Notes under the pieces: model-generated
What the model was told of the DNA's origin: nothing
Databases searched by the model: none
The model's input: only the letters and a program-made list of their open reading frames with translations
Program-made: the position numbers and the translations under genes
Shown here: positions 1 through 64,000 of the stretch, in pieces
How positions within the stretch are numbered: the stretch's first letter is position 1
How the letters are laid out: every line of letters starts with the position of its first letter
Origin: Minisyncoccota bacterium
GTDB taxonomy: Bacteria > Patescibacteriota > Minisyncoccia > Phycocordibacterales > SBAW01
Assembly: GCA_035546615.1 (NCBI GenBank)
Contig: DASZWM010000005.1
Span: forward strand, 1 to 64,000
Direction of reading: 5' to 3'
Length of the DNA: 64,000 nucleotides

Positions 1-123
1 CGGCAGGACGCTGCCCTGCTGGTGCTGCATCGCCTGATTGCAAGGCTCGTTGTGCCTCGGCGCGCGCTCGGCGCCCAGGGACGGCGGCTTATCGTTGCTG
101 CTGTTCACGAAGATCTCCTGTAA
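1..123 (+). CDS. Possible 3' end of a CDS running off the window start (frame 1, TAA at 121-123). Strand is ambiguous because a reverse-strand open frame (GTG at 108..106 preceded by GGAG) also covers 1-108.
   Basis: Open frame with GC-rich third positions on both strands. It is followed by an approx 120-nt AT-richer spacer before the next gene. No recognisable motif. Confidence 0.2.
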   Translation, partial: RQDAALLVLHRLIARLVVPRRALGAQGRRLIVAAVHEDLL

Positions 124-244
124 AGAATCGCCGCCCTCAAGGCAGCGACTATGAGTATACAATAGCATGATTTAACAATAAGGTCAATGCTTCCGAAGGA
201 AGCGCGGTAGGAAGTACTGAGCCTTTCTGATACCATGTCCGGGC

Positions 245-1093
245 ATGAAAATATTCCTGAAAAGCGCGCTCCAGGGGGCCGTGTATGTTTTTGCCGTCAT
301 CGGTTTCCTCTTTACGGCGGTGTTCTTCGCGATGCAGCTGGGACTCTTAAATGTTCGCGGCTCCATTGCCGAGCGCAACGCGTTCTTCCTCGGCTCCGCC
401 ACTTCCACCGTGCCGTCGCAGCCGTGCCGGGACGCGGATATGAACGTATGCGCCTGGAGCGAGACGCCTGAGTGGGAAGTTGTGAAGGGCGGGCTCAGCA
501 AAGACGCGCCCATCATCGCGCGCGTCTCGCAAGAGACCGGCGTTTCGGCGCGCATGATAGCGGCGGTCATCGTGCCGGAGCAGATGCGCTTCTTCACTTC
601 CAACCGCGAGGTGTTCAAGCGCTACTTCGAGCCGCTCAAGATCCTCGGGTCGCTCTCGCAGTTCTCGCTCGGCGTCTCTGGAATCAAGGAGGATACCGCC
701 AACGCGATAGAAGCATACGCTAACGACCCGACGTCTCCCTTTTATCCTGGCGCGGGCGTAAGCGCGCTTATCGCATATCCGGCGGGCACGGACCACGACG
801 CCGAGCTCTACAATAGGCTCACCGACGCGAAGGACCACTACTATTCGTTGCTCTATACCGCGCTCTATATAAAGGAAATCGAGTCGCAGTGGTCGCGCGC
901 CGGCTACGACATTTCAAATAATCCGGGAGCTGTTGTTACGCTCTTCAACATCGGCTTCGCGGGCTCGCATCCGAACGCATCTCCGCGCGCCGCAGGCGCC
1001 GCTATTGAGGCAGGAGGAAAGACATACGTATACGGACAATTGGGAGCGGAGTTCTACAACTCAAACGAGCTCCGTGAGGTGCTGCCGCAGTAA
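245..1093 (+). CDS. Hypothetical membrane-anchored protein, N-terminal TM helix then extracytoplasmic domain.
   Basis: 282-aa ORF. Hydrophobic segment AVYVFAVIGFLFTAVFFAMQLGLL near the N-terminus. Amino-acid composition is protein-like. No recognisable catalytic motif. Confidence 0.5.
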   Translation: MKIFLKSALQGAVYVFAVIGFLFTAVFFAMQLGLLNVRGSIAERNAFFLGSATSTVPSQPCRDADMNVCAWSETPEWEVVKGGLSKDAPIIARVSQETGVSARMIAAVIVPEQMRFFTSNREVFKRYFEPLKILGSLSQFSLGVSGIKEDTANAIEAYANDPTSPFYPGAGVSALIAYPAGTDHDAELYNRLTDAKDHYYSLLYTALYIKEIESQWSRAGYDISNNPGAVVTLFNIGFAGSHPNASPRAAGAAIEAGGKTYVYGQLGAEFYNSNELREVLPQ

Positions 1094-1113
1094 GCGGAAG
1101 CGGATATAAAAAA

Positions 1114-2223
1114 TTATTTAGCGAACGGATTCGCCGCGCCGCGGACCTCAAAGTGCAGGTGCGGGCCGGTCGCGAGGCCGGTCATGCCTTCCTTCGCGAT
1201 GACCTGTCCTTGCGTTACGCGGTCGCCGACCGATACGAGGACGGTAACGGCATGCGCGTAGAGCGTCTGGGTTCCGTTGGGGTGCTGGATGACGAGATAG
1301 TTGCCGTAGCCGCCGTTCCACGCGCCGTTGTTCTTGGCGATGATGACCGTGCCTTCGGCCGCGGCGAGTATGCTGGTGCCGCGGGGAGCCCCGATGTCGA
1401 CACCGTTCCATCCGTGGAGGCCCTGCGTTATGACGCCGCCCTGGATGGGCCACGCGAAGTAGCCGGCTATGGCCGGCCCGCCGCCGCCCAGGTACGGCTC
1501 GGTGGTCTTGCCGCTTGCGATGCTCTTTATAGTGGAGGACTTGGAGCCGGAAGGGGAAGCGGCGGGAGCGGAGGAAGGCTCCGCCTCGCCGTTGGGAATA
1601 ATGACCACGCTGCCTACCGCAAGCGCGGCGTCGCCTTCAAGCTCGTTGTAGCTGGCTATCTCGGCGGCGTCGCCCTTATACTTCTTAGCCAAAGAGGCAA
1701 GGGTCTCCCCCTTCACGACCGTGTGGCGCAGGCCGGTAACCGGAAGGATGACCAGCACGTCGCCCGGGTGGATAACGCGGCCCTTGATGTCGTTGGCCCA
1801 GATGATGGTGTTTATCGAAACGTCGAACATGGCGGCGATATTGGAGAGGGAATCGCCCTCGCGGACGGTGTAAACGCTTATTTGGGAAGACCCCGGCGCC
1901 TCCTGGGTATCCGCCGGGGTGCCGGCGGGGCTGTCGGACGGCACGAGGGCAACGCTATCCACTACCGTAACGTCGCCGCCGCCCGAAGAAGGGTTGGGAT
2001 CGGGGTTAACGGCAGGCTGAAGGAGGGGAATGGTCTGGGAATTGAGCGTCCCCCCGCTGGCGCTTGCTGAAGAAACGGTTTTTTCAAAAAAGGCGGTGAG
2101 GGCGGAAAGGACTCCCGCCTGGGCAAACAGGGGAGAGAACAGCATCGTTAAAGAAACCAAACCCGTAGAGAGCTTGAAAAATAACGCTTTTTTTGCCTTC
2201 TTCGCAGAATATGGCTCAACCAC
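1114..2223 (-). CDS. Secreted LysM-repeat / M23 family metallopeptidase (peptidoglycan hydrolase).
   Basis: Signal-peptide-like N-terminus. Two LysM-like segments (GDSLSNIAAMFDVSINTIIWAN; GETLASLAKKYKGDAAEIASYN). C-terminal M23 signature: GVDIGAPRGTSILAAAEGTV, YGNYLVIQHPNGTQTLYAH, GPHLHFEVR. Confidence 0.85.
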   Translation of the reverse strand: MVEPYSAKKAKKALFFKLSTGLVSLTMLFSPLFAQAGVLSALTAFFEKTVSSASASGGTLNSQTIPLLQPAVNPDPNPSSGGGDVTVVDSVALVPSDSPAGTPADTQEAPGSSQISVYTVREGDSLSNIAAMFDVSINTIIWANDIKGRVIHPGDVLVILPVTGLRHTVVKGETLASLAKKYKGDAAEIASYNELEGDAALAVGSVVIIPNGEAEPSSAPAASPSGSKSSTIKSIASGKTTEPYLGGGGPAIAGYFAWPIQGGVITQGLHGWNGVDIGAPRGTSILAAAEGTVIIAKNNGAWNGGYGNYLVIQHPNGTQTLYAHAVTVLVSVGDRVTQGQVIAKEGMTGLATGPHLHFEVRGAANPFAK

Positions 2224-2439
2224 CGAAGAAGGGACTATTGTATGGGACTCTATAAGCCTAAATTAACCGTGAATTGGCCTGTTTCAGTCAATAAATGGCT
2301 TAACTGAGCCATTTATTCCTCCATTCACCCTGCACCTACCAACTATACCGAAGGAGGCGGATAGGTCAATGTAGCTAGATTTCCGCTGTGGATAACCGAA
2401 ATCCGCTAAAACCGGCGAAATGCTCGGTACAATGAGGCC

Positions 2440-3294
2440 ATGAGCGCCGAAGGAATGCCGAAAATAACCAGGGATGCGGCGCCTGCGGCAGGGGCGGCGA
2501 ACGAAAACGAGAAAAATAGAGAACTTGAAATGGGAATCGCTCAGAAGACCCAGGAGAACATAGACCTGTATCTGCAGGCGAACGCAGCCGAGAAGGCGAA
2601 CAACGATCTGCTGGCGGCAAAAGCCTTGCTTGAGAAGGAAGATGCTCATTGGAAGTCCCAAGAGGCCGATCCCGCGGAAACCCCGGCCGTTACTCCGGCG
2701 GCGGACAGCGCGCCCGAAGCGGAAAGCTGGTCGCGCCAAGCGGCTGAGCTGACGGGCATAGCGCGGGAACAGGGGAAGGACCGCGCGAGTCTGAAAGGCG
2801 GCTGGCTGCCGACCCTGACTCCAGACAACGTAGGCTCGCTCTCAAACGGAGAGAGCCGGTTCATGCCTGAAGCAGCGCCGGGAGTTCCCGCGCCTGCCGC
2901 TCCGGAAGTAGTAGCCGTTCCTTCAACGCGAGAAGCTTCCGCTCCCGAGATCGGGCCTGTCACGCCTCCCGCCCCTGAAGCGAATGACGGTATGGAGCAT
3001 GTGCGCAAGCTTTTGAATACTCTCAGCGGCCAAGACCTCAAGCGATTCCGCGCCATGGTAGAGGACGTGCATGCCGGCAACCCGCTCCCCAAGAACGGCT
3101 ACGGGTTCCTCTCCCCGCAAACCGAGCGGGACATGATCGAGGAACTCAGAAGCATGCCGGAAAAAGATTTTACAAAGATACGGGAAACAATTCTTCCGCA
3201 GGAAGAAACGCGGCGCATGCAAGTGGAAAGAACGCAAGAAAAGAAAGGATTTTGGAGGCGGATTTTTGGCGGGAGCCGCCCGCATGGAGTATAG
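2440..3294 (+). CDS. Hypothetical Pro/Ala/Glu-rich protein, no TM segment.
   Basis: 284-aa ORF with low-complexity P/A-rich centre (PAPAAPEVVAVPS, PVTPPAPEA). Protein-like N- and C-terminal regions. Lies in a divergent spacer after the M23 gene. Confidence 0.4.
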   Translation: MSAEGMPKITRDAAPAAGAANENEKNRELEMGIAQKTQENIDLYLQANAAEKANNDLLAAKALLEKEDAHWKSQEADPAETPAVTPAADSAPEAESWSRQAAELTGIAREQGKDRASLKGGWLPTLTPDNVGSLSNGESRFMPEAAPGVPAPAAPEVVAVPSTREASAPEIGPVTPPAPEANDGMEHVRKLLNTLSGQDLKRFRAMVEDVHAGNPLPKNGYGFLSPQTERDMIEELRSMPEKDFTKIRETILPQEETRRMQVERTQEKKGFWRRIFGGSRPHGV

Positions 3295-3301
3295 TGCTTG
3301 A

Positions 3302-5239
3302 GTGAATCCTCTCGACGGGCTCAATGAGGCTCAAAAAGAAGCGGTGCTGACGACCGAAGGCCCCTTGCTCGTGCTCGCGGGCGCCGGCGCGGGCAAAACG
3401 CGCGTCATTACGCAGCGGATACTCGAGATAATCCGCAAAGGAGTCGCGCCGGAAAAGATACTCGCGATAACCTTCACCAACAAGGCGGCGAGCGAGATGC
3501 GCGAGCGCACGCTCAAGCTCCTGCGCGAGGACAAAGAGCTCAACCGGCCCGCAACACCGGTCCAGGGCAGGCGCTTTGCGGTGCCGTTCATCTCGACCTT
3601 TCATTCGCTCGGGCTCACCATCATAAAAGAGAACTCGAAATTGCTTGGCTACAAGCGAACGCCGGCCATTTACGACCGCGCCGACTCTTTGCGCGCCGCA
3701 AAGGAGGCGCTGAAATCGCTCGGCATGGAAGACATGGAACCCCGCGCGGCGCTTTCGGCCATCTCGCGCCAGAAAGGCGAGGGAATACTGGCGGGAGAAT
3801 ACGCCGAAAGCGCCGACACGCAGCGCGAGCGCACGGTCGCCGCCGTGTGGCTGGCATACGAGCGGCTGCTTCAGAAGGACGGAGCGGTAGACTTCGATGA
3901 CCTTCTGCTCCAGGCGGTGCGGTTTTTGAAGAACAACCCCGAGAGACGCGCCGCGTACCAGGCGCGCTGGCCCTACATACATATAGACGAGTATCAGGAC
4001 ACCAACCGCATCCAGGCGGCTATGGCGGAATTGCTGGTGGGGGAGGCGAAGAACATCTGTGCCGTAGGCGACATCGACCAGACCATCTACGGCTGGCGGG
4101 GGGCGCAGATCGCCAATATCTTTTCGTTTGAGAAAACATTTCCGGGCGGAAAGGTCGTGGTGCTTGAGGAGAATTACCGCTCGACTAAAAATATCCTCGC
4201 GGCCGCCAACGAGGTGATTTCAAAGAATGTCTACCGGCGCGAGAAGAACCTCTTCACGAAAAATCGCGACGGCGAGACTATTTCCCTCTACCAGGCGTTC
4301 GACGAGACGGACGAAGGCCAATTCATCGCGCGCGTGGTGAAAGAATTACTGCGCGAGGGAAAATCGCCGAAGGATTTCTGCGTGCTGTACCGCGCGAACT
4401 TCCAGTCCCGCGCGATAGAGGAGGCTCTGCTCGGAGCCGAGATCCCGTACCAAGTGCTCGGCACAAAGTTCTTCGAGCGGAAGGAAGTGAAGGACGCGCT
4501 TTCGCTGGTGCGAGCCGCCGTATACGGAACCTCCGCGGACATCGCGCGCATCGCCAACGTCCCGCCGCGCGGCATCGGGAAAGTGACCCTGCTCAAGATG
4601 CTGGGCGGGTTCGAGAGCGAACTCGGTGGCGCGGTGGGGGAGAAGGTCCGCTCATTCCGTATGCTGCTGACGCGAGTGAAAGAGGCGGCGGACAAGCTGC
4701 CGCCGTCAAAGCTCCTGCAATACGTTATGCAGGAAAGCGGCATGGAGCGCATGTATAAGGAAGACAAAATGGAAGGCGCGGAGCGGCTGGAGAACGTGCG
4801 CGAGCTCGTGTCGCTCGCGAGCCGCTACGACGAGGCGGCCGAAACTCCTATTGAATGCCTGGAAAAATTCCTCGAGTCCGTAGCGCTGGCCGGCGAACAG
4901 GACGAGCTTAAGGAGGAAGCTAACGCGGTCCGACTCATGACGGTGCATGCAGCGAAGGGTCTTGAATTCCCCCACGTATTCATCACGGGCCTGGAAGAAG
5001 GGCTCTTCCCCTACGAAAGGGAGGAGAACGACGCGGCGGACAAGGAAGAAGAGCGCCGGCTTATGTACGTCGCGCTCACGCGCGCCGAAGACAAAGTGTA
5101 CTTGAGCTATGCGGCATACCGCACGGTCTTCGGCTCCAAAAATGCCACCATTCCATCGCAATTCCTGACCGATATCCCCGAGGAACTTATCAGCCTCGAG
5201 GCGCCCGAGCGCCTGGGCCGCACTATATATCTCGAATAA
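3302..5239 (+). CDS. pcrA: UvrD/PcrA-type ATP-dependent DNA helicase.
   Basis: Walker A AGAGAGKT near the N-terminus. Helicase motifs DEYQDTN, TFHSLG, ENYRST and VHAAKGLEFPHVFI. 645 aa. Confidence 0.9.
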   Translation: MNPLDGLNEAQKEAVLTTEGPLLVLAGAGAGKTRVITQRILEIIRKGVAPEKILAITFTNKAASEMRERTLKLLREDKELNRPATPVQGRRFAVPFISTFHSLGLTIIKENSKLLGYKRTPAIYDRADSLRAAKEALKSLGMEDMEPRAALSAISRQKGEGILAGEYAESADTQRERTVAAVWLAYERLLQKDGAVDFDDLLLQAVRFLKNNPERRAAYQARWPYIHIDEYQDTNRIQAAMAELLVGEAKNICAVGDIDQTIYGWRGAQIANIFSFEKTFPGGKVVVLEENYRSTKNILAAANEVISKNVYRREKNLFTKNRDGETISLYQAFDETDEGQFIARVVKELLREGKSPKDFCVLYRANFQSRAIEEALLGAEIPYQVLGTKFFERKEVKDALSLVRAAVYGTSADIARIANVPPRGIGKVTLLKMLGGFESELGGAVGEKVRSFRMLLTRVKEAADKLPPSKLLQYVMQESGMERMYKEDKMEGAERLENVRELVSLASRYDEAAETPIECLEKFLESVALAGEQDELKEEANAVRLMTVHAAKGLEFPHVFITGLEEGLFPYEREENDAADKEEERRLMYVALTRAEDKVYLSYAAYRTVFGSKNATIPSQFLTDIPEELISLEAPERLGRTIYLE

Positions 5240-5240
5240 T

Positions 5241-6029
5241 ATGCTTAAGAAAAAGTCCCTGGGGCAGCACTTTTTAACCTCGCAGCACTATGTGGGGATG
5301 ATAGCGGATGCGGCAAACATAGCGCCAAATGAGACCGTGCTTGAAATAGGCCCCGGCGAAGGCGCGCTCACGCGCGAGCTTTTGGCGCGCGGGGCAAACG
5401 TTGTCGCCATAGAAAAAGACCGCCGGCTCATACCCGTGCTTCAGGAAACATTTGCAAAAGAAATAGCGGAAGAGAGACTCCTCCTCATCGAGGCAGATGT
5501 GCTTGAGTTTGATCCTGCGAATGTGCCCGGAGCGGGGCCGTACAAGCTCGTCGCGAACATTCCGTACTACATCACCGGCGCAATACTCGAAAAGTTCCTT
5601 TCTGCAAAACGCCAGCCGCAAAGCGCGACGCTCTTGGTGCAGAAGGAGGTTGCCGAGCGCATCGCGCGCGAGAAGAAAGAGTCCATACTTTCGCTGTCGG
5701 TCAAAGCCTACGGCGCTCCGAAGTATATAAAGACTGTTCCCGCAGGAGCATTTTCGCCGCCACCCTCGGTAGACTCGGCTATTCTTGCCGTCGAGGAGAT
5801 ATCGCGCAAGAACTTTTCTGACGAAGCGCACGAAAAAAGGTTTTTCGAGCTTGTGCATGCCGGATTCGCGCACAAGCGCAAGCTTCTTGCGAGCAATCTT
5901 GAAAGCACTCTTGGCGCGGGAGGGCAGACTGTGCTTGAACGCGTCGGCATACCGGAAAAAGCGCGAGCGGAAGATATTGAGCTTACACGCTGGGTGCGTC
6001 TGTCATGCCTGGGGGAGCAGGAGGGCTGA
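5241..6029 (+). CDS. rsmA: 16S rRNA (adenine1518/1519-N6)-dimethyltransferase.
   Basis: N-terminus KKSLGQHFL and SAM motif VLEIGPGEGALT are diagnostic of KsgA/RsmA. Starts 2 nt after the helicase stop. Confidence 0.9.
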   Translation: MLKKKSLGQHFLTSQHYVGMIADAANIAPNETVLEIGPGEGALTRELLARGANVVAIEKDRRLIPVLQETFAKEIAEERLLLIEADVLEFDPANVPGAGPYKLVANIPYYITGAILEKFLSAKRQPQSATLLVQKEVAERIAREKKESILSLSVKAYGAPKYIKTVPAGAFSPPPSVDSAILAVEEISRKNFSDEAHEKRFFELVHAGFAHKRKLLASNLESTLGAGGQTVLERVGIPEKARAEDIELTRWVRLSCLGEQEG

Positions 6030-6408
6030 ATCCCACGAACGTCATCCTCGTTGCGGGCACGAAGCTGAAAATGCTGAACCACAATACTGTTCGCACAAGG
6101 CTCTGGCATACGACCGGAGCGTCCGCAAAACCGAGCGCCTGCCCGCCAGGGAGGGGGATCGGCATAAGGGGCGACTGCACCAGCGTAAAAGGCGGGGTGT
6201 ACAAATAATCCTGGGGTTTTCCGAACGTCTCCGTGCGGCTGCTGATGAGCGACACCAGGAGGGAGCCGGGCGGGAAGGTGCACGGCTCTATCTTCGTTAT
6301 CCTTCCGCCGAAGGAGCCCGGCAGGCCGGGGAGCGCAAAGGCGGTCGCGGGCGAAAACAATATCGAAATAGCGAACAAAACGGCGGGAATAGCGAATAGT
6401 CTCTTCAT
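5983..6408 (-). CDS. Small secreted hypothetical protein (141 aa) with a cleavable-looking signal peptide.
   Basis: ATG at 6408..6406 gives MKRLFAIPAVLFAISILFSPATAFA followed by non-repetitive, non-Arg-rich sequence (…ITKIEPCTFPPGSLLVSL…CQSLVRTVLWFSIF…). The longer 457-aa frame upstream of it is Arg-rich antisense of the 6454-7344 gene. An AT-rich stretch lies immediately 5' (6409-6440). The 3' end overlaps rsmA by 47 nt on the opposite strand. Confidence 0.45.
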   Translation of the reverse strand: MKRLFAIPAVLFAISILFSPATAFALPGLPGSFGGRITKIEPCTFPPGSLLVSLISSRTETFGKPQDYLYTPPFTLVQSPLMPIPLPGGQALGFADAPVVCQSLVRTVLWFSIFSFVPATRMTFVGFSPPAPPGMTDAPSV

Positions 6409-6453
6409 ATATACAGTATAGCCCGAAAAATCCCTGCTATACTTTAAGGTACG

Positions 6454-7344
6454 ATGAACGCGCTTCGGTATCTCCCAAGTACGCAGTTTTTGGTCATTGT
6501 CGGCTCGATTCTTCTCTCCGGCGGACTGGTGCTCGCGGCAGAGCGATTTACGCGCGATCAATATATTCCGGGGAAAATAATGAGCGGTGTGCCCGCCCAG
6601 CCGCCGGCAGACCCGAACTGGCAGAATACGCTCAACTCCATACAGGGCGTGAGCCAGGCGCCGGACCTGACGCCGCCTAATCCGGAAACGGTCGGAAGCC
6701 TGCTGGATGCGGCTAAAAGCTCCAACCTTACGACCACGGTCGGCCGCTCGCTCCTTATAAACATATCCGCCGCCAAGTCGCAGGGGCTCGGAAGCGATAT
6801 TCCGACCCAGGACCAGGTCGTAGCGCAGGCGCGGGCGCAGATAGAAAGCACCCAGAGCGCGCCGCAGTATAAAAACGCCGACCTCGCCCTTTCTGCGCAG
6901 AATGCCGCAGCGCTTAAAGCCTATGGGAACGGCGTTATTGCCGTGCTGGCCGCGCACCCGAAAGCGAATTACGAGGATACGGTGGTGGCGGTAGGGAAGG
7001 CGACCGACTCCAACACGGCATCCGCATTGGCGGCCCTTCCGGGCATACAGGCCGAATACAAGGCCGTCGTACGCGAGCTTCTTGCACTGCCGGTGCCGCC
7101 CAATATGGCGCCGCTTCACCTGAAGGTGGTGAACGACTTCAGCATCCTCGCCGCCTCCTATGACGACATGGCCCAGACGCTGAGCGATCCGCTCCGGGGA
7201 GTGGCGGGGCTCAGCATCTACGACTCGACTACGGATGAAATCGGGCGAGTGTTCATAAATATCGCGCAGACATTCAGCCAAAACGGTATACTTTTCACTG
7301 AAGACGAGCCCGGAAGCTCCTGGAGCGCGCTCGTGCAGTCCTGA
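6454..7344 (+). CDS. Hypothetical membrane-anchored protein (N-terminal TM, extracytoplasmic Ala/Ser-rich domain).
   Basis: 296-aa ORF. TM segment FLVIVGSILLSGGLVLAA. Protein-like composition. Immediately precedes the T4SS-like cluster. Confidence 0.5.
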   Translation: MNALRYLPSTQFLVIVGSILLSGGLVLAAERFTRDQYIPGKIMSGVPAQPPADPNWQNTLNSIQGVSQAPDLTPPNPETVGSLLDAAKSSNLTTTVGRSLLINISAAKSQGLGSDIPTQDQVVAQARAQIESTQSAPQYKNADLALSAQNAAALKAYGNGVIAVLAAHPKANYEDTVVAVGKATDSNTASALAALPGIQAEYKAVVRELLALPVPPNMAPLHLKVVNDFSILAASYDDMAQTLSDPLRGVAGLSIYDSTTDEIGRVFINIAQTFSQNGILFTEDEPGSSWSALVQS

Positions 7345-7349
7345 TCGGC

Positions 7350-9191
7350 ATGACAAAAAGAATCCTGTACATAATTATCGGCTCGGCGCTCATACTCGTG
7401 CTGATTTTGGGCCTGTGGTTCTGGTTCTTTACGCGCGGCGGCTCGCAAGCGGCCAACCCTTCGGGGCTTTTCGGCACGAGCGGGGACGCGACGAACGCCG
7501 GCGCGGGAGCGGGAGATGACCAGGGCAACGGGCAGGCGCCCATCGGCCAGAACGCCTCGCAGGATACGGGGGGAGATATTTCATACATACCCCCGGCTTC
7601 AAACAGCAGCGCCGTATGGCTTGACGGCTCCGGCGCGGGCGGAGGCGGCGGAGGTGGAGGCGGCGGAGGCGGGGGAGGAACAGGCGGAGGAGGGGGCTCC
7701 GGCGGAGGCGGCGGGACGGGCGTGTTCTTTACCCCGACGCCTATCAACTCTTTCAACAGCTTCAACCCGGGCGGCACCGTATATATCGCGGCTCCGCAGG
7801 GCGGGGCGGGCGGCGGCTCCAGCCTTGTTAGCGGGCTTTTGGGCGTGGCCGGCGGCTGCGCGGCGAATTTTTTGCTCAGCAAGGCGGCCGGAGCGGGGGC
7901 CGGGCTTGCGGACCGCGCGCTTGGAATACTAAAAGTACAGGTAACCGACAGCTCAACGCATGACAATCAGGCGGCACAGGCGATAATCGACTGCATCGTG
8001 CGCGGTCTGGCCCGCGCCGCGATACAGCAGATAACCAACGACACCATCAACTGGATAAATTCCGGCTTCGACGGCAAACCGGCGTTCGTGCAGGATTTCA
8101 ACAAGTTCTTCAGCAACGTGGCCGACACCGCCGCAGGCAGCGTCATCCAGGGCGGCGACCTCGCGTTCCTCTGCAGCCCGTTCCAGCTCAAGGTGCGCAT
8201 CGCCATCGCGCAAAGTTACGCGCGCAAGTCCTCAGGGCCGTCATGCACTCTTACGCAAGTAGTGGGCAACGTGGAGAATTTCGTCAACGGCAATTTCGCC
8301 GAGGGCGGTTGGCCCGGGTTCCTGGAGTTCACGACCGAGCCGACCAATAACCCGTTCGGCGCATATATGTACGGCCAGCTCCTGGTCAACGGACGCATCG
8401 CCCAGGATACACGCGACGCCGAGCGCAAGATATCGCCCGGCGGCTTCCTGGCTCAGCAGAAGTGCGACCTAGACGCCAATGGCACCAATATTCAAGAGAC
8501 CTGCAAAGTGGTGACGCCCGGTTCGGTCATAGAGGACGAGCTCAGCCAGGCGACCAAGGCGAACTTGGACGGCCTACAGCTCGCCGACAGCATCGACGAC
8601 ATACTCAACGCTCTCATAAACGCAGTCGTCAACAAAGTGCTCTACCAGGGGCTTGCCAATATCGGCGGCAACGGCAGCGGCGCACTTGAAGGCTCGCAGG
8701 ACACGGTGGCGACCCAGCAGGCAAACGCGCTTCTTACCGAGGTGCAGAACCGCGTTACCGATACGCAAACCTATGCCAGCACCGAGCAGGGAAGCGTTGC
8801 CGACGTGCAGGCGGCGCAGGAGAACCTCAATACCCTTCAAAACTGCTGGCTTGGAAGCAACTCAACCAAGGCAAAAGGCAAGGCGGGCGACGCGGATAGC
8901 AAGATAGCGGACCTTGAGGCTCAGGTAACGCTGCACAATAACCGGATAACGTCGGCAAACAGCGTCATCGTGTCGCTGCAGGACATCCAGACGAAGCTGC
9001 TTAATTCCTCGACCATGTCCGACGTGCAGGCGGTTACGGCCGAGTACAATGCGCTCAAAGCGGGCGGCACCCTTATCACCTCGGCGCAGGTAACTTCGGC
9101 CCAGCAGGATCGCACGACGCTCCAGGCGCAGCTCAGCGGCGTCAATACCAATACCCAGAATGAACTTCAGCAATGTTATGCGGCAAGCTAG
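7350..9191 (+). CDS. Membrane-anchored Gly-rich envelope protein, first gene of the T4SS-like cluster. Has an N-terminal TM, a poly-Gly tract of about 30 residues, and a C-terminal coiled-coil-like Q/T/A-rich region.
   Basis: TM segment ILYIIIGSALILVLILGLWFWFF. The G tract GGGGGGGGGGGGGGTGGGGGSGGGGGTG is encoded by a GGN nucleotide repeat at approx 7630-7727. The C-terminal region has heptad-like periodicity. Its stop overlaps the next gene. Confidence 0.6.
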   Translation: MTKRILYIIIGSALILVLILGLWFWFFTRGGSQAANPSGLFGTSGDATNAGAGAGDDQGNGQAPIGQNASQDTGGDISYIPPASNSSAVWLDGSGAGGGGGGGGGGGGGGTGGGGGSGGGGGTGVFFTPTPINSFNSFNPGGTVYIAAPQGGAGGGSSLVSGLLGVAGGCAANFLLSKAAGAGAGLADRALGILKVQVTDSSTHDNQAAQAIIDCIVRGLARAAIQQITNDTINWINSGFDGKPAFVQDFNKFFSNVADTAAGSVIQGGDLAFLCSPFQLKVRIAIAQSYARKSSGPSCTLTQVVGNVENFVNGNFAEGGWPGFLEFTTEPTNNPFGAYMYGQLLVNGRIAQDTRDAERKISPGGFLAQQKCDLDANGTNIQETCKVVTPGSVIEDELSQATKANLDGLQLADSIDDILNALINAVVNKVLYQGLANIGGNGSGALEGSQDTVATQQANALLTEVQNRVTDTQTYASTEQGSVADVQAAQENLNTLQNCWLGSNSTKAKGKAGDADSKIADLEAQVTLHNNRITSANSVIVSLQDIQTKLLNSSTMSDVQAVTAEYNALKAGGTLITSAQVTSAQQDRTTLQAQLSGVNTNTQNELQQCYAAS

Positions 9192-11328
9192 CGGGGTGAA
9201 AAGCACTCTTCTGCGCCATGGCATGAAAGCCGCGGCGCTTTTGGTCGTGACAGTGCTAGTATTTTCTCCGCTAACTGAGCTTTTCCAGTCTTCTACAGCA
9301 TACGCAGCCGTAGGTGGAAACGCGGGACAACAAGAGGCATCTCGAGCACGCAGTGCTTGCGAAAGCGCAAACGCAGCGAACCACACAAATAATGATTGTA
9401 CTAAAGCAGCTAATGATGCGGCAGCAGCAGTCACTAACGGCGATGGCGGCACGGTATTTAACGCTATCGCTTCCTTTCTTGCGTATCCAATCTACATTTT
9501 CACTGTCGGACTTGGGGGGTTCGCTGCTTCTGTAGGCGGGTATCTTTTTAACGTTTCCATTTACCTTTCGCTCAGCAGCAGCGCATATGGGCTTGACTTT
9601 GTAACTGACGGCTGGGGTGCGGCTCGCGACCTGGCAAACATGTTCTTCATCCTCATCCTCATCTACATCGCTGTTACCGTCATGCTTGAGGCGGAAACGG
9701 GCCACACTATGAACGCGCTGGTACGGGTGCTGTTTATCGCGCTTATCATCAACTTCAGCTTCTTCGCAACGCGCGTAGTTATTGATGCAGGCAACTTTAC
9801 GGCGACCCAATTCTACAATCAGATAAAGGCGGTGGATAAAAATGGGCAACCTGAGGTTATTTTCGGCAGGAATGTAAAGGACCTAAGTGCGAGCGTCATG
9901 GGAGCGGTCGGGGCGCAGGACCTGATAGGCTCAAAGTCATTCGACGACTTCTCGAAAAGAAGCGGCGGATTCGGGGAATTCATAGTGCTTGTGGTCATTT
10001 ACCTTTTTCTCGGCGCGGCGTATTTCGTGCTTGCCGCTACCTTCGTTGCTACAGCAATCAAATTTATCATGCGTATCGCGGTACTATGGCTCACCATCGT
10101 CGCCTCGCCCTTGGCGCTGGTTGCGTATACCGTACCGAGCTTCGAAGGGCAGTTCAAAAGGTGGCAGGAAACTCTCATAAGCCATGCCTTCTTTCCTGTA
10201 GTATTTCTTTTTATATTCTGGCTGATAAGCATTTTTGCCGGCGGCTTAAACCTTTCCGAGTCCTTTACCAGCTACTTAAAGGTGACCGATCCGAACAGCG
10301 CTGCGAATGTTGGCAACGTATTCGGCCTCGTCTCTCTGGTCGGAAGCATTTGCATTAAACTCGGCTTCCTCGTAGCGCTCTTATATCTGGGACTGCGGGC
10401 CGCCGACCAGGTGGGGATTATGGGCGCGCAATGGGCTAATACTATGGGAAACAAGCTTTCTTTCGGCACGATAGGCTTTGCCGGCAGGAATACTGTTGGA
10501 CGCCTCGGGCTTGGGCTTTCGCGCAATGAGGGACTCCGCGATTGGGCATCCAAGAGCGCGGTCGGAAGTGCAGCATTGCGCGGGGCAGGCTTGTTAAGCA
10601 GAGGAAGCTTCGACTTGCGAAGCCTGCCCGGCGCTGGCAAGCTTAAGGGCCAGATAGGGGAGGCGGGTGGCAAGGGCGGTATTGCAAAATGGGAAGAAGA
10701 GCGCGATAAGAAGCGCGAACATAGGATTGAGGAGCTCGGCAAAGCTATAAAGGGCGACATAAAGAATGAGCGCATTGAGCAGGAAAAGTTCATAGCGAAA
10801 TATGAGCGGGATCACGGCGCTGGAAGTTATCAAAAAGACGTAGAGGAAATCTCTAAGAAGATTAGCGGCAGGGAAAAAGAGGCTAAAGCTTTGCGAGAGC
10901 AGGCAAAAACCGCTCCAGAAGCTCTCAGAAACCAGCTTCATAAGGATGCAAAAGTAATTGATGAGGACGTAAAGAACATTAAAAAAGATCTGACGGAAAT
11001 GACAGAGGCTGGCAAGAGTACGGTAAAACATACTAACCACGAGCGTTCAGAAGTACTTGCGGCTCGATTGTCCAACAAATGGAATGCGTTCCTTACCACT
11101 CCCTCCAGAGGAACTCTCAAGGGCATCGCGCACCTGACACACCACGAAAGCAAAGAGGAGAAATTGGCGAAGGCCGCAAAAGACTTTGCGAAGGACGATG
11201 AAGGCGGTGGGCACACTCCTCCGGCAGCTACTCCTCCCCCCGTAACACCTGCGCCTGATTCCGCGCCCCCAAGCGGCCACGCTCCTAAACCTGATGCTCC
11301 AGCAGGTGAACACCGCGCAGACCACTAA
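9178..11328 (+). CDS. VirB6/TrbL-like polytopic membrane protein. It has at least 6 TM helices, a charged Lys/Glu-rich cytoplasmic segment and a Pro-rich tail.
   Basis: Signal-like N-terminus followed by multiple long hydrophobic helices (e.g. FFILILIYIAVTVML, VLFIALIINFSFF, FIVLVVIYLFLGAAYFVLAATFVA, VLWLTIVASPLALVAY). The KWEEERDKKREHRIEELGK charged block and its position in the cluster are typical of TrbL/VirB6-family topology. Start taken at the internal ATG 9178; the longest ORF starts at 9160. Confidence 0.5.
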   Translation: MRQASGVKSTLLRHGMKAAALLVVTVLVFSPLTELFQSSTAYAAVGGNAGQQEASRARSACESANAANHTNNDCTKAANDAAAAVTNGDGGTVFNAIASFLAYPIYIFTVGLGGFAASVGGYLFNVSIYLSLSSSAYGLDFVTDGWGAARDLANMFFILILIYIAVTVMLEAETGHTMNALVRVLFIALIINFSFFATRVVIDAGNFTATQFYNQIKAVDKNGQPEVIFGRNVKDLSASVMGAVGAQDLIGSKSFDDFSKRSGGFGEFIVLVVIYLFLGAAYFVLAATFVATAIKFIMRIAVLWLTIVASPLALVAYTVPSFEGQFKRWQETLISHAFFPVVFLFIFWLISIFAGGLNLSESFTSYLKVTDPNSAANVGNVFGLVSLVGSICIKLGFLVALLYLGLRAADQVGIMGAQWANTMGNKLSFGTIGFAGRNTVGRLGLGLSRNEGLRDWASKSAVGSAALRGAGLLSRGSFDLRSLPGAGKLKGQIGEAGGKGGIAKWEEERDKKREHRIEELGKAIKGDIKNERIEQEKFIAKYERDHGAGSYQKDVEEISKKISGREKEAKALREQAKTAPEALRNQLHKDAKVIDEDVKNIKKDLTEMTEAGKSTVKHTNHERSEVLAARLSNKWNAFLTTPSRGTLKGIAHLTHHESKEEKLAKAAKDFAKDDEGGGHTPPAATPPPVTPAPDSAPPSGHAPKPDAPAGEHRADH

Positions 11329-11349
11329 TAACGAGTTAAAATAGATTAT

Positions 11350-12060
11350 ATGCCGGAACAAGATACTGCAAAACAAATCGAGGAACGGATAGCTCAGCTC
11401 CCTGTCGACGTACAAGAAGCCGTACTAGCAAGCGACTTCGATGAAAAAGTACTTGCGATAGGAAAATCCCATAACCTCCACATAGACCAATCCCAACTCC
11501 TAGGCAACGAGATATATATGGTTATGCTCGGAATGAGCGATACGGCAGACTTTGTTAATTCTATAGAGAAAGAAGTGCGGGTATCTAAGGAAGAAGCAGA
11601 AAAAATCGCAACGGATGTGAACGCGAAGATATTGGCCCCTATACGCGAATCCTTAAAAAGAATGTACGAGCAGGAGGGAGAAGCTCCTGCACCGACGGTC
11701 CCCTCATCCATGCCTTCGACGAGCCAAAAGTCCGTGGTTATGCCCTCAAGTGTGGCCGCCGCGAAGGCTGCCGTGCCTCAGGCTCCGGCGATGGCTGTTC
11801 CTGCTAAGCCCATTCCTCCGGTTTCGGTGCCGGTTCCTGCCGCTCCCATGCCTGTCCCAGCCACGCCTGCAACTCCGATAACGTCTATGATGCCGAAACC
11901 TCCTGCCGCAACGCCCGATTTACGTTCTGCTGAGCGTGTACTTACCGAAAAGACGGTCCAGGTGCCGGTTCCAACCCCTCCCCAGGTAGCATCGAGCTCG
12001 ACAGTACCCGCAAAACCCGGCGCATATAAGGCCGATCCGTATCGCGAGCCGATAGAATAA
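11350..12060 (+). CDS. Hypothetical Pro-rich protein of the T4SS-like cluster.
   Basis: 236 aa. The N-terminal 100 aa are ordinary. The C-terminal half is a PxP-rich low-complexity region (PAKPIPPVSVPVPAAPMPVPATPATP). No TM segment. Confidence 0.45.
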   Translation: MPEQDTAKQIEERIAQLPVDVQEAVLASDFDEKVLAIGKSHNLHIDQSQLLGNEIYMVMLGMSDTADFVNSIEKEVRVSKEEAEKIATDVNAKILAPIRESLKRMYEQEGEAPAPTVPSSMPSTSQKSVVMPSSVAAAKAAVPQAPAMAVPAKPIPPVSVPVPAAPMPVPATPATPITSMMPKPPAATPDLRSAERVLTEKTVQVPVPTPPQVASSSTVPAKPGAYKADPYREPIE

Positions 12061-12141
12061 CCGCTAAAGGCCTCTTACAAGTGCACCCCGAGAGTACTTG
12101 GATTTTCTAAGGCACAGGAGTCCCAAGAAAATCTCGGCGCG

Positions 12142-12612
12142 ATGTTATACTGGATAGCGATGCGCTATCAGGTCCCTCAATTCATAGAAATAGAAGACAA
12201 GATATTCGGACCGCTTACCTTAAAGCAGTTCATCTATCTGGCCGGAGGCGGCGGCTTGTGCCTTATCTTCTTTTCGCTCTTGCCCCTCTACCTTACCTTC
12301 ATACTATCCATCCCGGTCATCGTATTCGCCGCCGCGCTTGCCTTCTACCAGGTAAACGGCCGGCCGTTCATCGTGGTGCTCGAGCACGCCTTCGGCTACA
12401 TGTTCGGCCATAAGCTCTACCTCTGGAAGCAGCGGGAGGCAAAGACTCAGGCCGCCGCCGCGGAAGCGGCCGCCGCAAATGCCGCGCCCGCGCTTGGCGT
12501 GCCAAAGCTCTCGGAGAGCAGGCTGAAGGACCTTGCATGGTCGCTCAATATAAAGGACCGGGCCAAGATGGGGGTTTCCGATACCGGCGCCCGGACAGGA
12601 TTCGAAATCTGA
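12142..12612 (+). CDS. VirB3/PrgI-like small 2-TM protein.
   Basis: 156 aa. Two adjacent TM helices (FIYLAGGGGLCLIFFSLLPLYLTFILSIPVIVFAAALAF). Lies immediately upstream of the VirB4 ATPase, as VirB3/PrgI does in known T4SS. Confidence 0.5.
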   Translation: MLYWIAMRYQVPQFIEIEDKIFGPLTLKQFIYLAGGGGLCLIFFSLLPLYLTFILSIPVIVFAAALAFYQVNGRPFIVVLEHAFGYMFGHKLYLWKQREAKTQAAAAEAAAANAAPALGVPKLSESRLKDLAWSLNIKDRAKMGVSDTGARTGFEI

Positions 12613-12613
12613 T

Positions 12614-13282
12614 ATGGCTGAAGCACAAGTAAAAGCGCAGGCGACCCAGGAATTCGTACCCATCAAGGAGGTGCGCGACGGCATCGTCATACTCAAGGAC
12701 GGCAGCCTCCGCTCGCTCCTTATGGCCTCCTCCATAAACCTGGCGCTTAAAAGCAATGACGAGCAGGAAGCGACCATCGGCCAGTTCCAGAACTTCCTCA
12801 ACTCGCTGGAGTTCTCCGTGCAATTCTTCATACAGAGCCGCGACTTGGACGTCCGGCCTTACATCGCCCTCCTTGAGGAGCGCTACGCGCTCGAGCTCGA
12901 CGACCTTATGAAGATTCAGATCCGCGAATACATCGCCTTCATCAAGGACTTTACCGAGCGCGCGAACATCATGACGAAGAACTTTTTCATCGTGGTGCCG
13001 TATGACCCGGCTATCATCTCCCGGGGCGGCGGGGCGGCGATGATAGGGAACCTATTCCCGACCGGAGGGGGCGCGTCCGCGGCGGCGCTTACCGACGCGC
13101 AGTTCGAGCAGTACCGCACCCAGCTGGAGCAGCGCATCAGCGTTATAGAGCAGGGGCTCGTGCGCACCGGCGTGCGCGTCGTAAAGCTCGGGACCGAGGA
13201 GGTAATAGAGCTCTTCTACAAGCTCTTCAACCCCGGCGAGCTCGAAAAGCCTTTACAGGTAACGCAAATTGCCAAGGCATAA
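12614..13282 (+). CDS. N-terminal segment of a VirB4/TrbE-family ATPase, encoded as a separate ORF (222 aa).
   Basis: FVPIKEVRDGIVILKDGSLRSLLMASSINLALKSNDEQ matches the characteristic start of the VirB4 N-terminal domain (…YLPYIGHLSDHIVLLEDGSIMSIARIDGVAFELEE in A. tumefaciens VirB4). The stop is at 13280-13282, 7 nt before the ATG of the ATPase body, in a different frame. Confidence 0.6.
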   Translation: MAEAQVKAQATQEFVPIKEVRDGIVILKDGSLRSLLMASSINLALKSNDEQEATIGQFQNFLNSLEFSVQFFIQSRDLDVRPYIALLEERYALELDDLMKIQIREYIAFIKDFTERANIMTKNFFIVVPYDPAIISRGGGAAMIGNLFPTGGGASAAALTDAQFEQYRTQLEQRISVIEQGLVRTGVRVVKLGTEEVIELFYKLFNPGELEKPLQVTQIAKA

Positions 13283-13289
13283 TATACGT

Positions 13290-15107
13290 ATGGCATTCCT
13301 CGACTTCTTAAAATCAAAACCCAGCAACGTCTCGGCTCCGATGGCGCCCATACTTCCGGAAGCCATCTACAAGCAGGGAATACTCGAGCTCCAGGACGTC
13401 ATCGCCCCTTCGGCACTGAAGATAACGCCGCGCGAAATAAACCTCGGCGACAAGATAGCGCGCACGTTCTTCGTGATGTCCTACCCGCGCGTCCTCACCG
13501 ACTCGTGGTTCGCGCCGGTCATCAACCTCGACCGCGTGCTCGACGTTTCCATATTCATACACCCCATAGACTCCGCCGACATCCTTAAAAAGTTCCAAAA
13601 GAAGGTGGCCGAGGTACAAAGCCAGATAATGACCCGCGAGCAGAAGGGGATGGTGCGCGACCCGATGCTCGACACCGCCTACCGCGACCTTGAGGACCTG
13701 CGCGACCAGCTCCAGCAGGCGCAGGAGCGCATTTTTGACGTAGGCGTCTACATCACCATCTACGGCAAGACCGTGGAGGAACTCGATAAGACCGAAAGCG
13801 AAATAAAGTCCATGCTCGAATCGCGCCTCGTATACGTGAAGCCGGCGCTCTTCCAGCAGGAACAGGGCTTCAAGTCGGTGCTGCCGCTGGGTCATGACGT
13901 GCTCGGCGTGAACTCCAAGCTCAACTCTTCTCCCTTATCGTCCATCTTCCCGTTCGTGTCGTTCGACCTCACGTCCGACCGCGGCATACTCTACGGCGTT
14001 AACCGCCACAACGCCTCGCTCGTGCTGTTTGACCGCTTCTCTCTTGAGAACTACAACTCCGTTATCTTCGCGAAGTCCGGCTCCGGCAAGTCGTACGCCA
14101 CCAAGCTCGAAATATTGCGTACCCTCATGTTCGATACCGAGGTCATCGTCATCGACCCGGAACGCGAATATGAATTCCTCTCGCAAGCGGTCGGCGGGCG
14201 CTACTTCAACATCTCTCTTAACTCCGAGCACCACATCAACCCGTTCGACCTGGCCCCGCCCAGGGAAGACGAGTCACCGGCCGATATTCTGCGCTCCAAC
14301 ATCGTAGCGCTTGTGGGCATGTTCCGCATCATGCTCGGCGGCCTCAGCCCCGAGGAGGACGCCATTATGGACAAGGCGATAACGGAGACGTACGCGCTCA
14401 AGGATATTACGGTTGACTCCGACTTCAGCCAGATAGAGCCGCCGCTTCTGTCGGACTTCGAGCTGGTACTCGCCGGGATGGAGGGCTCTGAGTCGCTCGT
14501 ACAGCGCCTGTCCAAGTACACCAAGGGCACGTGGTCAGGATTCATCAACCAGGCGACCAACGTGGACATCAACAAGAAGTTCGTCGTGTTCTCCGTGCGC
14601 GACATGGAAGACGACCTCAAGCCTGTTGCAATGTACCTCATTACGCACTACATCTGGAACGCGGTGCGCAAGAATCTCAAGAAGCGCCTGCTCGTCATCG
14701 ACGAGGCATGGTGGATGATGAAGTCGGAGGATACCGCGAGCTTTCTGTACTCCATGGCGAAGCGCGGCCGAAAATATTACCTGGGCCTTGCAACCATTAC
14801 GCAGGACGTGGACGACTTCCTGAAGTCTCCGTACGGGCTGCCTATGATAACCAACTCCTCGCTTCAGCTGCTTCTCAAGCAATCGCCCACGACCATCGAC
14901 AACCTGCAGAAGACCTTCAACCTATCCGACGAGGAGAAATTCCTGCTGCTGGAGTCCGATGTAGGGGAGGGAATATTCTTCGCCGGCATGAAGCACGTAG
15001 CCATCAAAGTCATCGCTTCCTATACAGAAGACCAGATAATCACTTCCGACCCGAGCCAGGTGCTTGCCTTGCGCAAGCAGAAGGCCGACGCCCAATCACA
15101 GACATGA
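13290..15107 (+). CDS. virB4: VirB4/TraC/TrbE-family T4SS ATPase (central and C-terminal ATPase domains).
   Basis: Walker A FAKSGSGKSY, Walker B LLVIDEAWWMM and the TITQDVDDF motif. The N-terminal part (REINLGDKIARTFFVMSYPRVLTDSWFAPVINLDRVLDVSIFIHP) aligns with the VirB4 middle domain. Start taken at ATG 13290; the ORF track starts at TTG 13269. Confidence 0.85.
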   Translation: MAFLDFLKSKPSNVSAPMAPILPEAIYKQGILELQDVIAPSALKITPREINLGDKIARTFFVMSYPRVLTDSWFAPVINLDRVLDVSIFIHPIDSADILKKFQKKVAEVQSQIMTREQKGMVRDPMLDTAYRDLEDLRDQLQQAQERIFDVGVYITIYGKTVEELDKTESEIKSMLESRLVYVKPALFQQEQGFKSVLPLGHDVLGVNSKLNSSPLSSIFPFVSFDLTSDRGILYGVNRHNASLVLFDRFSLENYNSVIFAKSGSGKSYATKLEILRTLMFDTEVIVIDPEREYEFLSQAVGGRYFNISLNSEHHINPFDLAPPREDESPADILRSNIVALVGMFRIMLGGLSPEEDAIMDKAITETYALKDITVDSDFSQIEPPLLSDFELVLAGMEGSESLVQRLSKYTKGTWSGFINQATNVDINKKFVVFSVRDMEDDLKPVAMYLITHYIWNAVRKNLKKRLLVIDEAWWMMKSEDTASFLYSMAKRGRKYYLGLATITQDVDDFLKSPYGLPMITNSSLQLLLKQSPTTIDNLQKTFNLSDEEKFLLLESDVGEGIFFAGMKHVAIKVIASYTEDQIITSDPSQVLALRKQKADAQSQT

Positions 15108-16882
15108 TCCGGGGAATGCTGCTTATAACGCTGGCGCTTTTCATAGACATGCTACAGGCGGGCATTTCGCTTGCCATTGCATTGCTTGCGGCAGTGCCCG
15201 GCACGGCGATAGGCGCGGCGGGGGGGGCGGTGGCGGGCGCGTCGCTGTGCAGCTACGTTGGGCTGGGCGCGATCTCAGGATGGTGCTCGGCGATAGGGGG
15301 GTTTGCGGTCGGCTTCTTCGCCACGCCGCTCAACGCCTTGGCTGTTGTCACGGAGCCTGTCGGCATAGCCGTAGGGTTCGCCATAAACATGTGCCTCAGC
15401 ATCTGCCTCGGCGCCTTCCTGCTCATGCTCATGGCTTTTTTCCTTAAGAAGATATATGTAAAAAATCTCTTCTTCGGACTCGGAGAAATGATACCGGGCA
15501 TAAACAATATCCCGTTCTGGACCGCATTCGTCGTGGTATCCTTGCTTAAAAAGAGCGCGGAGGACGGCACGGGCGCGCTCTCGGGCATGGCGGCCGTAGC
15601 CACGACGGCCATGTCGCCCGGAAGCGCATTGGGCAACGCAGCCGGCGGAATTATGAGAGCAAAAGAAAAGACAACTGAGATAGCGGATCGGACAAAAGCT
15701 TTTTCGAGCCCGCTCATGCTCCAGCCGCTTAAAGGCTACAAACAACAGCAGGACAACTTGGGAGACCATCTGAATCAGGAGCAAATAAATCCCGGTAGTA
15801 CGCCCCGGGAAAGTGCATCCGCACAGGCGGCACGCAATATTTTCAATGATATCCGGCCTATCCGGAAAGCGGCGGCTGTTCTTCTCGCTTTTGCACTTTT
15901 CGGCGCAGGCGTGCAGGCGGCATACGCGCAGGCAGTAGACCCCTTGCGATTCGTTATCACGCCTGAAATCCCCACCCCGGGAGCGCAGGTAGCCATAGAA
16001 GCACAGGGCGTCGGGAACTTCCTCGGCGACGCGACCTTCACCTGGCAGCAGGACGGTAAGACCGTATTGACCGGAATGGGTGAGCGCAGGCTTACTTTCA
16101 CTGTAGGGAATGTCGGCGCCGCGACCCGCATACACGTGACAATTCAGTCTCCGACCAACGGTACGATAGACCGCGACTTCACGCTGGTGCCGAGCGTTGT
16201 GCATCTTTTGTGGGAGGCGGACACGTCCGTTCCGCCTCTCTATCGCGGTAAGGCGCTCTACAGCGCCGGCTCGACGTTCAGGGTGATAGCGCTGCCGCAG
16301 GTAGTCGCGGGCGGAGCAACCATCACTTACAACAACCTTTCATTCCAGTGGAGCCTCAACGGCGAGCCGGCGGTGAATCAATCGGGGAAGGGGCGCTCAT
16401 CGGCGGCATTCCAAGGAAGCCAACTGCGTGCCTCGGAAAACGTCAGCGTCGATGTGTATCTTGGAGCCCAGGCCGTGGGCCGTGCGAGCATTACTATCCC
16501 GGCAGTGGACCCGGAGCTGTCGCTCTATATACAGGACCCTCTGCGCGGCACGCTGTATGATCAGGCGATGCCCGCTACTATCTCTCTTCTGAATACAGAA
16601 GTGACCCTCAAGGCAGAGCCGTTCTATTTTTCAAACGACAGCATCAGAAACGGAGCCGCTGCGTATACTTGGACCTTAAATGGAACACCTGCTACCGGCC
16701 CTGATTCGGCGCGGGGCATATTGACATTGCGTCAGACCGGAAACGGCGGCGGGGAAGGGCGGCTCGGAGTAGAGCTTCAGAATACCGACCCGACCAGGTT
16801 CGTGCAGGCGGCCCGCGCTGCGCTGCGAATCCTCTTTAACGGTACGGCAAATTCCAATACCACATCGTCATTCGGCGTATGA
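15104..16882 (+). CDS. Polytopic membrane protein with a large C-terminal extracytoplasmic beta-rich domain (T4SS-like cluster, function unknown).
   Basis: ATG at 15104 overlaps the VirB4 stop (ATGA). The ORF-track start at 14531 is out-of-frame read-through of virB4. It has 4-5 N-terminal TM helices and an additional hydrophobic segment AAAVLLAFALFGAGVQAAYA. This is followed by a Thr/Ser/Gly-rich region of about 330 aa with beta-strand character. Confidence 0.55.
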   Translation: MIRGMLLITLALFIDMLQAGISLAIALLAAVPGTAIGAAGGAVAGASLCSYVGLGAISGWCSAIGGFAVGFFATPLNALAVVTEPVGIAVGFAINMCLSICLGAFLLMLMAFFLKKIYVKNLFFGLGEMIPGINNIPFWTAFVVVSLLKKSAEDGTGALSGMAAVATTAMSPGSALGNAAGGIMRAKEKTTEIADRTKAFSSPLMLQPLKGYKQQQDNLGDHLNQEQINPGSTPRESASAQAARNIFNDIRPIRKAAAVLLAFALFGAGVQAAYAQAVDPLRFVITPEIPTPGAQVAIEAQGVGNFLGDATFTWQQDGKTVLTGMGERRLTFTVGNVGAATRIHVTIQSPTNGTIDRDFTLVPSVVHLLWEADTSVPPLYRGKALYSAGSTFRVIALPQVVAGGATITYNNLSFQWSLNGEPAVNQSGKGRSSAAFQGSQLRASENVSVDVYLGAQAVGRASITIPAVDPELSLYIQDPLRGTLYDQAMPATISLLNTEVTLKAEPFYFSNDSIRNGAAAYTWTLNGTPATGPDSARGILTLRQTGNGGGEGRLGVELQNTDPTRFVQAARAALRILFNGTANSNTTSSFGV

Positions 16883-17529
16883 AAAAGACCTTCTATCTCT
16901 ACATATCGCTCATAGGGTTTGTGCTGGCGCTTTCGTTTGCCGGGAGCGTTTTGGCGCAGAACAAGCCGGGGTTTTCGTGTACGGGTCCCGGCGGTACAAA
17001 CTGCCAGTATGTTCCGCTCGAACCGCTATCAAACATGGACGAAGGCGGCAACACGACCATGGCGACGTTCATCAACTCGCTCTTCAAGATACTATTCTCC
17101 CTCAGCGCGCTTTTTGCCGTAGCGATGCTTACGATGGGAGGGATTGAATACATGATTTCGGACGTGGCGGAGCGCAAGAACGAAGGTATACGGCGTGCGA
17201 CGGCAGCCCTGTACGGCATTCTGATACTCGCCGGTTCGTATCTACTCCTGTATACGATAAATCCGCAGCTGCTGAACTTTGATCTTACATTCAAGCAGAT
17301 AGGGAGCACGGGAGCAGGGGCGCAAACAGGACAATCCGGGGTCGGGAATGCTCCTCAATCTGAGACTGAAATCACAGGACCTCAAGGAGGAGTAATATAC
17401 GATTCCGACTCGCTTTCTGTTCAGGCCAAGGCGCTCAATCAAATCAACACGTACTGCAAGGGAAAGGTCGAAAAGACCCGAGGAACAGACTCGATTGGTG
17501 ATTATACAGAGTACTCATGCGTAAAATAA
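16879..17529 (+). CDS. Pilin-like protein (VirB2/TrbC-like topology): signal peptide plus two central TM helices.
   Basis: ATGA overlap with the upstream gene. MKKTFYLYISLIGFVLALSFAGSVLAQ is a signal peptide. The mature protein has two hydrophobic helices (LFKILFSLSALFAVAMLTMGG; AALYGILILAGSYLLLYTI) separated by a short charged loop, as in T4SS pilins. The functional call is topology-based only. Confidence 0.35.
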   Translation: MKKTFYLYISLIGFVLALSFAGSVLAQNKPGFSCTGPGGTNCQYVPLEPLSNMDEGGNTTMATFINSLFKILFSLSALFAVAMLTMGGIEYMISDVAERKNEGIRRATAALYGILILAGSYLLLYTINPQLLNFDLTFKQIGSTGAGAQTGQSGVGNAPQSETEITGPQGGVIYDSDSLSVQAKALNQINTYCKGKVEKTRGTDSIGDYTEYSCVK

Positions 17530-17541
17530 ACGAAAGATTGT

Positions 17542-18771
17542 ATGGATAATCAAAGAGCAATATACACACTATCCGGAGTGGTCGGAGTCCTGATATTTGC
17601 CCTTGCAGGATGGTTTTTCCTTATCCGATCTCCTTCAAATTCAAATGTGCAGATTAATTCCGGGTTTGGAATAGGTGACAGCAGGACGGTTGCCGTACCC
17701 GCACAGAGTGGCTCAGATACCGACAATCAGACGGTTACCACTGCGCCGCAGCAGGCCGCGCAGAAGATATTCAAAATTTCTGACGGGCCGGTAACCACCG
17801 CAACACTCGTGCAGACTTCGTACCCGACGACGACCATGGCGCGATTCGTGCTGCAGGAGAATGGGCACGCATTTGACCTCGTTCTCGACAGCGCCGGCGC
17901 CATACCACGCGCGCTTTCCAACACCACTATCCCGGGCGCCATGCGCGGCATATGGGCGGATGGCGGCTGGTCGGCGATACTTCAGTACTTGGACGCAGGT
18001 GTCGTTAAAAGCGTGTTTCTCGGCTTTCCGGCTGCCACGACTACCGGCTCGGCGCCGGTGCGGATAAAATTCCTCCCGGACAATATAGGCGATGTCGCGG
18101 CATCGCCCAGCGGGAAGAATATCGTGTATATCGTACCAAATGCCGCCGGCTCGGACGCATATCTTACGAAGCCCGACGGCACGGACGGCAAAAAGCTGTT
18201 CTCGCTCCCCATGAAAGAGCTTCTGATATCCTGGCCCGCAGCAAATACGCAGCTGCTATGGACCAAGAGCGACAGCGGCGTTGCCGGAGCGGCATTTTCT
18301 GTAAATGCTTCTACCGGCGGGGTAGTGCCGCTGCTGTACGCGCCGGGCCTAACCGTAAATGCCGACCGCTTGTTTGTGCATGTTGTATATCAGAACACTA
18401 CAGTAAGTGGCGCGTCTTCATTTGTACATGATATGGGAACAGGAAATGATACAGCTATATCGTTTGATCCGATTCCTGAGAAATGCATCTGGAGCAATAT
18501 CGCTACTACTACTATGTACTGCGCGGTACCGCTTGCATACGCGTCTACAAACTACCTCGACTTATGGCATCAAGGCGCTGCATCTATGGAAGATTCCATC
18601 CTTTCCTTTAACGTAGAGAGTGGGACTAGCAATGTCGTTACAGTTCCAGGAGGAGAGGAAGGCGGAGTGGCTACAGACATCGCGGAGATGGCCGTGTCGC
18701 AGGATGACCGCTACCTGGTATTCATCAAAAAAGGCGACCGCTCCCTGTGGGGCGTTCGCCTGACGCAGTAG
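17542..18771 (+). CDS. Membrane-anchored extracytoplasmic protein, possibly beta-propeller (TolB/PD40-like repeats). Last gene of the T4SS-like cluster.
   Basis: N-terminal TM LSGVVGVLIFALAGWFFLI. Repeats resembling PD40 signatures (KPDGTDGKKLF; SQDDRYLVFIKKGDRSLWGV). 409 aa. Confidence 0.5.
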   Translation: MDNQRAIYTLSGVVGVLIFALAGWFFLIRSPSNSNVQINSGFGIGDSRTVAVPAQSGSDTDNQTVTTAPQQAAQKIFKISDGPVTTATLVQTSYPTTTMARFVLQENGHAFDLVLDSAGAIPRALSNTTIPGAMRGIWADGGWSAILQYLDAGVVKSVFLGFPAATTTGSAPVRIKFLPDNIGDVAASPSGKNIVYIVPNAAGSDAYLTKPDGTDGKKLFSLPMKELLISWPAANTQLLWTKSDSGVAGAAFSVNASTGGVVPLLYAPGLTVNADRLFVHVVYQNTTVSGASSFVHDMGTGNDTAISFDPIPEKCIWSNIATTTMYCAVPLAYASTNYLDLWHQGAASMEDSILSFNVESGTSNVVTVPGGEEGGVATDIAEMAVSQDDRYLVFIKKGDRSLWGVRLTQ

Positions 18772-18780
18772 TTTTTAAAA

Positions 18781-19242
18781 TTACGCCTTCGAGCCTTCCT
18801 TGTACTTAAGGACGATGTGGCGGAATTTTCCTTCCCCCTGGGACTCCGTCTTTATTTCCGGATCTTCCGAGAACAGCTCGTGCACCACCAGGCGCTCGTA
18901 CGCGCTCATGGGGCCGAGCTCTACGTCATGCTTGAAAAGCCGCGCGCGCTGGGCCAGCATAGAGGCATTGGCGCGCACCGCATCCATCTTTTCCTCGTAA
19001 AAGCGGTTGACGTCGATCAAGAAGCTCGCGGCCTCCTCACCGTATTTCGCCTCCACCAGGCGCTTCGCCACGGTATTGAGCGCGCGAAGGTGGTCGCCAT
19101 CCGGCCCGATGAGCTCCTTGGCGTCGGGAGAGGCAATAGCCACGACCGTGCGGTGGCCGGTCGATATGTCGAGACTGGTGACCTCTGCGCCGAGCAAGCC
19201 GATGAAGGAAGTCATAAAATCTTTCAGAGCGGCGGCATCCAT
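18781..19242 (-). CDS. khpB: KhpB/Jag-type RNA-binding protein (KH + R3H domains).
   Basis: Lies downstream of yidC as in the conserved rpmH-rnpA-yidC-jag operon. R3H-like C-terminus (…LGPMSAYERLVVHELFSEDPEIKTESQGEG…). Start taken at internal ATG 19242. Confidence 0.75.
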   Translation of the reverse strand: MDAAALKDFMTSFIGLLGAEVTSLDISTGHRTVVAIASPDAKELIGPDGDHLRALNTVAKRLVEAKYGEEAASFLIDVNRFYEEKMDAVRANASMLAQRARLFKHDVELGPMSAYERLVVHELFSEDPEIKTESQGEGKFRHIVLKYKEGSKA

Positions 19243-19304
19243 AAAGACACAATACCCCAGCGGGCGGGGCAGACGCAACTTTGAGAGTTTTTACGGCCTC
19301 CGGA

Positions 19305-20024
19305 TTAGTCTTTTCGGCTCAGCTGGCGCTTGATGACCAGCTCCTGGCCAAGCGACACAAGGTTGCCGGCGGCAAAATAGAGCCCAACGGCCGCCGGAAG
19401 CGAGTAGGAGACAACGCCCATCAGGACCGGCAGGAAGTACAGCATCATCTGGCGCTGCATGCGGTGGGCCGCCTGGCGCTCTTTAGGCAGGTTTGCGGCC
19501 CCGGGGGCGGTGCGCGCCATGGAAAGGTGCGCCACGCCGTACTGGAGGCCCGCCACGACGATGCTGAGCGCGATATTATGCGGCTGCATAAGCTCGAGAA
19601 GCCCAAAAAAGCTTATATCCACGACCGCCGGCACGTGCACGAAGGGGTAGAGGAGCTCGCTTGCCACGTGCGGCAACCCTTCGCGGAACAGGGCGAAGTA
19701 GAGGGCTAAAAATACCGGTATCTGGACAAGAAGCGCCAGGAACCCGGCGAACGGGTGGATATCCTTTTCCTTATAGAGCGCCATGGTGGCGCGGGCGCGG
19801 GCCTCCGAATCGTCCTTGTATTTCTTATTTATCTCGTCTATTTCCCCCTGCGCAGCCTGCATGCCCATTTGGGTCTTTATGGAGGCGGCAAAAGCCGGGT
19901 AGAACACGATGCGGGTTATAAGTGTCAGGGCGATGATGGCAAGGCCGACATCGCCCCCCGGCATGACGCCGATGAGGTAGATAAACCCGTTATAGAGGGG
20001 CTTTATGAGCAGTGTTTCAAACAT
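19305..20024 (-). CDS. yidC: Membrane protein insertase YidC/Oxa1 family (short, monoderm-type).
   Basis: Five TM helices. Conserved YidC segments (LLIKPLYNGFIYL; PFAGFLALLVQIPVFLALYFAL; MMLYFLPVLMGVVSYSLPAAVGLYF). Operon position matches. Confidence 0.85.
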   Translation of the reverse strand: MFETLLIKPLYNGFIYLIGVMPGGDVGLAIIALTLITRIVFYPAFAASIKTQMGMQAAQGEIDEINKKYKDDSEARARATMALYKEKDIHPFAGFLALLVQIPVFLALYFALFREGLPHVASELLYPFVHVPAVVDISFFGLLELMQPHNIALSIVVAGLQYGVAHLSMARTAPGAANLPKERQAAHRMQRQMMLYFLPVLMGVVSYSLPAAVGLYFAAGNLVSLGQELVIKRQLSRKD

Positions 20025-20331
20025 GTAATAGCTTTTTTAGGTCCTCTGCGAAGGCGGCTGCGGCGTTTTGAGGGGGCGCGGACAGTATAAACAGTACCAT
20101 GTGGCCGCTCTGGGGCAGAACAGCCCCCTGAAGAGCCCGATAGACCGCCCGCCTCAGGCTGTTGCGCCTGACCGCGCTTTTGGCAACCTTCTTGGAAACG
20201 ACGACCGCGCAGGCAAACGGACCTTGTTTTTCAATGTTTTTTGAGGAAAGCACCTCTCCCCGGCGGCCCCGCCCCCGGGCGATGACCTCCCGCACTTCGG
20301 CTGCGCTCAGGCGCCGGCGCTTGGGGAGCAT
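20017..20331 (-). CDS. rnpA: Ribonuclease P protein component.
   Basis: Basic 104-aa protein (LPKRRRLSAAEVREV…SKKVAKSAVRRNSLRR…). Located between rpmH and yidC. Confidence 0.85.
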   Translation of the reverse strand: MLPKRRRLSAAEVREVIARGRGRRGEVLSSKNIEKQGPFACAVVVSKKVAKSAVRRNSLRRAVYRALQGAVLPQSGHMVLFILSAPPQNAAAAFAEDLKKLLHV

Positions 20332-20334
20332 GGC

Positions 20335-20469
20335 TTAGACGCTCTTGCGCGCGCGGCCCTTGCGGGAGCGGCGCTGAAGGGTCTTGCGGCCCCCCGGGGA
20401 AGCGCTGCGCTTAAGGAACCCGTGGCTGCGGGCGCGTTTGCGCTTTTTTGGCTGGTAGGTAACTGACAT
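20335..20469 (-). CDS. rpmH: 50S ribosomal protein L34.
   Basis: Manual translation gives [44 protein letters not shown] (44 aa), the L34 signature. It was not in the ORF track because it is under 60 aa. Confidence 0.85.
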
Positions 20470-20553
20470 CCGTCAAATATAGCGTATCCCCAGTTTCTCC
20501 ACAACTTGTGCACAAAAAACGGTTTTTGACCGCCGTCGCCCTGAAGCGTATCC

Positions 20554-21909
20554 TTGGAGTACTTCGCGCCTCACATGACCACCACCAAAGAAATCTGGGA
20601 AAACGCGCTGACCGAGCTCGAGCTTGTCATTTCACGCCCCAATTTCAATACGTGGTTCAAGGATACTCACCTTATCCGTGTGGAGGAGGGAGCGGCCTAT
20701 CTCGGCGTCCCGTCCCAGTTCGCCCGCGACTGGCTTTCGACCAAATTCCATAAGGATATCCTCCATTCACTCCGGGGATTGTCGGAAAACATCCGCACGG
20801 TCGAATACGTGATATCGCGCGGCTCCAAAAAGCCGGTCGAGGAGGTTGCCACGGCCGCGCCGACGGAGCTTCCTCTCGAATCCGTGCACCAGAAGACAAA
20901 CCTCAATCCGCGCTTCACCCTTTCATCATTCATCGTGGGGCCGTTCAACGAGCTGGCGCACGCGGCGGCGCAGGCGGTCATCCGCAAGCCCGGCATCGCG
21001 TATAACCCGCTCCTGGTATACGGGCCGACCGGCTTGGGCAAGACCCACCTCATACAGGCGATAGGGAACCACTTTCGCGTGAATGCTCCCGATCGCAAAG
21101 TGCAGTACATGACGTCCGAGAAGTTCGCCATGGATTACGTCGCGTCGCTTTCCTCCGGAAAAGTGCAATTCTTCAAGGAAAAGTACCGCCAGTACGACGT
21201 GCTCATCATGGACGACGTGCAGTTCCTGGCAAAAATGGAAAAGACGAAGGAGGAGTTCTTTCACCTTTTCAACTTTTTGCACGACAACAACAAGCAATTG
21301 GTGTTCTCGAGCGATCAGCACCCCAACATGATACAAAACCTCGAAGACAGGCTCAAATCCAGGCTCAATGCGGGTATGATCGTGTCGGTCACCCCACCGG
21401 ACCATGAATCCAGGCTCGCCATCGTGCAGGCAAAGGCGGCACAGCATAATTTTATCGTCGCCAATGACGTGATGGAGTACTTGGCTTCGACCGTAGAGGG
21501 CAATGTGCGCGAGCTTGAAGGGGCGCTCAACACGCTTCTTATACAGTTCGAGATGCGCTCCAAGCCCATAACTTTGGCCGACGCCAAGCTGCTCCTGCGC
21601 GGGGCTGGGAATGCCACCAAAAAGGCGGTTTCGGTACAAGAGGTAGTTAAGACCATCGCCAACTTCTACGGCATCGAGGAGGCGAGCATTTATGAAAAGA
21701 CGCGCCGGAAGGAAGTTGTGCGGCCTAGGCAGGTCATCATGTTCCTTCTGCGCGAGGACTTCCATATATCCTTCCCGACAATAGGGGATAAAATGGGCGG
21801 CCGGGACCATACGACCGTCATACACTCGTGCGACAAGATAAAGAACGACCTCCACACCGATTCCGTATTGGCGCAGGAAATACACCAGATCCGGTTCATG
21901 TTGAAATGA
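20554..21909 (+). CDS. dnaA: Chromosomal replication initiator protein DnaA.
   Basis: AAA+ Walker A GPTGLGKTHL, Walker B LIMDDVQF, sensor motifs, and a C-terminal DnaA-box-binding helix-turn-helix (…FPTIGDKMGGRDHTTVIH…). An alternative start is MTTTKEIW at 20575. Confidence 0.95.
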   Translation: MEYFAPHMTTTKEIWENALTELELVISRPNFNTWFKDTHLIRVEEGAAYLGVPSQFARDWLSTKFHKDILHSLRGLSENIRTVEYVISRGSKKPVEEVATAAPTELPLESVHQKTNLNPRFTLSSFIVGPFNELAHAAAQAVIRKPGIAYNPLLVYGPTGLGKTHLIQAIGNHFRVNAPDRKVQYMTSEKFAMDYVASLSSGKVQFFKEKYRQYDVLIMDDVQFLAKMEKTKEEFFHLFNFLHDNNKQLVFSSDQHPNMIQNLEDRLKSRLNAGMIVSVTPPDHESRLAIVQAKAAQHNFIVANDVMEYLASTVEGNVRELEGALNTLLIQFEMRSKPITLADAKLLLRGAGNATKKAVSVQEVVKTIANFYGIEEASIYEKTRRKEVVRPRQVIMFLLREDFHISFPTIGDKMGGRDHTTVIHSCDKIKNDLHTDSVLAQEIHQIRFMLK

Positions 21910-22117
21910 TGTGGATTAGTACTGCGACTATTGTGGAAAAACTACCGGAAAAAAGTACAGCTATGAAAAATAAAATTACTACCAACACCAAGGCAACCAC
22001 TATACAGGAGTTGTTCTTTTTCAAAACCCTCTTTACAGCCTTATATGGCAACAGAATTACAGCTTATCCACGCAGTCCACAGGTGTAATAGTAATAGTAG
22101 TTTTTAAATAGAAAGAT
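21910..22117. promoter_or_regulatory. Candidate oriC (dnaA-dnaN intergenic region) with DnaA-box-like 9-mers and AT-rich tracts.
   Basis: Three 9-mers each have one mismatch to TTATCCACA or its complement: tgtggatta at 21910-21918, tgtggaaaa at 21932-21940 and ttatccacg at 22063-22071. AT-rich runs are at 21955-21985 and 22085-22115. Confidence 0.5.
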
Positions 22118-23215
22118 ATGAAATTCGAATCCACAACTGAACAGCTCCTCTCGGCGGTTTCGCTTGCAAGCAGGTTCGTGGAAAAGCGCGCGAATCTTCC
22201 GGTGCTTGCAAGTATTCTGCTTATCGCCGAAAAAGGCCGCCTGATACTGCGCGCTACCAATCTTGAATGCGGGGTTGAAATAACCGCGCAGGCCAAAGTA
22301 CTTGAAGAGGGTATCGCGGCCATTCCGGGGTCAGTATTGGCCGGGTTCCTTGGGAATGCCCGCGGCAAGACTGTATCAGCTCAGCTTTCCGGAGGCACGC
22401 TCAAGATGGAGACGGAACGCGCTTCAGCGTCTATAAAAACCGTGCCGCATGAGGACTTTCCGATATTGCCGCAGGTAGCGGCTACTACGTCGCTTACGGT
22501 TAAAGCGAGCGACCTTTCCAAGCTTATCCGCTCGGTAGCGTATTGCGCTTCGACTTCCGCGATAAAGCCGGAGCTTCAGAGCGTGCTTATCTACGGAGAG
22601 GGCGGCAAGCTTGTGGCTGCTGCGACCGACTCATTCCGCTTAGCCGAAAAGAACGTATCGTTGCGCTCGCAAGGCTCGGTACCGCAGCTCCTGGTACCCG
22701 CGCGCAACGCAGTCGAGCTTAATCGCATACTTGAAGCCGCCTCGGGCGATGTAGAGATCTATTACAACGAGCACCAGATATCGGCCCATATCGGCTCTGT
22801 GTACTACACCAGCCGCCTCATAGACGGCTCGTTCCCGAACTACCGCCAGATAGTGCCCAAGGAGTTCGCCACGGAAGCCGTCGTGCTGCGCGAAGATATG
22901 TCAGGCGCGCTCAAATCACTTTCCCTGTTCGCGGACAAGCTGGCGCAGGTTTCACTCGCTGTAGAGCCTTCCAAGAAGGCTGTGCTGCTTACCTCGCGCA
23001 ATCCGGACGTAGGCGAGCAGGTGTCCACCTTGCGCGCCACGATATCTGGCGAAGAGGCAGCTATGAACTTCAACGGCCGCTACCTGGCAGACAGCCTCCA
23101 AGCAATAACAGGGGAGAGCGTCAGGCTTTCTTCAAACGGCCCGGGCAAGCCGCTGTTGGTCAAAGACGCCGGAGACGATTCCTTCTTCTACCTGGCAATG
23201 CCGATGAACCGCTAA
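22118..23215 (+). CDS. dnaN: DNA polymerase III beta sliding clamp.
   Basis: 365 aa with three-domain clamp architecture. Conserved N-terminus (…LLSAVSLASRFVEKRANLPVLASILL…) and C-terminal LAMPMN-type motif (YLAMPMNR). Confidence 0.9.
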   Translation: MKFESTTEQLLSAVSLASRFVEKRANLPVLASILLIAEKGRLILRATNLECGVEITAQAKVLEEGIAAIPGSVLAGFLGNARGKTVSAQLSGGTLKMETERASASIKTVPHEDFPILPQVAATTSLTVKASDLSKLIRSVAYCASTSAIKPELQSVLIYGEGGKLVAAATDSFRLAEKNVSLRSQGSVPQLLVPARNAVELNRILEAASGDVEIYYNEHQISAHIGSVYYTSRLIDGSFPNYRQIVPKEFATEAVVLREDMSGALKSLSLFADKLAQVSLAVEPSKKAVLLTSRNPDVGEQVSTLRATISGEEAAMNFNGRYLADSLQAITGESVRLSSNGPGKPLLVKDAGDDSFFYLAMPMNR

Positions 23216-23219
23216 AAAA

Positions 23220-24101
23220 ATGTCCAAAAAAGAGAATCCTATAAAAATACCAAAAAGACCAACATCTTTTGGCACTCCTGCTGAGTGTGTTCGGTGGGTT
23301 AAAAAATCCGTATATCTTATCGCTCGAGGAAGAGCTTTAAATCCAGAAAAACCAAATGAGCTAAGCTGGTTTACTATTGGAACAGGTTGTGTGGTCGCCC
23401 CCAACCGTATGAGTACTGCAGCCCATGTAATCAATGACCCCTCAAGTCTTGAAAAAACAAAACAGCATCAGTCGGGCGACCAATACTACCTCATTAGACA
23501 TGACGACGAAGGCAACTGGCACTTTAAGGTTCTCACACTAGAACTTAATAAAAATTTATTTTTATATTCTGAGACTGACCTTGGAATCATTTATCTCGAC
23601 GAAGAATTTTATCAAATAGGAGAACAGATTCTCGCGCTAAAGGACGATTATATAAGAGTTGATCAAAAATTTAGAGTGATAGGTACAGAGGTCGCTGTTT
23701 TAGGATACCCTCTTTGTAAGTTAGATTTTATAGAAAAAGATCCAAACAGGCCTCAAGTGGGGGACATATTACTCAGGGTAGACACAGGGGTTATAAACTG
23801 TCGATACAGAATAGCGGAAAATGTTTATCGTTATGAGTTTACTATGGGGTTTAACCCAGGAAATTCAGGAGGGCCTATTTTTGATTGGAGGACAGGGCAG
23901 CTGCTCTCCCTCGTGCATGGTTATAAGGCAATCCCGGTTAATATGTCTGAGCGCGTAATAACCGACGAAGTTAAAAAAAATTTAAAGATTAAAGATTATG
24001 ATGGGAAGTCATTTATCGAAGTCGTTCACGCTAACTACTCAGTGGGCTACGCTACCCCATCTTTTGTGGAGACATTCAAAATACACGGGATAGTAAAATA
24101 G
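23220..24101 (+). CDS. Trypsin-like (chymotrypsin-fold) serine protease with no signal peptide, on a low-GC inserted gene.
   Basis: Catalytic His (STAAHVIND) and Ser (GNSGGPIFDW) motifs. GC content is visibly lower than the flanks (A/T-rich codons throughout, e.g. aaaaaagagaatcctataaaaatacc). It has a hydrophilic Lys-rich N-terminus and no TM segment. Confidence 0.6.
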   Translation: MSKKENPIKIPKRPTSFGTPAECVRWVKKSVYLIARGRALNPEKPNELSWFTIGTGCVVAPNRMSTAAHVINDPSSLEKTKQHQSGDQYYLIRHDDEGNWHFKVLTLELNKNLFLYSETDLGIIYLDEEFYQIGEQILALKDDYIRVDQKFRVIGTEVAVLGYPLCKLDFIEKDPNRPQVGDILLRVDTGVINCRYRIAENVYRYEFTMGFNPGNSGGPIFDWRTGQLLSLVHGYKAIPVNMSERVITDEVKKNLKIKDYDGKSFIEVVHANYSVGYATPSFVETFKIHGIVK

Positions 24102-24116
24102 TAAGGACCGTCCTTG

Positions 24117-26354
24117 CTACTGGGCGTCGTTTTGAGAATCGTTGTCTACTTGCTGGGGCGCATTGCCCACCGGCACTTCTACGCCGTCCTGGTAGCCGTT
24201 CTGCGCGGCCCAGACGCGCACCGGATACTCCCAGTGGTCGTACTGCGAGTCCTGGCCCGGATAGGCGGGAATAGGGCCGTTAGGATTGCTCTTATCCACC
24301 CAATTGAGTATTTCGTGCACGGACTGCTCAACGTATTCGATGCCGTTGCGGTTTGAAGTATTCTCGCCCTGCCAGATGCCGCGCAAGACCGGCTTGAGGC
24401 CGCTTTCGTTCTCGTCGCCGCGCGTGAATGATTCGTTGGGAGTGTGTGCGAGGGCGTACTGCATCACTTCGTGCCACATGGGGCCCACGATGAATCCGGA
24501 GACCTTCTTGACCATCGACGTATTGTCGTTGTTGCCGGCCCAGATGCCCACGACGATATTGGGCGTGTAGCCGATGGTCCATGCGTCCTTATAATCGTTG
24601 GTGGTACCGGTCTTTACCGCCACGTCGTATCCGGGGAAGCTCACCAGGTCGTTCTCGCCCAGCGGCGCGCGGGCGACCGGATCGGACAGCATGTCGTTTA
24701 TTTCCTCGGCCACGTTGGCAGGCAGTATCTGCGTGCCGGAAGACTCGGTGTTGTCCTCGATAACATTCCCCTGCGCGTCCTCTATCTTAAGCACCGCCGT
24801 CGGCGGATGCTTGACGCCGTTGTTGGCGAACACGCCGTAGGCGCTCGACATATCGAGCAGGGTCACTTCGCCGCCGCCGAGCACCAGGGTGAGGCCGTAG
24901 CGGTCCGGATGGGTGAGCGTCGTGATGCCCATGGACTTGGCGAGCTCAAGCGTGTCGTTGAGGCCCGCGAGATAGAGCACTTTGACCGCCGGAACGTTTA
25001 TGGACTGCGCCAGGGCGTTGCGCAGGGTCATGGGGCCGCGGAAGAGGTCGTCGTAGTTGGTCGGCGAGTAGCACGGATAGACGTTGCTGAAGTTGTCGAC
25101 CGCGCACGAGGTGGAGAACTGTGTTTTAACGTCAAAGACCACGGTATCGGGGGTATAGCCCTTCAGGAGCGCCTCCGCGTACGCGAAGGGCTTGAAGGCA
25201 GAGCCCGGCTGGCGGCCCGGGGCCGAGACCGCAGCGTTGTACGCGCCGTCGATCGCGGTGTCGAAGTAGTAGCGCGAGCCGACCATGGAAAGTATCTGCC
25301 CGGTCTTGGGGTCAAGCGCGATGAGCGCGGCATTGCTTGCGTTGAACTTGTCGGCATTGAGAAGCGCGTTGCGCTTTACTACTTCCTCGGCCTTCACCTG
25401 GAAATCCGCATCAAGCGTCGTAGTTATCTTCCAGCCGCTGGCGTCAACCGCATCGTCTCCGTATTTCTCTTCCAAATACTGCTGCACGAAGAAGACGAAA
25501 TGCGGCGCCTGTATCGACGAGTCGCGCGGCGTTGAAAAGACGACCTGCGCCTTCTCGGCTTCGTTCATCTCATCCTCGGTTATGTAGCCGTGCTCGCGCA
25601 TTTTCTGAAGCACCAGGTTCTTGCGGGCATCAAGCGCGTCCTTATGCGTGCCGAAGGGCGAATAGTAGGTAGGGGCAGGGAGCACGGCGGCCACATACGC
25701 GGCCTCGGGCAGCGTGAGGTCGCTTGCGCGCTTGCCGAAGAACGTCTGCGAGGCTTCCTCGACGCCGTACACGCTTCCGCCGAACGGCACCTGGTTGAGG
25801 TAGAGCTCAAGTATCTGGTCCTTGCTGTAGACCTGCTCTATTTTAACGGCCAATATCCATTCCTTGAGCTTACGTGCGATGGTCTGGTCATTCACCAGAA
25901 GCGAACCTTTGACGACCTGCTGGGTCAGGGTAGAGCCGCCCGAGCGGGTAAGGATGGTGCCGCCCGTCAATTGCGACAGGACGGCGCGCAGGATAGCGCG
26001 CACCGAGATGCCGCCGTGCTGGTAGAAATCCGGATCCTCAATCGCGATAATAGCGTGGCTGATGTTGGGCGATATCTGCGTAAGCGGCACCACGGTGCGG
26101 CGCTGCTCGTTGTTGAGGTCGTACAGGAGCACTGTGCCCGTGCGATCGTACATCTTGACCGACTGCTCTATTTTCCGGGTCGCGAGGGAAGAGAGGTCGG
26201 GAATCTGGAGGGTCGCCGCCCACAAAAGCATGAGGCCAAGGAGCACGAAAAAGGCGCTGACGCCCCAGACAAGGATGGCGCGCCAGTGTTTTCGGACGAA
26301 CTTCCAGGCTTGCCGCAGATACCGGCGGGCCCTCAGGAGCCATTTTTGAAGCAT
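24117..26354 (-). CDS. Class A penicillin-binding protein (glycosyltransferase GT51 + transpeptidase).
   Basis: N-terminal TM. GT51 motifs (EDPDFYQHGGIS; GGSTLTQQVVK; RKLKEWILA). Transpeptidase motifs SAFKPF and KTGTTND. 745 aa. Confidence 0.9.
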   Translation of the reverse strand: MLQKWLLRARRYLRQAWKFVRKHWRAILVWGVSAFFVLLGLMLLWAATLQIPDLSSLATRKIEQSVKMYDRTGTVLLYDLNNEQRRTVVPLTQISPNISHAIIAIEDPDFYQHGGISVRAILRAVLSQLTGGTILTRSGGSTLTQQVVKGSLLVNDQTIARKLKEWILAVKIEQVYSKDQILELYLNQVPFGGSVYGVEEASQTFFGKRASDLTLPEAAYVAAVLPAPTYYSPFGTHKDALDARKNLVLQKMREHGYITEDEMNEAEKAQVVFSTPRDSSIQAPHFVFFVQQYLEEKYGDDAVDASGWKITTTLDADFQVKAEEVVKRNALLNADKFNASNAALIALDPKTGQILSMVGSRYYFDTAIDGAYNAAVSAPGRQPGSAFKPFAYAEALLKGYTPDTVVFDVKTQFSTSCAVDNFSNVYPCYSPTNYDDLFRGPMTLRNALAQSINVPAVKVLYLAGLNDTLELAKSMGITTLTHPDRYGLTLVLGGGEVTLLDMSSAYGVFANNGVKHPPTAVLKIEDAQGNVIEDNTESSGTQILPANVAEEINDMLSDPVARAPLGENDLVSFPGYDVAVKTGTTNDYKDAWTIGYTPNIVVGIWAGNNDNTSMVKKVSGFIVGPMWHEVMQYALAHTPNESFTRGDENESGLKPVLRGIWQGENTSNRNGIEYVEQSVHEILNWVDKSNPNGPIPAYPGQDSQYDHWEYPVRVWAAQNGYQDGVEVPVGNAPQQVDNDSQNDAQ

Positions 26355-26409
26355 GAGGCAATTCTATCACGCCCGCCCGTATGCTAAAGTAGCTTCATAA
26401 TCTTACGGT

Positions 26410-27633
26410 ATGGGTTTCTTCTCTCGTACGCCAAAGGCCCCGCTCCCGAATGTTTCCGGGCCGCTTTCGCAGGTATTGCGCGAGCGCGGCTATGTCTATC
26501 AGCACTCCGCGCCGCTTGAGGAGATAACAGATGGCCCTAAGCGCACACTCTATCTCGGCGTCGATCCGACGGCCGATTCGATGCACGTGGGCCAGCTGCA
26601 AGGCATCCTCGTCCTGCGGCGGTTCCTCGAACACGGGCACAAGCTTATTATCGTTGTCGGCGCCGGCACGGGCATGGTGGGGGATCCCGGCGGAAAGTCT
26701 GCCGAGAGGAACTTGTTGAGCGACGAGGTGGTGGACGGCAATGCGTCCGCGCTCAAGAAACAGTTTGAACGCCTGTTCGGCGGCATGCAATTCAAGATGG
26801 TCAACAACGCCGACTGGCTCCGCTCTCTTAATTATATGGAGTTCTTGCGCGACATCGGCAAGCACTTCACGGTCAACGAGATGATAAAGCGCGACTCGGT
26901 GCGTCCGCGGCTGGAGACTCCCGACGCGAGCATCTCCTACACGGAGTTCTCCTACATGCTGCTGCAGGCCTACGACTATCTGCATTTGCATGGAAAATAC
27001 TCATGCGACTTGCAGGTCGGCGGCTCCGACCAGTGGGGCAATATAGTCTCCGGCGTCGATCTTATCCGCAAGAAAACGGGGGACACCGCGTATGCGCTTT
27101 CTTGGCCGCTCCTGACAACCCGCGACGGCAAGAAGTTCGGAAAGTCGGAGGGCAATGCGGTGTGGCTCGACCCAAAAAAGACGACGCCGTTCCAGTTCTA
27201 TCAATTCTGGATAAATACCAACGACGATGAAGCCGAAAAGTATCTCCTGAAGATGACGCTTCTGCCGAAAGCCGAAATAGAAAAGACCATGGAAGAGCAG
27301 CGGCAGGATCCGGCGACTCGCGCTGCGCAGAAGAAGCTCGCATTTGAAGTAACCGCGCTTGTCCACGGCATCGGGGAAGCTGAGAAGGCACGGGACGCCG
27401 CTCGGGCGCTCTTCAGCGGCGACGCATCCGCAGCGGCTGCGAATATGTCTGCTGTGCCGGGGGGAAGACTGCGCGATATCGTGAGCGATATGTCGGTAAG
27501 CGAGCTGCGGCGCCTCGTTGCGCAAGGCGCAGTGTCTTCCGTTACGACCGGCGCTAAAATTGAGAATGTCGAAACTGAGATACACGGCGATACTATTCGG
27601 ATAGGGAAGAACCGATTTATAAAGGTCGAATAG
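26410..27633 (+). CDS. tyrS: Tyrosine--tRNA ligase.
   Basis: Class I HIGH-type motif (DPTADSMHVGQL), KMSKS-type KFGKSEG, and a C-terminal S4-like domain. Confidence 0.9.
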   Translation: MGFFSRTPKAPLPNVSGPLSQVLRERGYVYQHSAPLEEITDGPKRTLYLGVDPTADSMHVGQLQGILVLRRFLEHGHKLIIVVGAGTGMVGDPGGKSAERNLLSDEVVDGNASALKKQFERLFGGMQFKMVNNADWLRSLNYMEFLRDIGKHFTVNEMIKRDSVRPRLETPDASISYTEFSYMLLQAYDYLHLHGKYSCDLQVGGSDQWGNIVSGVDLIRKKTGDTAYALSWPLLTTRDGKKFGKSEGNAVWLDPKKTTPFQFYQFWINTNDDEAEKYLLKMTLLPKAEIEKTMEEQRQDPATRAAQKKLAFEVTALVHGIGEAEKARDAARALFSGDASAAAANMSAVPGGRLRDIVSDMSVSELRRLVAQGAVSSVTTGAKIENVETEIHGDTIRIGKNRFIKVE

Positions 27634-27635
27634 CA

Positions 27636-27664
27636 AAACCCCCGGCGTACGCCGGGGGTTTTGC
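27636..27664. terminator. Bidirectional rho-independent terminator hairpin.
   Basis: aaaacccccggcg-tac-gccgggggtttt: perfect GC-rich stem flanked by A and T runs on both sides. It lies between the convergent tyrS and the small acidic ORF. Confidence 0.55.
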
Positions 27665-27832
27665 TTAGATAGCTTCTTCTTCGTCCTCTCCTTCCTCTTC
27701 CTCGTCTTCTTTCTTGTCTTCGTCCTCGGTCTCTTCCTCCTCTTCGTCTGCCTCGGCCATAAAGGTGCCGATTTCGGCGTCCTCCTTGTCCTCGTCCATC
27801 ATGAACTCGTCGTATGCGAACTCTTTTTGCAT
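27665..27832 (-). CDS. Small highly acidic protein (55 aa).
   Basis: Manual translation from ATG 27832: MQKEFAYDEFMMDEDKEDAEIGTFMAEADEEEEETEDEDKKEDEEEEGEDEEEAI. It lies on the minus strand downstream of ruvC and ends at the bidirectional terminator. It was not in the ORF track because it is under 60 aa. Confidence 0.35.
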   Translation of the reverse strand: MQKEFAYDEFMMDEDKEDAEIGTFMAEADEEEEETEDEDKKEDEEEEGEDEEEAI

Positions 27833-27954
27833 AGCTGCTTCAATTCGATAGCTTCTAATTTTCTGCGGTTAGGAACCAATGCCAGATTTGTACCAAACCT
27901 ATAGTTCTTTGCAACTCATTCTCCCGCACGGGTGTGTGGATATCGTGAAAGCGC

Positions 27955-28461
27955 CTATTTTCCGATGGGCACCCGTACTGACGCCGCACAGGTAAGGCCG
28001 ATAGCTATAGCGTCGAGCTCGTCGTCAAGGCGCTTGCGTGCGGGGAGCTTCACGAGGCGCGGCACCATCGCCGCAACGGCAGTCTTGTCGCCGCGGCCGT
28101 AGCCGGTAATGGCGACCTTAACCTCAAGCGGAGTGTACTGATATACCACAAGCCGGCGGCTTGCCGCAATGTAGTTCAGCATGCCCATGACCTGGGCCAC
28201 GTGTATGGCGGTCTTTGCGTTCTTTTCAAAATACACTTCTTCGAGCGCCAGGGCTGATGGCTTCCATTCTGTTATGAGCTTTTGCGCAGCGTCTCCCAGC
28301 AGGGCGAGGCGCTCGGGGAAAGGGAGCTTCGCCGATGTTCGCACGCATTCGGAATGCAGGAGTATATCTTTACCGCCCCGCCTTTCTACGACCGCGACGC
28401 CGAGCCGCTCGTAGCCCGGGTCAAATGCCAATACTCGCAAGGGCGTAGTCATACTGCTCAT
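27955..28461 (-). CDS. ruvC: Crossover junction endodeoxyribonuclease RuvC.
   Basis: RVLAFDPGYERLGVAVV N-terminal catalytic Asp motif; LEEVYF, KLITEW-type segments; C-terminal DDELDAIAIGL. Start at ATG 28461 or 28452; the ORF track starts at 28500. Confidence 0.85.
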   Translation of the reverse strand: MSSMTTPLRVLAFDPGYERLGVAVVERRGGKDILLHSECVRTSAKLPFPERLALLGDAAQKLITEWKPSALALEEVYFEKNAKTAIHVAQVMGMLNYIAASRRLVVYQYTPLEVKVAITGYGRGDKTAVAAMVPRLVKLPARKRLDDELDAIAIGLTCAASVRVPIGK

Positions 28462-28584
28462 GGTAGAACACTGCCGGCCGTATGCAATGCGAGGCAGCAA
28501 GGAGATAATTTCCTGAGCAATAGTCCGCTATTGTGAGGGAATTAGCGAGGAAGCTAACGAAGCAGGGAGGCGGCCTGCAGCGTT

Positions 28585-29112
28585 CTACGCGGCGTTTGTA
28601 TAGACCTCGTTAACATCATCGTTGTCCTCAAGCGCGTCGACGAGTTCGGAGAGCTTGCTGCCGTCTTCCTCGGAGATCTCGACGGTAGTTACGGGTTCGA
28701 GCTTGCCTTCGGCTCCTTTGGCGAAAGCCCATGACGCCGCGCCGGGCTGGGCGAGCGCGGAGCCATGCAAAGAAAGTATATGTTTTATTTCCTGCGCGGT
28801 GCGGTTGCGCGAGTCGGTGTAGCCTTCAATGACAAGCGCCACGCCGCCGGGGCCGTACGCCTCGTAGGAGACCGGCTCAAGCTCGCCGGTGGTCGACGCC
28901 TTGTCTATCGCGCGCTCGATATTGTCCGCCGGCATGTTCGCCGCTCGCGCTTTCTCGACGGCCGCGCGCACGCCGGGGGCGGTGCGGTCGCCCTTGGCCT
29001 TCTTAGCCTCTATAGAAATGAATCGCACGAGCTTGGAGAAAAGCTTCGCTTTCTGCGCGTCGGTCTTGCCTTTAGTATGTTTTAGTTTTGCCCACTTAGA
29101 ATGTCCGGCCAT
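28585..29112 (-). CDS. YebC/PmpR family DNA-binding regulator (short form).
   Basis: MAGHSKWAKLKHTKGKTDAQKAKLFSKL is the diagnostic YebC N-terminus. 175 aa. Adjacent to ruvC as in many bacteria. Confidence 0.8.
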   Translation of the reverse strand: MAGHSKWAKLKHTKGKTDAQKAKLFSKLVRFISIEAKKAKGDRTAPGVRAAVEKARAANMPADNIERAIDKASTTGELEPVSYEAYGPGGVALVIEGYTDSRNRTAQEIKHILSLHGSALAQPGAASWAFAKGAEGKLEPVTTVEISEEDGSKLSELVDALEDNDDVNEVYTNAA

Positions 29113-29215
29113 ATATCAAGACTATATACGAATCCCTATCTAAATTCCAAGAGATCGAACTGCTCTCCTAAAACCCTCTTTTTTAGGCTATATTTACCGC
29201 GATGTTGACATCTCC

Positions 29216-29245
29216 TTGACAGATGTAAACTTAAAGGGGTATTAT
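29216..29245 (+). promoter_or_regulatory. Sigma70-like promoter for the fic gene.
   Basis: TTGACA (29216-29221), 18-nt spacer, TATTAT (29240-29245). It is about 27 nt upstream of ATG 29273, in an AT-rich spacer. Confidence 0.4.
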
Positions 29246-29272
29246 CTTTACATCCTGTAGAGGGTAAAATAT

Positions 29273-30409
29273 ATGAAAATAGGAGAATTCATTCAGCAAC
29301 CCCAAGGTTTTAAAACCTTTGTGCCCGATAAGTTTCCTCACAAGGATTTATCAAGCGTTATATTAAATCCGCAAACCTCTCAGCTTCACGCCCGGGCCGC
29401 TTTTTTGCTTGGGAAGTTGGATGGCATCACTCAACTTCTGCCAGATTTGGATTTTTTCATCTTCATGTATGTAAGAAAAGAAGCGGCGTTCTCAAGCGAA
29501 ATAGAGGGCACAAGAGCGACAATGATTGACGCTATCAGAGCGGAAGTAGAACTTACTCGCGATCTGCCTAATGACGTGGAGAACATTCTAAAATACATTG
29601 ACGCAATGAACTATGGTCTTAAGAGACTCGAGAACTTTCCACTCTCTCTGCGCCTCATTCGAGAGGTACATAAGACCCTTCTTGAACAGACGCAAGGCGG
29701 TATAGGCAAAACACCAGGAGAGTTTAGAACTTCTCAAAATTGGATCGGGGGTGCCTCGCCCGCAACGGCACGCTTCGTACCACCCCCTGTCGCAGCTATG
29801 CATGACGCCCTAGGGGACTTAGAGAAGTTTCTACATAATAGTGCGGATATTCCACCTCTTATCAAAACCGCTCTTGCACACTCTCAGTTCGAAACAATAC
29901 ATCCTTTTCTGGATGGTAATGGCCGCACAGGTAGACTTCTCGTCACCTTTTACCTCTGCCAACAGGAAGTACTTGAACGTCCGGTATTGTATCTCTCTGC
30001 CTATTTTAAGAAGCATCGAGACACCTATTTTGATCTGCTTAACGGCTACCATAACAAAGGCGAAATAGTCCCGTGGCTGAACTTCTTTTTAGAAGGAGTG
30101 GCTGAAGTGGCAGAGGCAGCAATTAAGGTTTCTCAAGCCATTAATATCTTACGTGAGGAAGACCAAATGAAAATTCAGGCTTTTGGTAGGTCGGCTGGCG
30201 TAGCGATGAAAGTGCTAAGAGCGCTTTACAAACTTCCTATTGTAGACGTACGCAAAATTCAGGAGTTGACAGGCTATTCCAGAACAGCCGCGAACAACTT
30301 TGTGAAAAAGCTTGTGGATCTGGAGATTCTTGTTCAGCGTAATAAAAAAGCTACCTATGGGCGACAATTCGAATACGCACGCTATTTAAAACTCTTTGCA
30401 AAAGAGTAA
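29273..30409 (+). CDS. fic: Fic family protein (putative AMPylase) with an N-terminal inhibitory motif and a C-terminal winged-helix-like domain, on a low-GC gene.
   Basis: Fic active-site motif HPFLDGNGRTGR. SxxxEG inhibitory motif (AAFSSEIEGT) upstream in the same polypeptide (class II arrangement). GC is clearly lower than the flanks. Inserted between yebC and ruvB. Confidence 0.85.
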   Translation: MKIGEFIQQPQGFKTFVPDKFPHKDLSSVILNPQTSQLHARAAFLLGKLDGITQLLPDLDFFIFMYVRKEAAFSSEIEGTRATMIDAIRAEVELTRDLPNDVENILKYIDAMNYGLKRLENFPLSLRLIREVHKTLLEQTQGGIGKTPGEFRTSQNWIGGASPATARFVPPPVAAMHDALGDLEKFLHNSADIPPLIKTALAHSQFETIHPFLDGNGRTGRLLVTFYLCQQEVLERPVLYLSAYFKKHRDTYFDLLNGYHNKGEIVPWLNFFLEGVAEVAEAAIKVSQAINILREEDQMKIQAFGRSAGVAMKVLRALYKLPIVDVRKIQELTGYSRTAANNFVKKLVDLEILVQRNKKATYGRQFEYARYLKLFAKE

Positions 30410-30413
30410 TCGC

Positions 30414-31469
30414 CTACAACAGCTTTTGGTTCAAATCCCCGGGCACCTCGAAGCCCAAGTGCTCGTAGGCTTTGCGGGTGGCCACGCGGCCGCGCTGCGT
30501 GCGCTCGATAAGCCCCAACTGGAGCAGGAAGGGCTCATGCACTTCCGAAAGGGTATTGGGCTCCTCAGCAAGCGCCGCAGCAAGCGCGTTCACGCCGGCA
30601 GGGCCGCCGTTAAAGCGCTCAATCAAAACACTAAGAAGCTTGCGGTCCAAAGGGCTGAGGCCAAGCTCGTCTACCTCAAGCATCCCAAGCGCGGCTGAAA
30701 CCGCTTTTGCGGTAAGGGGAGTGCGCTTGAGCTGCGCGTAGTCGCGGGCGCGCTTGAGCAGGTAATTGGCCGTGCGCGGAGTGGCGCGGCTGCGCTTGGC
30801 TATTTCGCGCACGCCGCTTTCCTCTATGTCTACGCCGAGGATCTTTGCGGAGCGGCTTACTATCTGTGCAATGTCGTCTTCCGAGTAAAACTCAAGCCGG
30901 AAGACCCCGCCGGAGAACCGTGAGCGCAGCGGAGCGGAAAGATCGGCCACGCGGGTGGTGGCGGCCACCAGCGTGAACGGCGGCAGCGGGAGTTCCAGCG
31001 TGCGGGCGGATGGCCCCTTGCCGATGATGATATTGAGCACGCCCGATTCCATGGCGGGGTAGAGCACTTCTTCTATTGAATGCGAGAGGCGATGGATCTC
31101 GTCTATGAAAAGGATGTCGCCGGGCTGAAGGTTGCTGAGAAGGGCTGCGAGGTCGCCCACGCGCTCGATAGCGGGCCCCGAGGTGCTCCTGAGTGCCGCG
31201 CCCTGCTCGCGCGCTATCAAATGCGCGAGGGTGGTCTTGCCTAAACCGGGCGGGCCGTAAAAAAGGATGTGTTCCGGCGGGTTGCCGCGCTCGCGGGCGG
31301 CCGAAATGAGGATATTCAGGTTGTTCTTTACCGCCTCCTGGCCGACATATTCGTCCCACGATGCGGGCCTGAGGGTCTGGTCGAGAAAGTCCTCCTTTTT
31401 TGCATCGATAGGAGCATCCTCCGGCGTGATTTCCGGACCAAGTTCGCTCTCCTCAGGGTTGCTTGACAT
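30414..31469 (-). CDS. ruvB: Holliday junction branch migration helicase RuvB.
   Basis: AAA+ Walker A GPPGLGKTTLA, Walker B ILFIDEIHRL, sensor RSRF, and a C-terminal winged helix. Confidence 0.9.
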   Translation of the reverse strand: MSSNPEESELGPEITPEDAPIDAKKEDFLDQTLRPASWDEYVGQEAVKNNLNILISAARERGNPPEHILFYGPPGLGKTTLAHLIAREQGAALRSTSGPAIERVGDLAALLSNLQPGDILFIDEIHRLSHSIEEVLYPAMESGVLNIIIGKGPSARTLELPLPPFTLVAATTRVADLSAPLRSRFSGGVFRLEFYSEDDIAQIVSRSAKILGVDIEESGVREIAKRSRATPRTANYLLKRARDYAQLKRTPLTAKAVSAALGMLEVDELGLSPLDRKLLSVLIERFNGGPAGVNALAAALAEEPNTLSEVHEPFLLQLGLIERTQRGRVATRKAYEHLGFEVPGDLNQKLL

Positions 31470-31544
31470 ATAGTAAGTAGTATGCTAGGCTTAATGTAGA
31501 ACTTCCTGTACAGGGGAGTTTTTTCTTTTGATATGTTCGGGTGA

Positions 31545-31695
31545 GTGTATCTCTAAGCAATATAAATCTGCAAGGATTTTTGGAGCCGTTTTAAGGACAT
31601 TCCGGCTGCTGGCCTCCGGGCCAGCGTGCGGGGGTTATCCTCAGATGCGGTTTCCGCCTTTCGACACGTTCGAATTGTTTATTGCTTAGAGATAC
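31545..31695. repeat. Perfect 16-bp inverted repeat pair flanking a 119-nt GC-rich structured spacer. Candidate MITE or structured ncRNA.
   Basis: tgtatctctaagcaat (31545-31560) and attgcttagagataca (31680-31695) are exact reverse complements. The spacer contains an internal hairpin ctggcc-tccg-ggccag. It lies in the intergenic region between pilB and ruvB. Confidence 0.45.
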
Positions 31696-31779
31696 AGTCC
31701 CCCCAACTCCACAGCCGAGGTGATCTTCCCCAATTGTACTCCCCTAAAAACGCTCTGTCAGGATTGACGCGGCGTTGTT

Positions 31780-33462
31780 TTAGTTTACGGAGTCGATGTC
31801 GATGACGCGCCTGAGCTCGTCAAGCGAAGTAACACCCCGCAACACTTTCAGTATTCCGTCCTGCTGGAGGGTAGGGATGCCCTGCGGCTTCGCCGCCTCG
31901 GCAACCTCGCGCTCCGAAGGCTTGCTGCGCAGAATCTCCTCTATCGCCCTATCCATGAATATGGCCTCGAATATGCCGATGCGGCCCTTATAGCCGCTGC
32001 CGTGGCATTCAGGGCAGCCTTCGGGGCTGGCATCGTATATGGTGCCGGTCTGGGGAGGTAGCAGCGCCTTGTTGGTAAGGTCCGCGAGCACGCGGTCTAT
32101 TATTTGCTGCTCGCCGGGGGTGGCCGGCCTGGTCTTGCGGCACTGCGCGCACAGCTTGCGCACGAGGCGCTGTGCCATCGCGACATTTACCGATGATGAA
32201 AGCACCTTTTCGGAAATCCCGAGGTCGATGAGGCGGGGGAATGTCCCGGCCGCGTCGTTGGTGTGGAGCGTCGAGAATACGAGGTGGCCGGTCAGCGCCG
32301 CGTTAATGGCGGTCGAGGCGACCTCTTCGTCGCGGATCTCGCCGATCATGATGATGTCCGGGTCCTGGCGGAGCGCGGAGCGCAGGCCCGCGGCGAACGT
32401 GTATGTCTTTTTGTCCACCTGCGTCTGCACGACGCCCTGAAGGTGGTACTCGATAGGGTCCTCTATCGTGATAATTTTGCTGCCCGGAGAGTTCACCTTG
32501 CGCAAAAAGGCGTAGAGCGTCGTCGTCTTGCCCGAACCCGTGGGGCCGGTGTTGAGTATCATGCCGTTTGGCTTCGTTATTTCGCGCTCGATGCGCGCGC
32601 GCAGTTCGGGCTCGAGCCCCAGCTCCTCAAGCGGCACGCCGATGGATTTCGGATTCAGAATGCGCAGCACCATGGTCTCGGCGTAATTGCCGGGCAGCAC
32701 CGAGGTGCGCAGCTCGATTTCCGCGCCTTTAATCTTTATGGAAAACCGGCCGTCCTGCGCTTCGTCGGCGACGTTGAGCTTGAGGCCGGAGAGAAGCTTG
32801 AGGCGCGAGAGCACCTGCTTGTACGTTTCGTGGTCGAAAGTGAGCACGTCGACAAGCACGCCGTCGAGCCGATAGCGCAAACGCACGGCCGCCTCTTCCG
32901 GCTCGAAGTGCACGTCGGATGCGTTGGTGGAGAGCCCGCCGGCAAGTATGACCTCCAGGATGCGCGTGATGCGGTAGGCGCGCTTGAGGTCTATCGCGTC
33001 TTTCACGAGCGCGCTGATGTCGGAGAGGCCTTTTACTTTCGAAAGCAGGTCTTCCAGCTCCTGGTTGGAGAGCTCGAACACGCCGGCCTTCGATTCGGTC
33101 GCGTAGGAGAGGTCCGCGTAGCGGGTGAATGCGCGCTTGAGGCTCTCGCTTGAGGTGATGAACACCGTTACCTCGTAGCCGAGGTCCTTGAGCTTTTGTA
33201 TCATGGCCTTCGCCTTCGGGTTCTCCGGCGAGCGGGCCGCGACGGTAACGCGCTTGCCCACGCGGCCGAAAGCGACGATTTCCGCGTCGTGCGCCTCGTC
33301 CTCGGTGAGGAGCCTCAGCGCGTCTGTGTTGACGGCCACCAGGGAAAGGTCCACATACTCCACTCCGTACTTGCCGGCGAGCATCTGCGCGAGTTCCTCT
33401 TCCTCGCGCTTGCGCAGAAAGTCGATGCGCTTTGTCTCTTCCGTGTCGTTAAAGACCACCAT
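31780..33462 (-). CDS. pilB: Type II secretion / type IV pilus assembly ATPase (GspE/PilB family).
   Basis: Walker A GPTGSGKTTT. Asp and His boxes (IITIEDPIEYH; IMIGEIRDEEVA; LVFSTLHTNDAAG). Tetracysteine motif CPECHGSGYKGR. N-terminal T2SE_N-like region. Start taken at ATG 33462; the ORF-track start at 33693 overlaps tsaE. Confidence 0.85.
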   Translation of the reverse strand: MVVFNDTEETKRIDFLRKREEEELAQMLAGKYGVEYVDLSLVAVNTDALRLLTEDEAHDAEIVAFGRVGKRVTVAARSPENPKAKAMIQKLKDLGYEVTVFITSSESLKRAFTRYADLSYATESKAGVFELSNQELEDLLSKVKGLSDISALVKDAIDLKRAYRITRILEVILAGGLSTNASDVHFEPEEAAVRLRYRLDGVLVDVLTFDHETYKQVLSRLKLLSGLKLNVADEAQDGRFSIKIKGAEIELRTSVLPGNYAETMVLRILNPKSIGVPLEELGLEPELRARIEREITKPNGMILNTGPTGSGKTTTLYAFLRKVNSPGSKIITIEDPIEYHLQGVVQTQVDKKTYTFAAGLRSALRQDPDIIMIGEIRDEEVASTAINAALTGHLVFSTLHTNDAAGTFPRLIDLGISEKVLSSSVNVAMAQRLVRKLCAQCRKTRPATPGEQQIIDRVLADLTNKALLPPQTGTIYDASPEGCPECHGSGYKGRIGIFEAIFMDRAIEEILRSKPSEREVAEAAKPQGIPTLQQDGILKVLRGVTSLDELRRVIDIDSVN

Positions 33463-33484
33463 GCATATATTGTACACTAGCTCT

Positions 33485-33925
33485 ATGGAGAGAATTACGC
33501 TCAGCGGTCTGCCAGAGACGGCAAAAACGGTGCTCGAGAAGATCCCGGAGAAAACGGACGGCGCCGCGGTGCTGGCGCTCTCGGGCGACCTCGGAGCAGG
33601 GAAGACCACTTTCGTGCAGGCGCTTGCCCGCGAGCTTGGCATACAGGAGACCGTGCAGAGTCCGACGTATGTGTTGATGAAGTCGTACCCCATAGCCTAC
33701 AAACAGTTCACGACCCTTATACATATAGATGCGTATCGTCTGGAGAAGCCTGAGGAGTTCGCGGCGCTGAAGCCCGATATATTCTTGGCCGACCCAACGA
33801 ACCTGGTATGCATCGAGTGGCCGGAGAAGGCAGGTACGGCGCTTGCGAAGCCTGACCTGCTGCTGAAGTTCTCTTCCGAAGGCGCACAAGAAGGGGAGCG
33901 GTACATTTCGATCGAACAGGAGTAA
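33485..33925 (+). CDS. tsaE: tRNA threonylcarbamoyladenosine biosynthesis protein TsaE (YjeE).
   Basis: P-loop LSGDLGAGKTTFVQALAREL followed by SPTY(V/T)L, characteristic of TsaE. 146 aa. Confidence 0.75.
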   Translation: MERITLSGLPETAKTVLEKIPEKTDGAAVLALSGDLGAGKTTFVQALARELGIQETVQSPTYVLMKSYPIAYKQFTTLIHIDAYRLEKPEEFAALKPDIFLADPTNLVCIEWPEKAGTALAKPDLLLKFSSEGAQEGERYISIEQE

Positions 33926-33942
33926 ACTCTCTTAGACAAACC

Positions 33943-36324
33943 ATGGAAAAGAGCAAAAAACGGCTGGTGATACTCGATACGCACGCGATACTGCATCGCG
34001 CGTTCCACGCGCTGCCGGACTTCGCTTCGAGCAAGGGGGTGCCGACCGGCGCCCTGTACGGCCTTGTGTCTATGCTGGTGCGCATCGCGAGCGACCTCAA
34101 GCCCGACTACATCGCCGCGGCGTTCGACCTCCCCAAGCCGACCCACCGCCACCTGGCGTACGACAAATATAAATCGCACCGGCCCAAGACAGACGACGCA
34201 CTCGTGGCGCAGATAGAGCAGTCGCGCGAGGTGCTGAAAGCGTTCGGCATTCCGCTGTATGAGAACGAAGGATTCGAGGCGGACGACGTCATCGGGACCA
34301 TCGTGGAGGAAATGAAGGGCAGGAAGGACGTGGACCTCATTATTGCCTCCGGCGACATGGATATTCTCCAGCTGGTTGACGATGCGCGGGTGCGCGCGTT
34401 CATGCCGAAAAAAGGGCTTTCAGAGACAATGCTGTACGACGAAGACGCGGTCATTGCCCGCTACGGCTTCGGGCCTTCGCTCATTCCCGACTACAAGGGC
34501 CTGCGCGGCGATACAAGCGATAACATCCCGGGCGTGAAGGGCATAGGAGAAAAGACCGCCACAACGCTTATCACTACCTTCGGCACTGTGGAGGATATGT
34601 ACAAGGCGCTCAAGAAAAGCCCAAAGAAGTTCGAGGATGCGGGTATCAAGGGCGCGATGCTCGAAAAATTAAAGGCAGGAGAAGAGGAGGCGGAGTTTTC
34701 CAAGATGCTTGCGACGATACAGCGCGACGCGCCTATCGACTTTAAGCTCCCTGAGCGCAGCTGGCGCGAAAGCGCGCAGGTGGAGACCGTGCTCGATATG
34801 CTCGCGCAGTACGAGTTCCGTTCGCTAAGCCCTCGCGTGCGCGAGCTCTTCAACGGCAATACGCAGGACAAGGACTATGTGGCGGGCGACGAGCTGTTCG
34901 CGGAAGCGGCAGAGGTAGTTCCTGAGGACGAATTCAACAAGATAGCGCTGGCGGTATCAGTGCTGGACTCCAACATCGCGGAGCCGACGCTTGAGGATAT
35001 CTATCGCCTCGGGCGCTCGCGCGTGTTCGAAGAGGCCAAGAAGAACATTCTCGCCGAGATAAAGGAGAAGGAGCTTTCGTTCGTGTACGAGGCGATAGAG
35101 CTGCCGCTCATGCCGGTACTGCGGGCGATGGAGCGCAAGGGCGTGTGCATCGACAAGAAATTCCTGGCGGAGCTTTCGAAGGAATATCACGCCGAGCTCA
35201 AGAAAATAAGCGCGCGGATATTCGAAGCGGCGGGGGAGGAGTTCAATATCAATTCGCCGAAGCAATTGGGCGACATTCTTTTCGACAAGCTCGGGCTCAA
35301 GCCCGAGAAGCAGAAGAAGACCGCGGGGGGCGCCCGCTCGACGCGCGAGTCGGAACTCGAGAAGATGCGCCTGATGCATCCTATCGTTGCCGACATTTTG
35401 GCCTTCCGCGAGCTTTCAAAATTGCTTGGAACCTATATCGACAACCTGCCGACGCTTTTGGACGAGCATAACCGCGTGCATACGCACTTTATCCAGATGG
35501 GCGCCGCCACGGGACGCCTGGCGACCAAGGACCCGGGCCTCCAGAATATTCCCATCAAGACCGAGCTCGGCCGCGCTATACGCCGCGCATTCATCGCCGA
35601 GAAAGGCTACGAGCTTGTCGCGTTCGATTACAGCCAGATAGAGCTGCGCATCGCCGCGTGGCTCTCGGGTGACCCGGGCCTTATGGAGATATTCCGCGAC
35701 GGACGCGACGCGCATACCGAAGTCGCTTCGCGCGTGTTCCATGTGCGCGCCGAGGACGTGAGCTACGAGCAGCGACGCCGCGCCAAGGTCATCAACTTCG
35801 GTATCCTCTACGGCATGGGCGTTACCGCGCTCCAGCAGTCGCTCGGGACCTCCCGAAAAGAGGCGCAGGAGTTCTACAATCAGTACTTTGAAGCATTTCC
35901 CCGGCTGGCTGCATATATAGACGAGATAAAAATAAGCGTGAGCAAGCTCGGGTATGTCAAAACGTATTTCGGCCGACGCCGGTACATGGACGCCATCCAG
36001 TCGCCGATACCGTACGTGCGCGCGGCCGCCGAGCGCATGGCGGTCAATGCGCCGATGCAAGGGACGCAGGCAGACATCGTGAAGCTCGCCATGGTCGAGA
36101 TAGTGAAATATTTGAAGGACCAGGGCGCGCATGACAGCGCCCATATGCTGCTTCAGGTCCACGACGAACTCGTGTTCGAGATAGAAGAGGGGAGAGTAGC
36201 TGAGCTGGCGCCGAAAATAAAAGGCATCATGGAGAACATCGTACCGAGCGAGGAGCGAAACGGCATTCCGTTCATTGCCGAAGGGAAGGTCGGCAAGAAC
36301 TGGGGCGAGATGGAAAAACTATAA
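33943..36324 (+). CDS. polA: DNA polymerase I (5'-3' exonuclease + polymerase domains).
   Basis: N-terminal FEN domain (LVILDTHAILHRAFHAL; GFEADDVIGT). Pol A motifs DYSQIELRI (motif A), RRRAKVINFGILYG (motif B) and VHDELVFE (motif C). Confidence 0.9.
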   Translation: MEKSKKRLVILDTHAILHRAFHALPDFASSKGVPTGALYGLVSMLVRIASDLKPDYIAAAFDLPKPTHRHLAYDKYKSHRPKTDDALVAQIEQSREVLKAFGIPLYENEGFEADDVIGTIVEEMKGRKDVDLIIASGDMDILQLVDDARVRAFMPKKGLSETMLYDEDAVIARYGFGPSLIPDYKGLRGDTSDNIPGVKGIGEKTATTLITTFGTVEDMYKALKKSPKKFEDAGIKGAMLEKLKAGEEEAEFSKMLATIQRDAPIDFKLPERSWRESAQVETVLDMLAQYEFRSLSPRVRELFNGNTQDKDYVAGDELFAEAAEVVPEDEFNKIALAVSVLDSNIAEPTLEDIYRLGRSRVFEEAKKNILAEIKEKELSFVYEAIELPLMPVLRAMERKGVCIDKKFLAELSKEYHAELKKISARIFEAAGEEFNINSPKQLGDILFDKLGLKPEKQKKTAGGARSTRESELEKMRLMHPIVADILAFRELSKLLGTYIDNLPTLLDEHNRVHTHFIQMGAATGRLATKDPGLQNIPIKTELGRAIRRAFIAEKGYELVAFDYSQIELRIAAWLSGDPGLMEIFRDGRDAHTEVASRVFHVRAEDVSYEQRRRAKVINFGILYGMGVTALQQSLGTSRKEAQEFYNQYFEAFPRLAAYIDEIKISVSKLGYVKTYFGRRRYMDAIQSPIPYVRAAAERMAVNAPMQGTQADIVKLAMVEIVKYLKDQGAHDSAHMLLQVHDELVFEIEEGRVAELAPKIKGIMENIVPSEERNGIPFIAEGKVGKNWGEMEKL

Positions 36325-36326
36325 TC

Positions 36327-36887
36327 ATGCTTACTGTCGTCGTCGGAAAATCAGCAAAGAAAAAGGGAGCCGAAGAGCTCAAGTGGGAGGCGCTCGCTCC
36401 TGAGGAGCTTTCGATACTTGCTTCTACCGAAGCGCTCTTCGGGGGTGCCAAGACGTATGTATTGATGGGAGCATTGGCGGGGGAGCGGATGGAAGAATTT
36501 TTAGATATCGCAGAGGTGCTCGCGGAATCCCCGCATACATTTATTTTCGAGGAAGAGAAGCTCCTCAAGCGCGAGACGGATATTCTCACTAAAGCGGGGG
36601 CAAAGATAGAAAAAAAGGAGAAAGCAGCAGCTGGGAAGTCGGGTTTTGACCCGTTCGGCATTACCTTCGCGCTCGGCAGCCGCGACAAAAAGAAGCTGTG
36701 GTTGGGGCTCACCCAAGCCATCCGCGCCGGCGAGAAGCCGGAAGCGCTCGCGGGCCTGCTCGCCTGGAAGGCGCGGCAGATGAAAGACGCAAAGCTGAGT
36801 CGCGAACTGGTCTGGATGTATCACGACTCGCACAGGGGAGCGGGGGATTTGGAACTGTTGCTCGAGCGGTTCGCTCTAAAACTCTAA
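36327..36887 (+). CDS. Hypothetical protein (186 aa) translationally coupled to polA.
   Basis: ORF starts 3 nt after the polA stop. Lys/Glu-rich. No recognisable motif. Confidence 0.4.
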   Translation: MLTVVVGKSAKKKGAEELKWEALAPEELSILASTEALFGGAKTYVLMGALAGERMEEFLDIAEVLAESPHTFIFEEEKLLKRETDILTKAGAKIEKKEKAAAGKSGFDPFGITFALGSRDKKKLWLGLTQAIRAGEKPEALAGLLAWKARQMKDAKLSRELVWMYHDSHRGAGDLELLLERFALKL

Positions 36888-37495
36888 TGAACCTTAAAGA
36901 TACATACAACAAAATCGCGCGTGATTGGTTTAAGGATCACAACGACGATACGTGGTGGATTGAGCGGACGGACAAGTTGATCTCGCTACTGCCGCCCCAT
37001 GCAAAAGTTTTGGATATCGGCTGCGGGGCCGGACACAAATCGGCATATTTCGCAGGTAAGGGATTTGAAGTCGTAGGAGGAGATTTTTCCGAGGAGATGA
37101 TAAAGATTGCGCGCGAGCAAGTTCCCGGCGCAGAATTTAAGGTCCTAGATCTCTATGAGCTGGATACACTTACGGAAAAATTTGACTGCGTCTTTGCGCA
37201 AGCGGTATTTCTCCATATCCCGAAAAAAGACGTTCTAGGGATTTTCAGAAAAGTAAAAGAGATATTGCGGGAGGGCGGGCTGTTTTACATCGCGGTTAAG
37301 GAAGCGAGAGAAGGCAGCCCCGACGAAGCGGTTCTGACCGAAAATGGATACGGATACGAGTATCAAAGATTTTTCAGCTACTTTTCCGCCGCCGAGATCC
37401 ATGAGTATCTTTCAGAAGCAGGGTTCGAGGTTGTGGACTCCGGAGTAACTGATGTAGGCCATACTCGCTGGGTACAAGTAATAGCAAAACTCTAG
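36887..37495 (+). CDS. Class I SAM-dependent methyltransferase.
   Basis: Motif I VLDIGCGAGHKS, motif post-I EVVGGDFSEEM, motif II CVFAQAVFLHI. Start ATG overlaps the upstream stop (TAATG). Confidence 0.7.
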   Translation: MNLKDTYNKIARDWFKDHNDDTWWIERTDKLISLLPPHAKVLDIGCGAGHKSAYFAGKGFEVVGGDFSEEMIKIAREQVPGAEFKVLDLYELDTLTEKFDCVFAQAVFLHIPKKDVLGIFRKVKEILREGGLFYIAVKEAREGSPDEAVLTENGYGYEYQRFFSYFSAAEIHEYLSEAGFEVVDSGVTDVGHTRWVQVIAKL

Positions 37496-37530
37496 TAATT
37501 TAGGCGTTTTCGTTGTATTTTGTTGATATT

Positions 37531-37603
37531 CCGCCCATAGCTCAGTCGGTAGAGCGGCTCCCTTTTAAGGAGATGGTCCTTGGTTCGAATCCAAGTGGGC
37601 GGA
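37531..37603 (+). tRNA. tRNA-Lys (anticodon TTT).
   Basis: Cloverleaf: acceptor CCGCCCA/UGGGCGG, D-arm GCUCAGUCGGUAGAGC, anticodon loop CUUUUAA, T-arm CUUGGUUCGAAUCCAAG, discriminator A. No encoded CCA. Confidence 0.85.
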
Positions 37604-37615
37604 CACGGATACTGC

Positions 37616-38569
37616 ATGAGCATATTTCCTAAAGCAAAATCTCTGATACGCAGAGGACTGGCGAGTATCGCCCGGCTCCTGCCGGCTTCGGCGCAATCCC
37701 TGCTGATTAATGTCCTTTCCGAAACCGCAGGCTCATATTCTTTGTTTCAGTCCATGGCTCGCACATATCATGTCACGGACATCCGCGTGGAGGGGAGCTA
37801 CGGCACAATCATCGGCTCTCCAGAAGATGGCGCGGTGCTTGCGGCCTATGCCCGCACCGGCGCCTGGGCGGAGGAATTCAACAGCTATTTTGGGGACTTT
37901 TTTGAAAAGAGCGGAGGCGGCACGTATATAGATATCGGAGCGAACATCGGCCTTACTACCATACCTATTGGCCGCAACGCTGCAGTTGTCTGCAAAGCGT
38001 TCGAACCCGAGCCGAGGAATTTGGCGTATCTGCAAGAGAACGTGCGGGAAAATTGTCCGGCAGGAAATGTCGAGATATTTAATACCGCTCTTTTTGACGC
38101 GAAAACCACCATCGAATTCGAGCTTGCCGAGCGCAACTTAGGCGACCACCGGATTCGCTTCAGCGGCGAGGACGGCGCATATGGGGAAAAAGGGCGTACC
38201 CAAATTGTCGTAGAGGCGGATCTGCTGGACAATGTGCTCGATCTGAAAACGCTGCCGCAGCCCATAGCGGTGAAGATAGACACGCAGGGCGCAGAGGCCC
38301 ATGTCTTTGCCGGAGGCCGCACTGTTCTCGCATCCGCCCGGCTTGTGGCCTTCGAGTTCTGGCCTTATGGTCTTGCGCGGGCGCAGGGGGACACAGCTTC
38401 CGTGCGGCGATTCTTGGAGAAGAATTTTACGGAAGGGGCCGCTGCAGCGGAATCCCAGAACGAGCCCCTGGTCTGGCAGCCAGTACGCGCTATTACGCAG
38501 CTCATGGAGGAGCTGGAGAAGGATGCGGCCAATCCGAAAGTGTACAAGAATATCTTCGTAAGAAAGTAG
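37616..38569 (+). CDS. FkbM-family methyltransferase.
   Basis: GTYIDIGANIGLTT SAM-binding motif and a KIDTQGAE catalytic-region motif typical of the FkbM family. Start taken at ATG 37616; the upstream part of the tracked ORF overlaps the tRNA. Confidence 0.65.
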   Translation: MSIFPKAKSLIRRGLASIARLLPASAQSLLINVLSETAGSYSLFQSMARTYHVTDIRVEGSYGTIIGSPEDGAVLAAYARTGAWAEEFNSYFGDFFEKSGGGTYIDIGANIGLTTIPIGRNAAVVCKAFEPEPRNLAYLQENVRENCPAGNVEIFNTALFDAKTTIEFELAERNLGDHRIRFSGEDGAYGEKGRTQIVVEADLLDNVLDLKTLPQPIAVKIDTQGAEAHVFAGGRTVLASARLVAFEFWPYGLARAQGDTASVRRFLEKNFTEGAAAAESQNEPLVWQPVRAITQLMEELEKDAANPKVYKNIFVRK

Positions 38570-38574
38570 ATTTG

Positions 38575-39045
38575 CTATTGTAGCAGCACAAACGTTGCGA
38601 TTCCTGCTGCTACCGAAACATTCAGCGATTCTTTTTTGCCGCGCATGGGGATTTCTACTATCGCGTCGACTAGCTTGAGCGATTGTTTGGAAACGCCGCG
38701 CACTTCGTTGCCGAGCACGAGCGCCAGCGGCTTATCCTTCGGACCTTTGAATTCGAATAGGGAACTGGAGCTTTTGTCTTGCTCAACCGCAACGATGTAG
38801 AAGCCTTCTTTTTTAAGCCGGCTTACCGCTGCCGCAAGCGTTTTTGTCTGCTCCCAAGGAATCGTTTTTTCTGCGCCGAGCGACACTTTTGAAAAGTCTT
38901 TGCGCGGCAGGTTGAATCGATCCACCGGCGCGGGCGTATAGCCCGAGAGAAGTACCTTGGATACGCCGGCCGCATCCGCCGTGCGGAAAATGCTCCCGAC
39001 GTTATGGACGCTGCGGATGTTATGGAGAATGAGGGCGGAGGCCAC
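38575..39045 (-). CDS. SpoU/TrmH-family RNA 2'-O-methyltransferase (TrmL-size).
   Basis: SPOUT motifs HNVGSIFRTADAAG, LVLGNEVRG and ESLNVSVAAGI. 156 aa. Confidence 0.8.
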   Translation of the reverse strand: MASALILHNIRSVHNVGSIFRTADAAGVSKVLLSGYTPAPVDRFNLPRKDFSKVSLGAEKTIPWEQTKTLAAAVSRLKKEGFYIVAVEQDKSSSSLFEFKGPKDKPLALVLGNEVRGVSKQSLKLVDAIVEIPMRGKKESLNVSVAAGIATFVLLQ

Positions 39046-39054
39046 CCTTCCGTT

Positions 39055-39462
39055 TTACAGCCCCGGCGTGTCGAATGCAAAGATGCCCGCGCCCGTAAGC
39101 ATAAGCGACGCGCAGATGACGAGGATGAGGAAGTACGTGGAGCGAGAGAAGAGGAATACTGTCGGATATCGTTTGCCGAGCAGGAGCCCCTTGATGGCGC
39201 CAAGCGTTCCCAGAAGCGCCGCTATCTGCGTATAGTAGCCCAGGAAGAGCATGAGGCCCGCGACGAAGTGGAACAGTACCGCGAGCCAAGCCACCCATTC
39301 GCCCCTGCCAACAAGAGGAAAGGAGAGCTGTGCCGTGGCTTCGCGTGCTTTCCAGTGCCTGTATCCCGCGTACAAAAACATGGCGGCAATCGCCAGGCGC
39401 AGCAGGGTAGGGGCGAATATGCGGAAATCGAACAGATGCGGGAAAGGCATAAAGATATCCAT
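39055..39462 (-). CDS. DoxX-family membrane protein.
   Basis: Four TM helices; LRLAIAAMFLYAGYRHW resembles the DoxX signature. 135 aa. Confidence 0.7.
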   Translation of the reverse strand: MDIFMPFPHLFDFRIFAPTLLRLAIAAMFLYAGYRHWKAREATAQLSFPLVGRGEWVAWLAVLFHFVAGLMLFLGYYTQIAALLGTLGAIKGLLLGKRYPTVFLFSRSTYFLILVICASLMLTGAGIFAFDTPGL

Positions 39463-39466
39463 AAGC

Positions 39467-39709
39467 TTATTGGCCTTGATTATTATTAGTAGTGCTGTCG
39501 TCGGGATTGGAAACGGTCTGCGGATGTCCTATTTGCGGGCCGTATCCGCCGCCGGGGCCAAGCGGCGCGGGGGGAGCAAGGAATACGCCGCGCAGGTCGG
39601 CGTTCTTATACGCGCCGCTTGCGAACCAGAGGAAGACCAGAATGGCCATCCCGCCGAGCACCATAAGGAGCAGCTGCATCGGATCGTGGTGCGGTTTCTC
39701 GTCTGCCAT
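39467..39709 (-). CDS. Small hypothetical membrane protein (80 aa).
   Basis: One TM segment (LLLMVLGGMAILVFLWFA) and a Gly/Pro-rich tail. Tightly packed between the DoxX and Mur ligase genes on the same strand. Confidence 0.4.
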   Translation of the reverse strand: MADEKPHHDPMQLLLMVLGGMAILVFLWFASGAYKNADLRGVFLAPPAPLGPGGGYGPQIGHPQTVSNPDDSTTNNNQGQ

Positions 39710-39729
39710 GGGTTTATTCTACCACCCCT

Positions 39730-41004
39730 CTACTTCTTCTTTCTTGTTCCTTCGCCTTCGTAGCCAAGCTTTGCGAGCTCTTCCTGAGCGACCCTCCGGT
39801 CGCTCCAGACTTCCTTGGTTCCCTTGGGGCCCATGATGTACGGGTCGGTGCCTTTGCCGGTTATGAGCACCGCGTCGTTCTGCTTTGCCTCGCGCAAGGC
39901 CTCGCGTATGGCGGCGTGGCGGTTGAGAATAATGTGCGGTTTCTTTTTAGAAAATCCTTTGGCGATTTCAGACACTATCTTCTGCGGGTCCTCGTCATAC
40001 GGGTCCTCGTTGGTGAGTATCGCAACGTCGCAATATTCGTCGGCTATTTTGCCCATTTCCGCGCGCTTCCACGTGTCGCGGCCGCCGCCGGTTGAGCCCA
40101 GGACGCCGATGATGCGGTGGTCTTTGTGGTAGGTCTCGTACAGGGCCTTGAGCGAATCCGGCGTGTGCGCGTAATCAACGACGACAAGATAGGGCTGCGG
40201 TCCCGGCACGCGCTCCGCGCGGCCGGCGATGGGCGCCTGGTGCTCGAGCGCGCGCTTGGCCGCCTTCATGGGGACTCCCATGGCGTTGGCGAGCGTAAGC
40301 GCGGCGAGGATGTTGCGCAGGTTAAATACTCCCGGCAGCGGCACGGTGAACAGCTCGCCGCGCTTCCATACGAAGCGCACGGAAGAGTCGTCGGTGTTGT
40401 ACGGCTCGGCGTCGCGCAGGGAAAACGGCTCCTTCACCTCGATATCGATGTCCATGAACTTCTCGCCGTACTTGTCGTCGGCGTTGGCGACGATATAGCG
40501 CGGGCGCTTGCGCGAGGATTCCAAGTGCTTCGCGAGCGAAAGCTTCGCCTCCGCGTACTTCTCGAAGCTGCCGTGGCTTTCGATGTGCTCCGGCTGGAGG
40601 TTGGTGAACACGAGGGCGTCGAGCTCGATGCCTTTGTGGCGGAACTGGCGCGCGCCCTCGGACGTCATTTCGATGACCGCGTGCGTGCAGCCGGCCTCGA
40701 CCGCGCGGCGCAGGAACTTCTGGAGGAAGAGCCGCCCCGGCATCGTCATCTTGAACAGGTTCGGCTCAGATTCGGCGCCTATCGAGAAGCGGATGGTGCT
40801 TGCGGCCGCGACATTGTGGCCGGCTTCCATAAGTATGGAGCGAATGAGCTCGACGGTCGTGGACTTTCCCTTGGTGCCGGTGACGGCGATGACGAAGAGC
40901 TTGCGGGAAGGGAAGCGGTAGACGATGCTGCCGAGCATGGCGAACGAACGGTAGTACAGCTCGAAGACGGGAGCGGGGACTATTTTTTTAAGCAGGCGTT
41001 TCAT
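39730..41004 (-). CDS. Mur ligase family protein (MurE/MurF-like, lacking the N-terminal domain).
   Basis: ATP-binding VTGTKGKSTT. Mur ligase middle-domain motifs (DALVFTNLQPEHIESH; VVVDYAHTPDSL). C-terminal domain GKGTDPY. Confidence 0.75.
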   Translation of the reverse strand: MKRLLKKIVPAPVFELYYRSFAMLGSIVYRFPSRKLFVIAVTGTKGKSTTVELIRSILMEAGHNVAAASTIRFSIGAESEPNLFKMTMPGRLFLQKFLRRAVEAGCTHAVIEMTSEGARQFRHKGIELDALVFTNLQPEHIESHGSFEKYAEAKLSLAKHLESSRKRPRYIVANADDKYGEKFMDIDIEVKEPFSLRDAEPYNTDDSSVRFVWKRGELFTVPLPGVFNLRNILAALTLANAMGVPMKAAKRALEHQAPIAGRAERVPGPQPYLVVVDYAHTPDSLKALYETYHKDHRIIGVLGSTGGGRDTWKRAEMGKIADEYCDVAILTNEDPYDEDPQKIVSEIAKGFSKKKPHIILNRHAAIREALREAKQNDAVLITGKGTDPYIMGPKGTKEVWSDRRVAQEELAKLGYEGEGTRKKK

Positions 41005-41009
41005 AGTAA

Positions 41010-41606
41010 TTATTTCATTGAACCCAGATGTTTAAGCGCGGCGGCCAGGCGTTCGCGCACCGCGGCGGCCTCGGGCGCATCCTTCGCACTTTCTTTTACC
41101 GCTTTGCGGGATTCGGACGCGGAGTACCCGAGCGCCATAAGCGCTTCAATCACTTCGCCGTCGCCTCCGGCACCCACGGCTTCGCCCCGCGCGGCCGCCT
41201 GGTCCGCCAGCTTATCGCGCAGTTCCACCACGATACGCTCCGCGCTCTTTTTGCCGATGCCAAACACTTTGGTGAGTATCGTGCTGTCGCCTTGCGCGAT
41301 GGAGCGCTTAAGCGTTGAGGCTTCGGCGACATTGAGTATGCCGAGCGCCGATTTCGGGCCGATGCCCGAGACGCTCGTGAGCTCCCGGAAGAAGGCGAGG
41401 TCGTCGCCGGTTGCAAAACCGTACAGGTCTATCGCGTCCTCGCGCACCGCCGTATGTATAAATAGAGAGATGTCGCCCGCGCGGCCGCTCATGGAAGATA
41501 TAAGGAGCGCCGGTACGCGCACGCAGTAGCCTACGCCGCCTACCTCCACTATGAGCGTCCCGTCTCCCGCCGTTCCCCCGTATCGTCCGGTCAGTTTGCC
41601 AATCAT
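41010..41606 (-). CDS. ruvA: Holliday junction DNA helicase RuvA.
   Basis: MIGKLTG N-terminus, OB-fold, two HhH motifs (VSGIGPKSALGIL; VFGIGKKSAERIV), and a C-terminal RuvB-interacting domain. Confidence 0.9.
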   Translation of the reverse strand: MIGKLTGRYGGTAGDGTLIVEVGGVGYCVRVPALLISSMSGRAGDISLFIHTAVREDAIDLYGFATGDDLAFFRELTSVSGIGPKSALGILNVAEASTLKRSIAQGDSTILTKVFGIGKKSAERIVVELRDKLADQAAARGEAVGAGGDGEVIEALMALGYSASESRKAVKESAKDAPEAAAVRERLAAALKHLGSMK

Positions 41607-41630
41607 GTAGTATTAGAGTACTATCTTCGC

Positions 41631-41873
41631 ATGGCAATTACCAAATCCGCCAAGAAAGCCCACCGCCAAAGCCTTCGCCGGAAGGTTATGAACGATGCGC
41701 GCAAGGACGCTTTGCGCGGGGCATTCAAGGGTATCCGCACGGCGGCCAAGGGTGACACCAAGGCTATCGCGGCGGCATACAAGGCTATCGATAAGGCGCT
41801 CAAGGGCGGCCTTATCAAGAAGAACACTGCCGCTCGCCGCAAATCAAAGGTTGCGCGGGCGCTTAAGGCCTAA
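41631..41873 (+). CDS. rpsT: 30S ribosomal protein S20.
   Basis: MAITKSAKKAHRQSLRRKVMN… is the typical S20 N-terminus. 80 aa, basic. Confidence 0.9.
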   Translation: MAITKSAKKAHRQSLRRKVMNDARKDALRGAFKGIRTAAKGDTKAIAAAYKAIDKALKGGLIKKNTAARRKSKVARALKA

Positions 41874-41888
41874 CTCTTTAGGCCACCC

Positions 41889-41960
41889 CCTCTCGTCGTT
41901 CAATGGATAGGACGCCTCCCTCCGAAGGAGGCGATGCAGGTTCGATTCCTGCCGAGAGGA
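41889..41960 (+). tRNA. tRNA-Arg (anticodon CCG), with an unusual C1:G72 first pair.
   Basis: Acceptor CCUCUCG/CGAGAGG, D-arm GUUCAAUGGAUAGGAC, anticodon stem CCUCC/GGAGG with loop CUCCGAA, T-arm GCAGGUUCGAUUCCUGC, discriminator A. The D and T arms are near-identical to the tRNA at 49626-49697. Confidence 0.6.
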
Positions 41961-42083
41961 CAAATTTCACGAAGTGAAATGTGCCTCTCGGAGCGCGCCA
42001 ACTGCTTGGCGCGAGTAAGGAATCGAAAGGCTTTTCGTTGCTTCGTCTAATAAAGTCGAAAAGCACCCGCGACGGGAGTCGAG

Positions 42084-42105
42084 ATTCCTGCCGAGAGGAC
42101 AAATT
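42084..42105 (+). repeat. Direct repeat copy of the tRNA-Arg 3' end (T-arm + acceptor + 6 nt downstream).
   Basis: gattcctgccgagaggacaaat is identical to 41945-41966 inside and just after the tRNA. A third, degenerate copy (ttcctgccgagagaacggatttt) is at 45645-45667 upstream of the second paralog. Confidence 0.55.
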
Positions 42106-42131
42106 GTGCATAAACAGCCTGGCGGAAAAAA

Positions 42132-43961
42132 ATGCGCTACTATGTATGCATGGTTCTACACCGCTCTTTGTCCGGCCTGACGTTCATCATCAGCATATTT
42201 GTATTTCTCTTCGCGCTTGCGATATTTTTTCCGCCTTCGTTCGCCAGTGCCGGAGGAGGGGGTGGGGGAAGCGGCGGGGGAGGCGCATCCTGCCCGCCGT
42301 TCGCGACGGACCCCCCTGCGGTGGCAGCTGTGCCGGGATATAAGCCTGCAGGCCCCACCCTCTACGAGATGCCGGGAAGCCTGGGATATTTCGACGCCGT
42401 CGTTCCCACCGTTGTAAAGCGGGCCTGGTACAACAAGATGCCGTCGGCCGGCGTATGTGGCGGGCAACAGATGGGCCTATGCATGACCGACAATTTTTCC
42501 GTTATCCAAGGAACGAAGATAGCGGCTCTCACCGCCTCTATGAATATCAAGCTCGGCAAGCCGGCGGCGTCGCAGGTGAGCATAGACGCTGTTACCAAGC
42601 CAATCAGCAATAACTGCGGACAAACTTCGACGCTCTGGTCGTACGTGCTTACCCCTTCGGCGGGGGACTTTACGATGAAGGTCCCCAAAGGCGTTTCGAT
42701 AGACCTGACCTACAGCTGTCAGCCGAACCAGACCTATACCTGGGAGACGCACACCAGCTGCTTTTTGGGCATCGGCAACTGCAACGTCCGGCAGCATGCG
42801 CGCTCGTTCATGTTCGCGGACCGCGCGGTAAGCAACATTCCCTCGGGCTCTTCCGGCCTTTCAGGCACCAAGACCTTCGTGCCCCAGGAAGGCACGTCCT
42901 ATTCGCTCGCCTGCGGCGGCTACCGTCCCGAGAACGGCAGCGCGACTCCTCCCACCTACGGCTCAGCGAGCAGCGCCGGAGGCGTATGCTTCCTCGGCAT
43001 CGACTGCGACAGCGGCGGCGACTTCTCCTCCTACAACGTCAAGGACTCCTCCTACCAGCAGCCCCCGCTGGCCATGTCTGTGGAGGCCTGCACCGGCGAC
43101 GACGAGGTAGTCGTCAATAACGTTTGCACCCCATGCTCGCAGGTGCTCCCGGGGAGCTGGCGCATCGAGAACATATGCGTCACTTCCTTGCCCGTGGTTT
43201 CCATTGACGCGTTCGTGAACGGAAAGTCGGTGAGCACCACGACTCCCGGCATCCCGGTTACCATACGCGCCACGTACGTTTCCACCACGTCCGACCCGAT
43301 AGCCGGCGCCGTCATCAATGGCGGGACCAAGGGCAAGGATACGCCGGCGTGCACCGGCTCGTGCATGCAGACTACCTATAGCCGCACCAAGGCCACCGCT
43401 ACCACTACGTACACATTCACGCCGAGCGCTTCGGGCGTTTTCACCTTCTATCCCTCGGTGCAGACCAAGCTGCTTGCCGCCTGGAGCAATTATGGCGATG
43501 TGTCGAAGACGCTCATCGTGGGCAACGCGTGTCCGGCTAACGCCACGCCCTCGGGCTCGAGCTGCACGTGCAACGACAAGTACTCCGCCTATATCGGCAA
43601 CGCGTGCGTGCTGACGTGCCCCGCGACCATGCATCCAAACATGAGCGGCAGCACCTGCATCGCCAACCTTCCCACGAGCGCGATGCTGGACTTCACCGCC
43701 CTGCGCGTGCGCGAAGGCGCCAGGTCCACCCTGTCATGGACGATACGAGGCATGCAGAGCGGCATCGCCTGCGACATCGCGCCGCGCGAGCTGCTTGAGA
43801 GTCCCATGCCGGCCTACCCCGGAGGCTCCACGTGGAGCGGCGCTCTCGGGACCACCCCCATCAAGGATCCCACGCGCTATACCCTGAGCTGCACCAACGG
43901 GGAGGAGACGGTTAGCAAGACAACGACCGTGCAGCTTATCCCCGAGTACCAGGAAATCTAA
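42132..43961 (+). CDS. Cys-rich secreted/surface protein, short paralog of the 45716-49552 gene.
   Basis: N-terminal hydrophobic anchor or signal (LTFIISIFVFLFALAIFFPPSFASA) and a short Gly run. Numerous Cys residues. The C-terminal ~90 aa are clearly homologous to the larger paralog (…STLSWTIRGMQSGIACDIAPRELLESPMPAYPGGSTW…YTLSCTNGEE…IPEYQEI). An alternative start is ATG 42150. Confidence 0.6.
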   Translation: MRYYVCMVLHRSLSGLTFIISIFVFLFALAIFFPPSFASAGGGGGGSGGGGASCPPFATDPPAVAAVPGYKPAGPTLYEMPGSLGYFDAVVPTVVKRAWYNKMPSAGVCGGQQMGLCMTDNFSVIQGTKIAALTASMNIKLGKPAASQVSIDAVTKPISNNCGQTSTLWSYVLTPSAGDFTMKVPKGVSIDLTYSCQPNQTYTWETHTSCFLGIGNCNVRQHARSFMFADRAVSNIPSGSSGLSGTKTFVPQEGTSYSLACGGYRPENGSATPPTYGSASSAGGVCFLGIDCDSGGDFSSYNVKDSSYQQPPLAMSVEACTGDDEVVVNNVCTPCSQVLPGSWRIENICVTSLPVVSIDAFVNGKSVSTTTPGIPVTIRATYVSTTSDPIAGAVINGGTKGKDTPACTGSCMQTTYSRTKATATTTYTFTPSASGVFTFYPSVQTKLLAAWSNYGDVSKTLIVGNACPANATPSGSSCTCNDKYSAYIGNACVLTCPATMHPNMSGSTCIANLPTSAMLDFTALRVREGARSTLSWTIRGMQSGIACDIAPRELLESPMPAYPGGSTWSGALGTTPIKDPTRYTLSCTNGEETVSKTTTVQLIPEYQEI

Positions 43962-45498
43962 TGTTTTTCTTGCGCGCGTACGCGGCCAGGAAAAGCGCCG
44001 CAATGGCCGCGTAGAGCGGATAGCTTCCCGCGAGCGAGTACAGCGTCGCGCGTCGCGCTTCGGGGATCTCGAGCGTGCCCTGAAGCAGGCCCTGCTGTCT
44101 GAAGCCGAGCGACTTCACCACGGCGCCGCGTGCGTCTATGAGCGCCGACGGCCCTTCTATAGAGGCCCGCACGGCGGGAATATTGTTCTCGGCGGCGCGG
44201 TAGCGGGCGGCCGTGAGGCTGTATGCCTCGCCGGCGTCTTCGGGCAGTATCCACTCGAACCCCATATTAAGGAAGAAGCCGGCGCCCTTGGCGTCGCGGC
44301 GGGCAAGGCCCGCCAGGTGTATTTCCGAGCACTGGAGGCTTGCGGCGACAACGCCGCTTTCAAGCTCGACAACGCCGCTTCCGGTGCCGGCGCTCAGGGG
44401 AGCGGGCGTCGGCCCGAAGCCGAAAGAAGCGTACGCAGGCGCGTATTCTGTAAATGCGAATAAGTTGCGTTTATCGTAAGCGGCGGCCAGCGTCCCCGAA
44501 TGCCAGAAGTGATATGTCTGGAAGTATTCGCCGCCCCGGTACGCGAGGTCCCAGGTAACCACCGTGCTCGAGGCGGGCGCGTTCTCGCGCATCCAGTCAT
44601 CGAGCGCCCGGCGCGGGAAGAACCGCAATTCTCCATAGCCGTCCGCGGGCGGCGCGCCCTCGTAGGCGACCTCGTTCGCCACTGCCGCCGGATAGACGAC
44701 GAGTTCATTCCCTTGCGCTCCGGCTTCGCGCAGCGCCGCGGCGAGCGCCGGGAACGTGAGGCGGTCCTGGTATACGTTGGCGAACGGGAGCGCGTCGCGC
44801 GGTCCCGCCTGCACCACGGCGACGCGCATCTCCCGCGGCGCGGGAGCGCCCCCGAGGTACCGCTCGTGCGCGAAGCACAGGAGCCATGCCGCCAGCGCGA
44901 GATATGCGGCCAGCGCGAGGGCCCGCCTGCGCTGGCCGCGCGGTGCGGCCAGCAGTTCTCCCGCGAGCGCTCCCGCGAGCGCAACCGTGAACGAGACGAG
45001 AGCCTCTCCTCCCAGCGCCGCTCCCGCGAAGGAGGCTGGCAGGAAGCCCGTCGTGTACGCCAGCGCGCCGAGATAATAATGGCCGGTCACCCACTGGAGG
45101 GCGCTTTCAAGCGTGACATACGCTCCCGCGAACAGCGCCGCATTGAGGAGAATCGAATCAAAGCGAAACGCGCGGTAGAGAACGATGCAGCCGCCCCCCA
45201 CGCATCCGAACAGGAGCGCCCACAGGACGGGGCTGCAGTGTATGAGCTCCAGGACGAACGGCGCGTCGGAGGGCCATGCGAAGCCCGTAAAGATAAAAGC
45301 GGAAAGCGATGCGCCGGGCAGGGCGCCGGCAATAAAACCCGCGACGAACAGGTGTTTTGCGGGGATGGGGGCCCTTCGCGCGGCGACAAAGACCACCGGC
45401 GCGAACGCCATAAGGGAGAAAAGGGGAGCGGAAAAAGGCGGCAGGGCCAGTGCAAGCAATACTCCCGAGGCGGCCGCAAAAACAAGGCTCATGACCAT
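43936..45498 (-). CDS. lnt: Apolipoprotein N-acyltransferase-like protein (Lnt family: polytopic N-terminal domain + CN-hydrolase domain).
   Basis: 6-7 N-terminal TM helices, then a nitrilase-fold region with a Cys motif LQCSEIHLAG (corresponding to the ICYE catalytic Cys region of Lnt). Start taken at ATG 45498; the ORF-track start at 45804 would overlap the downstream paralog. Confidence 0.65.
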   Translation of the reverse strand: MVMSLVFAAASGVLLALALPPFSAPLFSLMAFAPVVFVAARRAPIPAKHLFVAGFIAGALPGASLSAFIFTGFAWPSDAPFVLELIHCSPVLWALLFGCVGGGCIVLYRAFRFDSILLNAALFAGAYVTLESALQWVTGHYYLGALAYTTGFLPASFAGAALGGEALVSFTVALAGALAGELLAAPRGQRRRALALAAYLALAAWLLCFAHERYLGGAPAPREMRVAVVQAGPRDALPFANVYQDRLTFPALAAALREAGAQGNELVVYPAAVANEVAYEGAPPADGYGELRFFPRRALDDWMRENAPASSTVVTWDLAYRGGEYFQTYHFWHSGTLAAAYDKRNLFAFTEYAPAYASFGFGPTPAPLSAGTGSGVVELESGVVAASLQCSEIHLAGLARRDAKGAGFFLNMGFEWILPEDAGEAYSLTAARYRAAENNIPAVRASIEGPSALIDARGAVVKSLGFRQQGLLQGTLEIPEARRATLYSLAGSYPLYAAIAALFLAAYARKKNIRFPGTRG

Positions 45499-45715
45499 GA
45501 CGCAAGTATACTGTCTCCGCGCTGACCCTGCTTGCGGCATCCTTGCTGCCGGCATTCGGGCAGGCGTTCGTCTATTTCTGCAAACAGTCCTCCCGCCTCG
45601 GGGGCCTGGGCCGCATCCAGCGACGGCGAGAGGAGAGCCGAAGGCGTTTCCTGCCGAGAGAACGGATTTTGTGGACAAAATATTATGTAGCGAATTCTCG
45701 GGGTAGTATAGAAGA

Positions 45716-48700
45716 GTGAGCTTCAAGTGCTTGAAGAAATATTTTTTTCTCCTTCCGCTGCTTGTTTTTATAGGTCCTGCGCCCTTTGTCATGGCCGCCC
45801 CCACGTTTCAAGTGGGGCCGATTTACCTCACTACGACAAGCGCGTCAAACCAAACCTGGCCCGTGCCTTCTGACTGGAACAATGCGAGCAACATCGTGCA
45901 GGTTATTGCGGCTGGAGGAGGCGGGGGCGGAGTCGCCAGCAACACGACGGGGAGCGGCGGGGGCGGCGGGGGCGGCGGATATTCAAAATCGACAAATATT
46001 ACCCTTTCCGGTTCATCGGTAACGTATCGTCTTGCGCCCGGCGGCGCCGGCGGAGGATCGTCGGCTGCGGTTGCCGGAGGCGATGCATGGTTTAACGGCA
46101 CCACATGCGCGGCTGCCTCCGTCTGCGCGAAAGGCGGAGGGGCAGGGGGCGCAGGCACAGGCGGAGGGGGAGGCGCCGCGGGCGCAGGCGGGCCGGCTAC
46201 AGGAGGAGTCGCGTCAGGCACCGGCTCAATAAAAAATAACGGCGGCGCAGGCGGGGCAGGCACAGGTGTTTCCGCCGGCGGCGGAGGGGGCGGCGCGGGC
46301 GGCCCAAACGCCGCCGGCGGGACTGGCAATCGCACCAATGGCGGGCAAGGGGACGGCACTGCAGGCGGCGCCGGCGGGATGACAAGCCTCATCAGGGCCG
46401 CGTCTGCTGGAAGCCCAGGAACTGAATTTTCATCCTCGCCCGCGTACGGGTCCGGCGGCGGCGGCGGAGGTTCTAGATACGCAGCGGACGCGGCAGCGGG
46501 AGGCACGTACGGCGCGGGCGGCGGCGGAGCTTTTGCTGCCTCCTCCGGTACCCTCCGCCGCGGAGGAGCCGGCGCTCCCGGGCTTATTGTGATTAATTAC
46601 AGCGCACCTCTTACCGTTTCCATTACCGCGCCGACCAACAGCGGCAACGCATGTATTGGCACGCCCGGTGCATTTACCATCAGCCGCAACGGGCCGGCAA
46701 CTTGGCCTGCAGTGCCGGTTGATCTTATATACGGCGGAAGCGGGAGCACCGCGGCTGCGGGGATAGACTACTCCGCTGCTGCGACAACGGTCACCATACC
46801 GGCAAATACCATGTCTATAACGCTTCCCATTACCGCGCTTCAAAAAACATCGGGCGGCAGCACTACGCTCAAGGCGACCATAGCCGCATCCTCGGCCTAT
46901 TCCGTCGGTACGCCAGCGAGCGCCACAATAGTTATTAACAATGGGACTCCGGCGATTGAGACAGTCGCCCCCTACACGATCGCTCCTTTTGCTGCTTACC
47001 CATTGCCCTACAATGGCTACATTTATCACCAAAATGGCGGTTCCGGCTACACTAATCCATTTGCCACTCCCGCAAGCATTCTTAATACATGGATCAGCAA
47101 TAGCCCTTCGCCCCAACTATGCGGCGCCAACGGCGGTACGGCCGGTATATCGCTTCCTAGTGACACGGCACAGGGCGTATGCATGGGTCCTAATTTCTCC
47201 GGCACTGTAGCAGGCACCCGGGTTGCGGTCCTGCAGGCGGTAGCGCAGACTGCAGGCATTCCTCCGGTTAATGTCGGCCTCGATCTCACGAATGTCAAAA
47301 AAACAAATCCTTGCAACACTTCAACAACGCACTGGGCGTACGCTACTGCGCCGACACAAAATACGCCCGCCGCGACGCTTAAGGTCCCTAAATACACACC
47401 GGTCCAGTTCTCTTATCAATGTTTGCCGAACCAGAATTATGTTTGGTTTAACGCCGCATGCCAAGGCGCTTACATTATTAGCTGCCTTAGCTGGACGCTT
47501 GTTACCGATGGCGACCTCAATGTCCAGACAGCGGATCGAGCGTGGTACAAGGGCACTGAAACGGCGAACCTTATCGACAGTTCTACGCAGACATTCAGCA
47601 ATTCGCAGAGCGTTACGCTCCAATGCGGCGGCTATCAGCCTCAAGAAGGGATTCCCGCAAACGGCGGTTCTCCGCCAGCTGCATCCTCCGGCACTGCTCC
47701 TACTGGAGGCAGCTACACGGTATACGGTATGCAGAATCCTTCCTATCGGCAGCCGCAAATACAAGTTGACGTACAGACATGCTCGGATCCTACCGCTATC
47801 GTACAGGGCGGTGCGTGCGTTCCGTGCAATACGGTAACTTCGGGCAGTTATCGTTCGGGTAATACCTGCGTCTTGTATCCGCCCCCGACGGCGACTATCC
47901 AAGCCAATAACGCCGGTTTTCAAGCGGCAGACAGCAGCGGCAACAAGAACGGAAAATTAGTTTCAGTTGGGGCGGGACAGCAAGTAACTGTAGCCGCCAC
48001 GTATGCTGGCAGTACCAATCAAACTCAAAAAACCGTCTTTATTACTGCCGCAGGTTCTGGCGTATGGACCGTGCCAAGCGATTGGAACAGCGCCAATAAC
48101 AGCATCGAGGTTATAGGCGGCGGCGGCACGGCGGCTTTTACGGGAGGCCGAGGCGGCGGGGGCGGCGGCGGCGCGTATTCAAAAAAGACTAATATTTCCC
48201 TCACGCCTGGCGCGCCTGTGACATATAGGGTGGGTCAAGGTGCGGCCCAAGGGAGTCCGGCCGCTCCGGGTGACGATACTTTTTTTAACCGGACCGCCGG
48301 TTCCTCAAATACCTGCGCCGATACGGTTTCGGTATGTGCCAAGGGCGGAAACAGCGGCAATGGCAACAATGGTGGAGCTGGAGGCGCTGCGAGTGGCGGC
48401 GTCGGCACTGTTAAATATTCGGGGGGCGCCGGCGCTTACGGCGATAATAACAATTCCGGCAACGGCGGCGGCGCAGGAGGTCCCAACGGGAATGGTCAAG
48501 CGGGAGACAGTGGCGGCGCAGGGGATGCGGGGCTTGGCGGCGCGGGCAGCGGTTGTGGCAACCCACCTGCGGCTGGGGGGAATGGTGCCGAGTGGATTGC
48601 TACCAATGTGTGGAGTGGCACTGCATACACGGGCGCAACGCCGACGGGCGGCTCCGGCGGGGGCGGCGGGTGCCGCTCATCCATTGCCGCTCCGGGCGGT

Positions 48701-49552
48701 AACGGCGGTTTGTATGGCGGCGGAGGCGGCTCCGGCGGAGGCAGCCAGAGCAATGAAGGAGTCGGGGCTCAGGGCATTATCGTAATCAAATATACCTCAA
48801 CCGGCGACCCTCTTGAGGCTACCGCTATCAATTGCGACTCGGGATGCGATTCACAGGACGGTGATACTGTTAACTGTAACCTTGTTGCTCCTCCCAATCC
48901 GCCGGCGGCTCCTGATCCAAACTGTTGGCGGAAACCCGATGCGACAAAGACGTATACCTTTACGCCGGCATCAGCAGACGCGGGAAAGACGTTTGTATTT
49001 TCCGCACAGGCAAAAACTTTTAACTACATCAACTATAACGGCTACGCTACCGTGCAGGTGCGGGTATGCCCGATCGGTCAGGGAACGGACGGCAACGGCG
49101 GATGTATTGCGGACGCATGCACCAACAATATCGTATTCCCAGGCAGCCAGACGACAGTACCCGCAGGATGTACGGGTAATCCGGACAATACGTGCAGCGT
49201 GCCCACCGGCTATGCGTTCAACGGCGCGGCCTGCGTCCCTTCAGCTCCGTCGGTTCCGACCCTTAGCCAAAACTCATTTACCGCCACCCGCGTACGTATG
49301 GGGGCGGCATCGACGCTTTCATGGAACATACCGGGTATGGCGAGCGGCATTACATGCGATATCAGTCCTGCGGATAAATTGCAGAGCCCGATGCCTGCCT
49401 GGACAAGCGGCTCTACTTGGATCGGCTCGGTACAGACGACCAGCATATACGGGCCCACCAAATATACGCTCACGTGCACTAACAGCACGACCGACCCGCC
49501 GGCCACCCGCAGCGTCATCGTCAACATCATCCCTGCGTATCAGGAGATATAG
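45716..49552 (+). CDS. Giant (1278 aa) secreted glycine-rich / Cys-rich surface protein with two internally duplicated Gly-rich modules and a C-terminal domain shared with the 42132 paralog.
   Basis: Signal peptide MSFKCLKKYFFLLPLLVFIGPAPFVMAAP. Module 1 (aa about 40-300) and module 2 (aa about 770-1010) both begin W(P/T)VPSDWN…IEVIGGGG…YSK(K)TNI(T/S)L…VTYR… and end …G(A/G)(P/Q)G(L/I)IVI(N/K)Y. The C-terminus …STLSWNIPGMASGITCDISPADKLQSPMPAWTSGSTW…YTLTCTN…IPAYQEI matches the paralog. Confidence 0.7.
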   Translation: MSFKCLKKYFFLLPLLVFIGPAPFVMAAPTFQVGPIYLTTTSASNQTWPVPSDWNNASNIVQVIAAGGGGGGVASNTTGSGGGGGGGGYSKSTNITLSGSSVTYRLAPGGAGGGSSAAVAGGDAWFNGTTCAAASVCAKGGGAGGAGTGGGGGAAGAGGPATGGVASGTGSIKNNGGAGGAGTGVSAGGGGGGAGGPNAAGGTGNRTNGGQGDGTAGGAGGMTSLIRAASAGSPGTEFSSSPAYGSGGGGGGSRYAADAAAGGTYGAGGGGAFAASSGTLRRGGAGAPGLIVINYSAPLTVSITAPTNSGNACIGTPGAFTISRNGPATWPAVPVDLIYGGSGSTAAAGIDYSAAATTVTIPANTMSITLPITALQKTSGGSTTLKATIAASSAYSVGTPASATIVINNGTPAIETVAPYTIAPFAAYPLPYNGYIYHQNGGSGYTNPFATPASILNTWISNSPSPQLCGANGGTAGISLPSDTAQGVCMGPNFSGTVAGTRVAVLQAVAQTAGIPPVNVGLDLTNVKKTNPCNTSTTHWAYATAPTQNTPAATLKVPKYTPVQFSYQCLPNQNYVWFNAACQGAYIISCLSWTLVTDGDLNVQTADRAWYKGTETANLIDSSTQTFSNSQSVTLQCGGYQPQEGIPANGGSPPAASSGTAPTGGSYTVYGMQNPSYRQPQIQVDVQTCSDPTAIVQGGACVPCNTVTSGSYRSGNTCVLYPPPTATIQANNAGFQAADSSGNKNGKLVSVGAGQQVTVAATYAGSTNQTQKTVFITAAGSGVWTVPSDWNSANNSIEVIGGGGTAAFTGGRGGGGGGGAYSKKTNISLTPGAPVTYRVGQGAAQGSPAAPGDDTFFNRTAGSSNTCADTVSVCAKGGNSGNGNNGGAGGAASGGVGTVKYSGGAGAYGDNNNSGNGGGAGGPNGNGQAGDSGGAGDAGLGGAGSGCGNPPAAGGNGAEWIATNVWSGTAYTGATPTGGSGGGGGCRSSIAAPGGNGGLYGGGGGSGGGSQSNEGVGAQGIIVIKYTSTGDPLEATAINCDSGCDSQDGDTVNCNLVAPPNPPAAPDPNCWRKPDATKTYTFTPASADAGKTFVFSAQAKTFNYINYNGYATVQVRVCPIGQGTDGNGGCIADACTNNIVFPGSQTTVPAGCTGNPDNTCSVPTGYAFNGAACVPSAPSVPTLSQNSFTATRVRMGAASTLSWNIPGMASGITCDISPADKLQSPMPAWTSGSTWIGSVQTTSIYGPTKYTLTCTNSTTDPPATRSVIVNIIPAYQEI

Positions 49553-49590
49553 CGGGAGGAGGAATTTTGCTCCGCTTAGCACACAAGCGC

Positions 49591-49618
49591 AAAACCTGCC
49601 GCAGGGCAGGTTGTTGCG
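49591..49618 (+). terminator. Rho-independent terminator after the giant surface-protein gene.
   Basis: aacctgcc-gcag-ggcaggtt is an 8-bp perfect stem, followed by a T-rich run (ttgttgcg). Confidence 0.5.
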
Positions 49619-49625
49619 TCTAGTG

Positions 49626-49697
49626 TGCTCCCGGTAGGAATCGAACCTACATCACGAACTCCGCAAGCTCGTGTCCTATCCATTGAACGACGGGAGC
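49626..49697 (-). tRNA. tRNA-Arg (anticodon read as GCG).
   Basis: Reverse complement folds as acceptor GCUCCCG/CGGGAGC, D-arm GUUCAAUGGAUAGGAC, anticodon stem CGAGC/GUUCG with loop UUGCGGA, T-arm GUAGGUUCGAUUCCUAC, discriminator A. The isotype call rests on the loop register. Confidence 0.6.
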
Positions 49698-49739
49698 GCT
49701 CAATAACTCCTTGAGCTTACAACGAAAATTAGCTTTTTT

Positions 49740-50210
49740 CTAGAGGCCGAAGATCTCGGCTACGTGCTCGCCCACGTGCGGGCCCTGCTCCTCTTCCTGC
49801 ACCCGGGTTTTGAGATGCTCGCGCACGTCGGCGCCCTGCTGGGCGCTGTCGAGTATCAAAGAGAAGTGGGGAGCAAGAACTCCGCGCATTGTCATGAAAA
49901 GCCGGGGATTTTCCTGGTCATGCTCGACCCAGAACGTGTGTATGGCTGAATAGGGGTAGCGCGTGCCGTCTACCGACAGGCCGCGGTCGTCCATATGGAC
50001 CGAGTGCTCGCGGGGGCCGCGCGCGGCGAGAAAGCCTATCGACAGCGCGCCTATTGCGATAATAACGGCGAAAAGAAAGTTGCCGAAGAATACCGCAGCT
50101 ACTCCGCCCGCGAGCGCGATAACGCCCAAGCCCCAGTACCAGTCGGTGCTGCGCTCGCGGTGCTCGTGCGTCGTAACGCTCCATTCCATGCGCTCCGTAG
50201 TGCCTGGCAT
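49740..50210 (-). CDS. Hypothetical membrane protein with 2 TM helices and a cytoplasmic PH-like (YdbS/YdbT-type) domain.
   Basis: TM pair WGLGVIALAGGVAAVFFGNFLFAVIIAIGALSIGFL, followed by an approx 90-aa soluble domain. 156 aa. Confidence 0.45.
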   Translation of the reverse strand: MPGTTERMEWSVTTHEHRERSTDWYWGLGVIALAGGVAAVFFGNFLFAVIIAIGALSIGFLAARGPREHSVHMDDRGLSVDGTRYPYSAIHTFWVEHDQENPRLFMTMRGVLAPHFSLILDSAQQGADVREHLKTRVQEEEQGPHVGEHVAEIFGL

Positions 50211-50254
50211 ATCGTCTTCAGTATACCATCACGCAACTGGTATACTTTTAAGAT

Positions 50255-51067
50255 ATGAAGACAATCAAACTAAACGAGGATGCGAATATCCCCGTGCTCG
50301 GCCTGGGCACGTGGCAGCTGACGGGGGATGCGTGCACGGAAGCCGTCCGCTACGCGCTTGAGCTCGGCTACACGCATATCGATACCGCCGATGTGTATGG
50401 TAATCATGCGGAAGTGGCGAGCGGCGCTAAAGCCTCCGGCGTCGCACGGGAGAAGTTCTTCCTTACCACCAAGGTGTGGCGCACCGACTTGGCGCACGAC
50501 CCGCTTGTGGAGAGCGCGGACCGCTTTCTTGAAGAGCTCGCTACCGACTATATCGACCTCCTCCTTATTCACTGGCCTAACAGCGAGATTCCTGTCGAGG
50601 CCAGTCTTAGGGCGATGGAGGAGCTTAAGCGCGCCGGAAAGGTGCGCGCGATAGGCGTTTCTAACTTTACTGTTCATCACCTTAAGGACGCACTTGAAGC
50701 CGGGGTTGAAATAACCAACAACCAAGTAGAGATACGTCCCGCCTTCGCGCAAAAAGAACTGCGTGATTTCTGTGCTTCCAAGGATATTTCCGTAACCGCG
50801 TACTCGAGCCTGCGCGGCGGTGCTAATGAATTGCCGCTTATCGTGGAATTGGCAGGGAAGTACGGCAAGACTGCTTCGCAGATAATCCTCAACTGGGTTG
50901 TGGCTCGCGGCATGATAGCGATACCTAAGAGCTCGCACCCGGAGCGCATTAAAGAGAATTTCGAGTCAGTAGATTTCGAAATGGAAGAAGCGGACCTCGC
51001 GCGCATAGATGCGCTGCCGGAAGGGAAGCGGGTTAATACGCCGGCCTTCGGGGAATTCGATTATTGA
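50255..51067 (+). CDS. Aldo/keto reductase (2,5-diketo-D-gluconate reductase-like).
   Basis: AKR motifs IPVLGLGTW, GYTHIDTADVYGNH, LLLIHWP and IGVSNF. 270 aa. Confidence 0.85.
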   Translation: MKTIKLNEDANIPVLGLGTWQLTGDACTEAVRYALELGYTHIDTADVYGNHAEVASGAKASGVAREKFFLTTKVWRTDLAHDPLVESADRFLEELATDYIDLLLIHWPNSEIPVEASLRAMEELKRAGKVRAIGVSNFTVHHLKDALEAGVEITNNQVEIRPAFAQKELRDFCASKDISVTAYSSLRGGANELPLIVELAGKYGKTASQIILNWVVARGMIAIPKSSHPERIKENFESVDFEMEEADLARIDALPEGKRVNTPAFGEFDY

Positions 51068-51414
51068 GAAAAGTTTTTGCCGATGGCATTCCACGGCAGT
51101 TTCATGCCTGATTCCGGAAACTTGTCGAGAATCCATTGTACGTAAGTATTACTGTTGGGACCACGCAAGCCGTATTTCTCTTTAAAAGGATATTGATCTA
51201 CAGAAGAAGTAATACAGTCAGCCATTCGCTCCGCAGTGGAACCATCTGCACCTTCGACAGTATCTACTATTGCAGAATTCCAGTGGAAGTAATGAACAAA
51301 AGCGAATGTCTGTATCCCGTCGGTAGGGGAAAGTAAGTCTGCGTCGAGATGGCCCCAGCTTTTGTCGCGAATCTGTCGTCCGAATCCTATTTCCCAGCGT
51401 GATATAGCGCCTTT
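51061..51414 (-). pseudogene. 5'-truncated gene remnant (117 codons open, no start codon), low GC.
   Basis: Minus-strand frame is open from a TAA at 51417..51415 to a TAA at 51063..51061. It encodes a protein-like sequence (…WGHLDADLLSPTDGIQTFAFVHYFHWNSAIVDTVEGADGS…YGLRGPNSNTYVQWILDKFPESGMKLPW…) but has no ATG/GTG/TTG near its 5' end. It lies adjacent to the HNH endonuclease and tRNA-Ser. Confidence 0.35.
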
Positions 51415-51544
51415 TTATTCACGACGAACCAAGGATGGATAGCAAAGTTAAAAGGGATACAGGCAGGACATGCAAAAAGAAATACCTGATATAAGTCTTT
51501 CTTTAAGAGTTTCTGGAACTCGGCTTCGGTCATATTTCCAAACT

Positions 51545-51631
51545 TTGGCGGAGGGGGTGAGATTCGAACTCACGGTACCTTGCGGTACTCTTGTTTTCAA
51601 GACAAGTGCACTCGGCCTCTATGCGACCCCT
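51545..51631 (-). tRNA. tRNA-Ser (anticodon TGA), long variable arm, CCA encoded.
   Basis: Reverse complement: acceptor GGAGGGG/CCCCUCC, anticodon stem CUUGU/ACAAG with loop CUUGAAA, long variable arm AGUACCGCAAGGUACC, T-arm GUGAGUUCGAAUCUCAC, then G + CCA. Confidence 0.8.
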
Positions 51632-52113
51632 CCCTGGCGATTTTGTATCTTACCACTGTACCAGTTATTTTCTAGGTAATGTTCCTCTGAGTGACAATTT
51701 GGACAAAGTAGTTCCAGGTTATCCAGCGTATTGTGTTGCCGGTTTCTGTCTTTGTGATGTACGTTTAATATCTCATACCTTGCATATCCGCATCGTTCGC
51801 AAATGGGGCCTCGCAGTTTCAACAGACGAAGTTTCAAGCCTCGCTGGTATACAACTTTGTCCTTAGGCGCTCGACCTTTGTATTTTATTCCTGCACGGTT
51901 GGTATTGGCGCAGCCTCTGCTACATGTATTTTTGTTTGCACTAGAGAGAATAGGTTTACCGCAGACAACACAAGGGTGTTCTTTTCGAGTAGCTAGTCCA
52001 TAACAGGTTTGACTGCAAAATACTCGACCTTGTTTAATTTGACCCGGTCGTCTATAGATTGGTTTGCCACAAACTGTGCATGCAGTATTGGGATTTCTTT
52101 TATACTCATCCAC
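51619..52113 (-). CDS. HNH endonuclease, on a low-GC gene.
   Basis: Zn-finger-like CxxC pairs (CTVCGKP; CVVCGKP; CERCGYARY). HNH motif ILNVHHKDRNRQHNTLDNLELLCPNCH. GC is lower than the genome average. The last 13 nt overlap the 5' end of tRNA-Ser. Confidence 0.75.
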   Translation of the reverse strand: MDEYKRNPNTACTVCGKPIYRRPGQIKQGRVFCSQTCYGLATRKEHPCVVCGKPILSSANKNTCSRGCANTNRAGIKYKGRAPKDKVVYQRGLKLRLLKLRGPICERCGYARYEILNVHHKDRNRQHNTLDNLELLCPNCHSEEHYLENNWYSGKIQNRQGGVA

Positions 52114-52172
52114 TAATCCAGTATACCAATTCTTAGTATGGCAGGCAATACACTTTTTCCTGTCCGTAGGCT

Positions 52173-52847
52173 ATGCTCGAAGGGAACATGGATATCCAGA
52201 TTGAGCGGCTGAAGAAAAATATAGACAAATTACAGAAGACGCATGGCCACCCGGACTATACAGCCTTGTACGGGACTGGCTGTATCGATCATCCGGACCT
52301 TTTTCTTATTCTTATGAATCCGACCGCACGCAATATATCCGTGCACAAGGATTGGAAGGGTCTTAAGGCTTCCTGGCTCGGGACAAAGAACTTTTGGAAG
52401 ATACTCTATAAACTCGAACTGATCTCGGCCAAAACTTTTGCAGCTACCCAGGAACGCGCCCCGGCCGAATGGGACAATGATTTCTGCGTCGCGGTGTATA
52501 CGGAGCTGGCGCGCAACAAGGTTTTTATCACCAACTTAGGCCGTTCAACCCAGCCTGACGCTCGACCACTCCCTGACGCGGTATATAAAGCGTGCGTTGC
52601 GCTCACCCAGGAAGAGATAAACGCAGTGAAGCCTAAAGTGGTCGTTCTCTTCGGGAATCAAGTAAGCTCAGCTTTGCTTGAAACACCGATCAAGGTTTCT
52701 GAAACCCGCAAGAAACGTTTTGATCTTGAGATAGGCGGTACGGTGTATCCCGTATATGCCACCTATTACCCGGTCGGCATGGGATTTATGAATGCCGATA
52801 AGACGATCGAAGATGTTCGCTGGATTCGCAAGGCGCATTCACGATAG
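52173..52847 (+). CDS. Putative uracil-DNA glycosylase superfamily protein (family 4/5-like).
   Basis: 224 aa with UDG-like layout (…LFLILMNPTARN…, …VFITNLGRST…, …VVVLFGNQVSS…). The motif match is approximate. Confidence 0.4.
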   Translation: MLEGNMDIQIERLKKNIDKLQKTHGHPDYTALYGTGCIDHPDLFLILMNPTARNISVHKDWKGLKASWLGTKNFWKILYKLELISAKTFAATQERAPAEWDNDFCVAVYTELARNKVFITNLGRSTQPDARPLPDAVYKACVALTQEEINAVKPKVVVLFGNQVSSALLETPIKVSETRKKRFDLEIGGTVYPVYATYYPVGMGFMNADKTIEDVRWIRKAHSR

Positions 52848-52858
52848 ACTTACTTAGC

Positions 52859-53281
52859 ATGAAATATCTCGGCATAGATTACGGGACCAAGCGCATCGGC
52901 GTAGCTGTCTCTGATGATGGGGGCGTGGTAGCATTTCCCCTCACGACCCTGAAGAGCGATAGGGACGCGGCAGGGGAGGTTGCCGCGCTTGCCAAGAGCC
53001 GCGAGGTCGGAACAATCGTCATCGGCGAGTCTCGCAATTTTCAGAACGAGCCCAACCCTGTGATGGAGGATATTGAGCAGTTCAAAAAAGACATTGCCAA
53101 CCTGACAGGTCTGCCTGTGGAATACGAACGGGAGTTTTTTACCAGCACGCAGGCGGCGCGGCAGTTTGCGCCCGACGGCTCGCGCAAAGACAATCCTTCG
53201 CAGGAAAAGCTGGATGCATCGGCTGCAGCCTTGATTTTACAGGGGTATTTAGACAGAATAGGTGCTAAGAAGCCCATATAG
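52859..53281 (+). CDS. ruvX: Putative pre-16S rRNA nuclease / Holliday junction resolvase-like YqgF (RuvX).
   Basis: MKYLGIDYGTKRIGVAVSD is the canonical YqgF N-terminus. 140 aa. Confidence 0.85.
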   Translation: MKYLGIDYGTKRIGVAVSDDGGVVAFPLTTLKSDRDAAGEVAALAKSREVGTIVIGESRNFQNEPNPVMEDIEQFKKDIANLTGLPVEYEREFFTSTQAARQFAPDGSRKDNPSQEKLDASAAALILQGYLDRIGAKKPI

Positions 53282-53345
53282 TCGTCGCTCGCTCGGAAAT
53301 TAAAGTAAAACTTTATTTCTCTCACTCGCTAGACTATTAAAAACA

Positions 53346-53675
53346 ATGGAACCAATTAGCATAGACGATTTCAAAAAGATAGAGATCCGCATCGGAGAGA
53401 TAAAGAGCGCGGAGAAGATAGAAGGGAGCGACAAGCTCCTGAAGCTTAAGGTTATGTTCGGCGAAGAAGAGCGTCAGGTGCTTTCCGGCATCTCGGCGTA
53501 TTTTCCCAACCCGGAGGACTTGGTGGGGAAGAAGTGCCCGTTCGTTACCAACCTGGCGCCGCGCACCATGATGGGGCTTGAGAGCCAGGCGATGATATTG
53601 GCAACCGGCGGCGACGGCGAAACGCCGTTCGCTCTGTTCGAAACCTCGGGCGCTTCCGGCGCGCGCGTCCGCTAA
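53346..53675 (+). CDS. tRNA-binding protein (CsaA/Trbp111/EMAP-like OB-fold domain).
   Basis: DFKKIEIRIGEIKSAEKIEGSDKLLKLKV…GEEERQVLSGI is the classic tRNA-binding domain signature. 109 aa. Confidence 0.75.
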   Translation: MEPISIDDFKKIEIRIGEIKSAEKIEGSDKLLKLKVMFGEEERQVLSGISAYFPNPEDLVGKKCPFVTNLAPRTMMGLESQAMILATGGDGETPFALFETSGASGARVR

Positions 53676-53678
53676 TTC

Positions 53679-54269
53679 ATGCTTGAGCGACTGCATGAGT
53701 GGAAGGATTCTGCATGGCAGAAATTCATAGTGCTGGCGCAAGGCCCGCATGCGCTCTTCTGGCTCGGCGTATGCGCGCTGACCGATCCGATATTCTTTCC
53801 CATACCGCCGGAGGCATACCTTGCCGCGCTGATCTTGGCTCACCCCAAACGTTTTAATCTATATTTGGGTATTGCCGCCGTCTTTTCGGTACTGGGTGCG
53901 GCACTCGGCTATTTTGTAGGAGCATTTGTATTCCACCAGTTCGGGATGCCGCTCCTCCATTTCTATCACCTGGAGCCCGCATTCCTGCAGGCGCAGGAGC
54001 TTATAAAGGGCGGCGTGTTCGTCGGCATGATATTGGTGGCCTTCCAGCTGATTCCGGAGAAGGTATTCGTGCTCGCGGCGGGCTTCTTGGGAGCGCCGTT
54101 CTTTCCGTTTTTAGCGGGATTCCTGGTGGGCCGCGTGGCGCGTCTTGCCCTTATCGCATATCTCACGAAACGGTTCGGCGCGGACGTAGTGCTGCTTATA
54201 AAGCGGTACTTCCTCGCCGCGACTGTTTTGTTCTTGCTCGCAATAGCGTATTATTTCCTAGTGAAGTGA
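53679..54269 (+). CDS. DedA/YqaA-like membrane protein.
   Basis: Four to five TM helices. FFPIPPEAYLAALIL resembles the conserved YqaA/DedA N-terminal motif. 196 aa. Confidence 0.45.
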   Translation: MLERLHEWKDSAWQKFIVLAQGPHALFWLGVCALTDPIFFPIPPEAYLAALILAHPKRFNLYLGIAAVFSVLGAALGYFVGAFVFHQFGMPLLHFYHLEPAFLQAQELIKGGVFVGMILVAFQLIPEKVFVLAAGFLGAPFFPFLAGFLVGRVARLALIAYLTKRFGADVVLLIKRYFLAATVLFLLAIAYYFLVK

Positions 54270-54374
54270 GTGAAGGAAAGCTCGCTTTATTTCCGAACGA
54301 AAGGACGGAAATATGAATGTACTCGTTCATATGCTATTGTGCATTTCCGCCTGCTGCTTTTGTAGGGGGACAAT

Positions 54375-54446
54375 GCCTTCGTAGCTCAACGGATAGAGCC
54401 GCGCTCTTCTAAGGCGTTGATGTAGGTTCGATTCCTACCGAAGGCA
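54375..54446 (+). tRNA. tRNA-Arg (anticodon TCT).
   Basis: Acceptor GCCUUCG/CGAAGGC, D-arm GCUCAACGGAUAGAGC, anticodon loop CUUCUAA, T-arm GUAGGUUCGAUUCCUAC, discriminator A. Confidence 0.8.
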
Positions 54447-54563
54447 CAAATAGTGCGGGGCACTATTTGTGAGCCGCAGGCGCGACGGCGCCGAGGCGGG
54501 GTCGCGGAAATTTTCAGCAGAAAATTATCTGTGACCAAATAGCGGAGAATAAGATAACAGCAC

Positions 54564-54636
54564 GGGCGATTAGCTCAGTTGGTAGAGCAACTCTTTTACA
54601 CAGAGAAGGTCACAGGTTCGAGTCCTGTATCGCCCA
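54564..54636 (+). tRNA. tRNA-Val (anticodon TAC).
   Basis: Acceptor GGGCGAU/AUCGCCC, D-arm GCUCAGUUGGUAGAGC, anticodon loop UUUACAC, T-arm ACAGGUUCGAGUCCUGU, discriminator A. Confidence 0.8.
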
Positions 54637-54640
54637 CACT

Positions 54641-55312
54641 ATGGAAGGTCCTGCCAAACCCAGTAACAACACTAAGGAAAGCTCTCCTAAGCCTTCTGTT
54701 GAAGTTGAATCAGAGTTTGCCGAATTCGTGCCACAGGACTTCCTTAATGACCCTGTAGGATATTTTGAACGTGGAGGAAAGAATATAAAAACAGGAGAAG
54801 TTAAATATGATGAGGCTGGTGCGCTTCGTGAGGATCCAACTGCTGTAAAAGATTTACCAGTCTGGACGAATAGCAATGGAATAGAAATTCTTACGGTAGG
54901 AAGAAGGGTAAATACGATTAAGGGCGCTGTAGGAGAATCAGGAGATCCTTTCTACGAGTACAAAATCCTTGAGAAGCTTATGGAAATCGGGTTACCCGCT
55001 GCGAGGCCTATTGCGAAAGCAGAACAGGGCGGTACTCATATCATTGTCATGGAGCGTATTCCGGGGGTTAGGTGGTCTGAAAGAGAAAGTCTGAATCTCA
55101 AAGAAAAAGGATACTCTGACGAAGACATTGCAACTCTAATAAGTGAAGCAGAACAGAAAATGGATGGCCTGAAAACTCGCTTTGACGAAGCGGGAGTTAT
55201 TCGCAGTTGGAAACTGAAGGATATGGTATTTGAGATAGACATTGAGAATAAGAAAGTTATTTCTATAGTCCCCACAGATTGGGAAAGGACGAAGATTATT
55301 GAAAAGCAATAG
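54641..55312 (+). CDS. Hypothetical protein with weak protein-kinase-like-fold features, on a low-GC gene starting 5 nt after tRNA-Val.
   Basis: Hinge-like THIIVMERIPG and C-terminal SWKLKDMVFEIDIENKKVISIVPTDWE resemble small Kdo/RIO-type kinase-like proteins. Lower GC than the flanks. 223 aa. Confidence 0.4.
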   Translation: MEGPAKPSNNTKESSPKPSVEVESEFAEFVPQDFLNDPVGYFERGGKNIKTGEVKYDEAGALREDPTAVKDLPVWTNSNGIEILTVGRRVNTIKGAVGESGDPFYEYKILEKLMEIGLPAARPIAKAEQGGTHIIVMERIPGVRWSERESLNLKEKGYSDEDIATLISEAEQKMDGLKTRFDEAGVIRSWKLKDMVFEIDIENKKVISIVPTDWERTKIIEKQ

Positions 55313-55381
55313 AGGTTCTAATATCGTGTACTTCTGACCACAGAAGACGTCTTTATTCAAGTCTTGTGCTATAACACTTCC

Positions 55382-56098
55382 ATGGAGCCGACAGTTATAT
55401 ATGAAGACGATTCCGTTATCGTCGTTAACAAGCCATCGGGCCTGCCTGTGCATGCGGACGGACGGCATGACCGCGCCACGCTTGTGGACTGGCTCGCCGT
55501 GCACTATCCGGAACTCAAAGGAGTGGGGGAGGAGCAGCGGCTCGCCGACGGCACGATAATAGACCGGCCCGGCATCGTGCACCGCATCGACCGCGAGACG
55601 TCCGGCGTGCTTGTCGTGGCGCGCACGCAGGCGTCTTTTGAGCATTTAAAGGAGCAGTTCCAGAACAGGGAAGTGAGAAAGGTGTACCGCGCCTTCGTGT
55701 ACGGCGCCCTTAAAGACGAGCGCGGCACGATAGACAGGCCGATAGGCTCCTCGCGCGGAGGCCACGGTCCGCGTTCGGCGACGCGCCCGCACGGTGTCAT
55801 GCGCGAAGCGCAGACGCTCTACCGCGTCATACATAACGGCAAGGACGCCGCATATGTGGAGGCGTTTCCGAAAACCGGCCGCACGCACCAGATCCGCGTG
55901 CATTTCTCCGCCATTCAGCATCCGATAGTAAATGACACTTTGTATGCGCCCAGCCGCAAGCCGATACTGGGCTTCACCCGGCTCGCGCTCCACGCGTATT
56001 CCATCTCCTTTATCCATCCCGACGGGCGGGAGGTCCTTTTTGAGGCTCCGCTGCCGGCCGATTTTGCCGAAGCCGAGCGGCAATTGCGGGCTAATTAA
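55382..56098 (+). CDS. RluA-family pseudouridine synthase.
   Basis: Catalytic motif HRIDRETSGVLVVAR. Conserved C-terminal RTHQIRVH and LHAYSISF motifs. Start at MEPTVIY; the tracked ORF begins 18 nt earlier. Confidence 0.85.
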   Translation: MEPTVIYEDDSVIVVNKPSGLPVHADGRHDRATLVDWLAVHYPELKGVGEEQRLADGTIIDRPGIVHRIDRETSGVLVVARTQASFEHLKEQFQNREVRKVYRAFVYGALKDERGTIDRPIGSSRGGHGPRSATRPHGVMREAQTLYRVIHNGKDAAYVEAFPKTGRTHQIRVHFSAIQHPIVNDTLYAPSRKPILGFTRLALHAYSISFIHPDGREVLFEAPLPADFAEAERQLRAN

Positions 56099-56130
56099 AG
56101 CCGTGTTAGAGTGTTCAGGCATTAAATCAT

Positions 56131-56634
56131 ATGAAATCCGCAGTTAAAATCTCTCCGGTCGACATGGAAGCCCGCGTAGCCCTTGGGGTGCGTCCGGGCG
56201 ATACTGTCCGTGTCTGGCAGAAGATAGTCGAGCTCAAGAAGGGCAAGGCAGCCAATAAGAAGGAGGTGACGACGAAAAATGTCCGCCGCCAGGCCTTTGA
56301 GGGCCTCGTGCTCGCGGTTAAGCACGGCTCCGAGGCGGGAGGCATGTTCACGGTCCGCCGGGTCGCTTCCGGCGTAGGTGTCGAGAAGATTTTCCCGCTC
56401 TATTCTCCCAATATCGAATCTATCGAGGTACTGCGCCGCACCCGCACCCGCCGCGCAAAGCTCTACTTCATCCGCGACAAGGCCGCCCGCGACCAGAAGC
56501 GCGCGATGCGCAAGGCCCGCGAGTATGTCGCCCCCGCGGCAGCGGCAGCCGACGCCGAAGTTCCCGCGGAAGAGCCTGTTGTTGAGGCTCCGGCTGCAGA
56601 GGAGGCTGCCGCTCCGGAAGTCGCAGCGGAATAA
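56131..56634 (+). CDS. rplS: 50S ribosomal protein L19 with an Ala/Glu/Pro-rich C-terminal extension.
   Basis: Core L19 motifs ([13 protein letters not shown]; [11 protein letters not shown]; [20 protein letters not shown]). About 45 extra low-complexity residues at the C-terminus. Confidence 0.85.
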
Positions 56635-56692
56635 GAAAACGAGCTCACGCTCGTTTTTCGTTTTGGCGTTTTCGTTGTAGGTTTATAGACAT

Positions 56693-56776
56693 GCCCAGGT
56701 GGCGAAATTGGTAGACGCACTACCTTGAGGTGGTAGCTCCCGCAAGGGATTGGAGGTTCGAGTCCTCTCCTGGGCA
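56693..56776 (+). tRNA. tRNA-Leu (anticodon GAG), long variable arm.
   Basis: Acceptor GCCCAGG/CCUGGGC, D-arm GGCGAAAUUGGUAGACGC, anticodon stem CUACC/GGUAG with loop UUGAGGU, variable arm CUCCCGCAAGGGAUU, T-arm GGAGGUUCGAGUCCUCU, discriminator A. Confidence 0.8.
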
Positions 56777-56785
56777 CAAAAAAGA

Positions 56786-56823
56786 CAGAATAATCTGCCC
56801 TGCGGCAGATTATCTGCTTTTTG
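56786..56823 (+). terminator. Rho-independent terminator after tRNA-Leu.
   Basis: cagaataatctgcc-ctgc-ggcagattatctg stem-loop followed by ctttttg. Confidence 0.55.
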
Positions 56824-56978
56824 TGAGCCGGAGCGATGTTTCGCGAGTACGCGAAACCGCGAGGCAGGGTCGTGCGGCCGCATTCGCGACGGCGAATGCG
56901 GAACGCCTGACCAAAAGGATTTGTAGATGTGACGCAGACCCTAGATTAAGGGTATTTCCGACGGTTCCCACGGAGGTC

Positions 56979-57007
56979 TTGACAAAGTACCCGAAAGGGT
57001 ATACACT
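56979..57007 (+). promoter_or_regulatory. Sigma70-like promoter heading a leader of about 330 nt upstream of the TerC-family gene.
   Basis: TTGACA (56979-56984), 17-nt spacer, TACACT (57002-57007). The downstream 57010-57340 has no convincing ORF but several stable hairpins, including a terminator-like ggcccccc…gggggcc-ttttt at 57268-57315. Confidence 0.35.
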
Positions 57008-57340
57008 ATACTTAGTTGTGAGGGAGCCAGCCTACGGTGTGTCATCGTGCACCGAAGGTGGGACCGGAAAGTGGCAACCTCGCGCCGGGACGATCGCAAA
57101 AGTCCCTTCTGTTCTTTCAGCGCGGAACGCGCAACGTGGTCTACTGTTTAGATGGTCTTGGGTCGCGAGGAGGTCAAAAATAACCCGCGACACTGCAAAA
57201 GTGATTGGCAATCTCAATCATGAAGGACCGTCACACGTAAGAATGGAAAAACCAAGGTCCTCGGACCAGTGGCCCCCCAGCACAACTGCATTGACAGTTG
57301 AGTGGGGGCCTTTTTACATTCAATGTAGTATTCTGTAACA

Positions 57341-58342
57341 ATGAAACTTTTCATCGCCCCCATCGTCATTTCGTTCATAGCGCTTATCGCCGTATTCCTG
57401 TGGGGCGGTACGGCAGCCCTGCTTCTTGCCGCAACGCTGGCGGTGCTCGAAGTGACGCTTTCTTTCGACAACGCGGTCGTCAACGCGAAGGTGCTCGAGG
57501 AAATGGACGCGCGCTGGCAGCGCAGGTTCCTTACCTGGGGCATCATCCTTTCGGTATTCGGCACGCGCCTGGTGCTGCCGATACTTATCGTCAGCGCCGT
57601 GGCATTTACTTCGCCGTTCACCATTACGACGCTGGCCCTCTACGAGCCCGACCAGTATTCTGCGCTTCTTACTTCGGCCGAGGCGGCTATCAAGGCGTTC
57701 GGCGGCGCATTCCTGCTCATGGTGTCGCTCAAGTATTTCTTCGACGTCGGCAAGAGCGTGCACTGGTTCGCGCCGCTTGAGCGCCGCTTGTCGCGGTGGG
57801 GAAGGGTGGAGGCGATTGAGATCGCTTTGGCGCTCGCCATGCTGCTCGGCATCTCCTACGTGTCGCACGACTCGGTTGAGACGATACTCCATGCCGGCAT
57901 TATCGGCATCATCCTCTTTACGCTGACGGAAGGCATCGCGCACGGCCTCGGGGTGGAAACCAAAGGCGCGGTCCGCTCGGGCCTCATGCTCTTCGTCTAT
58001 CTCAATATCCTCGACTCGGCCTTTTCTCTGGACGGCGTCATCGGCGCGTTCGCGCTCACGACCTCGCTCCCGATAATCGTGGCGGGCCTTGGCATCGGCG
58101 CGTATTTCGTCCGCTCGCTCACGGTCTACCTGGTACGACAGAAGACGCTTGCGGCGTTGAAGTACCTGGAGCACGGCGCGCACTGGGCGATATTCGGCCT
58201 GGCGCTCTCGATGTTCGCCGGCCTGATAATCCGCGTGCCGGAAGTGGTGATAGCGGGCATTGGGCTCGGCTTCATCACGCTTGCGTACATTTCGTCCCGC
58301 CGCGCCCTGCGCGCGGACGAAGTGGCCGAGTCGCTCGGCTAG
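57341..58342 (+). CDS. TerC-family integral membrane protein.
   Basis: Multiple TM helices. The conserved LSFDNAVV (LSxDN) motif of the TerC/Alx family. 333 aa. Confidence 0.8.
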   Translation: MKLFIAPIVISFIALIAVFLWGGTAALLLAATLAVLEVTLSFDNAVVNAKVLEEMDARWQRRFLTWGIILSVFGTRLVLPILIVSAVAFTSPFTITTLALYEPDQYSALLTSAEAAIKAFGGAFLLMVSLKYFFDVGKSVHWFAPLERRLSRWGRVEAIEIALALAMLLGISYVSHDSVETILHAGIIGIILFTLTEGIAHGLGVETKGAVRSGLMLFVYLNILDSAFSLDGVIGAFALTTSLPIIVAGLGIGAYFVRSLTVYLVRQKTLAALKYLEHGAHWAIFGLALSMFAGLIIRVPEVVIAGIGLGFITLAYISSRRALRADEVAESLG

Positions 58343-58386
58343 CCTCATCGCTTCTCCTTTGGTATATTGACTTCGTTGTTCGATAT

Positions 58387-58460
58387 GGTGGTCGTAGCTC
58401 AATCGGTAGAGCCCTGGTTTGTGGTACCAGTTGTTGTGGGTTCGAGTCCCATCGACCACC
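58387..58460 (+). tRNA. tRNA-His (anticodon GTG) with genomically encoded G-1 and C73 discriminator.
   Basis: G-1 + acceptor GUGGUCG/CGACCAC, D-arm GCUCAAUCGGUAGAGC, anticodon stem CUGGU/ACCAG with loop UUGUGGU, T-arm GUGGGUUCGAGUCCCAU, C73. Confidence 0.8.
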
Positions 58461-58464
58461 CAAG

Positions 58465-58998
58465 ATGGAGGAATTTAAAAAATCTAAGGAAGCCGCGACA
58501 AGGAGCCTCAACCTTGCCGGCACTTTGCAGAAGCTTTTTCGCCCTGTCCTGATTAAAGGCATGGAGGGCGAAAAAACAGAGGATCCGATAGCTCGAGTAA
58601 TAGCGGAAGCAGGCCCTAAAAACCTAAGCGATATAGAATCGTATCTTACAGCGCAGAGCATTGATGCCCTTGCTCCTCTTGAGCACGGCTATGGCTTTAG
58701 TGCCGTAGTGCTTGACGCAGGCGATCGGGTGGTGCGCTTAAGCAGACTGAAGCCTACGCATAAACCCGGTATTCCCCTTGTCCTCCAGCCTCTTGCGGAG
58801 GAAATAGTGGGAAAAATTTCTGTGCAGATCTTCAAAAAGCTTCAGACGGCGGGAATTACGGACGCCGATGTACAGAATGTTAAGGACCAATTGGGGATGG
58901 AAGGGTATAGGTGGGATGACGCCGGTACCGACAACCTTGGGCGGGACGAGAACGGCCAACTTTTTATACTCGACGGTTCGGTGCATACACTCGCATGA
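58465..58998 (+). CDS. Hypothetical protein with protein-kinase-like catalytic-loop features, on a lower-GC gene starting 4 nt after tRNA-His.
   Basis: Gly-rich loop-like GYGFSAVVLDAG…VVRLSR, and catalytic-loop/DFG-like GYRWDDAGTDNLGRDENGQLFILDGSV. 177 aa. Confidence 0.4.
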   Translation: MEEFKKSKEAATRSLNLAGTLQKLFRPVLIKGMEGEKTEDPIARVIAEAGPKNLSDIESYLTAQSIDALAPLEHGYGFSAVVLDAGDRVVRLSRLKPTHKPGIPLVLQPLAEEIVGKISVQIFKKLQTAGITDADVQNVKDQLGMEGYRWDDAGTDNLGRDENGQLFILDGSVHTLA

Positions 58999-60194
58999 GC
59001 AATGCTCCCATAACCTTCGTTATCTTCGGCGCCACGGGCGATCTGGCTCAGCGCAAGATAGTGCCCGCGCTCTGCGCGCTGTACGCAAGCGGGGCGCTTC
59101 CTGAAGGCTCAGATATAGTCGCTTTTTCGCGCCGGCCGTGGGGCGACGCGGAGTATCGCTCCTTCATACAGCCCTCCCTCAAGGCTTTTCCGGAAGAAAA
59201 GGCGGTTAAATTCCTGGAGCGTATCCGCTATGTGCAAGGTACGTTCGGCGATCCCGCATCGTTCGCTGCATTGAAAGATGCATTACGCACGCAGAATATC
59301 TTCTTCCACCTCGCAGTCCAGCCTGAGTTTTACGAATCCATCGTGCATGGGCTGGGGGATGCGGGCTTGCAGGGCTCGCTCCTTATCGAGAAGCCGTTCG
59401 GCCACAACTACGCCTCCGCCGCATCGCTTGAGCGAGGTCTTGAGAAGTACTTTTCGCCCGAGCATATTTTCCGCGTCGATCATTACTTGGGGAAGGAAGG
59501 ACTCGAGGTGCTTCTGAATCGCCGCCGCACGGATGCCGATTTTGAAAAGTCACTAAGCAGCGAGCGCATCGCGTCCGTCGCGGTCCGCCTGCTTGAGACG
59601 TTCGACGTAGAGGGTAGGGGAGAGTTCTACGACGCGGCGGGCGCGCTTAAGGACGTGGGCCAAAATCATCTGCTTGAGATGCTCGCGACACTTCTTATGA
59701 ATATTCCGGAAGATGCTCGCGGCATTCCGCAGGCGCGCGCTGAAGCGATAGCGGGACTGGCCCCGAAGATGTCCGTTCAGGGGGCGGTGGCTGCCGTGCG
59801 CGGCCAATACGAGGGGTACCATGCCGATCCGGAAATTCCGGACGGCTCGCAAACGGAAACGTATTTTAAAGTCGAATTGCGCAGCGCAATTCCGCGCTGG
59901 CAGGATGTCCCGCTCGTGCTTGAAGCGGGGAAAGCCCTGCGCGAAAAGAAAAGCGATATCGAGATCTCATATAAGGACGGCTCGAAGCAGGTATTCGACA
60001 TGGATATCCCCGGCGCGCGCGACGCATACGAGCACATGATAGAAGCGGCACTGCGCGGCGACGCGACGCGCTTTGCCGGAAGCGAAGAAGTGTTCGCCGC
60101 GTGGAAGCTTATCGACCCGCTGCGGGAGCAGCTCCTGAAATTGCCGCTTCACAGGTACGACCGCGGCGGCGACGGCGCGGGGCGGTTTTTGTAA
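58995..60194 (+). CDS. zwf: Glucose-6-phosphate 1-dehydrogenase (short form).
   Basis: NADP-binding FVIFGATGDLAQRKIVPAL and the active-site nonapeptide RVDHYLGKE (canonical RIDHYLGKE). 399 aa. Overlaps the upstream ORF by 4 nt. Confidence 0.85.
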   Translation: MSNAPITFVIFGATGDLAQRKIVPALCALYASGALPEGSDIVAFSRRPWGDAEYRSFIQPSLKAFPEEKAVKFLERIRYVQGTFGDPASFAALKDALRTQNIFFHLAVQPEFYESIVHGLGDAGLQGSLLIEKPFGHNYASAASLERGLEKYFSPEHIFRVDHYLGKEGLEVLLNRRRTDADFEKSLSSERIASVAVRLLETFDVEGRGEFYDAAGALKDVGQNHLLEMLATLLMNIPEDARGIPQARAEAIAGLAPKMSVQGAVAAVRGQYEGYHADPEIPDGSQTETYFKVELRSAIPRWQDVPLVLEAGKALREKKSDIEISYKDGSKQVFDMDIPGARDAYEHMIEAALRGDATRFAGSEEVFAAWKLIDPLREQLLKLPLHRYDRGGDGAGRFL

Positions 60195-60211
60195 AGTGAT
60201 ACAATTGCCGC

Positions 60212-60619
60212 ATGCCTATGCTGCCGAAGCCCAAAACCAAGCTTGAAGAGATAGCGCTCGGCTTTACCAGCTGGGTAGGGTCCATCCAGTCGGTCGCGGT
60301 GCATACCGTCGCCTTCGTCGCGAGCTTCCTGGCGGTGGCGTTCGACCTCATTACCTTCGACCGGATGCTCCTCGTGCTCACCACCGTAGTGTCGCTTGAA
60401 GCAATTTATCTCGCCATATTCATACAGATGAGCCTCAACCTGACGCGCGAAAGCCTGGCGGAGGTTGAGCAGGACATAGACGAGATCCAGGAGGACGTGG
60501 GCGAAATTCAGGAGGATGTCGACGAGATACAGCAGGACGTCGATGAGATCCAGGAAGACGTTGACGAGATACAGGAGGAAATAGTAGAAGAGGAGGATGG
60601 AGAATCGGCGCATGCTTAA
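60212..60619 (+). CDS. DUF1003-like small membrane protein with a C-terminal acidic heptad-repeat tail.
   Basis: Two TM helices (VAFVASFLAVAFDLITF; LLVLTTVVSLEAIYLAIFIQM). The C-terminus is five tandem D(V/I)(D/G)EIQ(E/Q) heptads. Confidence 0.5.
   Translation: MPMLPKPKTKLEEIALGFTSWVGSIQSVAVHTVAFVASFLAVAFDLITFDRMLLVLTTVVSLEAIYLAIFIQMSLNLTRESLAEVEQDIDEIQEDVGEIQEDVDEIQQDVDEIQEDVDEIQEEIVEEEDGESAHA
60472..60576 (+). repeat. Tandem 21-nt repeat (5 copies) encoding DVDEIQE heptads inside the 60212-60619 CDS.
   Basis: gacgagatccaggaggacgtg-like units repeated head-to-tail with a few synonymous or near-synonymous changes. Confidence 0.7.
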
Positions 60620-61037
60620 GGAAAAGGTCGGCGGCTTTTTTTCGGAGTTCAGGAACTTCGCCGTCAAAGGCAACGCCTTCGACCTCGCGGTCGCGGTCGT
60701 CATCGGCAACGCCTTTACCGCCATCGTGAACTCGCTCGTGGGCGACATCATCACCCCCTTCCTCGGGCTCGTGACCGGGAATGTTGACTTCAAGAGCCTC
60801 TCGTATGCGGTCCGGCCCGACCTCGTCATAAAATACGGCGCGTTCATCCAGGCGATATTCAATTTCCTGCTCATTTCGCTGTCGATATTCGTCGTTTTCA
60901 AGCTGCTCTCGGTCGCGCGCAGAAAGGTCTTCCGCGAAGGGGAGAAGGCGGTGCCGGAGCACGAAAAGCCCGCTCAGGAGCGCCTCCTTGAGGAGATCCG
61001 CGACCTTTTGAAGGAAAAGAAGGAGGAAGTGGTATAG
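60612..61037 (+). CDS. mscL: Large-conductance mechanosensitive channel MscL.
   Basis: Conserved N-terminus …EFRNFAVKGNAFDLAVAVVIGNAFTAIVNSLVGDIITP. Two TM helices. 141 aa. Start at the internal ATG of the tracked ORF. Confidence 0.85.
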   Translation: MLKEKVGGFFSEFRNFAVKGNAFDLAVAVVIGNAFTAIVNSLVGDIITPFLGLVTGNVDFKSLSYAVRPDLVIKYGAFIQAIFNFLLISLSIFVVFKLLSVARRKVFREGEKAVPEHEKPAQERLLEEIRDLLKEKKEEVV

Positions 61038-61044
61038 TTAGCGC

Positions 61045-61734
61045 ATGCCTGACATAAAAAAGTTCGAGCTTTCTCCCTCGATAGCCATACTCGTGTGCGG
61101 CGTGCTCATCGCCGGCTCGATTATTTTCGTGAATCTCCATCCCGGCCAGCCCGCGGTTGCCGCAGACCCGAATCAGCTTCCGGCGAATGCCAACGTGCCG
61201 GCGCCGAACGCCAACGACCACATCCGCGGCTCATTGAGCGCGCCCATTGTGCTGGTCGAGTATTCGGACTTCCAATGTCCGTATTGCCAGATGGTGCATC
61301 CGACGCTCAAGCGCCTTGTGGACGAATCCAACGGCAAGATAGCGTGGGTATACCGCGAGTATCCGCTCACGAGTCTCCACCCGCAGGCCCGCCCCGCAGC
61401 GCTCGCCGCCGAATGCATCGAGGAGCAGCTCGGCAATGACGGGTTCTGGAAGTTCGCCGACACCATATTCGCCGACCAGACCAAAATGAGCCCCGAGTAC
61501 TATGCCCAGCTTGCCGCGCAGTTCGGCGCGGACCCGGCGCAGTTCGCCTCGTGCGTCTCGAGCGAGAAATATGCGGGGAAGATAGCGTCGCAGTCGCTTG
61601 AGGCGCAAAGCAACGGCGGCAACGGCACGCCGTTCACGGTCATCGTGGGTGCAGGCGTGCAGGTGCCGGTGTCGGGCGCGCAGCCGTACGAGAACTTCAA
61701 GGCTGTAATAGACGCGATGCTCGCGCGTCAGTAA
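61045..61734 (+). CDS. DsbA-family thiol:disulfide oxidoreductase, membrane-anchored.
   Basis: N-terminal TM anchor. Thioredoxin-fold active site CPYC (FQCPYCQ). 229 aa. Confidence 0.8.
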   Translation: MPDIKKFELSPSIAILVCGVLIAGSIIFVNLHPGQPAVAADPNQLPANANVPAPNANDHIRGSLSAPIVLVEYSDFQCPYCQMVHPTLKRLVDESNGKIAWVYREYPLTSLHPQARPAALAAECIEEQLGNDGFWKFADTIFADQTKMSPEYYAQLAAQFGADPAQFASCVSSEKYAGKIASQSLEAQSNGGNGTPFTVIVGAGVQVPVSGAQPYENFKAVIDAMLARQ

Positions 61735-61777
61735 CAGGATAGCTATTAGTTATTAATGTTTTTTATAATCACTACGT

Positions 61778-62620
61778 ATGAACGGCTTGTTTGAGGGTTC
61801 TCAGGGCGTGTGGCTTAGGCGCGCCATTATCGCGTCGGTAGCATTGCTTGCTTTGTTCCTGGCGGTCCAGGTCATCGCCGGCGTTAAGGAATGGCGCTAC
61901 ATAGGCGCTGGGCTTTCCGCCACCAACACCATTACCGTATCCGGCCACGGCGAGGCGCTCGCGGTGCCCGACATTGCAACGTTCTCGTTCTCGGTCGTCT
62001 CCGACAAGGCGACGGTCGCCGCCGCGCAGGAAGACGCGACTGCAAAGATCAACGCAATAACCGCGTATCTTAAGGATGCGGGCATCGACGAGAAGGATAT
62101 CCAGACCAGCGACTACTCGGTCTATCCGCAGTACGAATACCAGAACGCGGTATGTCCCACCGTCGCGCCGACCTATTCGGGAGCTTCGGCAAGCGCTATC
62201 TACTGCCCGTCCGGCAAGCAGGTGCTCAAGGGCTACGAGGTGCGCCAGACCACCGCTATCAAGGTGCGCGATACCGAGAAGGCGGGCGATCTCCTCTCCG
62301 GCGTAGGAACCAAGGGCGCCACCGAGGTTTCGGGCCTGACATTCACGTTCGACAAGCCCGATATGGTTCAGGATGAGGCCCGCGATAAGGCTATCCAGAA
62401 CGCGAAGGAGAAGGCGGATACGCTCGCGAAGTCCCTCGGCGTCCACCTGGTGCGCGTCGTCTCCTACAACGAGAACGGCAACTACTCGCCGATGTACGCC
62501 CGCGACGTGGCGTACGGCAGCGCAGGCCTCGCCAACGAAACCAAGGCTGCCGCTCCGGAGATCTCCATAGGCCAGAACAAGGTCACCTCGGATGTCGCGG
62601 TAACCTACGAGATTAGGTAA
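61778..62620 (+). CDS. SIMPL-domain (DUF541) protein, membrane-anchored.
   Basis: N-terminal TM. The SIMPL-family pattern (…TITVSGHGEALAVPDIATFSFSV…, …VLKGYEVRQTTAIKVRDTEKAGDLL…). 280 aa. Confidence 0.75.
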   Translation: MNGLFEGSQGVWLRRAIIASVALLALFLAVQVIAGVKEWRYIGAGLSATNTITVSGHGEALAVPDIATFSFSVVSDKATVAAAQEDATAKINAITAYLKDAGIDEKDIQTSDYSVYPQYEYQNAVCPTVAPTYSGASASAIYCPSGKQVLKGYEVRQTTAIKVRDTEKAGDLLSGVGTKGATEVSGLTFTFDKPDMVQDEARDKAIQNAKEKADTLAKSLGVHLVRVVSYNENGNYSPMYARDVAYGSAGLANETKAAAPEISIGQNKVTSDVAVTYEIR

Positions 62621-62682
62621 GCCTATGCAGAGCTAGGTAAGCCTAGGGTTGACTCCAGCCTTAAATAGGGTAGTATAAGAAA

Positions 62683-62708
62683 AAGCCCCGGGAGGGGTTT
62701 TTTCTTAG
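62683..62708 (+). terminator. Probable weak rho-independent terminator after the SIMPL gene.
   Basis: aaaaagcccc-ggga-ggggtttttt is a short GC stem followed by a T6 run. A second imperfect 14-bp hairpin follows at 62711-62746, just upstream of secE. Confidence 0.4.
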
Positions 62709-62765
62709 GCAACCGTCTTGCCTGTCGGCAGACAGGGAAGACGGAAAGTTAAATAGAACTAAATT

Positions 62766-62936
62766 ATGCCCCAATACTTTAAAGACGTCCGCAGCGAGCT
62801 GAACCATGTAAGCTGGCCCACGCGCAGTCAGATAATCGCGTATACCGTCGTGGTCATTCTCGTGTCGCTCGGCACGTCCGTGTACCTCGGGCTTCTGGAC
62901 TACGTCTTCTCCGCGATTATCCGCAGCGTTGTTTAG
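62766..62936 (+). CDS. secE: Preprotein translocase subunit SecE (56 aa).
   Basis: Manual translation MPQYFKDVRSELNHVSWPTRSQIIAYTVVVILVSLGTSVYLGLLDYVFSAIIRSVV. It is a single-TM protein with a conserved start and lies immediately upstream of nusG. It was not in the ORF track because it is under 60 aa. Confidence 0.75.
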   Translation: MPQYFKDVRSELNHVSWPTRSQIIAYTVVVILVSLGTSVYLGLLDYVFSAIIRSVV

Positions 62937-62997
62937 TAATTAGCTACTTGGGTGTAGCCACTAGTCGCTATACCCCAAACCCTAACACCTAACTAAT

Positions 62998-63549
62998 ATG
63001 GCAAAACAAGATGCAAGCGTCGGAAGGGCATGGTACGCGATACACACGTACGCGGGCTACGAGAACGCGGTCGCGCGCAACCTGCGCCAGCGCATCGAGA
63101 GCCTCGGCCTCACCGATAAGATATTCCAGGTGGTCGTGCCGACCGAGCGCACGGTAAAGATAAAGGGCGGCAAGCGCGTGGAGGAAGAGGAGAAGGTGTA
63201 TCCGGGCTACGTGCTCGTCGAGATGACCGTGGACGACCAGTCATGGTACGTGGTGCGCAATACGCCCCGCGTGACCGGCTTCGTGGGCTCCGGCGTCAAT
63301 CCGGTCCCGCTCCAGCAGAAGGAAGTGGACGAGCTCTTGGGCCGCATGCAGGCGACCGAAGGCTCCATCAAGCACGCCATCGACCTTTCGGTGGGCGACT
63401 CGGTCGTCATCGTGGACGGTCCGTTCAAAGAGCTCGACGGCAAGGTGGGCGAGGTGGACGAGGCCCGCGGCAAGGTGAAGGTTCTCGTGCCGATGTTCGG
63501 CCGCGAGACGCCGGTGGAACTCGACTTCCTTCAAATTAAGCGTATATAG
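62998..63549 (+). CDS. nusG: Transcription termination/antitermination factor NusG.
   Basis: NGN domain WYAIHTYAGYENAV… and C-terminal KOW motif (GDSVVIVDGPFKELDGKVGEVD). 183 aa. Confidence 0.9.
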   Translation: MAKQDASVGRAWYAIHTYAGYENAVARNLRQRIESLGLTDKIFQVVVPTERTVKIKGGKRVEEEEKVYPGYVLVEMTVDDQSWYVVRNTPRVTGFVGSGVNPVPLQQKEVDELLGRMQATEGSIKHAIDLSVGDSVVIVDGPFKELDGKVGEVDEARGKVKVLVPMFGRETPVELDFLQIKRI

Positions 63550-63589
63550 CCAAAAACAATAAACTAAGGTATTCTCTTAATCTCGATAT

Positions 63590-64000
63590 ATGGCAAAGAA
63601 AATCGTTAAAAAGATAAAGATCATCGCGAACGGCGGCGCCGCGGCGATGACCCCTGCCATGGGCCAGGTGCTCGGCCCGGCCGGCATCAACATCGGCGAA
63701 TTCATCAAGAAGTTCAACGACGCATCCAAGGAGATGCGCGGCGACATGGTACCGGCAGAGATCTCCGTCTACGAGGACCGCTCATACGATTTCATCCTCA
63801 AAACCCCGCCGGTATCGAGCCTCATCCTTAAGGCCCTCGGCAAGGAGAAGGGGAGCGGCAAGCCCAATACCCAGAAGGTAGGCGCGCTCACGAAGGCCCA
63901 GGTAAAGGAAATCGCAGAGAAGAAGATGCCCGACCTCAATGCCCACGACCTCGACCAGGCAATGAAGACCGTCGCCGGCTCCGCCCGGAGCATGGGCGTT
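63590..64000 (+). CDS. rplK: 50S ribosomal protein L11, 3'-partial (runs off the window end).
   Basis: Manual translation MAKKIVKKIKIIANGGAAAMTPAMGQVLGPAGINIGEFIKKFND… is the canonical L11 N-terminus. The frame is open to position 64000. Confidence 0.85.
   Translation, partial: MAKKIVKKIKIIANGGAAAMTPAMGQVLGPAGINIGEFIKKFNDASKEMRGDMVPAEISVYEDRSYDFILKTPPVSSLILKALGKEKGSGKPNTQKVGALTKAQVKEIAEKKMPDLNAHDLDQAMKTVAGSARSMGV

Follow-up and report, generated by a model that had tools for sequence, protein, structure and literature searches.

The window (the whole 64-kb stretch of DNA that was analysed) contained a gene for a Fic enzyme, fic, between yebC and ruvB. The genes of the locus and the predicted features of the Fic protein were as follows.

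27955–28500, minus strand: ruvC, from an ORF call and Pfam
28585–29112, minus strand: yebC, intact, in a short 175-aa form, divergent from fic, with its start at 29112
29113–30413, no strand assigned: inserted segment of 1301 nt, standing in place of the ruvB–yebC spacer (9–28 nt in the nearest relatives)
29273–30409, plus strand: fic coding sequence for a SoFic-type class II Fic enzyme of 378 aa, with Fic_N, Fic and a C-terminal winged helix
29369–29431, plus strand: N-terminal long helix, residues 33–53, from the AF2 model and alignment to SoFic
29492–29509, plus strand: inhibitory motif S74-S-E-I-E78-G79 (SSEIEG), of the form (S/T)xxxE(G/N), from the sequence and a phmmer alignment
29900–29935, plus strand: Fic active-site motif HPFLDGNGRTGR (H210-PFLDGNGRTG-R221), residues 210–221, from the sequence
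30236–30400, plus strand: winged helix-turn-helix, residues 322–376, from AF2 secondary structure (pLDDT 85–94) and Foldseek
Residues 337–349 within the winged helix: putative recognition helix SRTAANNFVKKLV
30414–31469, minus strand: ruvB, intact, convergent with fic

In the fic product, Pfam recognized Fic_N at residues 38–116 (2.6e-21) and Fic at residues 123–228 (8e-20, above the gathering score). The HxFx(D/E)GNGRxxR motif was intact, as a first-pass annotation of this DNA had stated, and the catalytic His and Asn, whose degeneration that annotation had named as a point against its reading, were present as H210 and N216. In an alignment of 40 homologues (A1), 9 of the 12 residues of the motif were invariant, including H210, D214, N216, R218, and R221, and L213 was conserved in at least 90%. 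The inhibitory motif proposed for the N-terminal part of the same chain was likewise found; S74, I77, E78, and G79 did not vary across the 40 homologues, and phmmer aligned E78 with E73 of SoFic and L55 with the SoFic hinge residue L50. On these motifs, the fic product is assigned to the class II Fic enzymes, with a catalytic H210 motif and a predicted intramolecular inhibitory glutamate, E78. The AF2 model was poor at residues 74–156 (pLDDT <50), a range that takes in the inhibitory helix. The C-terminal region, suspected earlier to be a winged helix, was modeled as a strand (323–325), two helices (326–333 and 337–349), and a second strand (365–367); the C-terminal tail alone gave weak, low-TM Foldseek matches (E > 0.1) to the wHTH repressors AntR, HpaR, and PefR. 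At the N-terminus, a helix was predicted at residues 33–53; the stretch of SoFic N-terminal to residue 36, which holds L28, L31, K32, and I35, lay outside the alignment. This predicted helix would correspond to the helix that serves dimerisation in SoFic (bioRxiv 10.64898/2026.07.09.737422), and it leads into the inhibitory helix. Sequence and model together showed a predicted SoFic-like N-terminal helix and C-terminal winged helix in the fic product.

Classification by HMM placed the protein in the SoFic subfamily, which the first-pass annotation had not named: the PADLOC SoFic defence model matched residues 12–376 over profile positions 5–359 of 361, with an E-value of 2.4e-109. The best solved relatives by phmmer were SoFic chains (3e-40; residues 39–356 aligned), and in Foldseek the whole chain superposed on SoFic 3zcn/3eqx with a TM-score of 0.77–0.79 over about 365 columns. 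The identity with Shewanella oneidensis SoFic was about 28%, and the score against the SoFic equivalog model NF046030 of NCBIfam was 173.8 bits, below the curated cutoff of 550; therefore, the function of SoFic is not transferable to the fic product as it would be to an orthologue. By sequence, the fic product is a SoFic family member and not an equivalog of S. oneidensis SoFic.

SoFic (SO_4266/MloA; PDB 3eqx, 3zcn, 9tcl), a single-gene defence family in PADLOC and DefenseFinder, was the nearest known system. The two proteins have in common the full-length architecture of N-terminal helix/Fic_N, Fic core, and C-terminal wHTH, the class II motif, the catalytic motif (H210 corresponding to H198), and the hinge leucine, and both are encoded by a single gene with its own AT-rich promoter region. 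Apart from the low identity and bit score, they differ at SoFic Y241, which aligns with F253 of the fic product next to an invariant Y252. Genes of the SoFic type are already known and very common; catalogues from groundwater and CPR genomes include them, and their biochemistry is under study. In groundwater MAGs, SoFIC was reported to rank second in prevalence among the defence families (PMC12259885).

The ruvB–yebC junction was compared with the loci L084, L005, L010, L011, L017, L020, and L024. The two closest relatives had the order pilB-ruvB-yebC-ruvC without a Fic gene, and their ruvB–yebC spacing was 28 nt (L084) and 9 nt (L005); therefore, 29113–30413 represents an insertion of 1.3 kb in the opposite orientation, in agreement with the earlier proposal that fic had entered otherwise contiguous genes. 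The spacer from the yebC start to the fic ATG (29113–29272) was 160 nt, and only 4 nt separated the stop codons of fic and ruvB. The markedly lower GC content ascribed to fic was also confirmed: it was 0.447 in fic and 0.437 in the insert against 0.568 in the window, and only 15 of 1258 sliding windows of equal size were as low in GC as the insert. The GC3 of fic was 0.43, compared with 0.68–0.81 in yebC, ruvC, ruvB, pilB, and PBP1. We also considered that fic was inherited vertically as an ancestral gene of this site, or that the low-GC segment arose in assembly or binning as a chimeric join; the source is a metagenome-assembled genome, and the content of the ruvB–yebC junction varies in other relatives too. 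However, both junctions were exact, ruvB and yebC were complete, and the gene order pilB-ruvB-yebC-ruvC-tyrS-PBP1 continued across the insert. This conserved order on both sides speaks against a chimeric join, which would not restore it. The same gene at this position in distantly related genomes would have pointed to vertical inheritance, but a Fic gene occurred at the ruvB junction in none of the 80 RuvB loci compared, and the GC3 of fic, 0.3 lower than that of the host genes, speaks against either origin. Both are highly improbable.

The neighbours of the locus were repair, pilus, and cell-wall genes, with no flanking defence genes. Around the insert there were neither target-site duplications nor terminal inverted repeats beyond short repeats at chance level, and no recombinase was present at the insert. 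Integration next to a tRNA gene was rejected, none of the 8 tRNAs being near the insert. No intrinsic terminators were found between fic and ruvB, and the count of terminator-like sites was below the shuffle expectation. The fic and ruvB genes are transcribed head-on without a terminator and the Holliday-junction resolution operon is split by the insertion, which may be a reason why tight autorepression has been retained.

The first-pass annotation had described fic as an orphan without an adjacent antitoxin-like ORF. The 160-nt spacer gave only two ORFs, one of 35 aa (29101–29208) that overlaps the start of yebC and an antisense one of 36 aa; both were unsupported, and no ORF of at least 20 aa with support was found there. 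A small RNA or structured leader was rejected as well; Rfam gave one sub-threshold match to a eukaryotic snoRNA, and the fold z-score was 0.07. Downstream, the 4 nt between the stop codons leave no room for a gene like AS1, the 47-aa neutralising gene that follows EcSofic (PMC12249575), and the ORF at 30396–30698 (plus strand) is antisense to ruvB. The fic gene is a stand-alone single gene with no adjacent antitoxin gene, a state that is normal for class II Fic enzymes because their inhibitor is intramolecular. Class I systems such as FicT/FicA (VbhT/VbhA) and Doc/Phd share the Fido fold and are toxic by modifying essential proteins, Doc by phosphorylating EF-Tu; in VbhT/VbhA and Doc/Phd, however, the inhibitory helix comes from a separate small antitoxin gene, whereas it lies in the same chain here.

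The spacer contained the following predicted control elements.

29121–29150, minus strand: candidate replacement promoter for yebC-ruvC, TTGGAA-18-TATAGT, with 9 of 12 consensus matches
29205–29212, minus strand: operator half-site R0, TTGACATC, a 7/8 match to TTTACATC, just 5' of the −35 box
29216–29245, plus strand: sigma-70-type promoter of fic, TTGACA (29216–29221), 18 nt, TATTAT (29240–29245), with 11 of 12 matches
29222–29229, plus strand: operator half-site F1, GATGTAAA, adjoining the −35 hexamer
29247–29254, minus strand: operator half-site R2, TTTACATC, immediately 3' of the −10 hexamer, at the expected transcription start
29260–29264, plus strand: Shine-Dalgarno-like GAGGG, 8 nt 5' of the fic ATG, from the sequence

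The fic promoter, which had been called near-consensus and proper to the gene, was the best-scoring site across 28400–31700. The candidate promoter of yebC-ruvC was weak, with the end of its −10 box 8 nt from the yebC ATG; it may replace the promoter of these genes, as its consensus match suggests. The half-sites and promoter boxes of fic followed the arrangement R, −35, F, −10, R (and F), which was common to all six close loci; the fourth half-site (at about −10 in the close homologues) was degenerate at the fic locus. Three exact copies of the half-site occurred in the 64 kb, two of them being the F1 and R2 pair. A wider regulon within the window was rejected, since the sole other exact copy, at 37284, was unpaired. 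DNA homology of the fic upstream region to L085 and L086 began at 29202–29205, which is the first half-site, and the leftmost 89 nt of the spacer (29113–29201) had no similarity to any locus compared. This comparison indicated that the promoter and the predicted operator, the latter absent from the first-pass annotation, moved together with the fic gene.

Perfect 9-nt inverted repeats with a spacer of 8–22 nt were present in 41.5% of 147 distinct upstream regions across the family, compared with 1.1% in shuffled sequences and 0% within coding sequence. A single exact half-site, GATGT[AT]A, for the whole family was rejected; among 158 loci, it was confined to the closest homologues, and this restriction revealed differences in the half-site from one subfamily to another. 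Among the homologues, the half-site sequence varied together with that of the recognition helix, in a comparison that ignored kinship. CccR of Yersinia pseudotuberculosis, a Fic protein with an HTH, represses its own promoter via palindromes close to the −35 and −10 boxes (PMC9755527), and the SoFic dimer binds the 100 bp immediately 5' of its own gene (bioRxiv 10.64898/2026.07.09.737422). By analogy, the half-site layout at fic matches CccR autorepression and own-promoter binding by SoFic, with half-sites predicted from sequence where CccR has its palindromes. CccR also shares the C-terminal DNA-binding domain and N-terminal inhibitory motif; its probable chain 7xux (the entry name is silent on CccR) was a distant match at E 4e-16 over residues 65–294. 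CccR differs in being an effector secreted by a T6SS; it AMPylates FtsZ at Thr8, a residue whose conservation is limited to Enterobacteriaceae (PMC9755527), whereas no secretion system context was present at the fic locus.

Of about 8000 homologues, those of 62–72% identity were spread across Ryan-, Uhr-, Lipton-, Yanofsky-, and Levybacteria, Omnitrophica, and one Bathyarchaeia MAG. Because the best of them was only 72% identical, no donor can be named. Six homologous loci had six different contexts (between fusA and tuf, by hicAB, near a resolvase, after groEL, after PEP carboxylase, and between ruvB and yebC), with no conserved neighbour gene across them. The closest homologue lay between fusA and tuf in L001, and the L086 copy followed groEL. 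Tentatively, the promoter-operator-fic unit (about 1.2 kb, 29202–30409) might be a minimal mobile cassette without a recombinase that repeatedly enters the short gaps within core operons of CPR genomes, with an operator co-evolving with the recognition helix and a target or site possibly other than EF-Tu T65. The examples offered for such a cassette are the ruvB–yebC site here, fusA–tuf in L001, and the site after groEL in L086; we consider this extension rather unlikely as a whole.

We infer that a single-gene SoFic-type module was acquired laterally into the ruvB-yebC-ruvC spacer of a Paceibacteria (CPR) genome and came with a promoter and an operator of its own, in which the inverted half-sites GATGTAAA/TTTACATC border the −35 and −10 boxes. 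Taken jointly, the identity of fic, its lateral acquisition, and its autoregulatory design have a probability of roughly 0.75. A dimer of the Fic protein would bind the half-sites through its two winged helices and, following the CccR precedent, repress its own transcription, which would hold a potentially toxic enzyme at a low level. By homology, the enzyme would AMPylate and deAMPylate a host protein. The best precedent is switch I of EF-Tu, where AMPylation stops translation; SoFic AMPylates EF-Tu at T65/T62 (bioRxiv 10.64898/2026.07.09.737422). The host tuf gene lies outside the 64-kb window. In the one CPR EF-Tu inspected, that of L001, the sequence reads RGITIALHH, with T62, the secondary site, kept and Leu at the equivalent of E. 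coli T65, where SoFic mainly acts. As T65 is not conserved in this protein, the CPR fic may act on another site or target, and EF-Tu as the target of this enzyme, suggested by analogy, is somewhat doubtful. The family assignment points to a role in phage defence of the abortive-infection type, for which we consider the odds about even.

The constitutive activity of SoFic is deAMPylation, and its authors suggest that it regulates both transcription and translation. The fic product could similarly be a housekeeping regulator, acting mainly as a transcription factor and, by default, as a deAMPylase/AMPylase through which translation is adjusted to physiology, with no anti-phage role; its place among repair, pilus, and cell-wall genes, outside any defence island, and the regulation of other genes by CccR (PMC9755527) agree with such a role. 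However, fic is patchily distributed and missing from the nearest relatives, its composition is foreign, 168 IMG/VR stretches carry relatives and the product also matches a PHROG family, and there are no paired operator sites elsewhere in the 64 kb. Together, these findings argue for an accessory, mobile gene, and a purely housekeeping function is unlikely. Wild-type EcSofic is toxic in E. coli, and its toxicity requires dimerisation and the C-terminal domain (PMC12249575); its probable chain 9vjc (the entry name is silent on EcSofic) was a full-length homologue at E 2.7e-35. This toxicity, the self-contained module of promoter, operator, and gene, and insertions among essential genes in several genomes would suit a selfish, self-repressed toxin cassette that is kept, as in addiction, because its loss or deregulation harms, with no benefit to the host. 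There is, however, no unstable antitoxin partner and no space downstream for an AS1-like ORF, and classical post-segregational logic does not apply to an inhibitor in the same chain. The coding sequence is also constrained; across 40 homologues, the mean column identity was 70% and the motif was intact. Such a selfish element is quite improbable, and we prefer a laterally acquired, self-regulated SoFic-type module.

The gene itself adds little, being a clean and ordinary SoFic example. The fic locus is an unusually clean natural experiment: the insertion has sharp bounds, relatives retain the empty site, and mobility genes are absent. It also prompts the question which protein SoFic modifies in CPR bacteria, given that the EF-Tu of L001 does not have the principal site that was mapped in E. 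coli. If the proposed cassette is real, each lineage would keep a private autorepression circuit. The family comparison yields a testable operator around the −35 and −10 boxes, with four alternating half-sites at intervals of about two helical turns. The sequence of this predicted operator varies with that of the recognition helix, which goes beyond the results from the single cases of CccR and SoFic.

The fic gene was found to occupy a segment inserted between yebC-ruvC and ruvB, the flanking genes being assigned by Pfam.

27955–28500, minus strand: ruvC
28585–29112, minus strand: yebC, in a short form of 175 amino acids
29113–30413: inserted segment of 1301 nt, in place of a spacer a few dozen bases long
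29273–30409, plus strand: fic, an ORF of 378 amino acids
30414–31469, minus strand: ruvB

The fic and yebC genes are divergent over a 160-nt spacer, and fic and ruvB are convergent with their stop codons 4 nt apart. The window neighbours were located by tblastn in 80 fetched genomic loci encoding RuvB relatives. In the nearest genomes, a Minisyncoccia MAG (locus L084; RuvB 83–84% identical) and L005 (76%), the order pilB-ruvB-yebC-ruvC-tyrS-PBP1 was complete in the former and the same up to the contig limit, at the start of ruvC, in the latter, and the ruvB stop codon lay 28 and 9 nt from the yebC ATG, respectively. A tight ruvB-yebC junction was also present in five further relatives, and none of the 80 loci contained a Fic gene. 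These tight, Fic-less junctions indicated that 29113–30413 replaces a short spacer with both flanking genes intact, in agreement with the insertion proposed in the first-pass annotation. The conserved gene order resumes exactly at both junctions, which makes an assembly chimera unlikely. Neither flanking repeats around the insert nor a tRNA near it was found.

The markedly lower GC content noted at first pass was also evident: fic had a GC of 0.447 and a GC3 of 0.43, against a GC3 of 0.68–0.81 in the surrounding genes, and the fall started and stopped at the gene borders. Of 1258 sliding windows of equal length across the 64 kb, only 15 were as low, and these came from three further small patches of low GC. 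Another single gene of low GC, encoding a trypsin-like peptidase (23220–24101, plus strand; GC 0.40, GC3 0.36; Pfam Trypsin_2, 1.7e-09), directly follows dnaN (22118–23215) and is probably also an acquired gene. GC was low throughout approximately 50950–52100, a stretch that may be a mobile-element remnant; its HNH endonuclease gene (51619–52113, minus strand; GC 0.44; Pfam HNH, 6.6e-07) shares 15 nt with tRNA-Ser(tga) (51546–51633). A low-GC ORF of 223 amino acids with no Pfam match (54641–55312, plus strand; GC 0.43) directly follows tRNA-Arg and tRNA-Val (54375–54637).

Other cargo, unrelated to fic, occupied the ruvB/yebC junction in more distant relatives, five of which were scanned (L014, L022, L018, L015, and L012); the block in L006 was judged from translations alone.

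L014:5966–8865: BrnT/CopG toxin-antitoxin pair and DUF4143 AAA ATPase
L022:6020–8598: ResIII helicase
L018:6011–6969: NTPase
L015:1269–2690: subtilase
L012:5984–6963: phosphoribosyltransferase (PRTase)
L006:6008–10525: apparent ABC-transporter block

This variety indicated that accessory genes have repeatedly settled at the junction in this lineage of Paceibacteria-like genomes. YebC matches in L005–L025 spanned approximately 174–178 amino acids, as tblastn match spans rather than ORF lengths, and in the 175-residue window YebC the second and third YebC domains of Pfam were matched in two pieces, the best covering profile positions 2–55 of 160; the shortened YebC looks lineage-wide. Between tyrS and ruvC there was a putative gene of 55 amino acids, nearly all Glu/Asp, with no Pfam match (27665–27832, minus strand).

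In the primary sequence of the fic product, residues 38–116 and 123–228 matched Fic_N and Fic of Pfam, both well over the gathering scores. The catalytic and inhibitory motifs, the latter N-terminal in the same chain as first claimed, are intact.

29492–29509, plus strand: inhibitory motif S74-S-E-I-E78-G79
29900–29935, plus strand: Fic active-site motif HPFLDGNGRTGR, residues 210–221

In phmmer alignments with solved SoFic chains, from which the numbering offset was derived, E78 aligned with the inhibitory glutamate of SoFic (E73) and H210 with its catalytic histidine (H198). The PADLOC SoFic defence model matched nearly end to end (E 2.4e-109; residues 12–376 on profile positions 5–359 of 361), and a PHROG family also matched. 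The best solved relatives were the S. oneidensis SoFic structures, followed by 9vjc (protein adenylyltransferase), a Mycobacterium marinum Fic protein, 7xux ("Fido domain-containing protein"), and Coxiella Fic2. Against the NCBIfam SoFic equivalog the protein scored 173.8 bits, below the cutoff of 550, indicating a member of the known, abundant SoFic-type family (approximately 28% identity) rather than a Shewanella SoFic orthologue. An identical protein is already recorded as a Fic family protein in a Candidatus Paceibacterota MAG. The AF2 model (mean pLDDT 74, pTM 0.75; residues 74–156 poor, 260–378 good) superposed on SoFic over approximately 365 columns with a TM of 0.77–0.79, and thereby predicts a SoFic-like fold with the C-terminal DNA-binding winged helix suspected earlier; the C-terminal part alone gave weak, low-TM Foldseek matches to wHTH repressors (E >0.1).

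The near-consensus promoter reported upstream of fic, TTGACA-18-TATTAT, scored 11 of 12 consensus matches in our scan, and putative 8-nt operator half-sites surround its boxes.

29205–29212: putative half-site TTGACATC, one mismatch from TTTACATC
29222–29229: putative half-site GATGTAAA, abutting the -35 box on the downstream side
29247–29254: putative half-site TTTACATC, abutting the -10 box on the downstream side

Exact half-site copies numbered three in the 64-kb window, two being the fic promoter pair. The six closest loci had the same layout, with GATGTTAAG/CTTAACATC or GATGTAAA/TTTACATC, and most had a fourth half-site just upstream of the start codon. Nucleotide homology with L085 and L086 ran from 29202–29205, exactly at the first half-site, into the coding sequence, indicating that promoter, operator, and gene form the conserved unit; the left 89 nt of the spacer matched no fetched locus. 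Of the 147 distinct upstream regions that 160 further loci yielded, 41.5% carried a perfect inverted repeat of 9 nt (spacer 8–22 nt), against 1.1% of shuffles and 0 of 146 coding-region controls, and 81% reached an 8-of-9 match, against 16% of shuffles. The usual family pattern was four half-sites in alternating orientation near -70, -51, -29, and -10, with -35-like TTGAC clustering at -70 to -51; the composite promoter pattern was present in 32/149 upstream regions and 0/166 controls. Half-site sequence differed from one subfamily to another along with the predicted recognition helix, a co-variation uncorrected for shared ancestry.

LSRPAANxLV: GATGTTAAG
YSRTAANNFV (window protein): GATGTAAA
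FTRAGAQxVI: ATGTATACAAA
YSRQGAYNMI: ATGTCAAC
ISPPTIAKSI: GGAAAGGA

The description of fic as an orphan held, as neither an antitoxin-like ORF nor a structured RNA or Rfam family was found in the 160-nt spacer, and the 4 nt between the fic and ruvB stop codons leave no room downstream for a gene like AS1, the antitoxin of the homologue EcSofic. The insertion leaves yebC-ruvC and ruvB 1.3 kb apart, separated by opposite-strand DNA. With fic and ruvB convergent and no terminator-like site found between them, transcription of the two units is expected to collide unless repression of fic is tight. On the minus strand, the weak promoter-like sequence TTGGAA-18-TATAGT (29150–29121; a 9/12 consensus match alone) stops 8 nt short of the yebC ATG, which has no Shine-Dalgarno sequence; yebC-ruvC could be transcribed from it as a near-leaderless message.

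The window Fic had at least 8000 significant matches among database proteins; the best 120 were 62–72% identical and came from many CPR lineages, Omnitrophica, and one Bathyarchaeia MAG. The contexts in six loci were all different, with no common neighbour: the fusA/tuf interval, beside hicAB, near a serine recombinase and an HsdR fragment, after groEL, after PEP carboxylase, and the ruvB/yebC junction of the window. IMG/VR contigs contributed 168 stretches encoding relatives (38–46% identical). Such a distribution is typical of an accessory gene that is often transferred. Many of the IMG/VR relatives (L168–L247; contigs labelled viral or proviral) had upstream half-sites of the GGAAAGGA/TCCTTTCC type. 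The closest homologue (72% identical) was inserted between fusA (EF-G) and tuf (EF-Tu) (L001:3711–9340); its position beside the gene of the reported SoFic target is probably a coincidence. In E. coli numbering, the adjoining CPR EF-Tu (RGITIALHH) keeps T62 but has Leu in place of T65, the main SoFic site, and this missing residue matters for function. The window itself contains no tuf gene.

SoFic AMPylates EF-Tu at T65 and T62, blocking translation, reverses the modification using E73, and as a dimer binds the 100 bp that directly precede its gene (bioRxiv 10.64898/2026.07.09.737422). CccR of Yersinia pseudotuberculosis, a Fic protein with an HTH, represses its own promoter via palindromes close to the -35 and -10 boxes (PMC9755527), and EcSofic is toxic, its toxicity requiring dimerisation and the C-terminal domain (PMC12249575). 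By analogy, a dimer of the window Fic on the half-sites would keep its own expression low, and a trigger, presumably infection, would lead to AMPylation of an essential host protein and cell arrest. CPR genomes carry defence systems at high density, and SoFIC ranked second among defence families by prevalence in groundwater MAGs (PMC12259885). To this family the present locus adds an exactly bounded insertion whose empty site is preserved in relatives, together with an explicit, family-wide architecture of the putative operator.

Follow-up and report, generated by a model that had tools for sequence, protein, structure and literature searches.

Recurrent pairing of a glutamate-less Lnt-like gene with a surface-protein C-terminal domain in Patescibacteria

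Within the 64,000-nucleotide stretch of DNA analysed here (the window), an apolipoprotein N-acyltransferase (Lnt)-like gene lies between two genes for large secreted proteins, P1 and bigP, and the three are bounded by tRNA-Arg genes. Neither secreted protein has a lipobox, as a sequence-only reading of this DNA had observed and direct reading bears out. The first Cys of P1 comes ~20 residues past the A-S-A cleavage site, and Cys5 is the sole Cys near the signal peptide of bigP. The locus raises the question of what an Lnt-like gene is doing beside such proteins, and whether the whole is an island acquired between the tRNAs. The window comes from the MAG of a tiny uncultured bacterium of Candidatus Paceibacterota (CPR/Patescibacteria), and we are confident that the locus is chromosomal, has been inherited vertically and encodes cell-surface functions. 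The recurrent pairing at its core suggests a way of surface-protein sorting or anchoring that is as yet undescribed. Our best explanation overall, covering the locus, the pair and the sorting or anchoring proposal, is given a probability of about 0.5.

The secreted proteins and their shared C-terminal domain

The features of the locus are listed in Table 1. The start of P1 is most likely at 42150 and not at 42132. Behind a signal peptide (…SFASA/GGGGGG) and a poly-Gly linker, the protein has Ig-like beta-sandwiches in a string, with small Cys knots, and then a C-terminal domain (CTD); it contains 24 Cys. Its AF2 model (pLDDT 86.4) is all-beta, and Foldseek returned generic Ig strings such as titin, DSCAM, invasin and PrgB. 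The GTG start of bigP (18.8% Gly, 31 Cys) is backed by a signal peptide common to bigP and its L003 orthologue; the database version, P0132 (1229 aa), lacks part of the N-terminus.

Table 1. Features of the locus, in window coordinates.
Feature	Position	Strand	Basis and remarks
tRNA-Arg(CCG)	41889..41961	+	ARAGORN; Rfam tRNA 61.7 bits; left neighbour of locus, conserved
Repeat copy 1	41944-41966	+	last 18 nt of tRNA-Arg(CCG) + 5 flanking nt; 23-nt direct repeat, family D7
Structured spacer, 116 nt	41967..42082	+	between repeat copies 1 and 2; folds with z = -5.1 vs shuffles
Repeat copy 2	42083..42105	+	23/23 identical; 45 nt upstream of P1 start codon
P1, 603 aa	42150..43961	+	ORF; 100% identical to P0001 (public record, 603 aa, Candidatus Paceibacterota); TACTAT-N6-ATG start layout
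P1 CTD	43662..43958	+	CTD HMM, profile positions 2-102; ~100-aa beta-sandwich; near-invariant Cys pair; tail IPEYQEI-COOH
Lnt-like, 520 aa	43936..45498	-	Pfam, hydropathy, MAFFT/hhalign; Lnt-family, non-canonical
Divergent spacer	45499..45715	.	between Lnt-like and bigP; exceeds that of relatives by about 75-150 bp
Repeat copy 3	45646..45668	+	19/23; 48 nt upstream of bigP start codon
bigP, 1278 aa	45716..49552	+	ORF; GTG start; signal peptide (…FVMA/AP); P1-type scaffold + extra modules
Glycine-rich module 1	45791..46615	+	TNF-like beta-sandwich + glycine-rich lattice; phage tail-fibre receptor-binding fold
P1-like Cys-containing core of bigP	47021..48022	+	residues about 436-769; BLASTP
Glycine-rich module 2	48020..48850	+	second PF21722 stretch; PHROG 4474; 47% identical to module 1 (alignment A4)
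bigP CTD	49250..49549	+	CTD HMM, profile positions 5-102; BLASTP 38% to P1 C-terminal part; end IPAYQEI-COOH
Inverted repeat, 8-bp (AACCTGCC GCAG GGCAGGTT)	49593..49612	.	direct reading; between bigP stop codon and tRNA; probably a terminator hairpin
tRNA-Arg(GCG)	49625..49697	-	ARAGORN; right neighbour of locus

P1 and bigP had been taken for paralogues with a common C-terminal domain, and BLASTP confirms this with significant matches in the C-terminal part (38% identity over 209 aa, E 2e-30) and the Cys-containing core (28% over 354 aa, E 6e-29). Both proteins end in a shared domain of ~100 aa, whose terminus is IP(E/A)YQEI. The two glycine-rich module copies described earlier in the larger paralogue are also present, as two PF21722 stretches in Pfam, the second of which interrupts bigP between its P1-like core and its P1-like C-terminal part. 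Very probably, bigP is a P1-type scaffold that received two receptor-binding modules of the phage-tail-fibre type (TNF-like plus glycine-rich). At orthologous loci the protein measures 1278-1838 aa and carries LamG and glycine-rich modules in varying order.

A role in receptor recognition has been described for the Gly-rich domain (PMC9608196). The suspected adhesin-like role fits the folds, namely the Ig-like string of P1 and the phage tail-fibre receptor-binding fold of the Gly-rich modules. The sequence-only reading had expected that homology of these modules to a known phage tail-fibre family would account for the locus trivially; the module does have such homology, but this leaves the CTD and the pairing with the Lnt-like gene unexplained. 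Its description of the locus as rapidly diversifying does not apply to P1, which is co-linear among relatives and 53-59% identical to them, comparable to the Lnt-like protein (51-56%); the housekeeping neighbours are 69-85% identical.

The CTD is a beta-sandwich domain of ~100 aa that ends in the free tail P-x-[F/Y/V]-x-E-[I/L]; neither Pfam nor NCBIfam has a model that matches. The family has 180 representatives (E <= 1e-3). The end of the domain was present in 142 of the 149 representatives examined and lay at the extreme C-terminus in 134 of the 149, with P at -6 and E at -2 in 129 of these 134. C541 and C581 of P1 are conserved across the family, and P598, Q601, E602 and I603 are invariant among P1 orthologues. 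The last three residues of P1 are modelled at pLDDT 57, and the tail is therefore predicted to be exposed. Many more large and modular surface proteins, encoded at scattered sites in these genomes, also end in the CTD. L026 and L027 each have three CTD genes with no Lnt gene nearby, so that the relation is many-to-one.

The Lnt-like protein and its partner

The Lnt-like gene does lie on the minus strand between the paralogues, as first read, but the reported overlap with the 5' ends of the paralogue genes came from a misplaced start, because the maximal ORF (43936-45804) had been used. The start is at 45498, in line with homologues of 511-524 aa and a conserved TATACT-N6-ATG promoter/start layout, and the gene therefore overlaps only the 3' end of P1, tail-to-tail over 26 nt (43936-43961). 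Here the Lnt-like tail FPGTRG and its stop codon are the antisense reading of P1 IPEYQEI and its stop codon. The gene is separated from the bigP start by 217 bp, compared with 66-140 bp in L001, L003 and L004, and conserved -10-like boxes lie 6-8 nt ahead of both start codons.

The Lnt-like protein begins with a multi-pass membrane domain, continues with an extracytoplasmic nitrilase-like domain and finishes with a last TM helix, and its profile matches P. aeruginosa Lnt (5n6m, E 1.5e-12). It could be a plain apolipoprotein N-acyltransferase acting on Lgt/Lsp-processed lipoproteins, its CTD neighbourhood being an inherited order that is locked by the 3' overlap and functionally meaningless. 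In keeping with this, LNT_N (37.4 bits) and CN_hydrolase (38.2 bits) each exceed their Pfam cut-offs, and profile-profile alignment with E. coli Lnt is co-linear over 472 columns (probability 100%), which confirms the register. If the genomes have Lgt and LspA, an ordinary lipoprotein role is possible. However, all TIGR00546 scores (78.6 bits here; 62.5 and 113 for others) fall under the cut-off of 132.9.

The catalytic triad of Lnt is E267, K335 and C387 (PMC5500888). MAFFT and hhalign place YPAAV of the Lnt-like protein opposite WPESA, with Ala at the position of the catalytic Glu (E. coli E267), and Lys343 and Cys390 are retained. In 12/12 CPR homologues E267 is replaced by the chemically unrelated A, L, W, F, H, D, S or Y, which argues against an ordinary Lnt; K335 and C387-x-E are retained in all of them, and the conserved Lys, Cys and C-x-E Glu argue for one. 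Loss of the Glu could mean that the Lnt-like protein is inactive.

A convergent (tail-to-tail) CTD gene stands beside every Glu-less homologue found (12/12; CTD HMM E 1e-11 to 1e-34), a small set, gathered by homology to this locus, of at least five deep lineages with 26-35% identity between lineages. The suspected link between the Lnt-like gene and the paralogues is in this respect stronger than was claimed. The flanks of the pairs vary (one has S20/tRNA, another NusG, and others EF-P…sigma-70), and the pairing outlasts the change of both outer neighbours. Convergent genes are not co-transcribed. Overlapping 3' ends, usual here and 4-48 nt long in most loci, could by themselves make a pair hard to separate, though in L010 (15-nt gap) and L014 (about 570 nt) the genes are paired without overlap. 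No CTD gene was found beside canonical, Glu-containing homologues (E. coli, L017-L020, L023), which occur in other contexts, e.g. the ybeZ-ybeY-corC-lnt order of L023. An ordinary Lnt with a meaningless neighbour is thus unlikely. There is little doubt that a gene pair, present throughout a deep clade of Patescibacteria, forms the core of the locus, and we think it reasonably likely that the Lnt-like and CTD proteins have a real functional link.

This link might be non-catalytic, with a pseudo-enzyme docking the CTD tail (non-covalent anchoring), or with the small CTD protein serving as a dedicated subunit or regulator rather than as cargo. The absent general-base Glu and the exposed tail predicted in the P1 model are consistent with this, as are the minimal partners in L021, L022 and L024 (209-232 aa), which have little apart from the CTD: a TM segment, poly-Gly and a Cys knot. 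Against it, the Lys and Cys are invariant across lineages of such low mutual identity, which suggests that chemistry is retained, and the CTD is carried by many large, unrelated proteins whose genes are far from the Lnt-like gene, so that a signal fits better than a subunit. We consider a non-catalytic partnership improbable.

The tRNA-bounded slot

The two tRNA-Arg genes, plus then minus, are confirmed together with the reported match of their arms: by direct reading the D-arm region is identical over 18 nt and the T arm near-identical, and the genes are 78% complementary over 73 nt. Such similarity is normal for isoacceptors. tRNA-Arg(CCG) is at this position in L001-L006 and L028 as well. 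tRNA-Arg(GCG) keeps its position in L001 and L028, lies two genes further off in L006, and was not found within 2.9 kb in L003. The putative terminator hairpin beside it was not detected by a consensus scan.

The term island suits the locus only in part. The order S20, tRNA-Arg, P1, Lnt(-), bigP is kept in L001/2, L003 and L004-6, and synteny of the block with S20, RuvA and Mur ligase extends to four related lineages. No integrase or other mobility gene was found in the block, and its GC of 0.54-0.69 fits the window, an ordinary composition explained by Gly/Ala-rich coding. What stands is that the slot between these two housekeeping tRNA-Arg genes is variable, because L028, in which the eight flanking tRNAs are all kept and their order is unchanged, holds a single CTD gene between the two tRNA-Arg genes; L006 has two extra genes there.

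Copies of the tRNA-Arg 3' end do occur upstream of both paralogues, as noted earlier, and far above chance: a 13-mer of the motif is found 3 times against 0.14 expected (>=3 in 0/100 shuffles). P1 and the Lnt-like gene sit exactly between copies 2 and 3, and a viral contig (L025) has an attP-like 32-nt tRNA-Arg 3' fragment (29/32) and no tRNA gene. However, copies 2 and 3 are absent from relatives having both paralogues, and outside the 23 nt the P1 and bigP upstream regions show no significant similarity (score 17 vs 14.8 +/- 2.2; reached by 100/500 shuffles). The copies are significant but lineage-specific, and are not a relic of gene duplication; the proposal that the gene was duplicated with its tRNA-proximal leader is not supported. 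The duplication itself is old, because the paralogues are only 28-38% identical whereas repeat copy 2 is 23/23.

Neither Rfam nor relaxed ARAGORN recognised the 116-nt spacer. Its bases 41980-42010 have a match at an equal offset downstream of the tRNA in L028 (score 35 vs 14.1 +/- 2.1; reached by 0/500 shuffles), and this 5' part is ancestral tRNA flank rather than foreign DNA. With ancestral flank between copies 1 and 2, no simple integration scheme fits. A horizontally acquired island between the tRNA-Args, its gene duplicated with a tRNA-proximal leader and coupled to a bona fide N-acylation enzyme, has on this evidence a slim chance of being correct.

A possible enzyme-cargo relation

For the link between the Lnt-like protein and the CTD we tentatively propose an enzyme–cargo relation of sorting or anchoring, a possibility that we rate somewhat below even odds. 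P1 and bigP would reach the cell surface through Sec export and be displayed there, and bigP may act as an adhesin with binding modules swapped between lineages. At the outer membrane face the Lnt-like protein would recognise the CTD with its exposed tail, and would then process or anchor the CTD proteins, many cargos to one enzyme. One candidate chemistry is Cys-thioester transamidation, by which the protein would be joined to a membrane lipid amine; a second candidate is N-acylation at the mature N-terminus, poly-Gly in the Lnt-adjacent partners.

Of the catalytic triad of canonical Lnt, the Lnt-like protein retains Lys and Cys and is without Glu267. Classical sorting signals have a hydrophobic helix and a basic tail, whereas the CTD has neither, a point against the proposal. 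The proposed likeness to sortase, exosortase and PorU with their C-terminal signals lies in the relation of many cargos to one enzyme.

Gene content and products of the inter-tRNA region

The region between the two tRNA-Arg genes contains three genes only: two plus-strand genes for secreted surface proteins, paralogue 1 (P1) and the larger paralogue 2 (bigP), and between them a minus-strand gene of the apolipoprotein N-acyltransferase family (Lnt-like). A public protein of a Candidatus Paceibacterota MAG matches P1 with 100% identity. Ribosomal protein S20, RuvA, a Mur ligase, tRNAs and an aldo-keto reductase make up the neighbourhood of bigP. The rest of the window is ordinary chromosome, with S20, RuvA, the Mur ligase, a SpoU methylase, PolA, PilB, DnaN, a class A PBP and UvrD, and with eight tRNAs scattered through it. 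A TraG/VirB4-type P-loop ATPase gene (13269-15107) stands beside ORFs of 613, 722 and 783 aa without a Pfam match, the large ones at 7350-11328 and 14531-16882, and from its sequence this cluster may be type IV secretion or conjugation-like. The stretches 23001-24000, 29001-30000 and 51001-52000 have a GC content of only 0.43-0.46, the window as a whole being at about 0.57, and coincide with genes for a trypsin-like peptidase and a Fic/DOC protein (29273-30409) and with an HNH-endonuclease-like ORF beside a tRNA-Ser (51619-52113).

Features of the inter-tRNA region and -10-like boxes with their starts (window coordinates)
Feature	Position	Strand	Remark
tRNA-Arg(CCG)	41889-41961	+	ARAGORN
tRNA-Arg(GCG)	49625-49697	-	ARAGORN
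P1	42150-43961	+	603 aa; the 609-aa version of the sequence-only reading uses an upstream ATG
Lnt-like	start 45498	-	start from homologue lengths and conserved TATACT box
bigP	45716-49552	+	1278 aa
Box and start, S20	41596-41633
Box and start, P1	42127-42152
Box and start, Lnt-like	45496-45521	-
Box and start, bigP	45690-45718

Gene starts were assigned from conserved -10-like boxes and homologue lengths. The sequence-only reading had the Lnt-like gene overlapping the 5' ends of both paralogue genes, which came from an over-extended ORF of 622 aa: the homologues are 511-524 aa long and all have a TATACT box 6 nt before the start. Placing the start at 45498 leaves a 26-nt overlap, tail to tail, with the 3' end of P1 alone, and 217 bp separate this start from that of bigP. 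A -10-like box (TACTAT, TATACT or TAGTAT) ends 6-8 nt before the starts of S20, P1, Lnt-like and bigP; at S20 the arrangement is TTGCCA-17-TACTAT with the ATG 6 nt later. These gaps are too short for a Shine-Dalgarno leader and the layout is kept in relatives, a sequence pattern that suggests leaderless transcripts. A consensus promoter scan left the P1, bigP and Lnt-like promoters all unflagged. Within the overlap (43936-43961) the Lnt-like C-terminus, FPGTRG and stop, is encoded opposite the invariant P1 tail, IPEYQEI and stop, so the two conserved C-termini constrain each other; RFPGTRG is also kept in the comparison loci L003 and L004. The database version of bigP (P0132, 1229 aa) lacks a signal peptide, which the GTG start at 45716 supplies.

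The paralogy proposed from the sequence held up, with BLASTP identities of 38% over 209 aa of the C-terminal part (E 2e-30) and 28% over 354 aa of the Cys-containing core (E 6e-29), and both proteins terminate in IP(E/A)YQEI. In bigP a signal peptide is followed by glycine-rich module 1, a further beta region, the P1-like core, glycine-rich module 2 and the P1-like C-terminal part. An AlphaFold model of P1 (55 sequences, pLDDT 86.4) has an N-terminal hydrophobic helix, a disordered poly-Gly linker and a string of beta-sandwich domains, and a structure search with whole P1 returned generic Ig-domain strings only (titin, DSCAM, invasin, PrgB). No useful match came from searching the PDB with the single sequences of P1, bigP and Lnt-like. 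The 24 Cys of P1 and 31 of bigP fit an extracytoplasmic location. Direct reading agreed that neither paralogue has a lipobox, and the idea that they are lipoproteins was rejected. Orthologues of bigP (1278-1838 aa) vary in domain content and order (LamG_3, Gly_rich_2) and are alignable with it only in parts.

The Pfam family PF21722 matches bigP in two stretches (36.9 bits against a gathering threshold of 24.3). Module 1 has 139 homologues, mostly unnamed proteins of 300-480 aa, and matches phage families, some annotated as tail proteins. Its AlphaFold model (36-sequence alignment; pLDDT 91.2, pTM 0.90) has the TNF-like sandwich and glycine-rich lattice of the phage tail-fibre receptor-binding domain carried by cyanophage Pam3 gp24 (PDB 7ypx) and Bxb1 gp33/gp29, which is related to S16 gp38 and the ALK/LTK GRD (PF21722, PF12810). 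The unit of Pam3 gp24 serves to recognise the host receptor and is similar to the adhesin S16 gp38 (PMC9608196). Unlike a phage fibre, bigP carries the domain twice, inside a cellular, Sec-exported, multi-domain protein without an N-terminal trimerising helix, and there are no chaperone or phage genes nearby. The sequence-only reading had held that strong homology of the glycine-rich modules to a known phage fold would explain the locus trivially; such homology was found, for the module only, as a known binding fold in a cellular protein.

Lnt-like proteins without the catalytic glutamate and their neighbours

The Lnt-like protein has the architecture of Lnt, with an LNT_N multi-pass domain (PF20154, 37.4 bits against 27.1), a CN_hydrolase domain (PF00795, 38.2 against 23.2) and a final transmembrane helix; hydropathy gives seven hydrophobic segments in the N-terminal part and one at the C-terminus with RKK after it. 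Alignment with canonical Lnt by hhalign was end to end (472 columns, probability 100%), and Lnt structures in the PDB were reached only by the Lnt-like profile, not by the single sequence. The catalytic triad of Lnt is Glu267, Lys335 and Cys387 (PMC5500888). Lys335, Glu343 and Cys387-x-Glu of the E. coli enzyme are kept in the alignment, and Glu267, in the motif WPES, aligns with YPAA, with Ala at the Glu position, so the triad is incomplete. Architecture, length and the extracytoplasmic placement of the nitrilase-like domain are thus shared with the Lnt of E. coli (b0657) and P. aeruginosa (PDB 5n6m), as are Lys335, Cys387 and the Glu of C-x-E. Unlike Lnt, a whole CPR subfamily is without Glu267, and its genes are found not in a lipoprotein or ybeX context but always tail to tail with a lipobox-free protein.

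Lnt-like loci were gathered from genomes, metagenomes and the protein database; the sample is small because a word-indexed protein search with Lnt-like gave only 12 homologues. The loci fell into two clean groups, canonical sequences with the Glu (E. coli, L017-L020 and L023) and 12 sequences without it (the window, L001, L003, L011 and L012, and the more distant L010, L014, L015, L016, L021, L022 and L024). The Glu-less group spans at least five lineages at a mutual identity of only 26-35%, keeps the Lys and Cys, and has A, L, W, F, H, D, S or Y at the Glu position. Partners were detected with an HMM of the last 100 residues of the P1 family, which form a C-terminal beta-sandwich domain (CTD). 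All 12 Glu-less genes have a convergent CTD neighbour (E 1e-11 to 1e-34), with termini that include VPAFQEI, DPHYKEL, IPGFEEI and TPHFEEF, and none of the canonical homologues examined has one; L023 has the gene order PhoH-YbeY-CorC-Lnt, as in E. coli. The pair of a CTD gene and a non-canonical Lnt is conserved in Patescibacteria, and it is to this that the earlier hint of a link between surface proteins and an acyltransferase-like enzyme leads.

An ordinary Lnt in a neutral neighbourhood locked by the overlap would account for the shared architecture and for the usual overlap of 4-48 nt between the partners. The bit scores of the window protein (78.6), L021 (62.5) and L010 (113) do not reach the TIGR00546 equivalog cut-off of 132.9. 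The pairing also persists across a gap of 15 nt in L010 and of about 570 nt in L014, and the outer neighbours vary, being S20 and tRNA in the window, NusG in L010, and EF-P through to sigma-70 in L021 and L022. Since neither the absence of overlap nor the exchange of both flanks breaks the pairing, we favour a functional link between Lnt-like and CTD proteins, which on balance seems probable. As a rival, the Lnt-like protein could be a non-catalytic dock or subunit, a role compatible with the replaced Glu; the Lys and Cys are retained throughout the group.

The smallest partners (209-232 aa) consist of a transmembrane segment, a Cys-x6/7-Cys-GGGG stretch, a small Cys knot and the CTD; in L010 the partner has an ALK/LTK-type glycine-rich domain as well. 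The Cys-x6/7-Cys-GGGG stretch was considered as a lipobox and rejected, being too far from the hydrophobic segment. In the partners adjacent to Lnt-like genes a run of 5-10 Gly directly follows the N-terminal hydrophobic segment: in P1 it lies right after an A-S-A cleavage site (42246-42290), and in small partners after Cys-x6/7-Cys (L021 7425-8123, L022 5829-6464, L024 1645-2274). To judge from these sequences, the mature N-terminus of such partners may be poly-Gly.

A profile of P1 found 180 representatives at 50% clustering, proteins 84-1996 aa long in most of which the match is confined to the C-terminal 100-260 residues. A CTD end was present in 142 of the 149 examined and lay at the extreme C-terminus in 134, and 129 of these 134 combine Pro at -6 with Glu at -2; Ile predominates at -1, and -4 is occupied by F, Y or V. 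Related Ig-like domains without the tail occur internally. The passengers are diverse (LamG, Kelch, BNR-like repeats, glycine-rich modules), and the sole named family member is from a Patescibacteria bacterium. Pfam and NCBIfam have no model that matches the CTD, and together with PHROGs they gave no family for P1, the CTD or the small partners. CTD genes are also dispersed, with three each in L026 and L027, neither of which has an Lnt-like gene. Many CTD proteins (P0143, P0152, P0154, P0155, P0166, P0178, P0185, P0206) share an N-terminal motif, (S/T)xxEL(K/R)xLAxLCxGxAxL, that is absent from P1 and bigP; its Cys is invariant and sits at the cytoplasmic edge of the signal-anchor helix. In L026 a gene for an IS200/IS605-type Y1 transposase (2761-3477) lies directly upstream of that for P0154.

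The tRNA-bounded slot and its repeats

The sequence-only reading took the region for an island and its paralogues for copies duplicated together with a tRNA-proximal leader. Its observations are real and mostly sound; these two interpretations are weak. The order S20, tRNA-Arg(CCG), P1, Lnt-like (minus strand), bigP is kept in four lineages (L001/L002, L003, L004-L006 and the window), among which the housekeeping neighbours are 69-85%, P1 53-59% and Lnt-like 51-56% identical. L008 (CAZLHN010000036.1), labelled uncultured Candidatus Saccharibacteria, has P1, Lnt-like and bigP genes essentially identical to those of the Paceibacterota-type locus of L004-L006, and its bin label is probably wrong. 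None of the three inter-tRNA genes has an integrase or transposase domain, and composition is unremarkable, with GC set by Gly/Ala-rich coding. All eight window tRNAs occur in the same order in L028, yet its tRNA-Arg genes enclose a single CTD gene (LamG and Gly-rich), and neither P1 nor Lnt-like is encoded within 16 kb; in L006 the second tRNA is preceded by two additional genes, and L003 lacks a second tRNA within 2.9 kb. Synteny and the lack of mobility genes, together with these differences, point to a variable slot and not a recently acquired island. The public call of P0191 in L028 (5524-8358) begins inside tRNA-Arg(CCG) (5510-5582), which makes the first 17 residues (MDRMPPSEGGDAGSIPA) a translation of the tRNA; the real start is probably MAISIRAH….

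A 23-nt repeat of the tRNA-Arg(CCG) 3' end occurs inside the tRNA (copy 1, 41944-41966), at 42083-42105 (copy 2, 23/23) and at 45646-45668 (copy 3, 19/23), and its 13-mer core occurs three times against 0.14 expected. Copies 2 and 3 lie at +139 bp and +3.7 kb; what the repeats enclose is a spacer and the P1-Lnt pair rather than everything between the two tRNAs. Leader duplication is not supported: relatives with both paralogues lack copies 2 and 3, having the P1 promoter directly after the tRNA, and the copies are thus not a relic of the old gene duplication. That the two upstream segments are copies of one small mobile element was also rejected, as they are not significantly alike outside the 23 nt. 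A stretch of some 30 nt (41980-42010), which begins 14 nt past the tRNA, has its homologue at the same offset in the L028 tRNA flank (0/500 shuffles reach the score); part of the apparent 139-bp insertion is therefore ancestral, and foreign origin of the first segment was rejected. The 116-nt spacer has a stable fold (z -5.1), Rfam (E <= 1) returned only the two tRNAs, and ARAGORN at relaxed thresholds found no plus-strand tRNA or tmRNA in it.

An AT-rich viral contig (L025, IMG/VR UViG_3300049217_000272) contains a 32-nt fragment of the tRNA-Arg(CCG) 3' end (10038-10069, 29/32) with no tRNA gene, and a second CCGAGAGGAC about 60 nt downstream. In sequence the fragment resembles the attP of a phage integrating at tRNA-Arg(CCG), which would make this 3' end a plausible recombination site. 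P1 and Lnt-like lie exactly between copies 2 and 3, a suggestive position, and no single scheme of integration or deletion fits all loci. The locus resembles tRNA-associated islands in that the 3' end of the tRNA recurs as direct repeats further downstream, relatives differ in the genes beside the tRNA, and a phage contig has the same fragment. Unlike such islands, the locus has no integrase, normal composition, a block kept in four lineages and repeat positions that misfit one integration event.

A candidate sorting or anchoring system

CPR/Patescibacteria are a large share of bacterial diversity and live attached to other cells, and to our knowledge almost nothing is known of how they build and hold their surface proteins. 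The literature searched contained no description of a C-terminal sorting signal or of Lnt in this group. One enzyme with many cargos, one of them encoded beside it, is the logic by which the exosortase and rhombosortase systems were found. The CTD is a conserved C-terminal domain on diverse secreted proteins, and the candidate enzyme stands beside a putative cargo across lineages with other putative cargos dispersed.

By analogy with C-terminal sorting, the Lnt-like protein would act on CTD proteins, or hold them, at the outer face of the membrane, and the signal would be a folded domain that has a free tail but lacks a transmembrane helix. Such an enzyme-cargo relation is possible, though the odds run somewhat against it. 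The fuller reading, to which we give a probability of roughly 0.3, is that Glu-less Lnt-like and CTD proteins form a previously undescribed sorting or anchoring system, widespread in Patescibacteria, in which a membrane-embedded Cys enzyme of the nitrilase fold acts on the CTD of many surface proteins. One possibility is that Lnt-like joins CTD proteins to a membrane lipid by transamidation, and the invariant Glu of the cargo tail might supply the carboxylate lost from the enzyme.

If this is true, the CTD offers a sequence-based way to catalogue the surface proteins of Patescibacteria (it is on well over a hundred distinct large ones), the anchoring step of surface proteins has a candidate enzyme, and the Lnt/nitrilase scaffold has been re-used without its catalytic Glu. 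CPR cellular adhesins would also use a phage tail-fibre receptor-binding module, one exchanged between lineages at one chromosomal slot.

The proposed system resembles sortase/LPXTG, exosortase/PEP-CTERM, archaeosortase/PGF-CTERM, rhombosortase/GlyGly-CTERM and T9SS CTD/PorU in that many otherwise unrelated secreted proteins end in a conserved signal, and in having one candidate enzyme per genome with one cargo gene beside it. Unlike LPXTG and PEP-CTERM proteins, with their tripartite signal of motif, hydrophobic helix and basic tail, CTD proteins end directly at …P-x-F-x-E-I. The CTD is like that of the T9SS in being a folded beta-sandwich of about 100 aa and not a short peptide; no T9SS genes were seen. 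Unlike the known sorting enzymes, the candidate belongs to the Lnt/nitrilase family.

Follow-up and report, generated by a model that had tools for sequence, protein, structure and literature searches.

The exact direct repeat that follows the tRNA-Arg(CCG) gene of the window (the whole 64,000-nt stretch of DNA analysed here) has a reading to which we give about an even chance: its two copies, D1 and D2, would be the outer arms of a small structured element trailing the tRNA, and that element would itself belong, as a degenerate copy with long arms, to a superfamily of tRNA-trailing elements. Relatives of the element were found behind several tRNAs of related Paceibacteria genomes, and a covarying motif belonging to the same family occurred twice more in the window itself. 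Sequences other than the window are denoted here by L numbers.

D1 began at the T-loop residue G57 and ran through the 3′ end of tRNA-Arg(CCG) into the first 5–6 nt of the trailer (CAAATT). The tRNA had the acceptor stem CCTCTCG/CGAGAGG and a discriminator A at position 41960, and CCA was not encoded. The first-pass annotation had reported an exact 22-nt duplication; the duplication was indeed exact, but the repeat proved to be 23 nt long, with its coordinates shifted by one. The chance expectation for a 23-nt repeat was 0.00 matches (100 dinucleotide shuffles). The interval between D1 and D2 was 116 nt of non-coding DNA, and the unit was 139 bp. The Logan assembly of SRR12170516 (L082) was identical over the part of the tRNA that it contained, D1, D2 and the interval. 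Because the same sequence was present in an independent assembly, we concluded that the D1/D2 repeat was not an assembly artefact specific to the window.

Table 1. Coordinates of the tRNA-Arg(CCG) element, the second unit and the canonical motif copies in the window.
Feature	Position	Strand	Sequence or remark
tRNA-Arg(CCG)	41889–41960 (Rfam tRNA, 61.7 bits); 41889–41961 (ARAGORN)	+	
D1, first repeat copy	41944–41966	+	GATTCCTGCCGAGAGGACAAATT; 23 nt
Hairpin 1	41964–41980	+	ATTTCAC-GAA-GTGAAAT; apex of the palindrome of D1 and the inverted copy
I-a	41984–41991	+	CCTCTCGG; reverse complement of the acceptor 3′ strand CCGAGAGG
Hairpin 2	41994–42013	+	CGCGCCAA-CTGC-TTGGCGCG (as RNA, CGCGCCAA-CUGC-UUGGCGCG)
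I-b	42018–42027	+	AGGAATCGAA; reverse complement of the T-loop and T-stem 3′ strand (TTCGATTCCT)
Degenerate core	42028–42082	+	~55 nt
D2, second repeat copy	42083–42105	+	GATTCCTGCCGAGAGGACAAATT; 23/23 match to D1
Degenerate second unit	45575–45668	+	weak motif-like hairpin 45575–45647 (loop GCGACGGC), then D3
Canonical motif copy	54464–54537	+	65.9 bits; 17 nt after tRNA-Arg(TCT), 27 nt before tRNA-Val(TAC)
Canonical motif copy	56818–56913	+	68 bits; 41 nt after tRNA-Leu(GAG)

Both of the hairpins that had been described between the copies were present. What had been missed was an inverted copy of the tRNA end (I), which lay inside the interval in two pieces, I-a and I-b, split by hairpin 2. 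The order of parts in the element was D1, hairpin 1, I-a, hairpin 2, I-b, the 55-nt core and D2. I-b pairs with the start of D2, and I-a and I-b together, with D2 as the 3′ strand, close a helix around the core. The core contained two hairpins, GCTTTTCG...CGAAAAGC and CCCG-CGA-CGGG, the latter holding the GCGACGG loop motif of the family. The CUGC-loop hairpin seen here as hairpin 2 occupied the equivalent site in L009 and L088, and the trailers of tRNAs in L086 and L004 had it as well. Neither hairpin is incidental: hairpin 1 is the apex of a palindrome, and the CUGC hairpin recurs in both elements and trailers. The fold of positions 41981–42102 had a free energy of −54.9 kcal/mol (z = −4.63), which none of 200 shuffles equalled; with the tRNA attached, z was −5.47.

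The flanking gene order was a Mur ligase gene, ruvA, rpsT, tRNA-Arg(CCG), ORF609, lnt (true start near 45500), ORF1278 and a convergent tRNA-Arg(GCG) gene at 49625–49697. ORF609 belonged to no Pfam family, and ORF1278 carried a Gly_rich_2 domain. The best identity of RuvA among the species-representative genomes scanned was 72%, and its relatives assign the window to CPR/Patescibacteria and, within them, to the Paceibacteria/Adlerbacteria-like group. Exact-protein look-ups returned no record for S20, a contig running the wrong way for RuvA and L082 for ORF609, the last of which confirms the sequence only.

Synteny was retained in L002, where rpsT and tRNA-Arg(CCG) were followed by an element, an lnt remnant, an ORF1278 orthologue, tRNA-Arg(GCG), orf156 and an aldo/keto reductase gene. 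The L002 element comprised a GAA-loop apex hairpin (AAAAAAC-GAA-GTTTTT), an inverted copy of the acceptor strand, an internal hairpin and CAGGAATCGAA. Its inverted copy had shifted in step with the tRNA: L002 has CCAAGAGG with TCTCTTGG, and the window has CCGAGAGG with CCTCTCGG. The suggested comparison with an empty version of the locus was borne out by L003, in which an ORF609 homologue (53% amino acid identity) starts ~50 nt past tRNA-Arg(CCG) with nothing between them. The L003 flank aligned to the post-D2 flank of the window with a score of 11.5 and to the post-D1 flank with a score of 1.5 (shuffles: mean 4.6, maximum 12.5). The L003 flank is thus like the post-D2 flank and unlike the post-D1 flank, with modest significance given the shuffle maximum. 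Seen against L003, the 139-bp unit is an inserted segment with the repeat at either end.

A scan of 262 tRNAs from 80 related loci and the window, made for copies of the last 13 nt of the tRNA with at most two mismatches within 400 nt, showed that the layout was not confined to tRNA-Arg(CCG). A free copy lay downstream of 13 tRNAs (a count that leaves out matches inside neighbouring paralogous tRNA-Arg genes) versus about one upstream. Related Paceibacteria genomes had the bracketed layout behind tRNAs for Arg (CCG), Ser (TGA), His, Lys and Val, and its parts followed a common order. After a trailer hairpin came an inverted copy, whose end was the T-loop complement (A-T/A-T-C-G-A-A), then a core of ~55–100 nt and finally a direct copy beginning in the T-loop. 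Scanning of metagenomes added L085, with the full layout, and L088, with its start followed by the end of the contig. The arms of bracketed elements always matched the local tRNA, and in a pairwise test subfamilies of cores crossed tRNA identity (Arg/Ser, Lys/Ser, Arg/His). As a separate observation, the L002 Arg core looked similar by eye to the L054 Val core. Other rearrangements involving tRNA ends were short tandem arrays of the tRNA-Arg(CCG) 3′ end in L030 and L031, and in L015 a 25-nt repeat (tRNA end plus 9 nt) around an 890-bp insert with one ORF.

A word common to the cores, GGGTCG[CG]G, led us to a motif of ~92 nt that lies behind many tRNAs and has, roughly, the consensus GAG-GCC-P1 hairpin-GGC-GG-GGUCGCGA-P2 hairpin-UGUGACCA. 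An alignment of 24 copies (A4; MAFFT and RNAalifold) gave 28 base pairs, 19 of them with compensatory double changes; on the tRNA strand one G-U pair was invariant (24/24) and a second was G-U in 20/24 copies. We built a covariance model, R1, from the motif and searched 1.3 Mb of Paceibacteria DNA with it. The search returned 57 matches. In 55 of these, a same-strand tRNA ended no more than 350 nt upstream; the commonest gap was 38–42 nt. When 53 of the matches were aligned, double changes were seen in 25 of the 28 pairs, and 95.8% of cells were paired versus 72.5% after shuffling and 31–46% when the partners were slid by 1–3 columns. This second alignment was fitted to the model and therefore leans towards the structure, and the independent MAFFT/RNAalifold result agrees with it. 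Three features speak for a family that works as RNA made from the tRNA strand: its strand bias, its compensatory changes and the G-U pair that is conserved. The R1 matches included the bracketed, long-armed copies of L009, L054, L002 (core E = 6e-6), L014 and L037; since long-armed copies match the model, the bracketed elements and the canonical motif form one family. Tandem arrays of the motif were present in L037, where the copies are identical, and in L090.

In canonical copies the first 7–10 nt were the reverse complement of tRNA positions ~70–73 plus the first trailer bases. The copy behind tRNA-Arg(TCT), for example, had the arms CACAAATAG (D1), CTATTTGTG (I) and CAAATAG (D2). Arm pairs tracked differences between tRNAs and lineages (GGAC/GTCC, GCAC/GTGC, CACTAGAA/TTCTAGTG, CACACGTG/CACGTGTG), and the mean length of the I:D1 helix, 8.7 bp, compared with 6.1 bp under permutation and was reached in none of 2000 permutations. 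The corresponding I:D2 mean was 5.85 versus 5.20, again reached in none of 2000, which is a small effect. After the motif there was a short direct repeat of the junction, such as CAAATAG at Arg-TCT of the window and ACTAGAAA in L020. With its 23-nt repeat and an inverted copy of 8 + 10 nt, the element at tRNA-Arg(CCG) stands at the long-armed end of this arrangement. The two canonical copies of the window were 36% identical to each other, and motif identity averaged 0.64 within genomes versus 0.57 between genomes.

Rfam 15 gave no match for motif copies or bracketed elements (E cut-off of 1 in some scans and 5 in others), and in the window and six motif loci Rfam found only tRNAs and weak matches well below the gathering scores. 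Full-text literature searches turned up no account of a motif of this kind in CPR tRNA trailers. A viral scan for the motif 16-mer yielded 19 loci; of these, only L090 matched the motif strongly, and L106 did so marginally (E = 0.009). A terminator-like hairpin usually lay between the tRNA and the motif; transcription of the element is for that reason only putative, and the hairpin counts against reading the element as a trailer RNA.

The core at tRNA-Arg(CCG) had no significant sequence similarity to the other cores, and R1, run on it with filters off, reached only E = 10 (41978–42074). It lacked helices P1 and P2 as well as the invariant GGGGUCGCG...UGUGACC, and the GCGACGG loop motif alone was left. 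The element began directly after a tRNA on the same strand and had the complementary 5′ arm and the direct repeat after the core. On the basis of this architecture, its position and its orthology with the L002 element, we regard the copy at tRNA-Arg(CCG) as a degenerate relative of the family, with arms, hairpins and GCGACGG loop motif retained, and not as a member by score.

In a read-through transcript, I would pair either back onto the 3′ portion of the tRNA (D1) or forward onto D2. The I:D2 pairing would close a 15-bp helix around the core, a helix that carries the acceptor and T-stem sequence of the tRNA, and would leave the tRNA free to fold. We infer from these sequences an element that acts as RNA through alternative I:D1 and I:D2 pairing, which would be the most economical mechanism; its output could be control of termination or read-through, 3′ maturation of the tRNA or release of a stable trailer RNA, and the pairing might, for instance, couple 3′ maturation or termination to the freeing of that RNA. 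Because the 23/23 identity of D1 and D2 extends over trailer bases, it points to a recent event at the DNA level (duplication, conversion or recombination), for which selection on RNA alone is insufficient, and to that extent it counts against the trailer-RNA reading. The long arms would accordingly have arisen by duplication or insertion of DNA and not through a locally encoded integrase. The identity in the trailer, the empty site, the tandem arrays and the L015 repeat together show that DNA-level duplication or recombination at tRNA ends takes part as well.

The third, degenerate copy of the repeat (D3) that had been reported was also real, although it lies at 45646–45668 instead of 45645–45667. 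D3 matched the repeat at 19 of 23 positions, including the 16-nt core TTCCTGCCGAGAGAAC with one mismatch. The 16-mer had three matches versus 0.02 expected, and none of 100 shuffles gave three. D3 is located in the divergent intergenic region of lnt and ORF1278, with no adjoining tRNA, and the 3.5-kb segment between D2 and D3 held ORF609 and lnt only. The hairpin segment directly before D3 was the best R1 match in 41–50 kb, a weak one (E = 0.23), and the structure around D3 folded no better than shuffles (z = 0.17). The homologous intergenic region of L002 measured ~85 nt from the common GTATACTGTCTCCG to the start codon, versus ~200 nt in the window, and contained neither D3 nor a segment like 45575–45668. 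From the R1-like match before D3 and the lack of the segment in L002 we conclude that D3 is the end of a second, decayed unit. At L055-Val, a diverged D2 lay next to a perfect 21-nt inverted copy. D3 and the L055-Val D2, which were not copied from an adjacent tRNA, suggest that copies of tRNA ends can move with the element; such travel would bring the family closer to a mobile element with an att-like site and counts against the trailer-RNA reading.

Core sites of tRNA-targeted att recombination typically start in the T-loop and extend beyond the tRNA end. The att-like footprint proposed in the first-pass annotation was upheld in these respects (a start in the T-loop, a run past the tRNA end and an insertion relative to L003), and failed as regards an integrase, a viral attP and cargo of element size. 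A serious rival, which we regard as possible though less than likely, is that a miniature non-autonomous integrative element, with a copy of the tRNA-Arg 3′ end of its own as an attP-like site, recombined with the T-loop and 3′ end of the tRNA by means of an integrase supplied in trans, D1 and D2 being attL and attR and D3 a relic of an earlier or relocated event. The junctions expected would be ...GAGAGGACAAATT to GTGCATAAACAGCC for the empty site and ...GGGAGTCGA to GATTCC...AAATT-TCACGAAG for the circle. Such an element would account for a repeat that spans the T-loop to 5–6 nt past the tRNA, for the empty site in L003, for the L015 repeat around its insert, for the L030 and L031 arrays and for the apparent joint mobility of D3 and the L055-Val D2 with the element. 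Also in its favour are sequence-related cores behind different tRNA species, the interval between the two convergent tRNA-Arg genes, which varies from 0.22 to 7.7 kb among relatives, and the identity of ORF1278 between the window and L002, which is 89% in amino acids versus about 73–77% for RuvA and S20. However, Pfam scans of the large ORFs of 22–64 kb detected housekeeping genes, ORF609 (no family), Lnt and the Gly_rich_2 protein only, with no integrase, transposase or recombinase among them, so a prophage or island with its own integrase was rejected. The integrase that had been anticipated near the locus was likewise lacking in L087, L083 and the L015 insert; the metagenome matches outside a tRNA in L083 and L087 are probably chance. 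A 21-mer of the repeat had no match in 2.9 million viral contigs, and a unit of 116–139 bp is very small for a recombining circle. Integration in trans also leaves the inverted copy and its co-change with the tRNA in L002 unexplained. The short-armed canonical copies have the three-part layout too, with trailer bases specific to the lineage, as selection on RNA structure predicts.

A scar without function seems to us distinctly unlikely; in that case a local duplication, tandem or inverted, would have copied the tRNA end by chance when replication slipped or switched template at the palindrome of T-arm and trailer hairpin. The window core is degenerate, the palindrome of D1, hairpin and I is centred on the trailer hairpin in the geometry of fold-back template switching, and the motif copies in L037 are tandem and identical, all of which would suit a scar. 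It fits poorly with a layout shared by 13 or more tRNAs, which serve five amino acids and come from different genomes, with retention in L002 (RuvA ~73% identical) where I has altered together with the tRNA, with full identity of D1 and D2 despite the decayed core, or with the z of −4.63 for the fold. The first-pass annotation had offered, as its other reading, that the repeats bound a segmental duplication behind the glycine-rich surface proteins ORF609 and ORF1278. These proteins are paralogues, and each gene is preceded by a repeat copy, ORF609 by D2 at a distance of 27 nt and ORF1278 by D3 at ~48 nt, yet the proteins are only 28–38% identical, so that neutral flanks should be unrecognisable. 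The alignment of flanks that had been called for found no similarity between the DNA upstream of the two ORFs beyond the repeat. The ORF609 homologue of L003 occurs without D2 and the ORF1278 orthologue of L002 without D3, and we reject this reading as extremely improbable. An invertible I–D2 segment was tried and dropped, the core-versus-core scores being no better in reverse orientation. The same holds for a decayed tandem tRNA duplicate or a tRNA with a T-loop intron, in which case the left arm would not be inverted (it reads AATCGAA, not TTCGATT); the first tRNA, moreover, is complete.

The structured tRNA-trailing element that we favour shares features with several known systems. With the attL/attR sites of tyrosine integrases that target tRNAs (T-loop/3′-end sublocation) it has in common a direct repeat of the tRNA 3′ end, a variable locus and an empty site in a relative. 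In contrast to the attL/attR sites of prophages and islands, it has no integrase and no cargo, has only 116 bp between the repeats, contains an internal inverted copy and recurs behind many tRNAs as a conserved, covarying RNA-like motif. Plant mitochondrial t-elements and the MALAT1 mascRNA module are partial tRNA mimics beside another RNA, whose ends tRNA-processing enzymes could define. The mimicry of acceptor and T-stem sequence is similar here, with processing at the window mimic hypothetical; unlike those cases, the mimic is a continuous duplex of inverted and direct copies of the end of the neighbouring tRNA, and it has no T-loop. RNAs from tRNA 3′ external transcribed spacers, such as E. 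coli 3′ETS-leuZ, are likewise structured or functional RNAs encoded in a tRNA trailer (co-transcription being putative here), but they are short and unstructured, and they lack complementarity to the tRNA end, a multi-hairpin fold and a repeat of the tRNA end. REP/BIME sequences, MITE-like repeats and integron attC sites resemble the family as small multi-copy intergenic hairpins after genes, with inverted-repeat ends and tandem arrays (as in L037 and L090). They differ from it in that the arms of our elements match the upstream tRNA, linkage to a tRNA on the same strand is strict and no cognate transposase or integrase was seen; against these DNA hairpins we argue that the conserved G-U pair indicates RNA. 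Nor does the family have the marks of a MITE or IS-derived repeat: the arms vary with the neighbouring tRNA and are not fixed terminal inverted repeats, the 23-nt repeat is not a short target-site duplication, and copies within a genome are on average not near-identical. Patescibacteria also carry group I introns in tRNAs, which exceed 200 nt and interrupt the anticodon loop at position 35/36 (PMC13011429). Those introns share the phylum and the presence of an extra structured RNA. The element, by contrast, comes after an intact tRNA; Rfam detected no intron, and a group I intron would need a larger core.

Repeats of tRNA 3′ ends are routinely taken as the boundaries of prophages and islands. 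The same signature can come from a small structured element, and automatic calling of att sites in CPR genomes could therefore misassign islands. The motif described here is covarying and tRNA-linked, has no match in Rfam, and its arms track the end of the adjacent tRNA. Should the motif prove mobile, it would represent a novel type of miniature element aimed at tRNAs; should it act as RNA, it would offer a new handle on tRNA maturation or termination in organisms with minimal genomes. We also entertain, as a rather unlikely idea, a new class of trailer RNA that recognises its own tRNA at the 3′ end by base pairing, then changes partner to an internal decoy copy, and in this way either gates 3′ maturation or termination or lets the element excise or propagate itself at tRNA ends without a protein encoded in cis. 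Were such a class to exist, it could take over, in the reduced genomes of CPR bacteria, a step in tRNA processing or quality control that otherwise relies on protein.

The canonical copies of the ~92-nt covarying motif that trails tRNA genes, together with the repeats and arrays found at other tRNA ends, are listed in the table below. The motif, as represented by the two canonical window copies, matched no family in Rfam. The copy behind tRNA-Arg(TCT) fills the spacer between that gene and tRNA-Val(TAC), and this arrangement was conserved in the related loci L004, L035, L042, L049 and L041. Units on a predicted viral contig (L090) had arms that were the T-loop complement (AGGGATTTGAA) and tails in which AAATCCCTCCC recurs. 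One unit matched R1, the covariance model that we built for the motif, at 58.9 bits; ARAGORN called no tRNA within the available stretch of this contig.

Locations of motif copies, repeats, arrays and lnt
Feature	Locus	Position	Strand	Remark
Canonical motif copy	window	54448-54545		directly behind tRNA-Arg(TCT)
Canonical motif copy	window	56778-56920		directly behind tRNA-Leu(GAG)
lnt (apolipoprotein N-acyltransferase), full-length	window	43936-45500	-	in CPR genome
25-nt exact repeat and bracketed insert	L015	8039-8999	-	tRNA-Arg(CCG) 3' end + AAATCTTTT
Short tandem array	L030	9571-9721		39-nt period
Short tandem array	L031	8902-9012		39-nt period
Array of bracketed units	L090	2900-3319		IMG/VR contig 3300033463_005745, predicted viral

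Hairpins with a C-GAA-G triloop repeatedly adjoined these tRNAs at many loci (e.g., window 41970-41974, L002, L005, L006, L009, L022), as did the word GCGAAGCGAAA. The sequence GCGAAGC is known from older literature as an unusually stable mini-hairpin.

Related locus L002 was also compared with the window. The glycine-rich ORF1278, which carries a Gly_rich_2 domain (window 45716-49552), was 89% identical over 1005 aa to its L002 orthologue (5113-8115), whereas identity between these two genomes was about 73% for RuvA and about 77% for S20. The excess identity of ORF1278 may point to lateral exchange in the recent past or to a constraint that is out of the ordinary. For lnt, the sole tblastn match in L002 (9031-9357) covers 109 aa at the N-terminus and directly adjoins the tRNA-trailing element. 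D2 (the second exact tRNA-Arg(CCG) 3'-end repeat), the paralogous surface-protein gene ORF609 and most of lnt were probably lost from L002 by deletion.

Two 1-kb bins of the window (23001-24000 and 29001-30000) had a G+C content of 0.43-0.44, markedly below the value of about 0.57 elsewhere. The latter bin overlaps a Fic/DOC-family gene (29273-30409) that may be of foreign origin.

The 25-nt repeat in L015 encloses an insert of ~890 bp, which has a terminator of its own and a single ORF (202 aa) that could be assigned to no family in Pfam; the insert looks like a gene cassette at a tRNA end. In the L030 and L031 arrays, each unit joins the 3'-terminal 18 nt of tRNA-Arg(CCG) to a 21-nt spacer; these arrays had neither the inverted copy nor the core.

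The tRNA-Arg(CCG) and tRNA-Arg(GCG) genes are neighbours in most relatives, and their order and orientation relative to ruvA vary (window 41889-49697; L002, L005, L010, L014, L015, L020). Where convergent, they are separated by 7.7 kb in the window, 4.4 kb in L002, 7.4 kb in L010 and 0.22 kb in L005. This locus looks like a hot spot for rearrangement or insertion.
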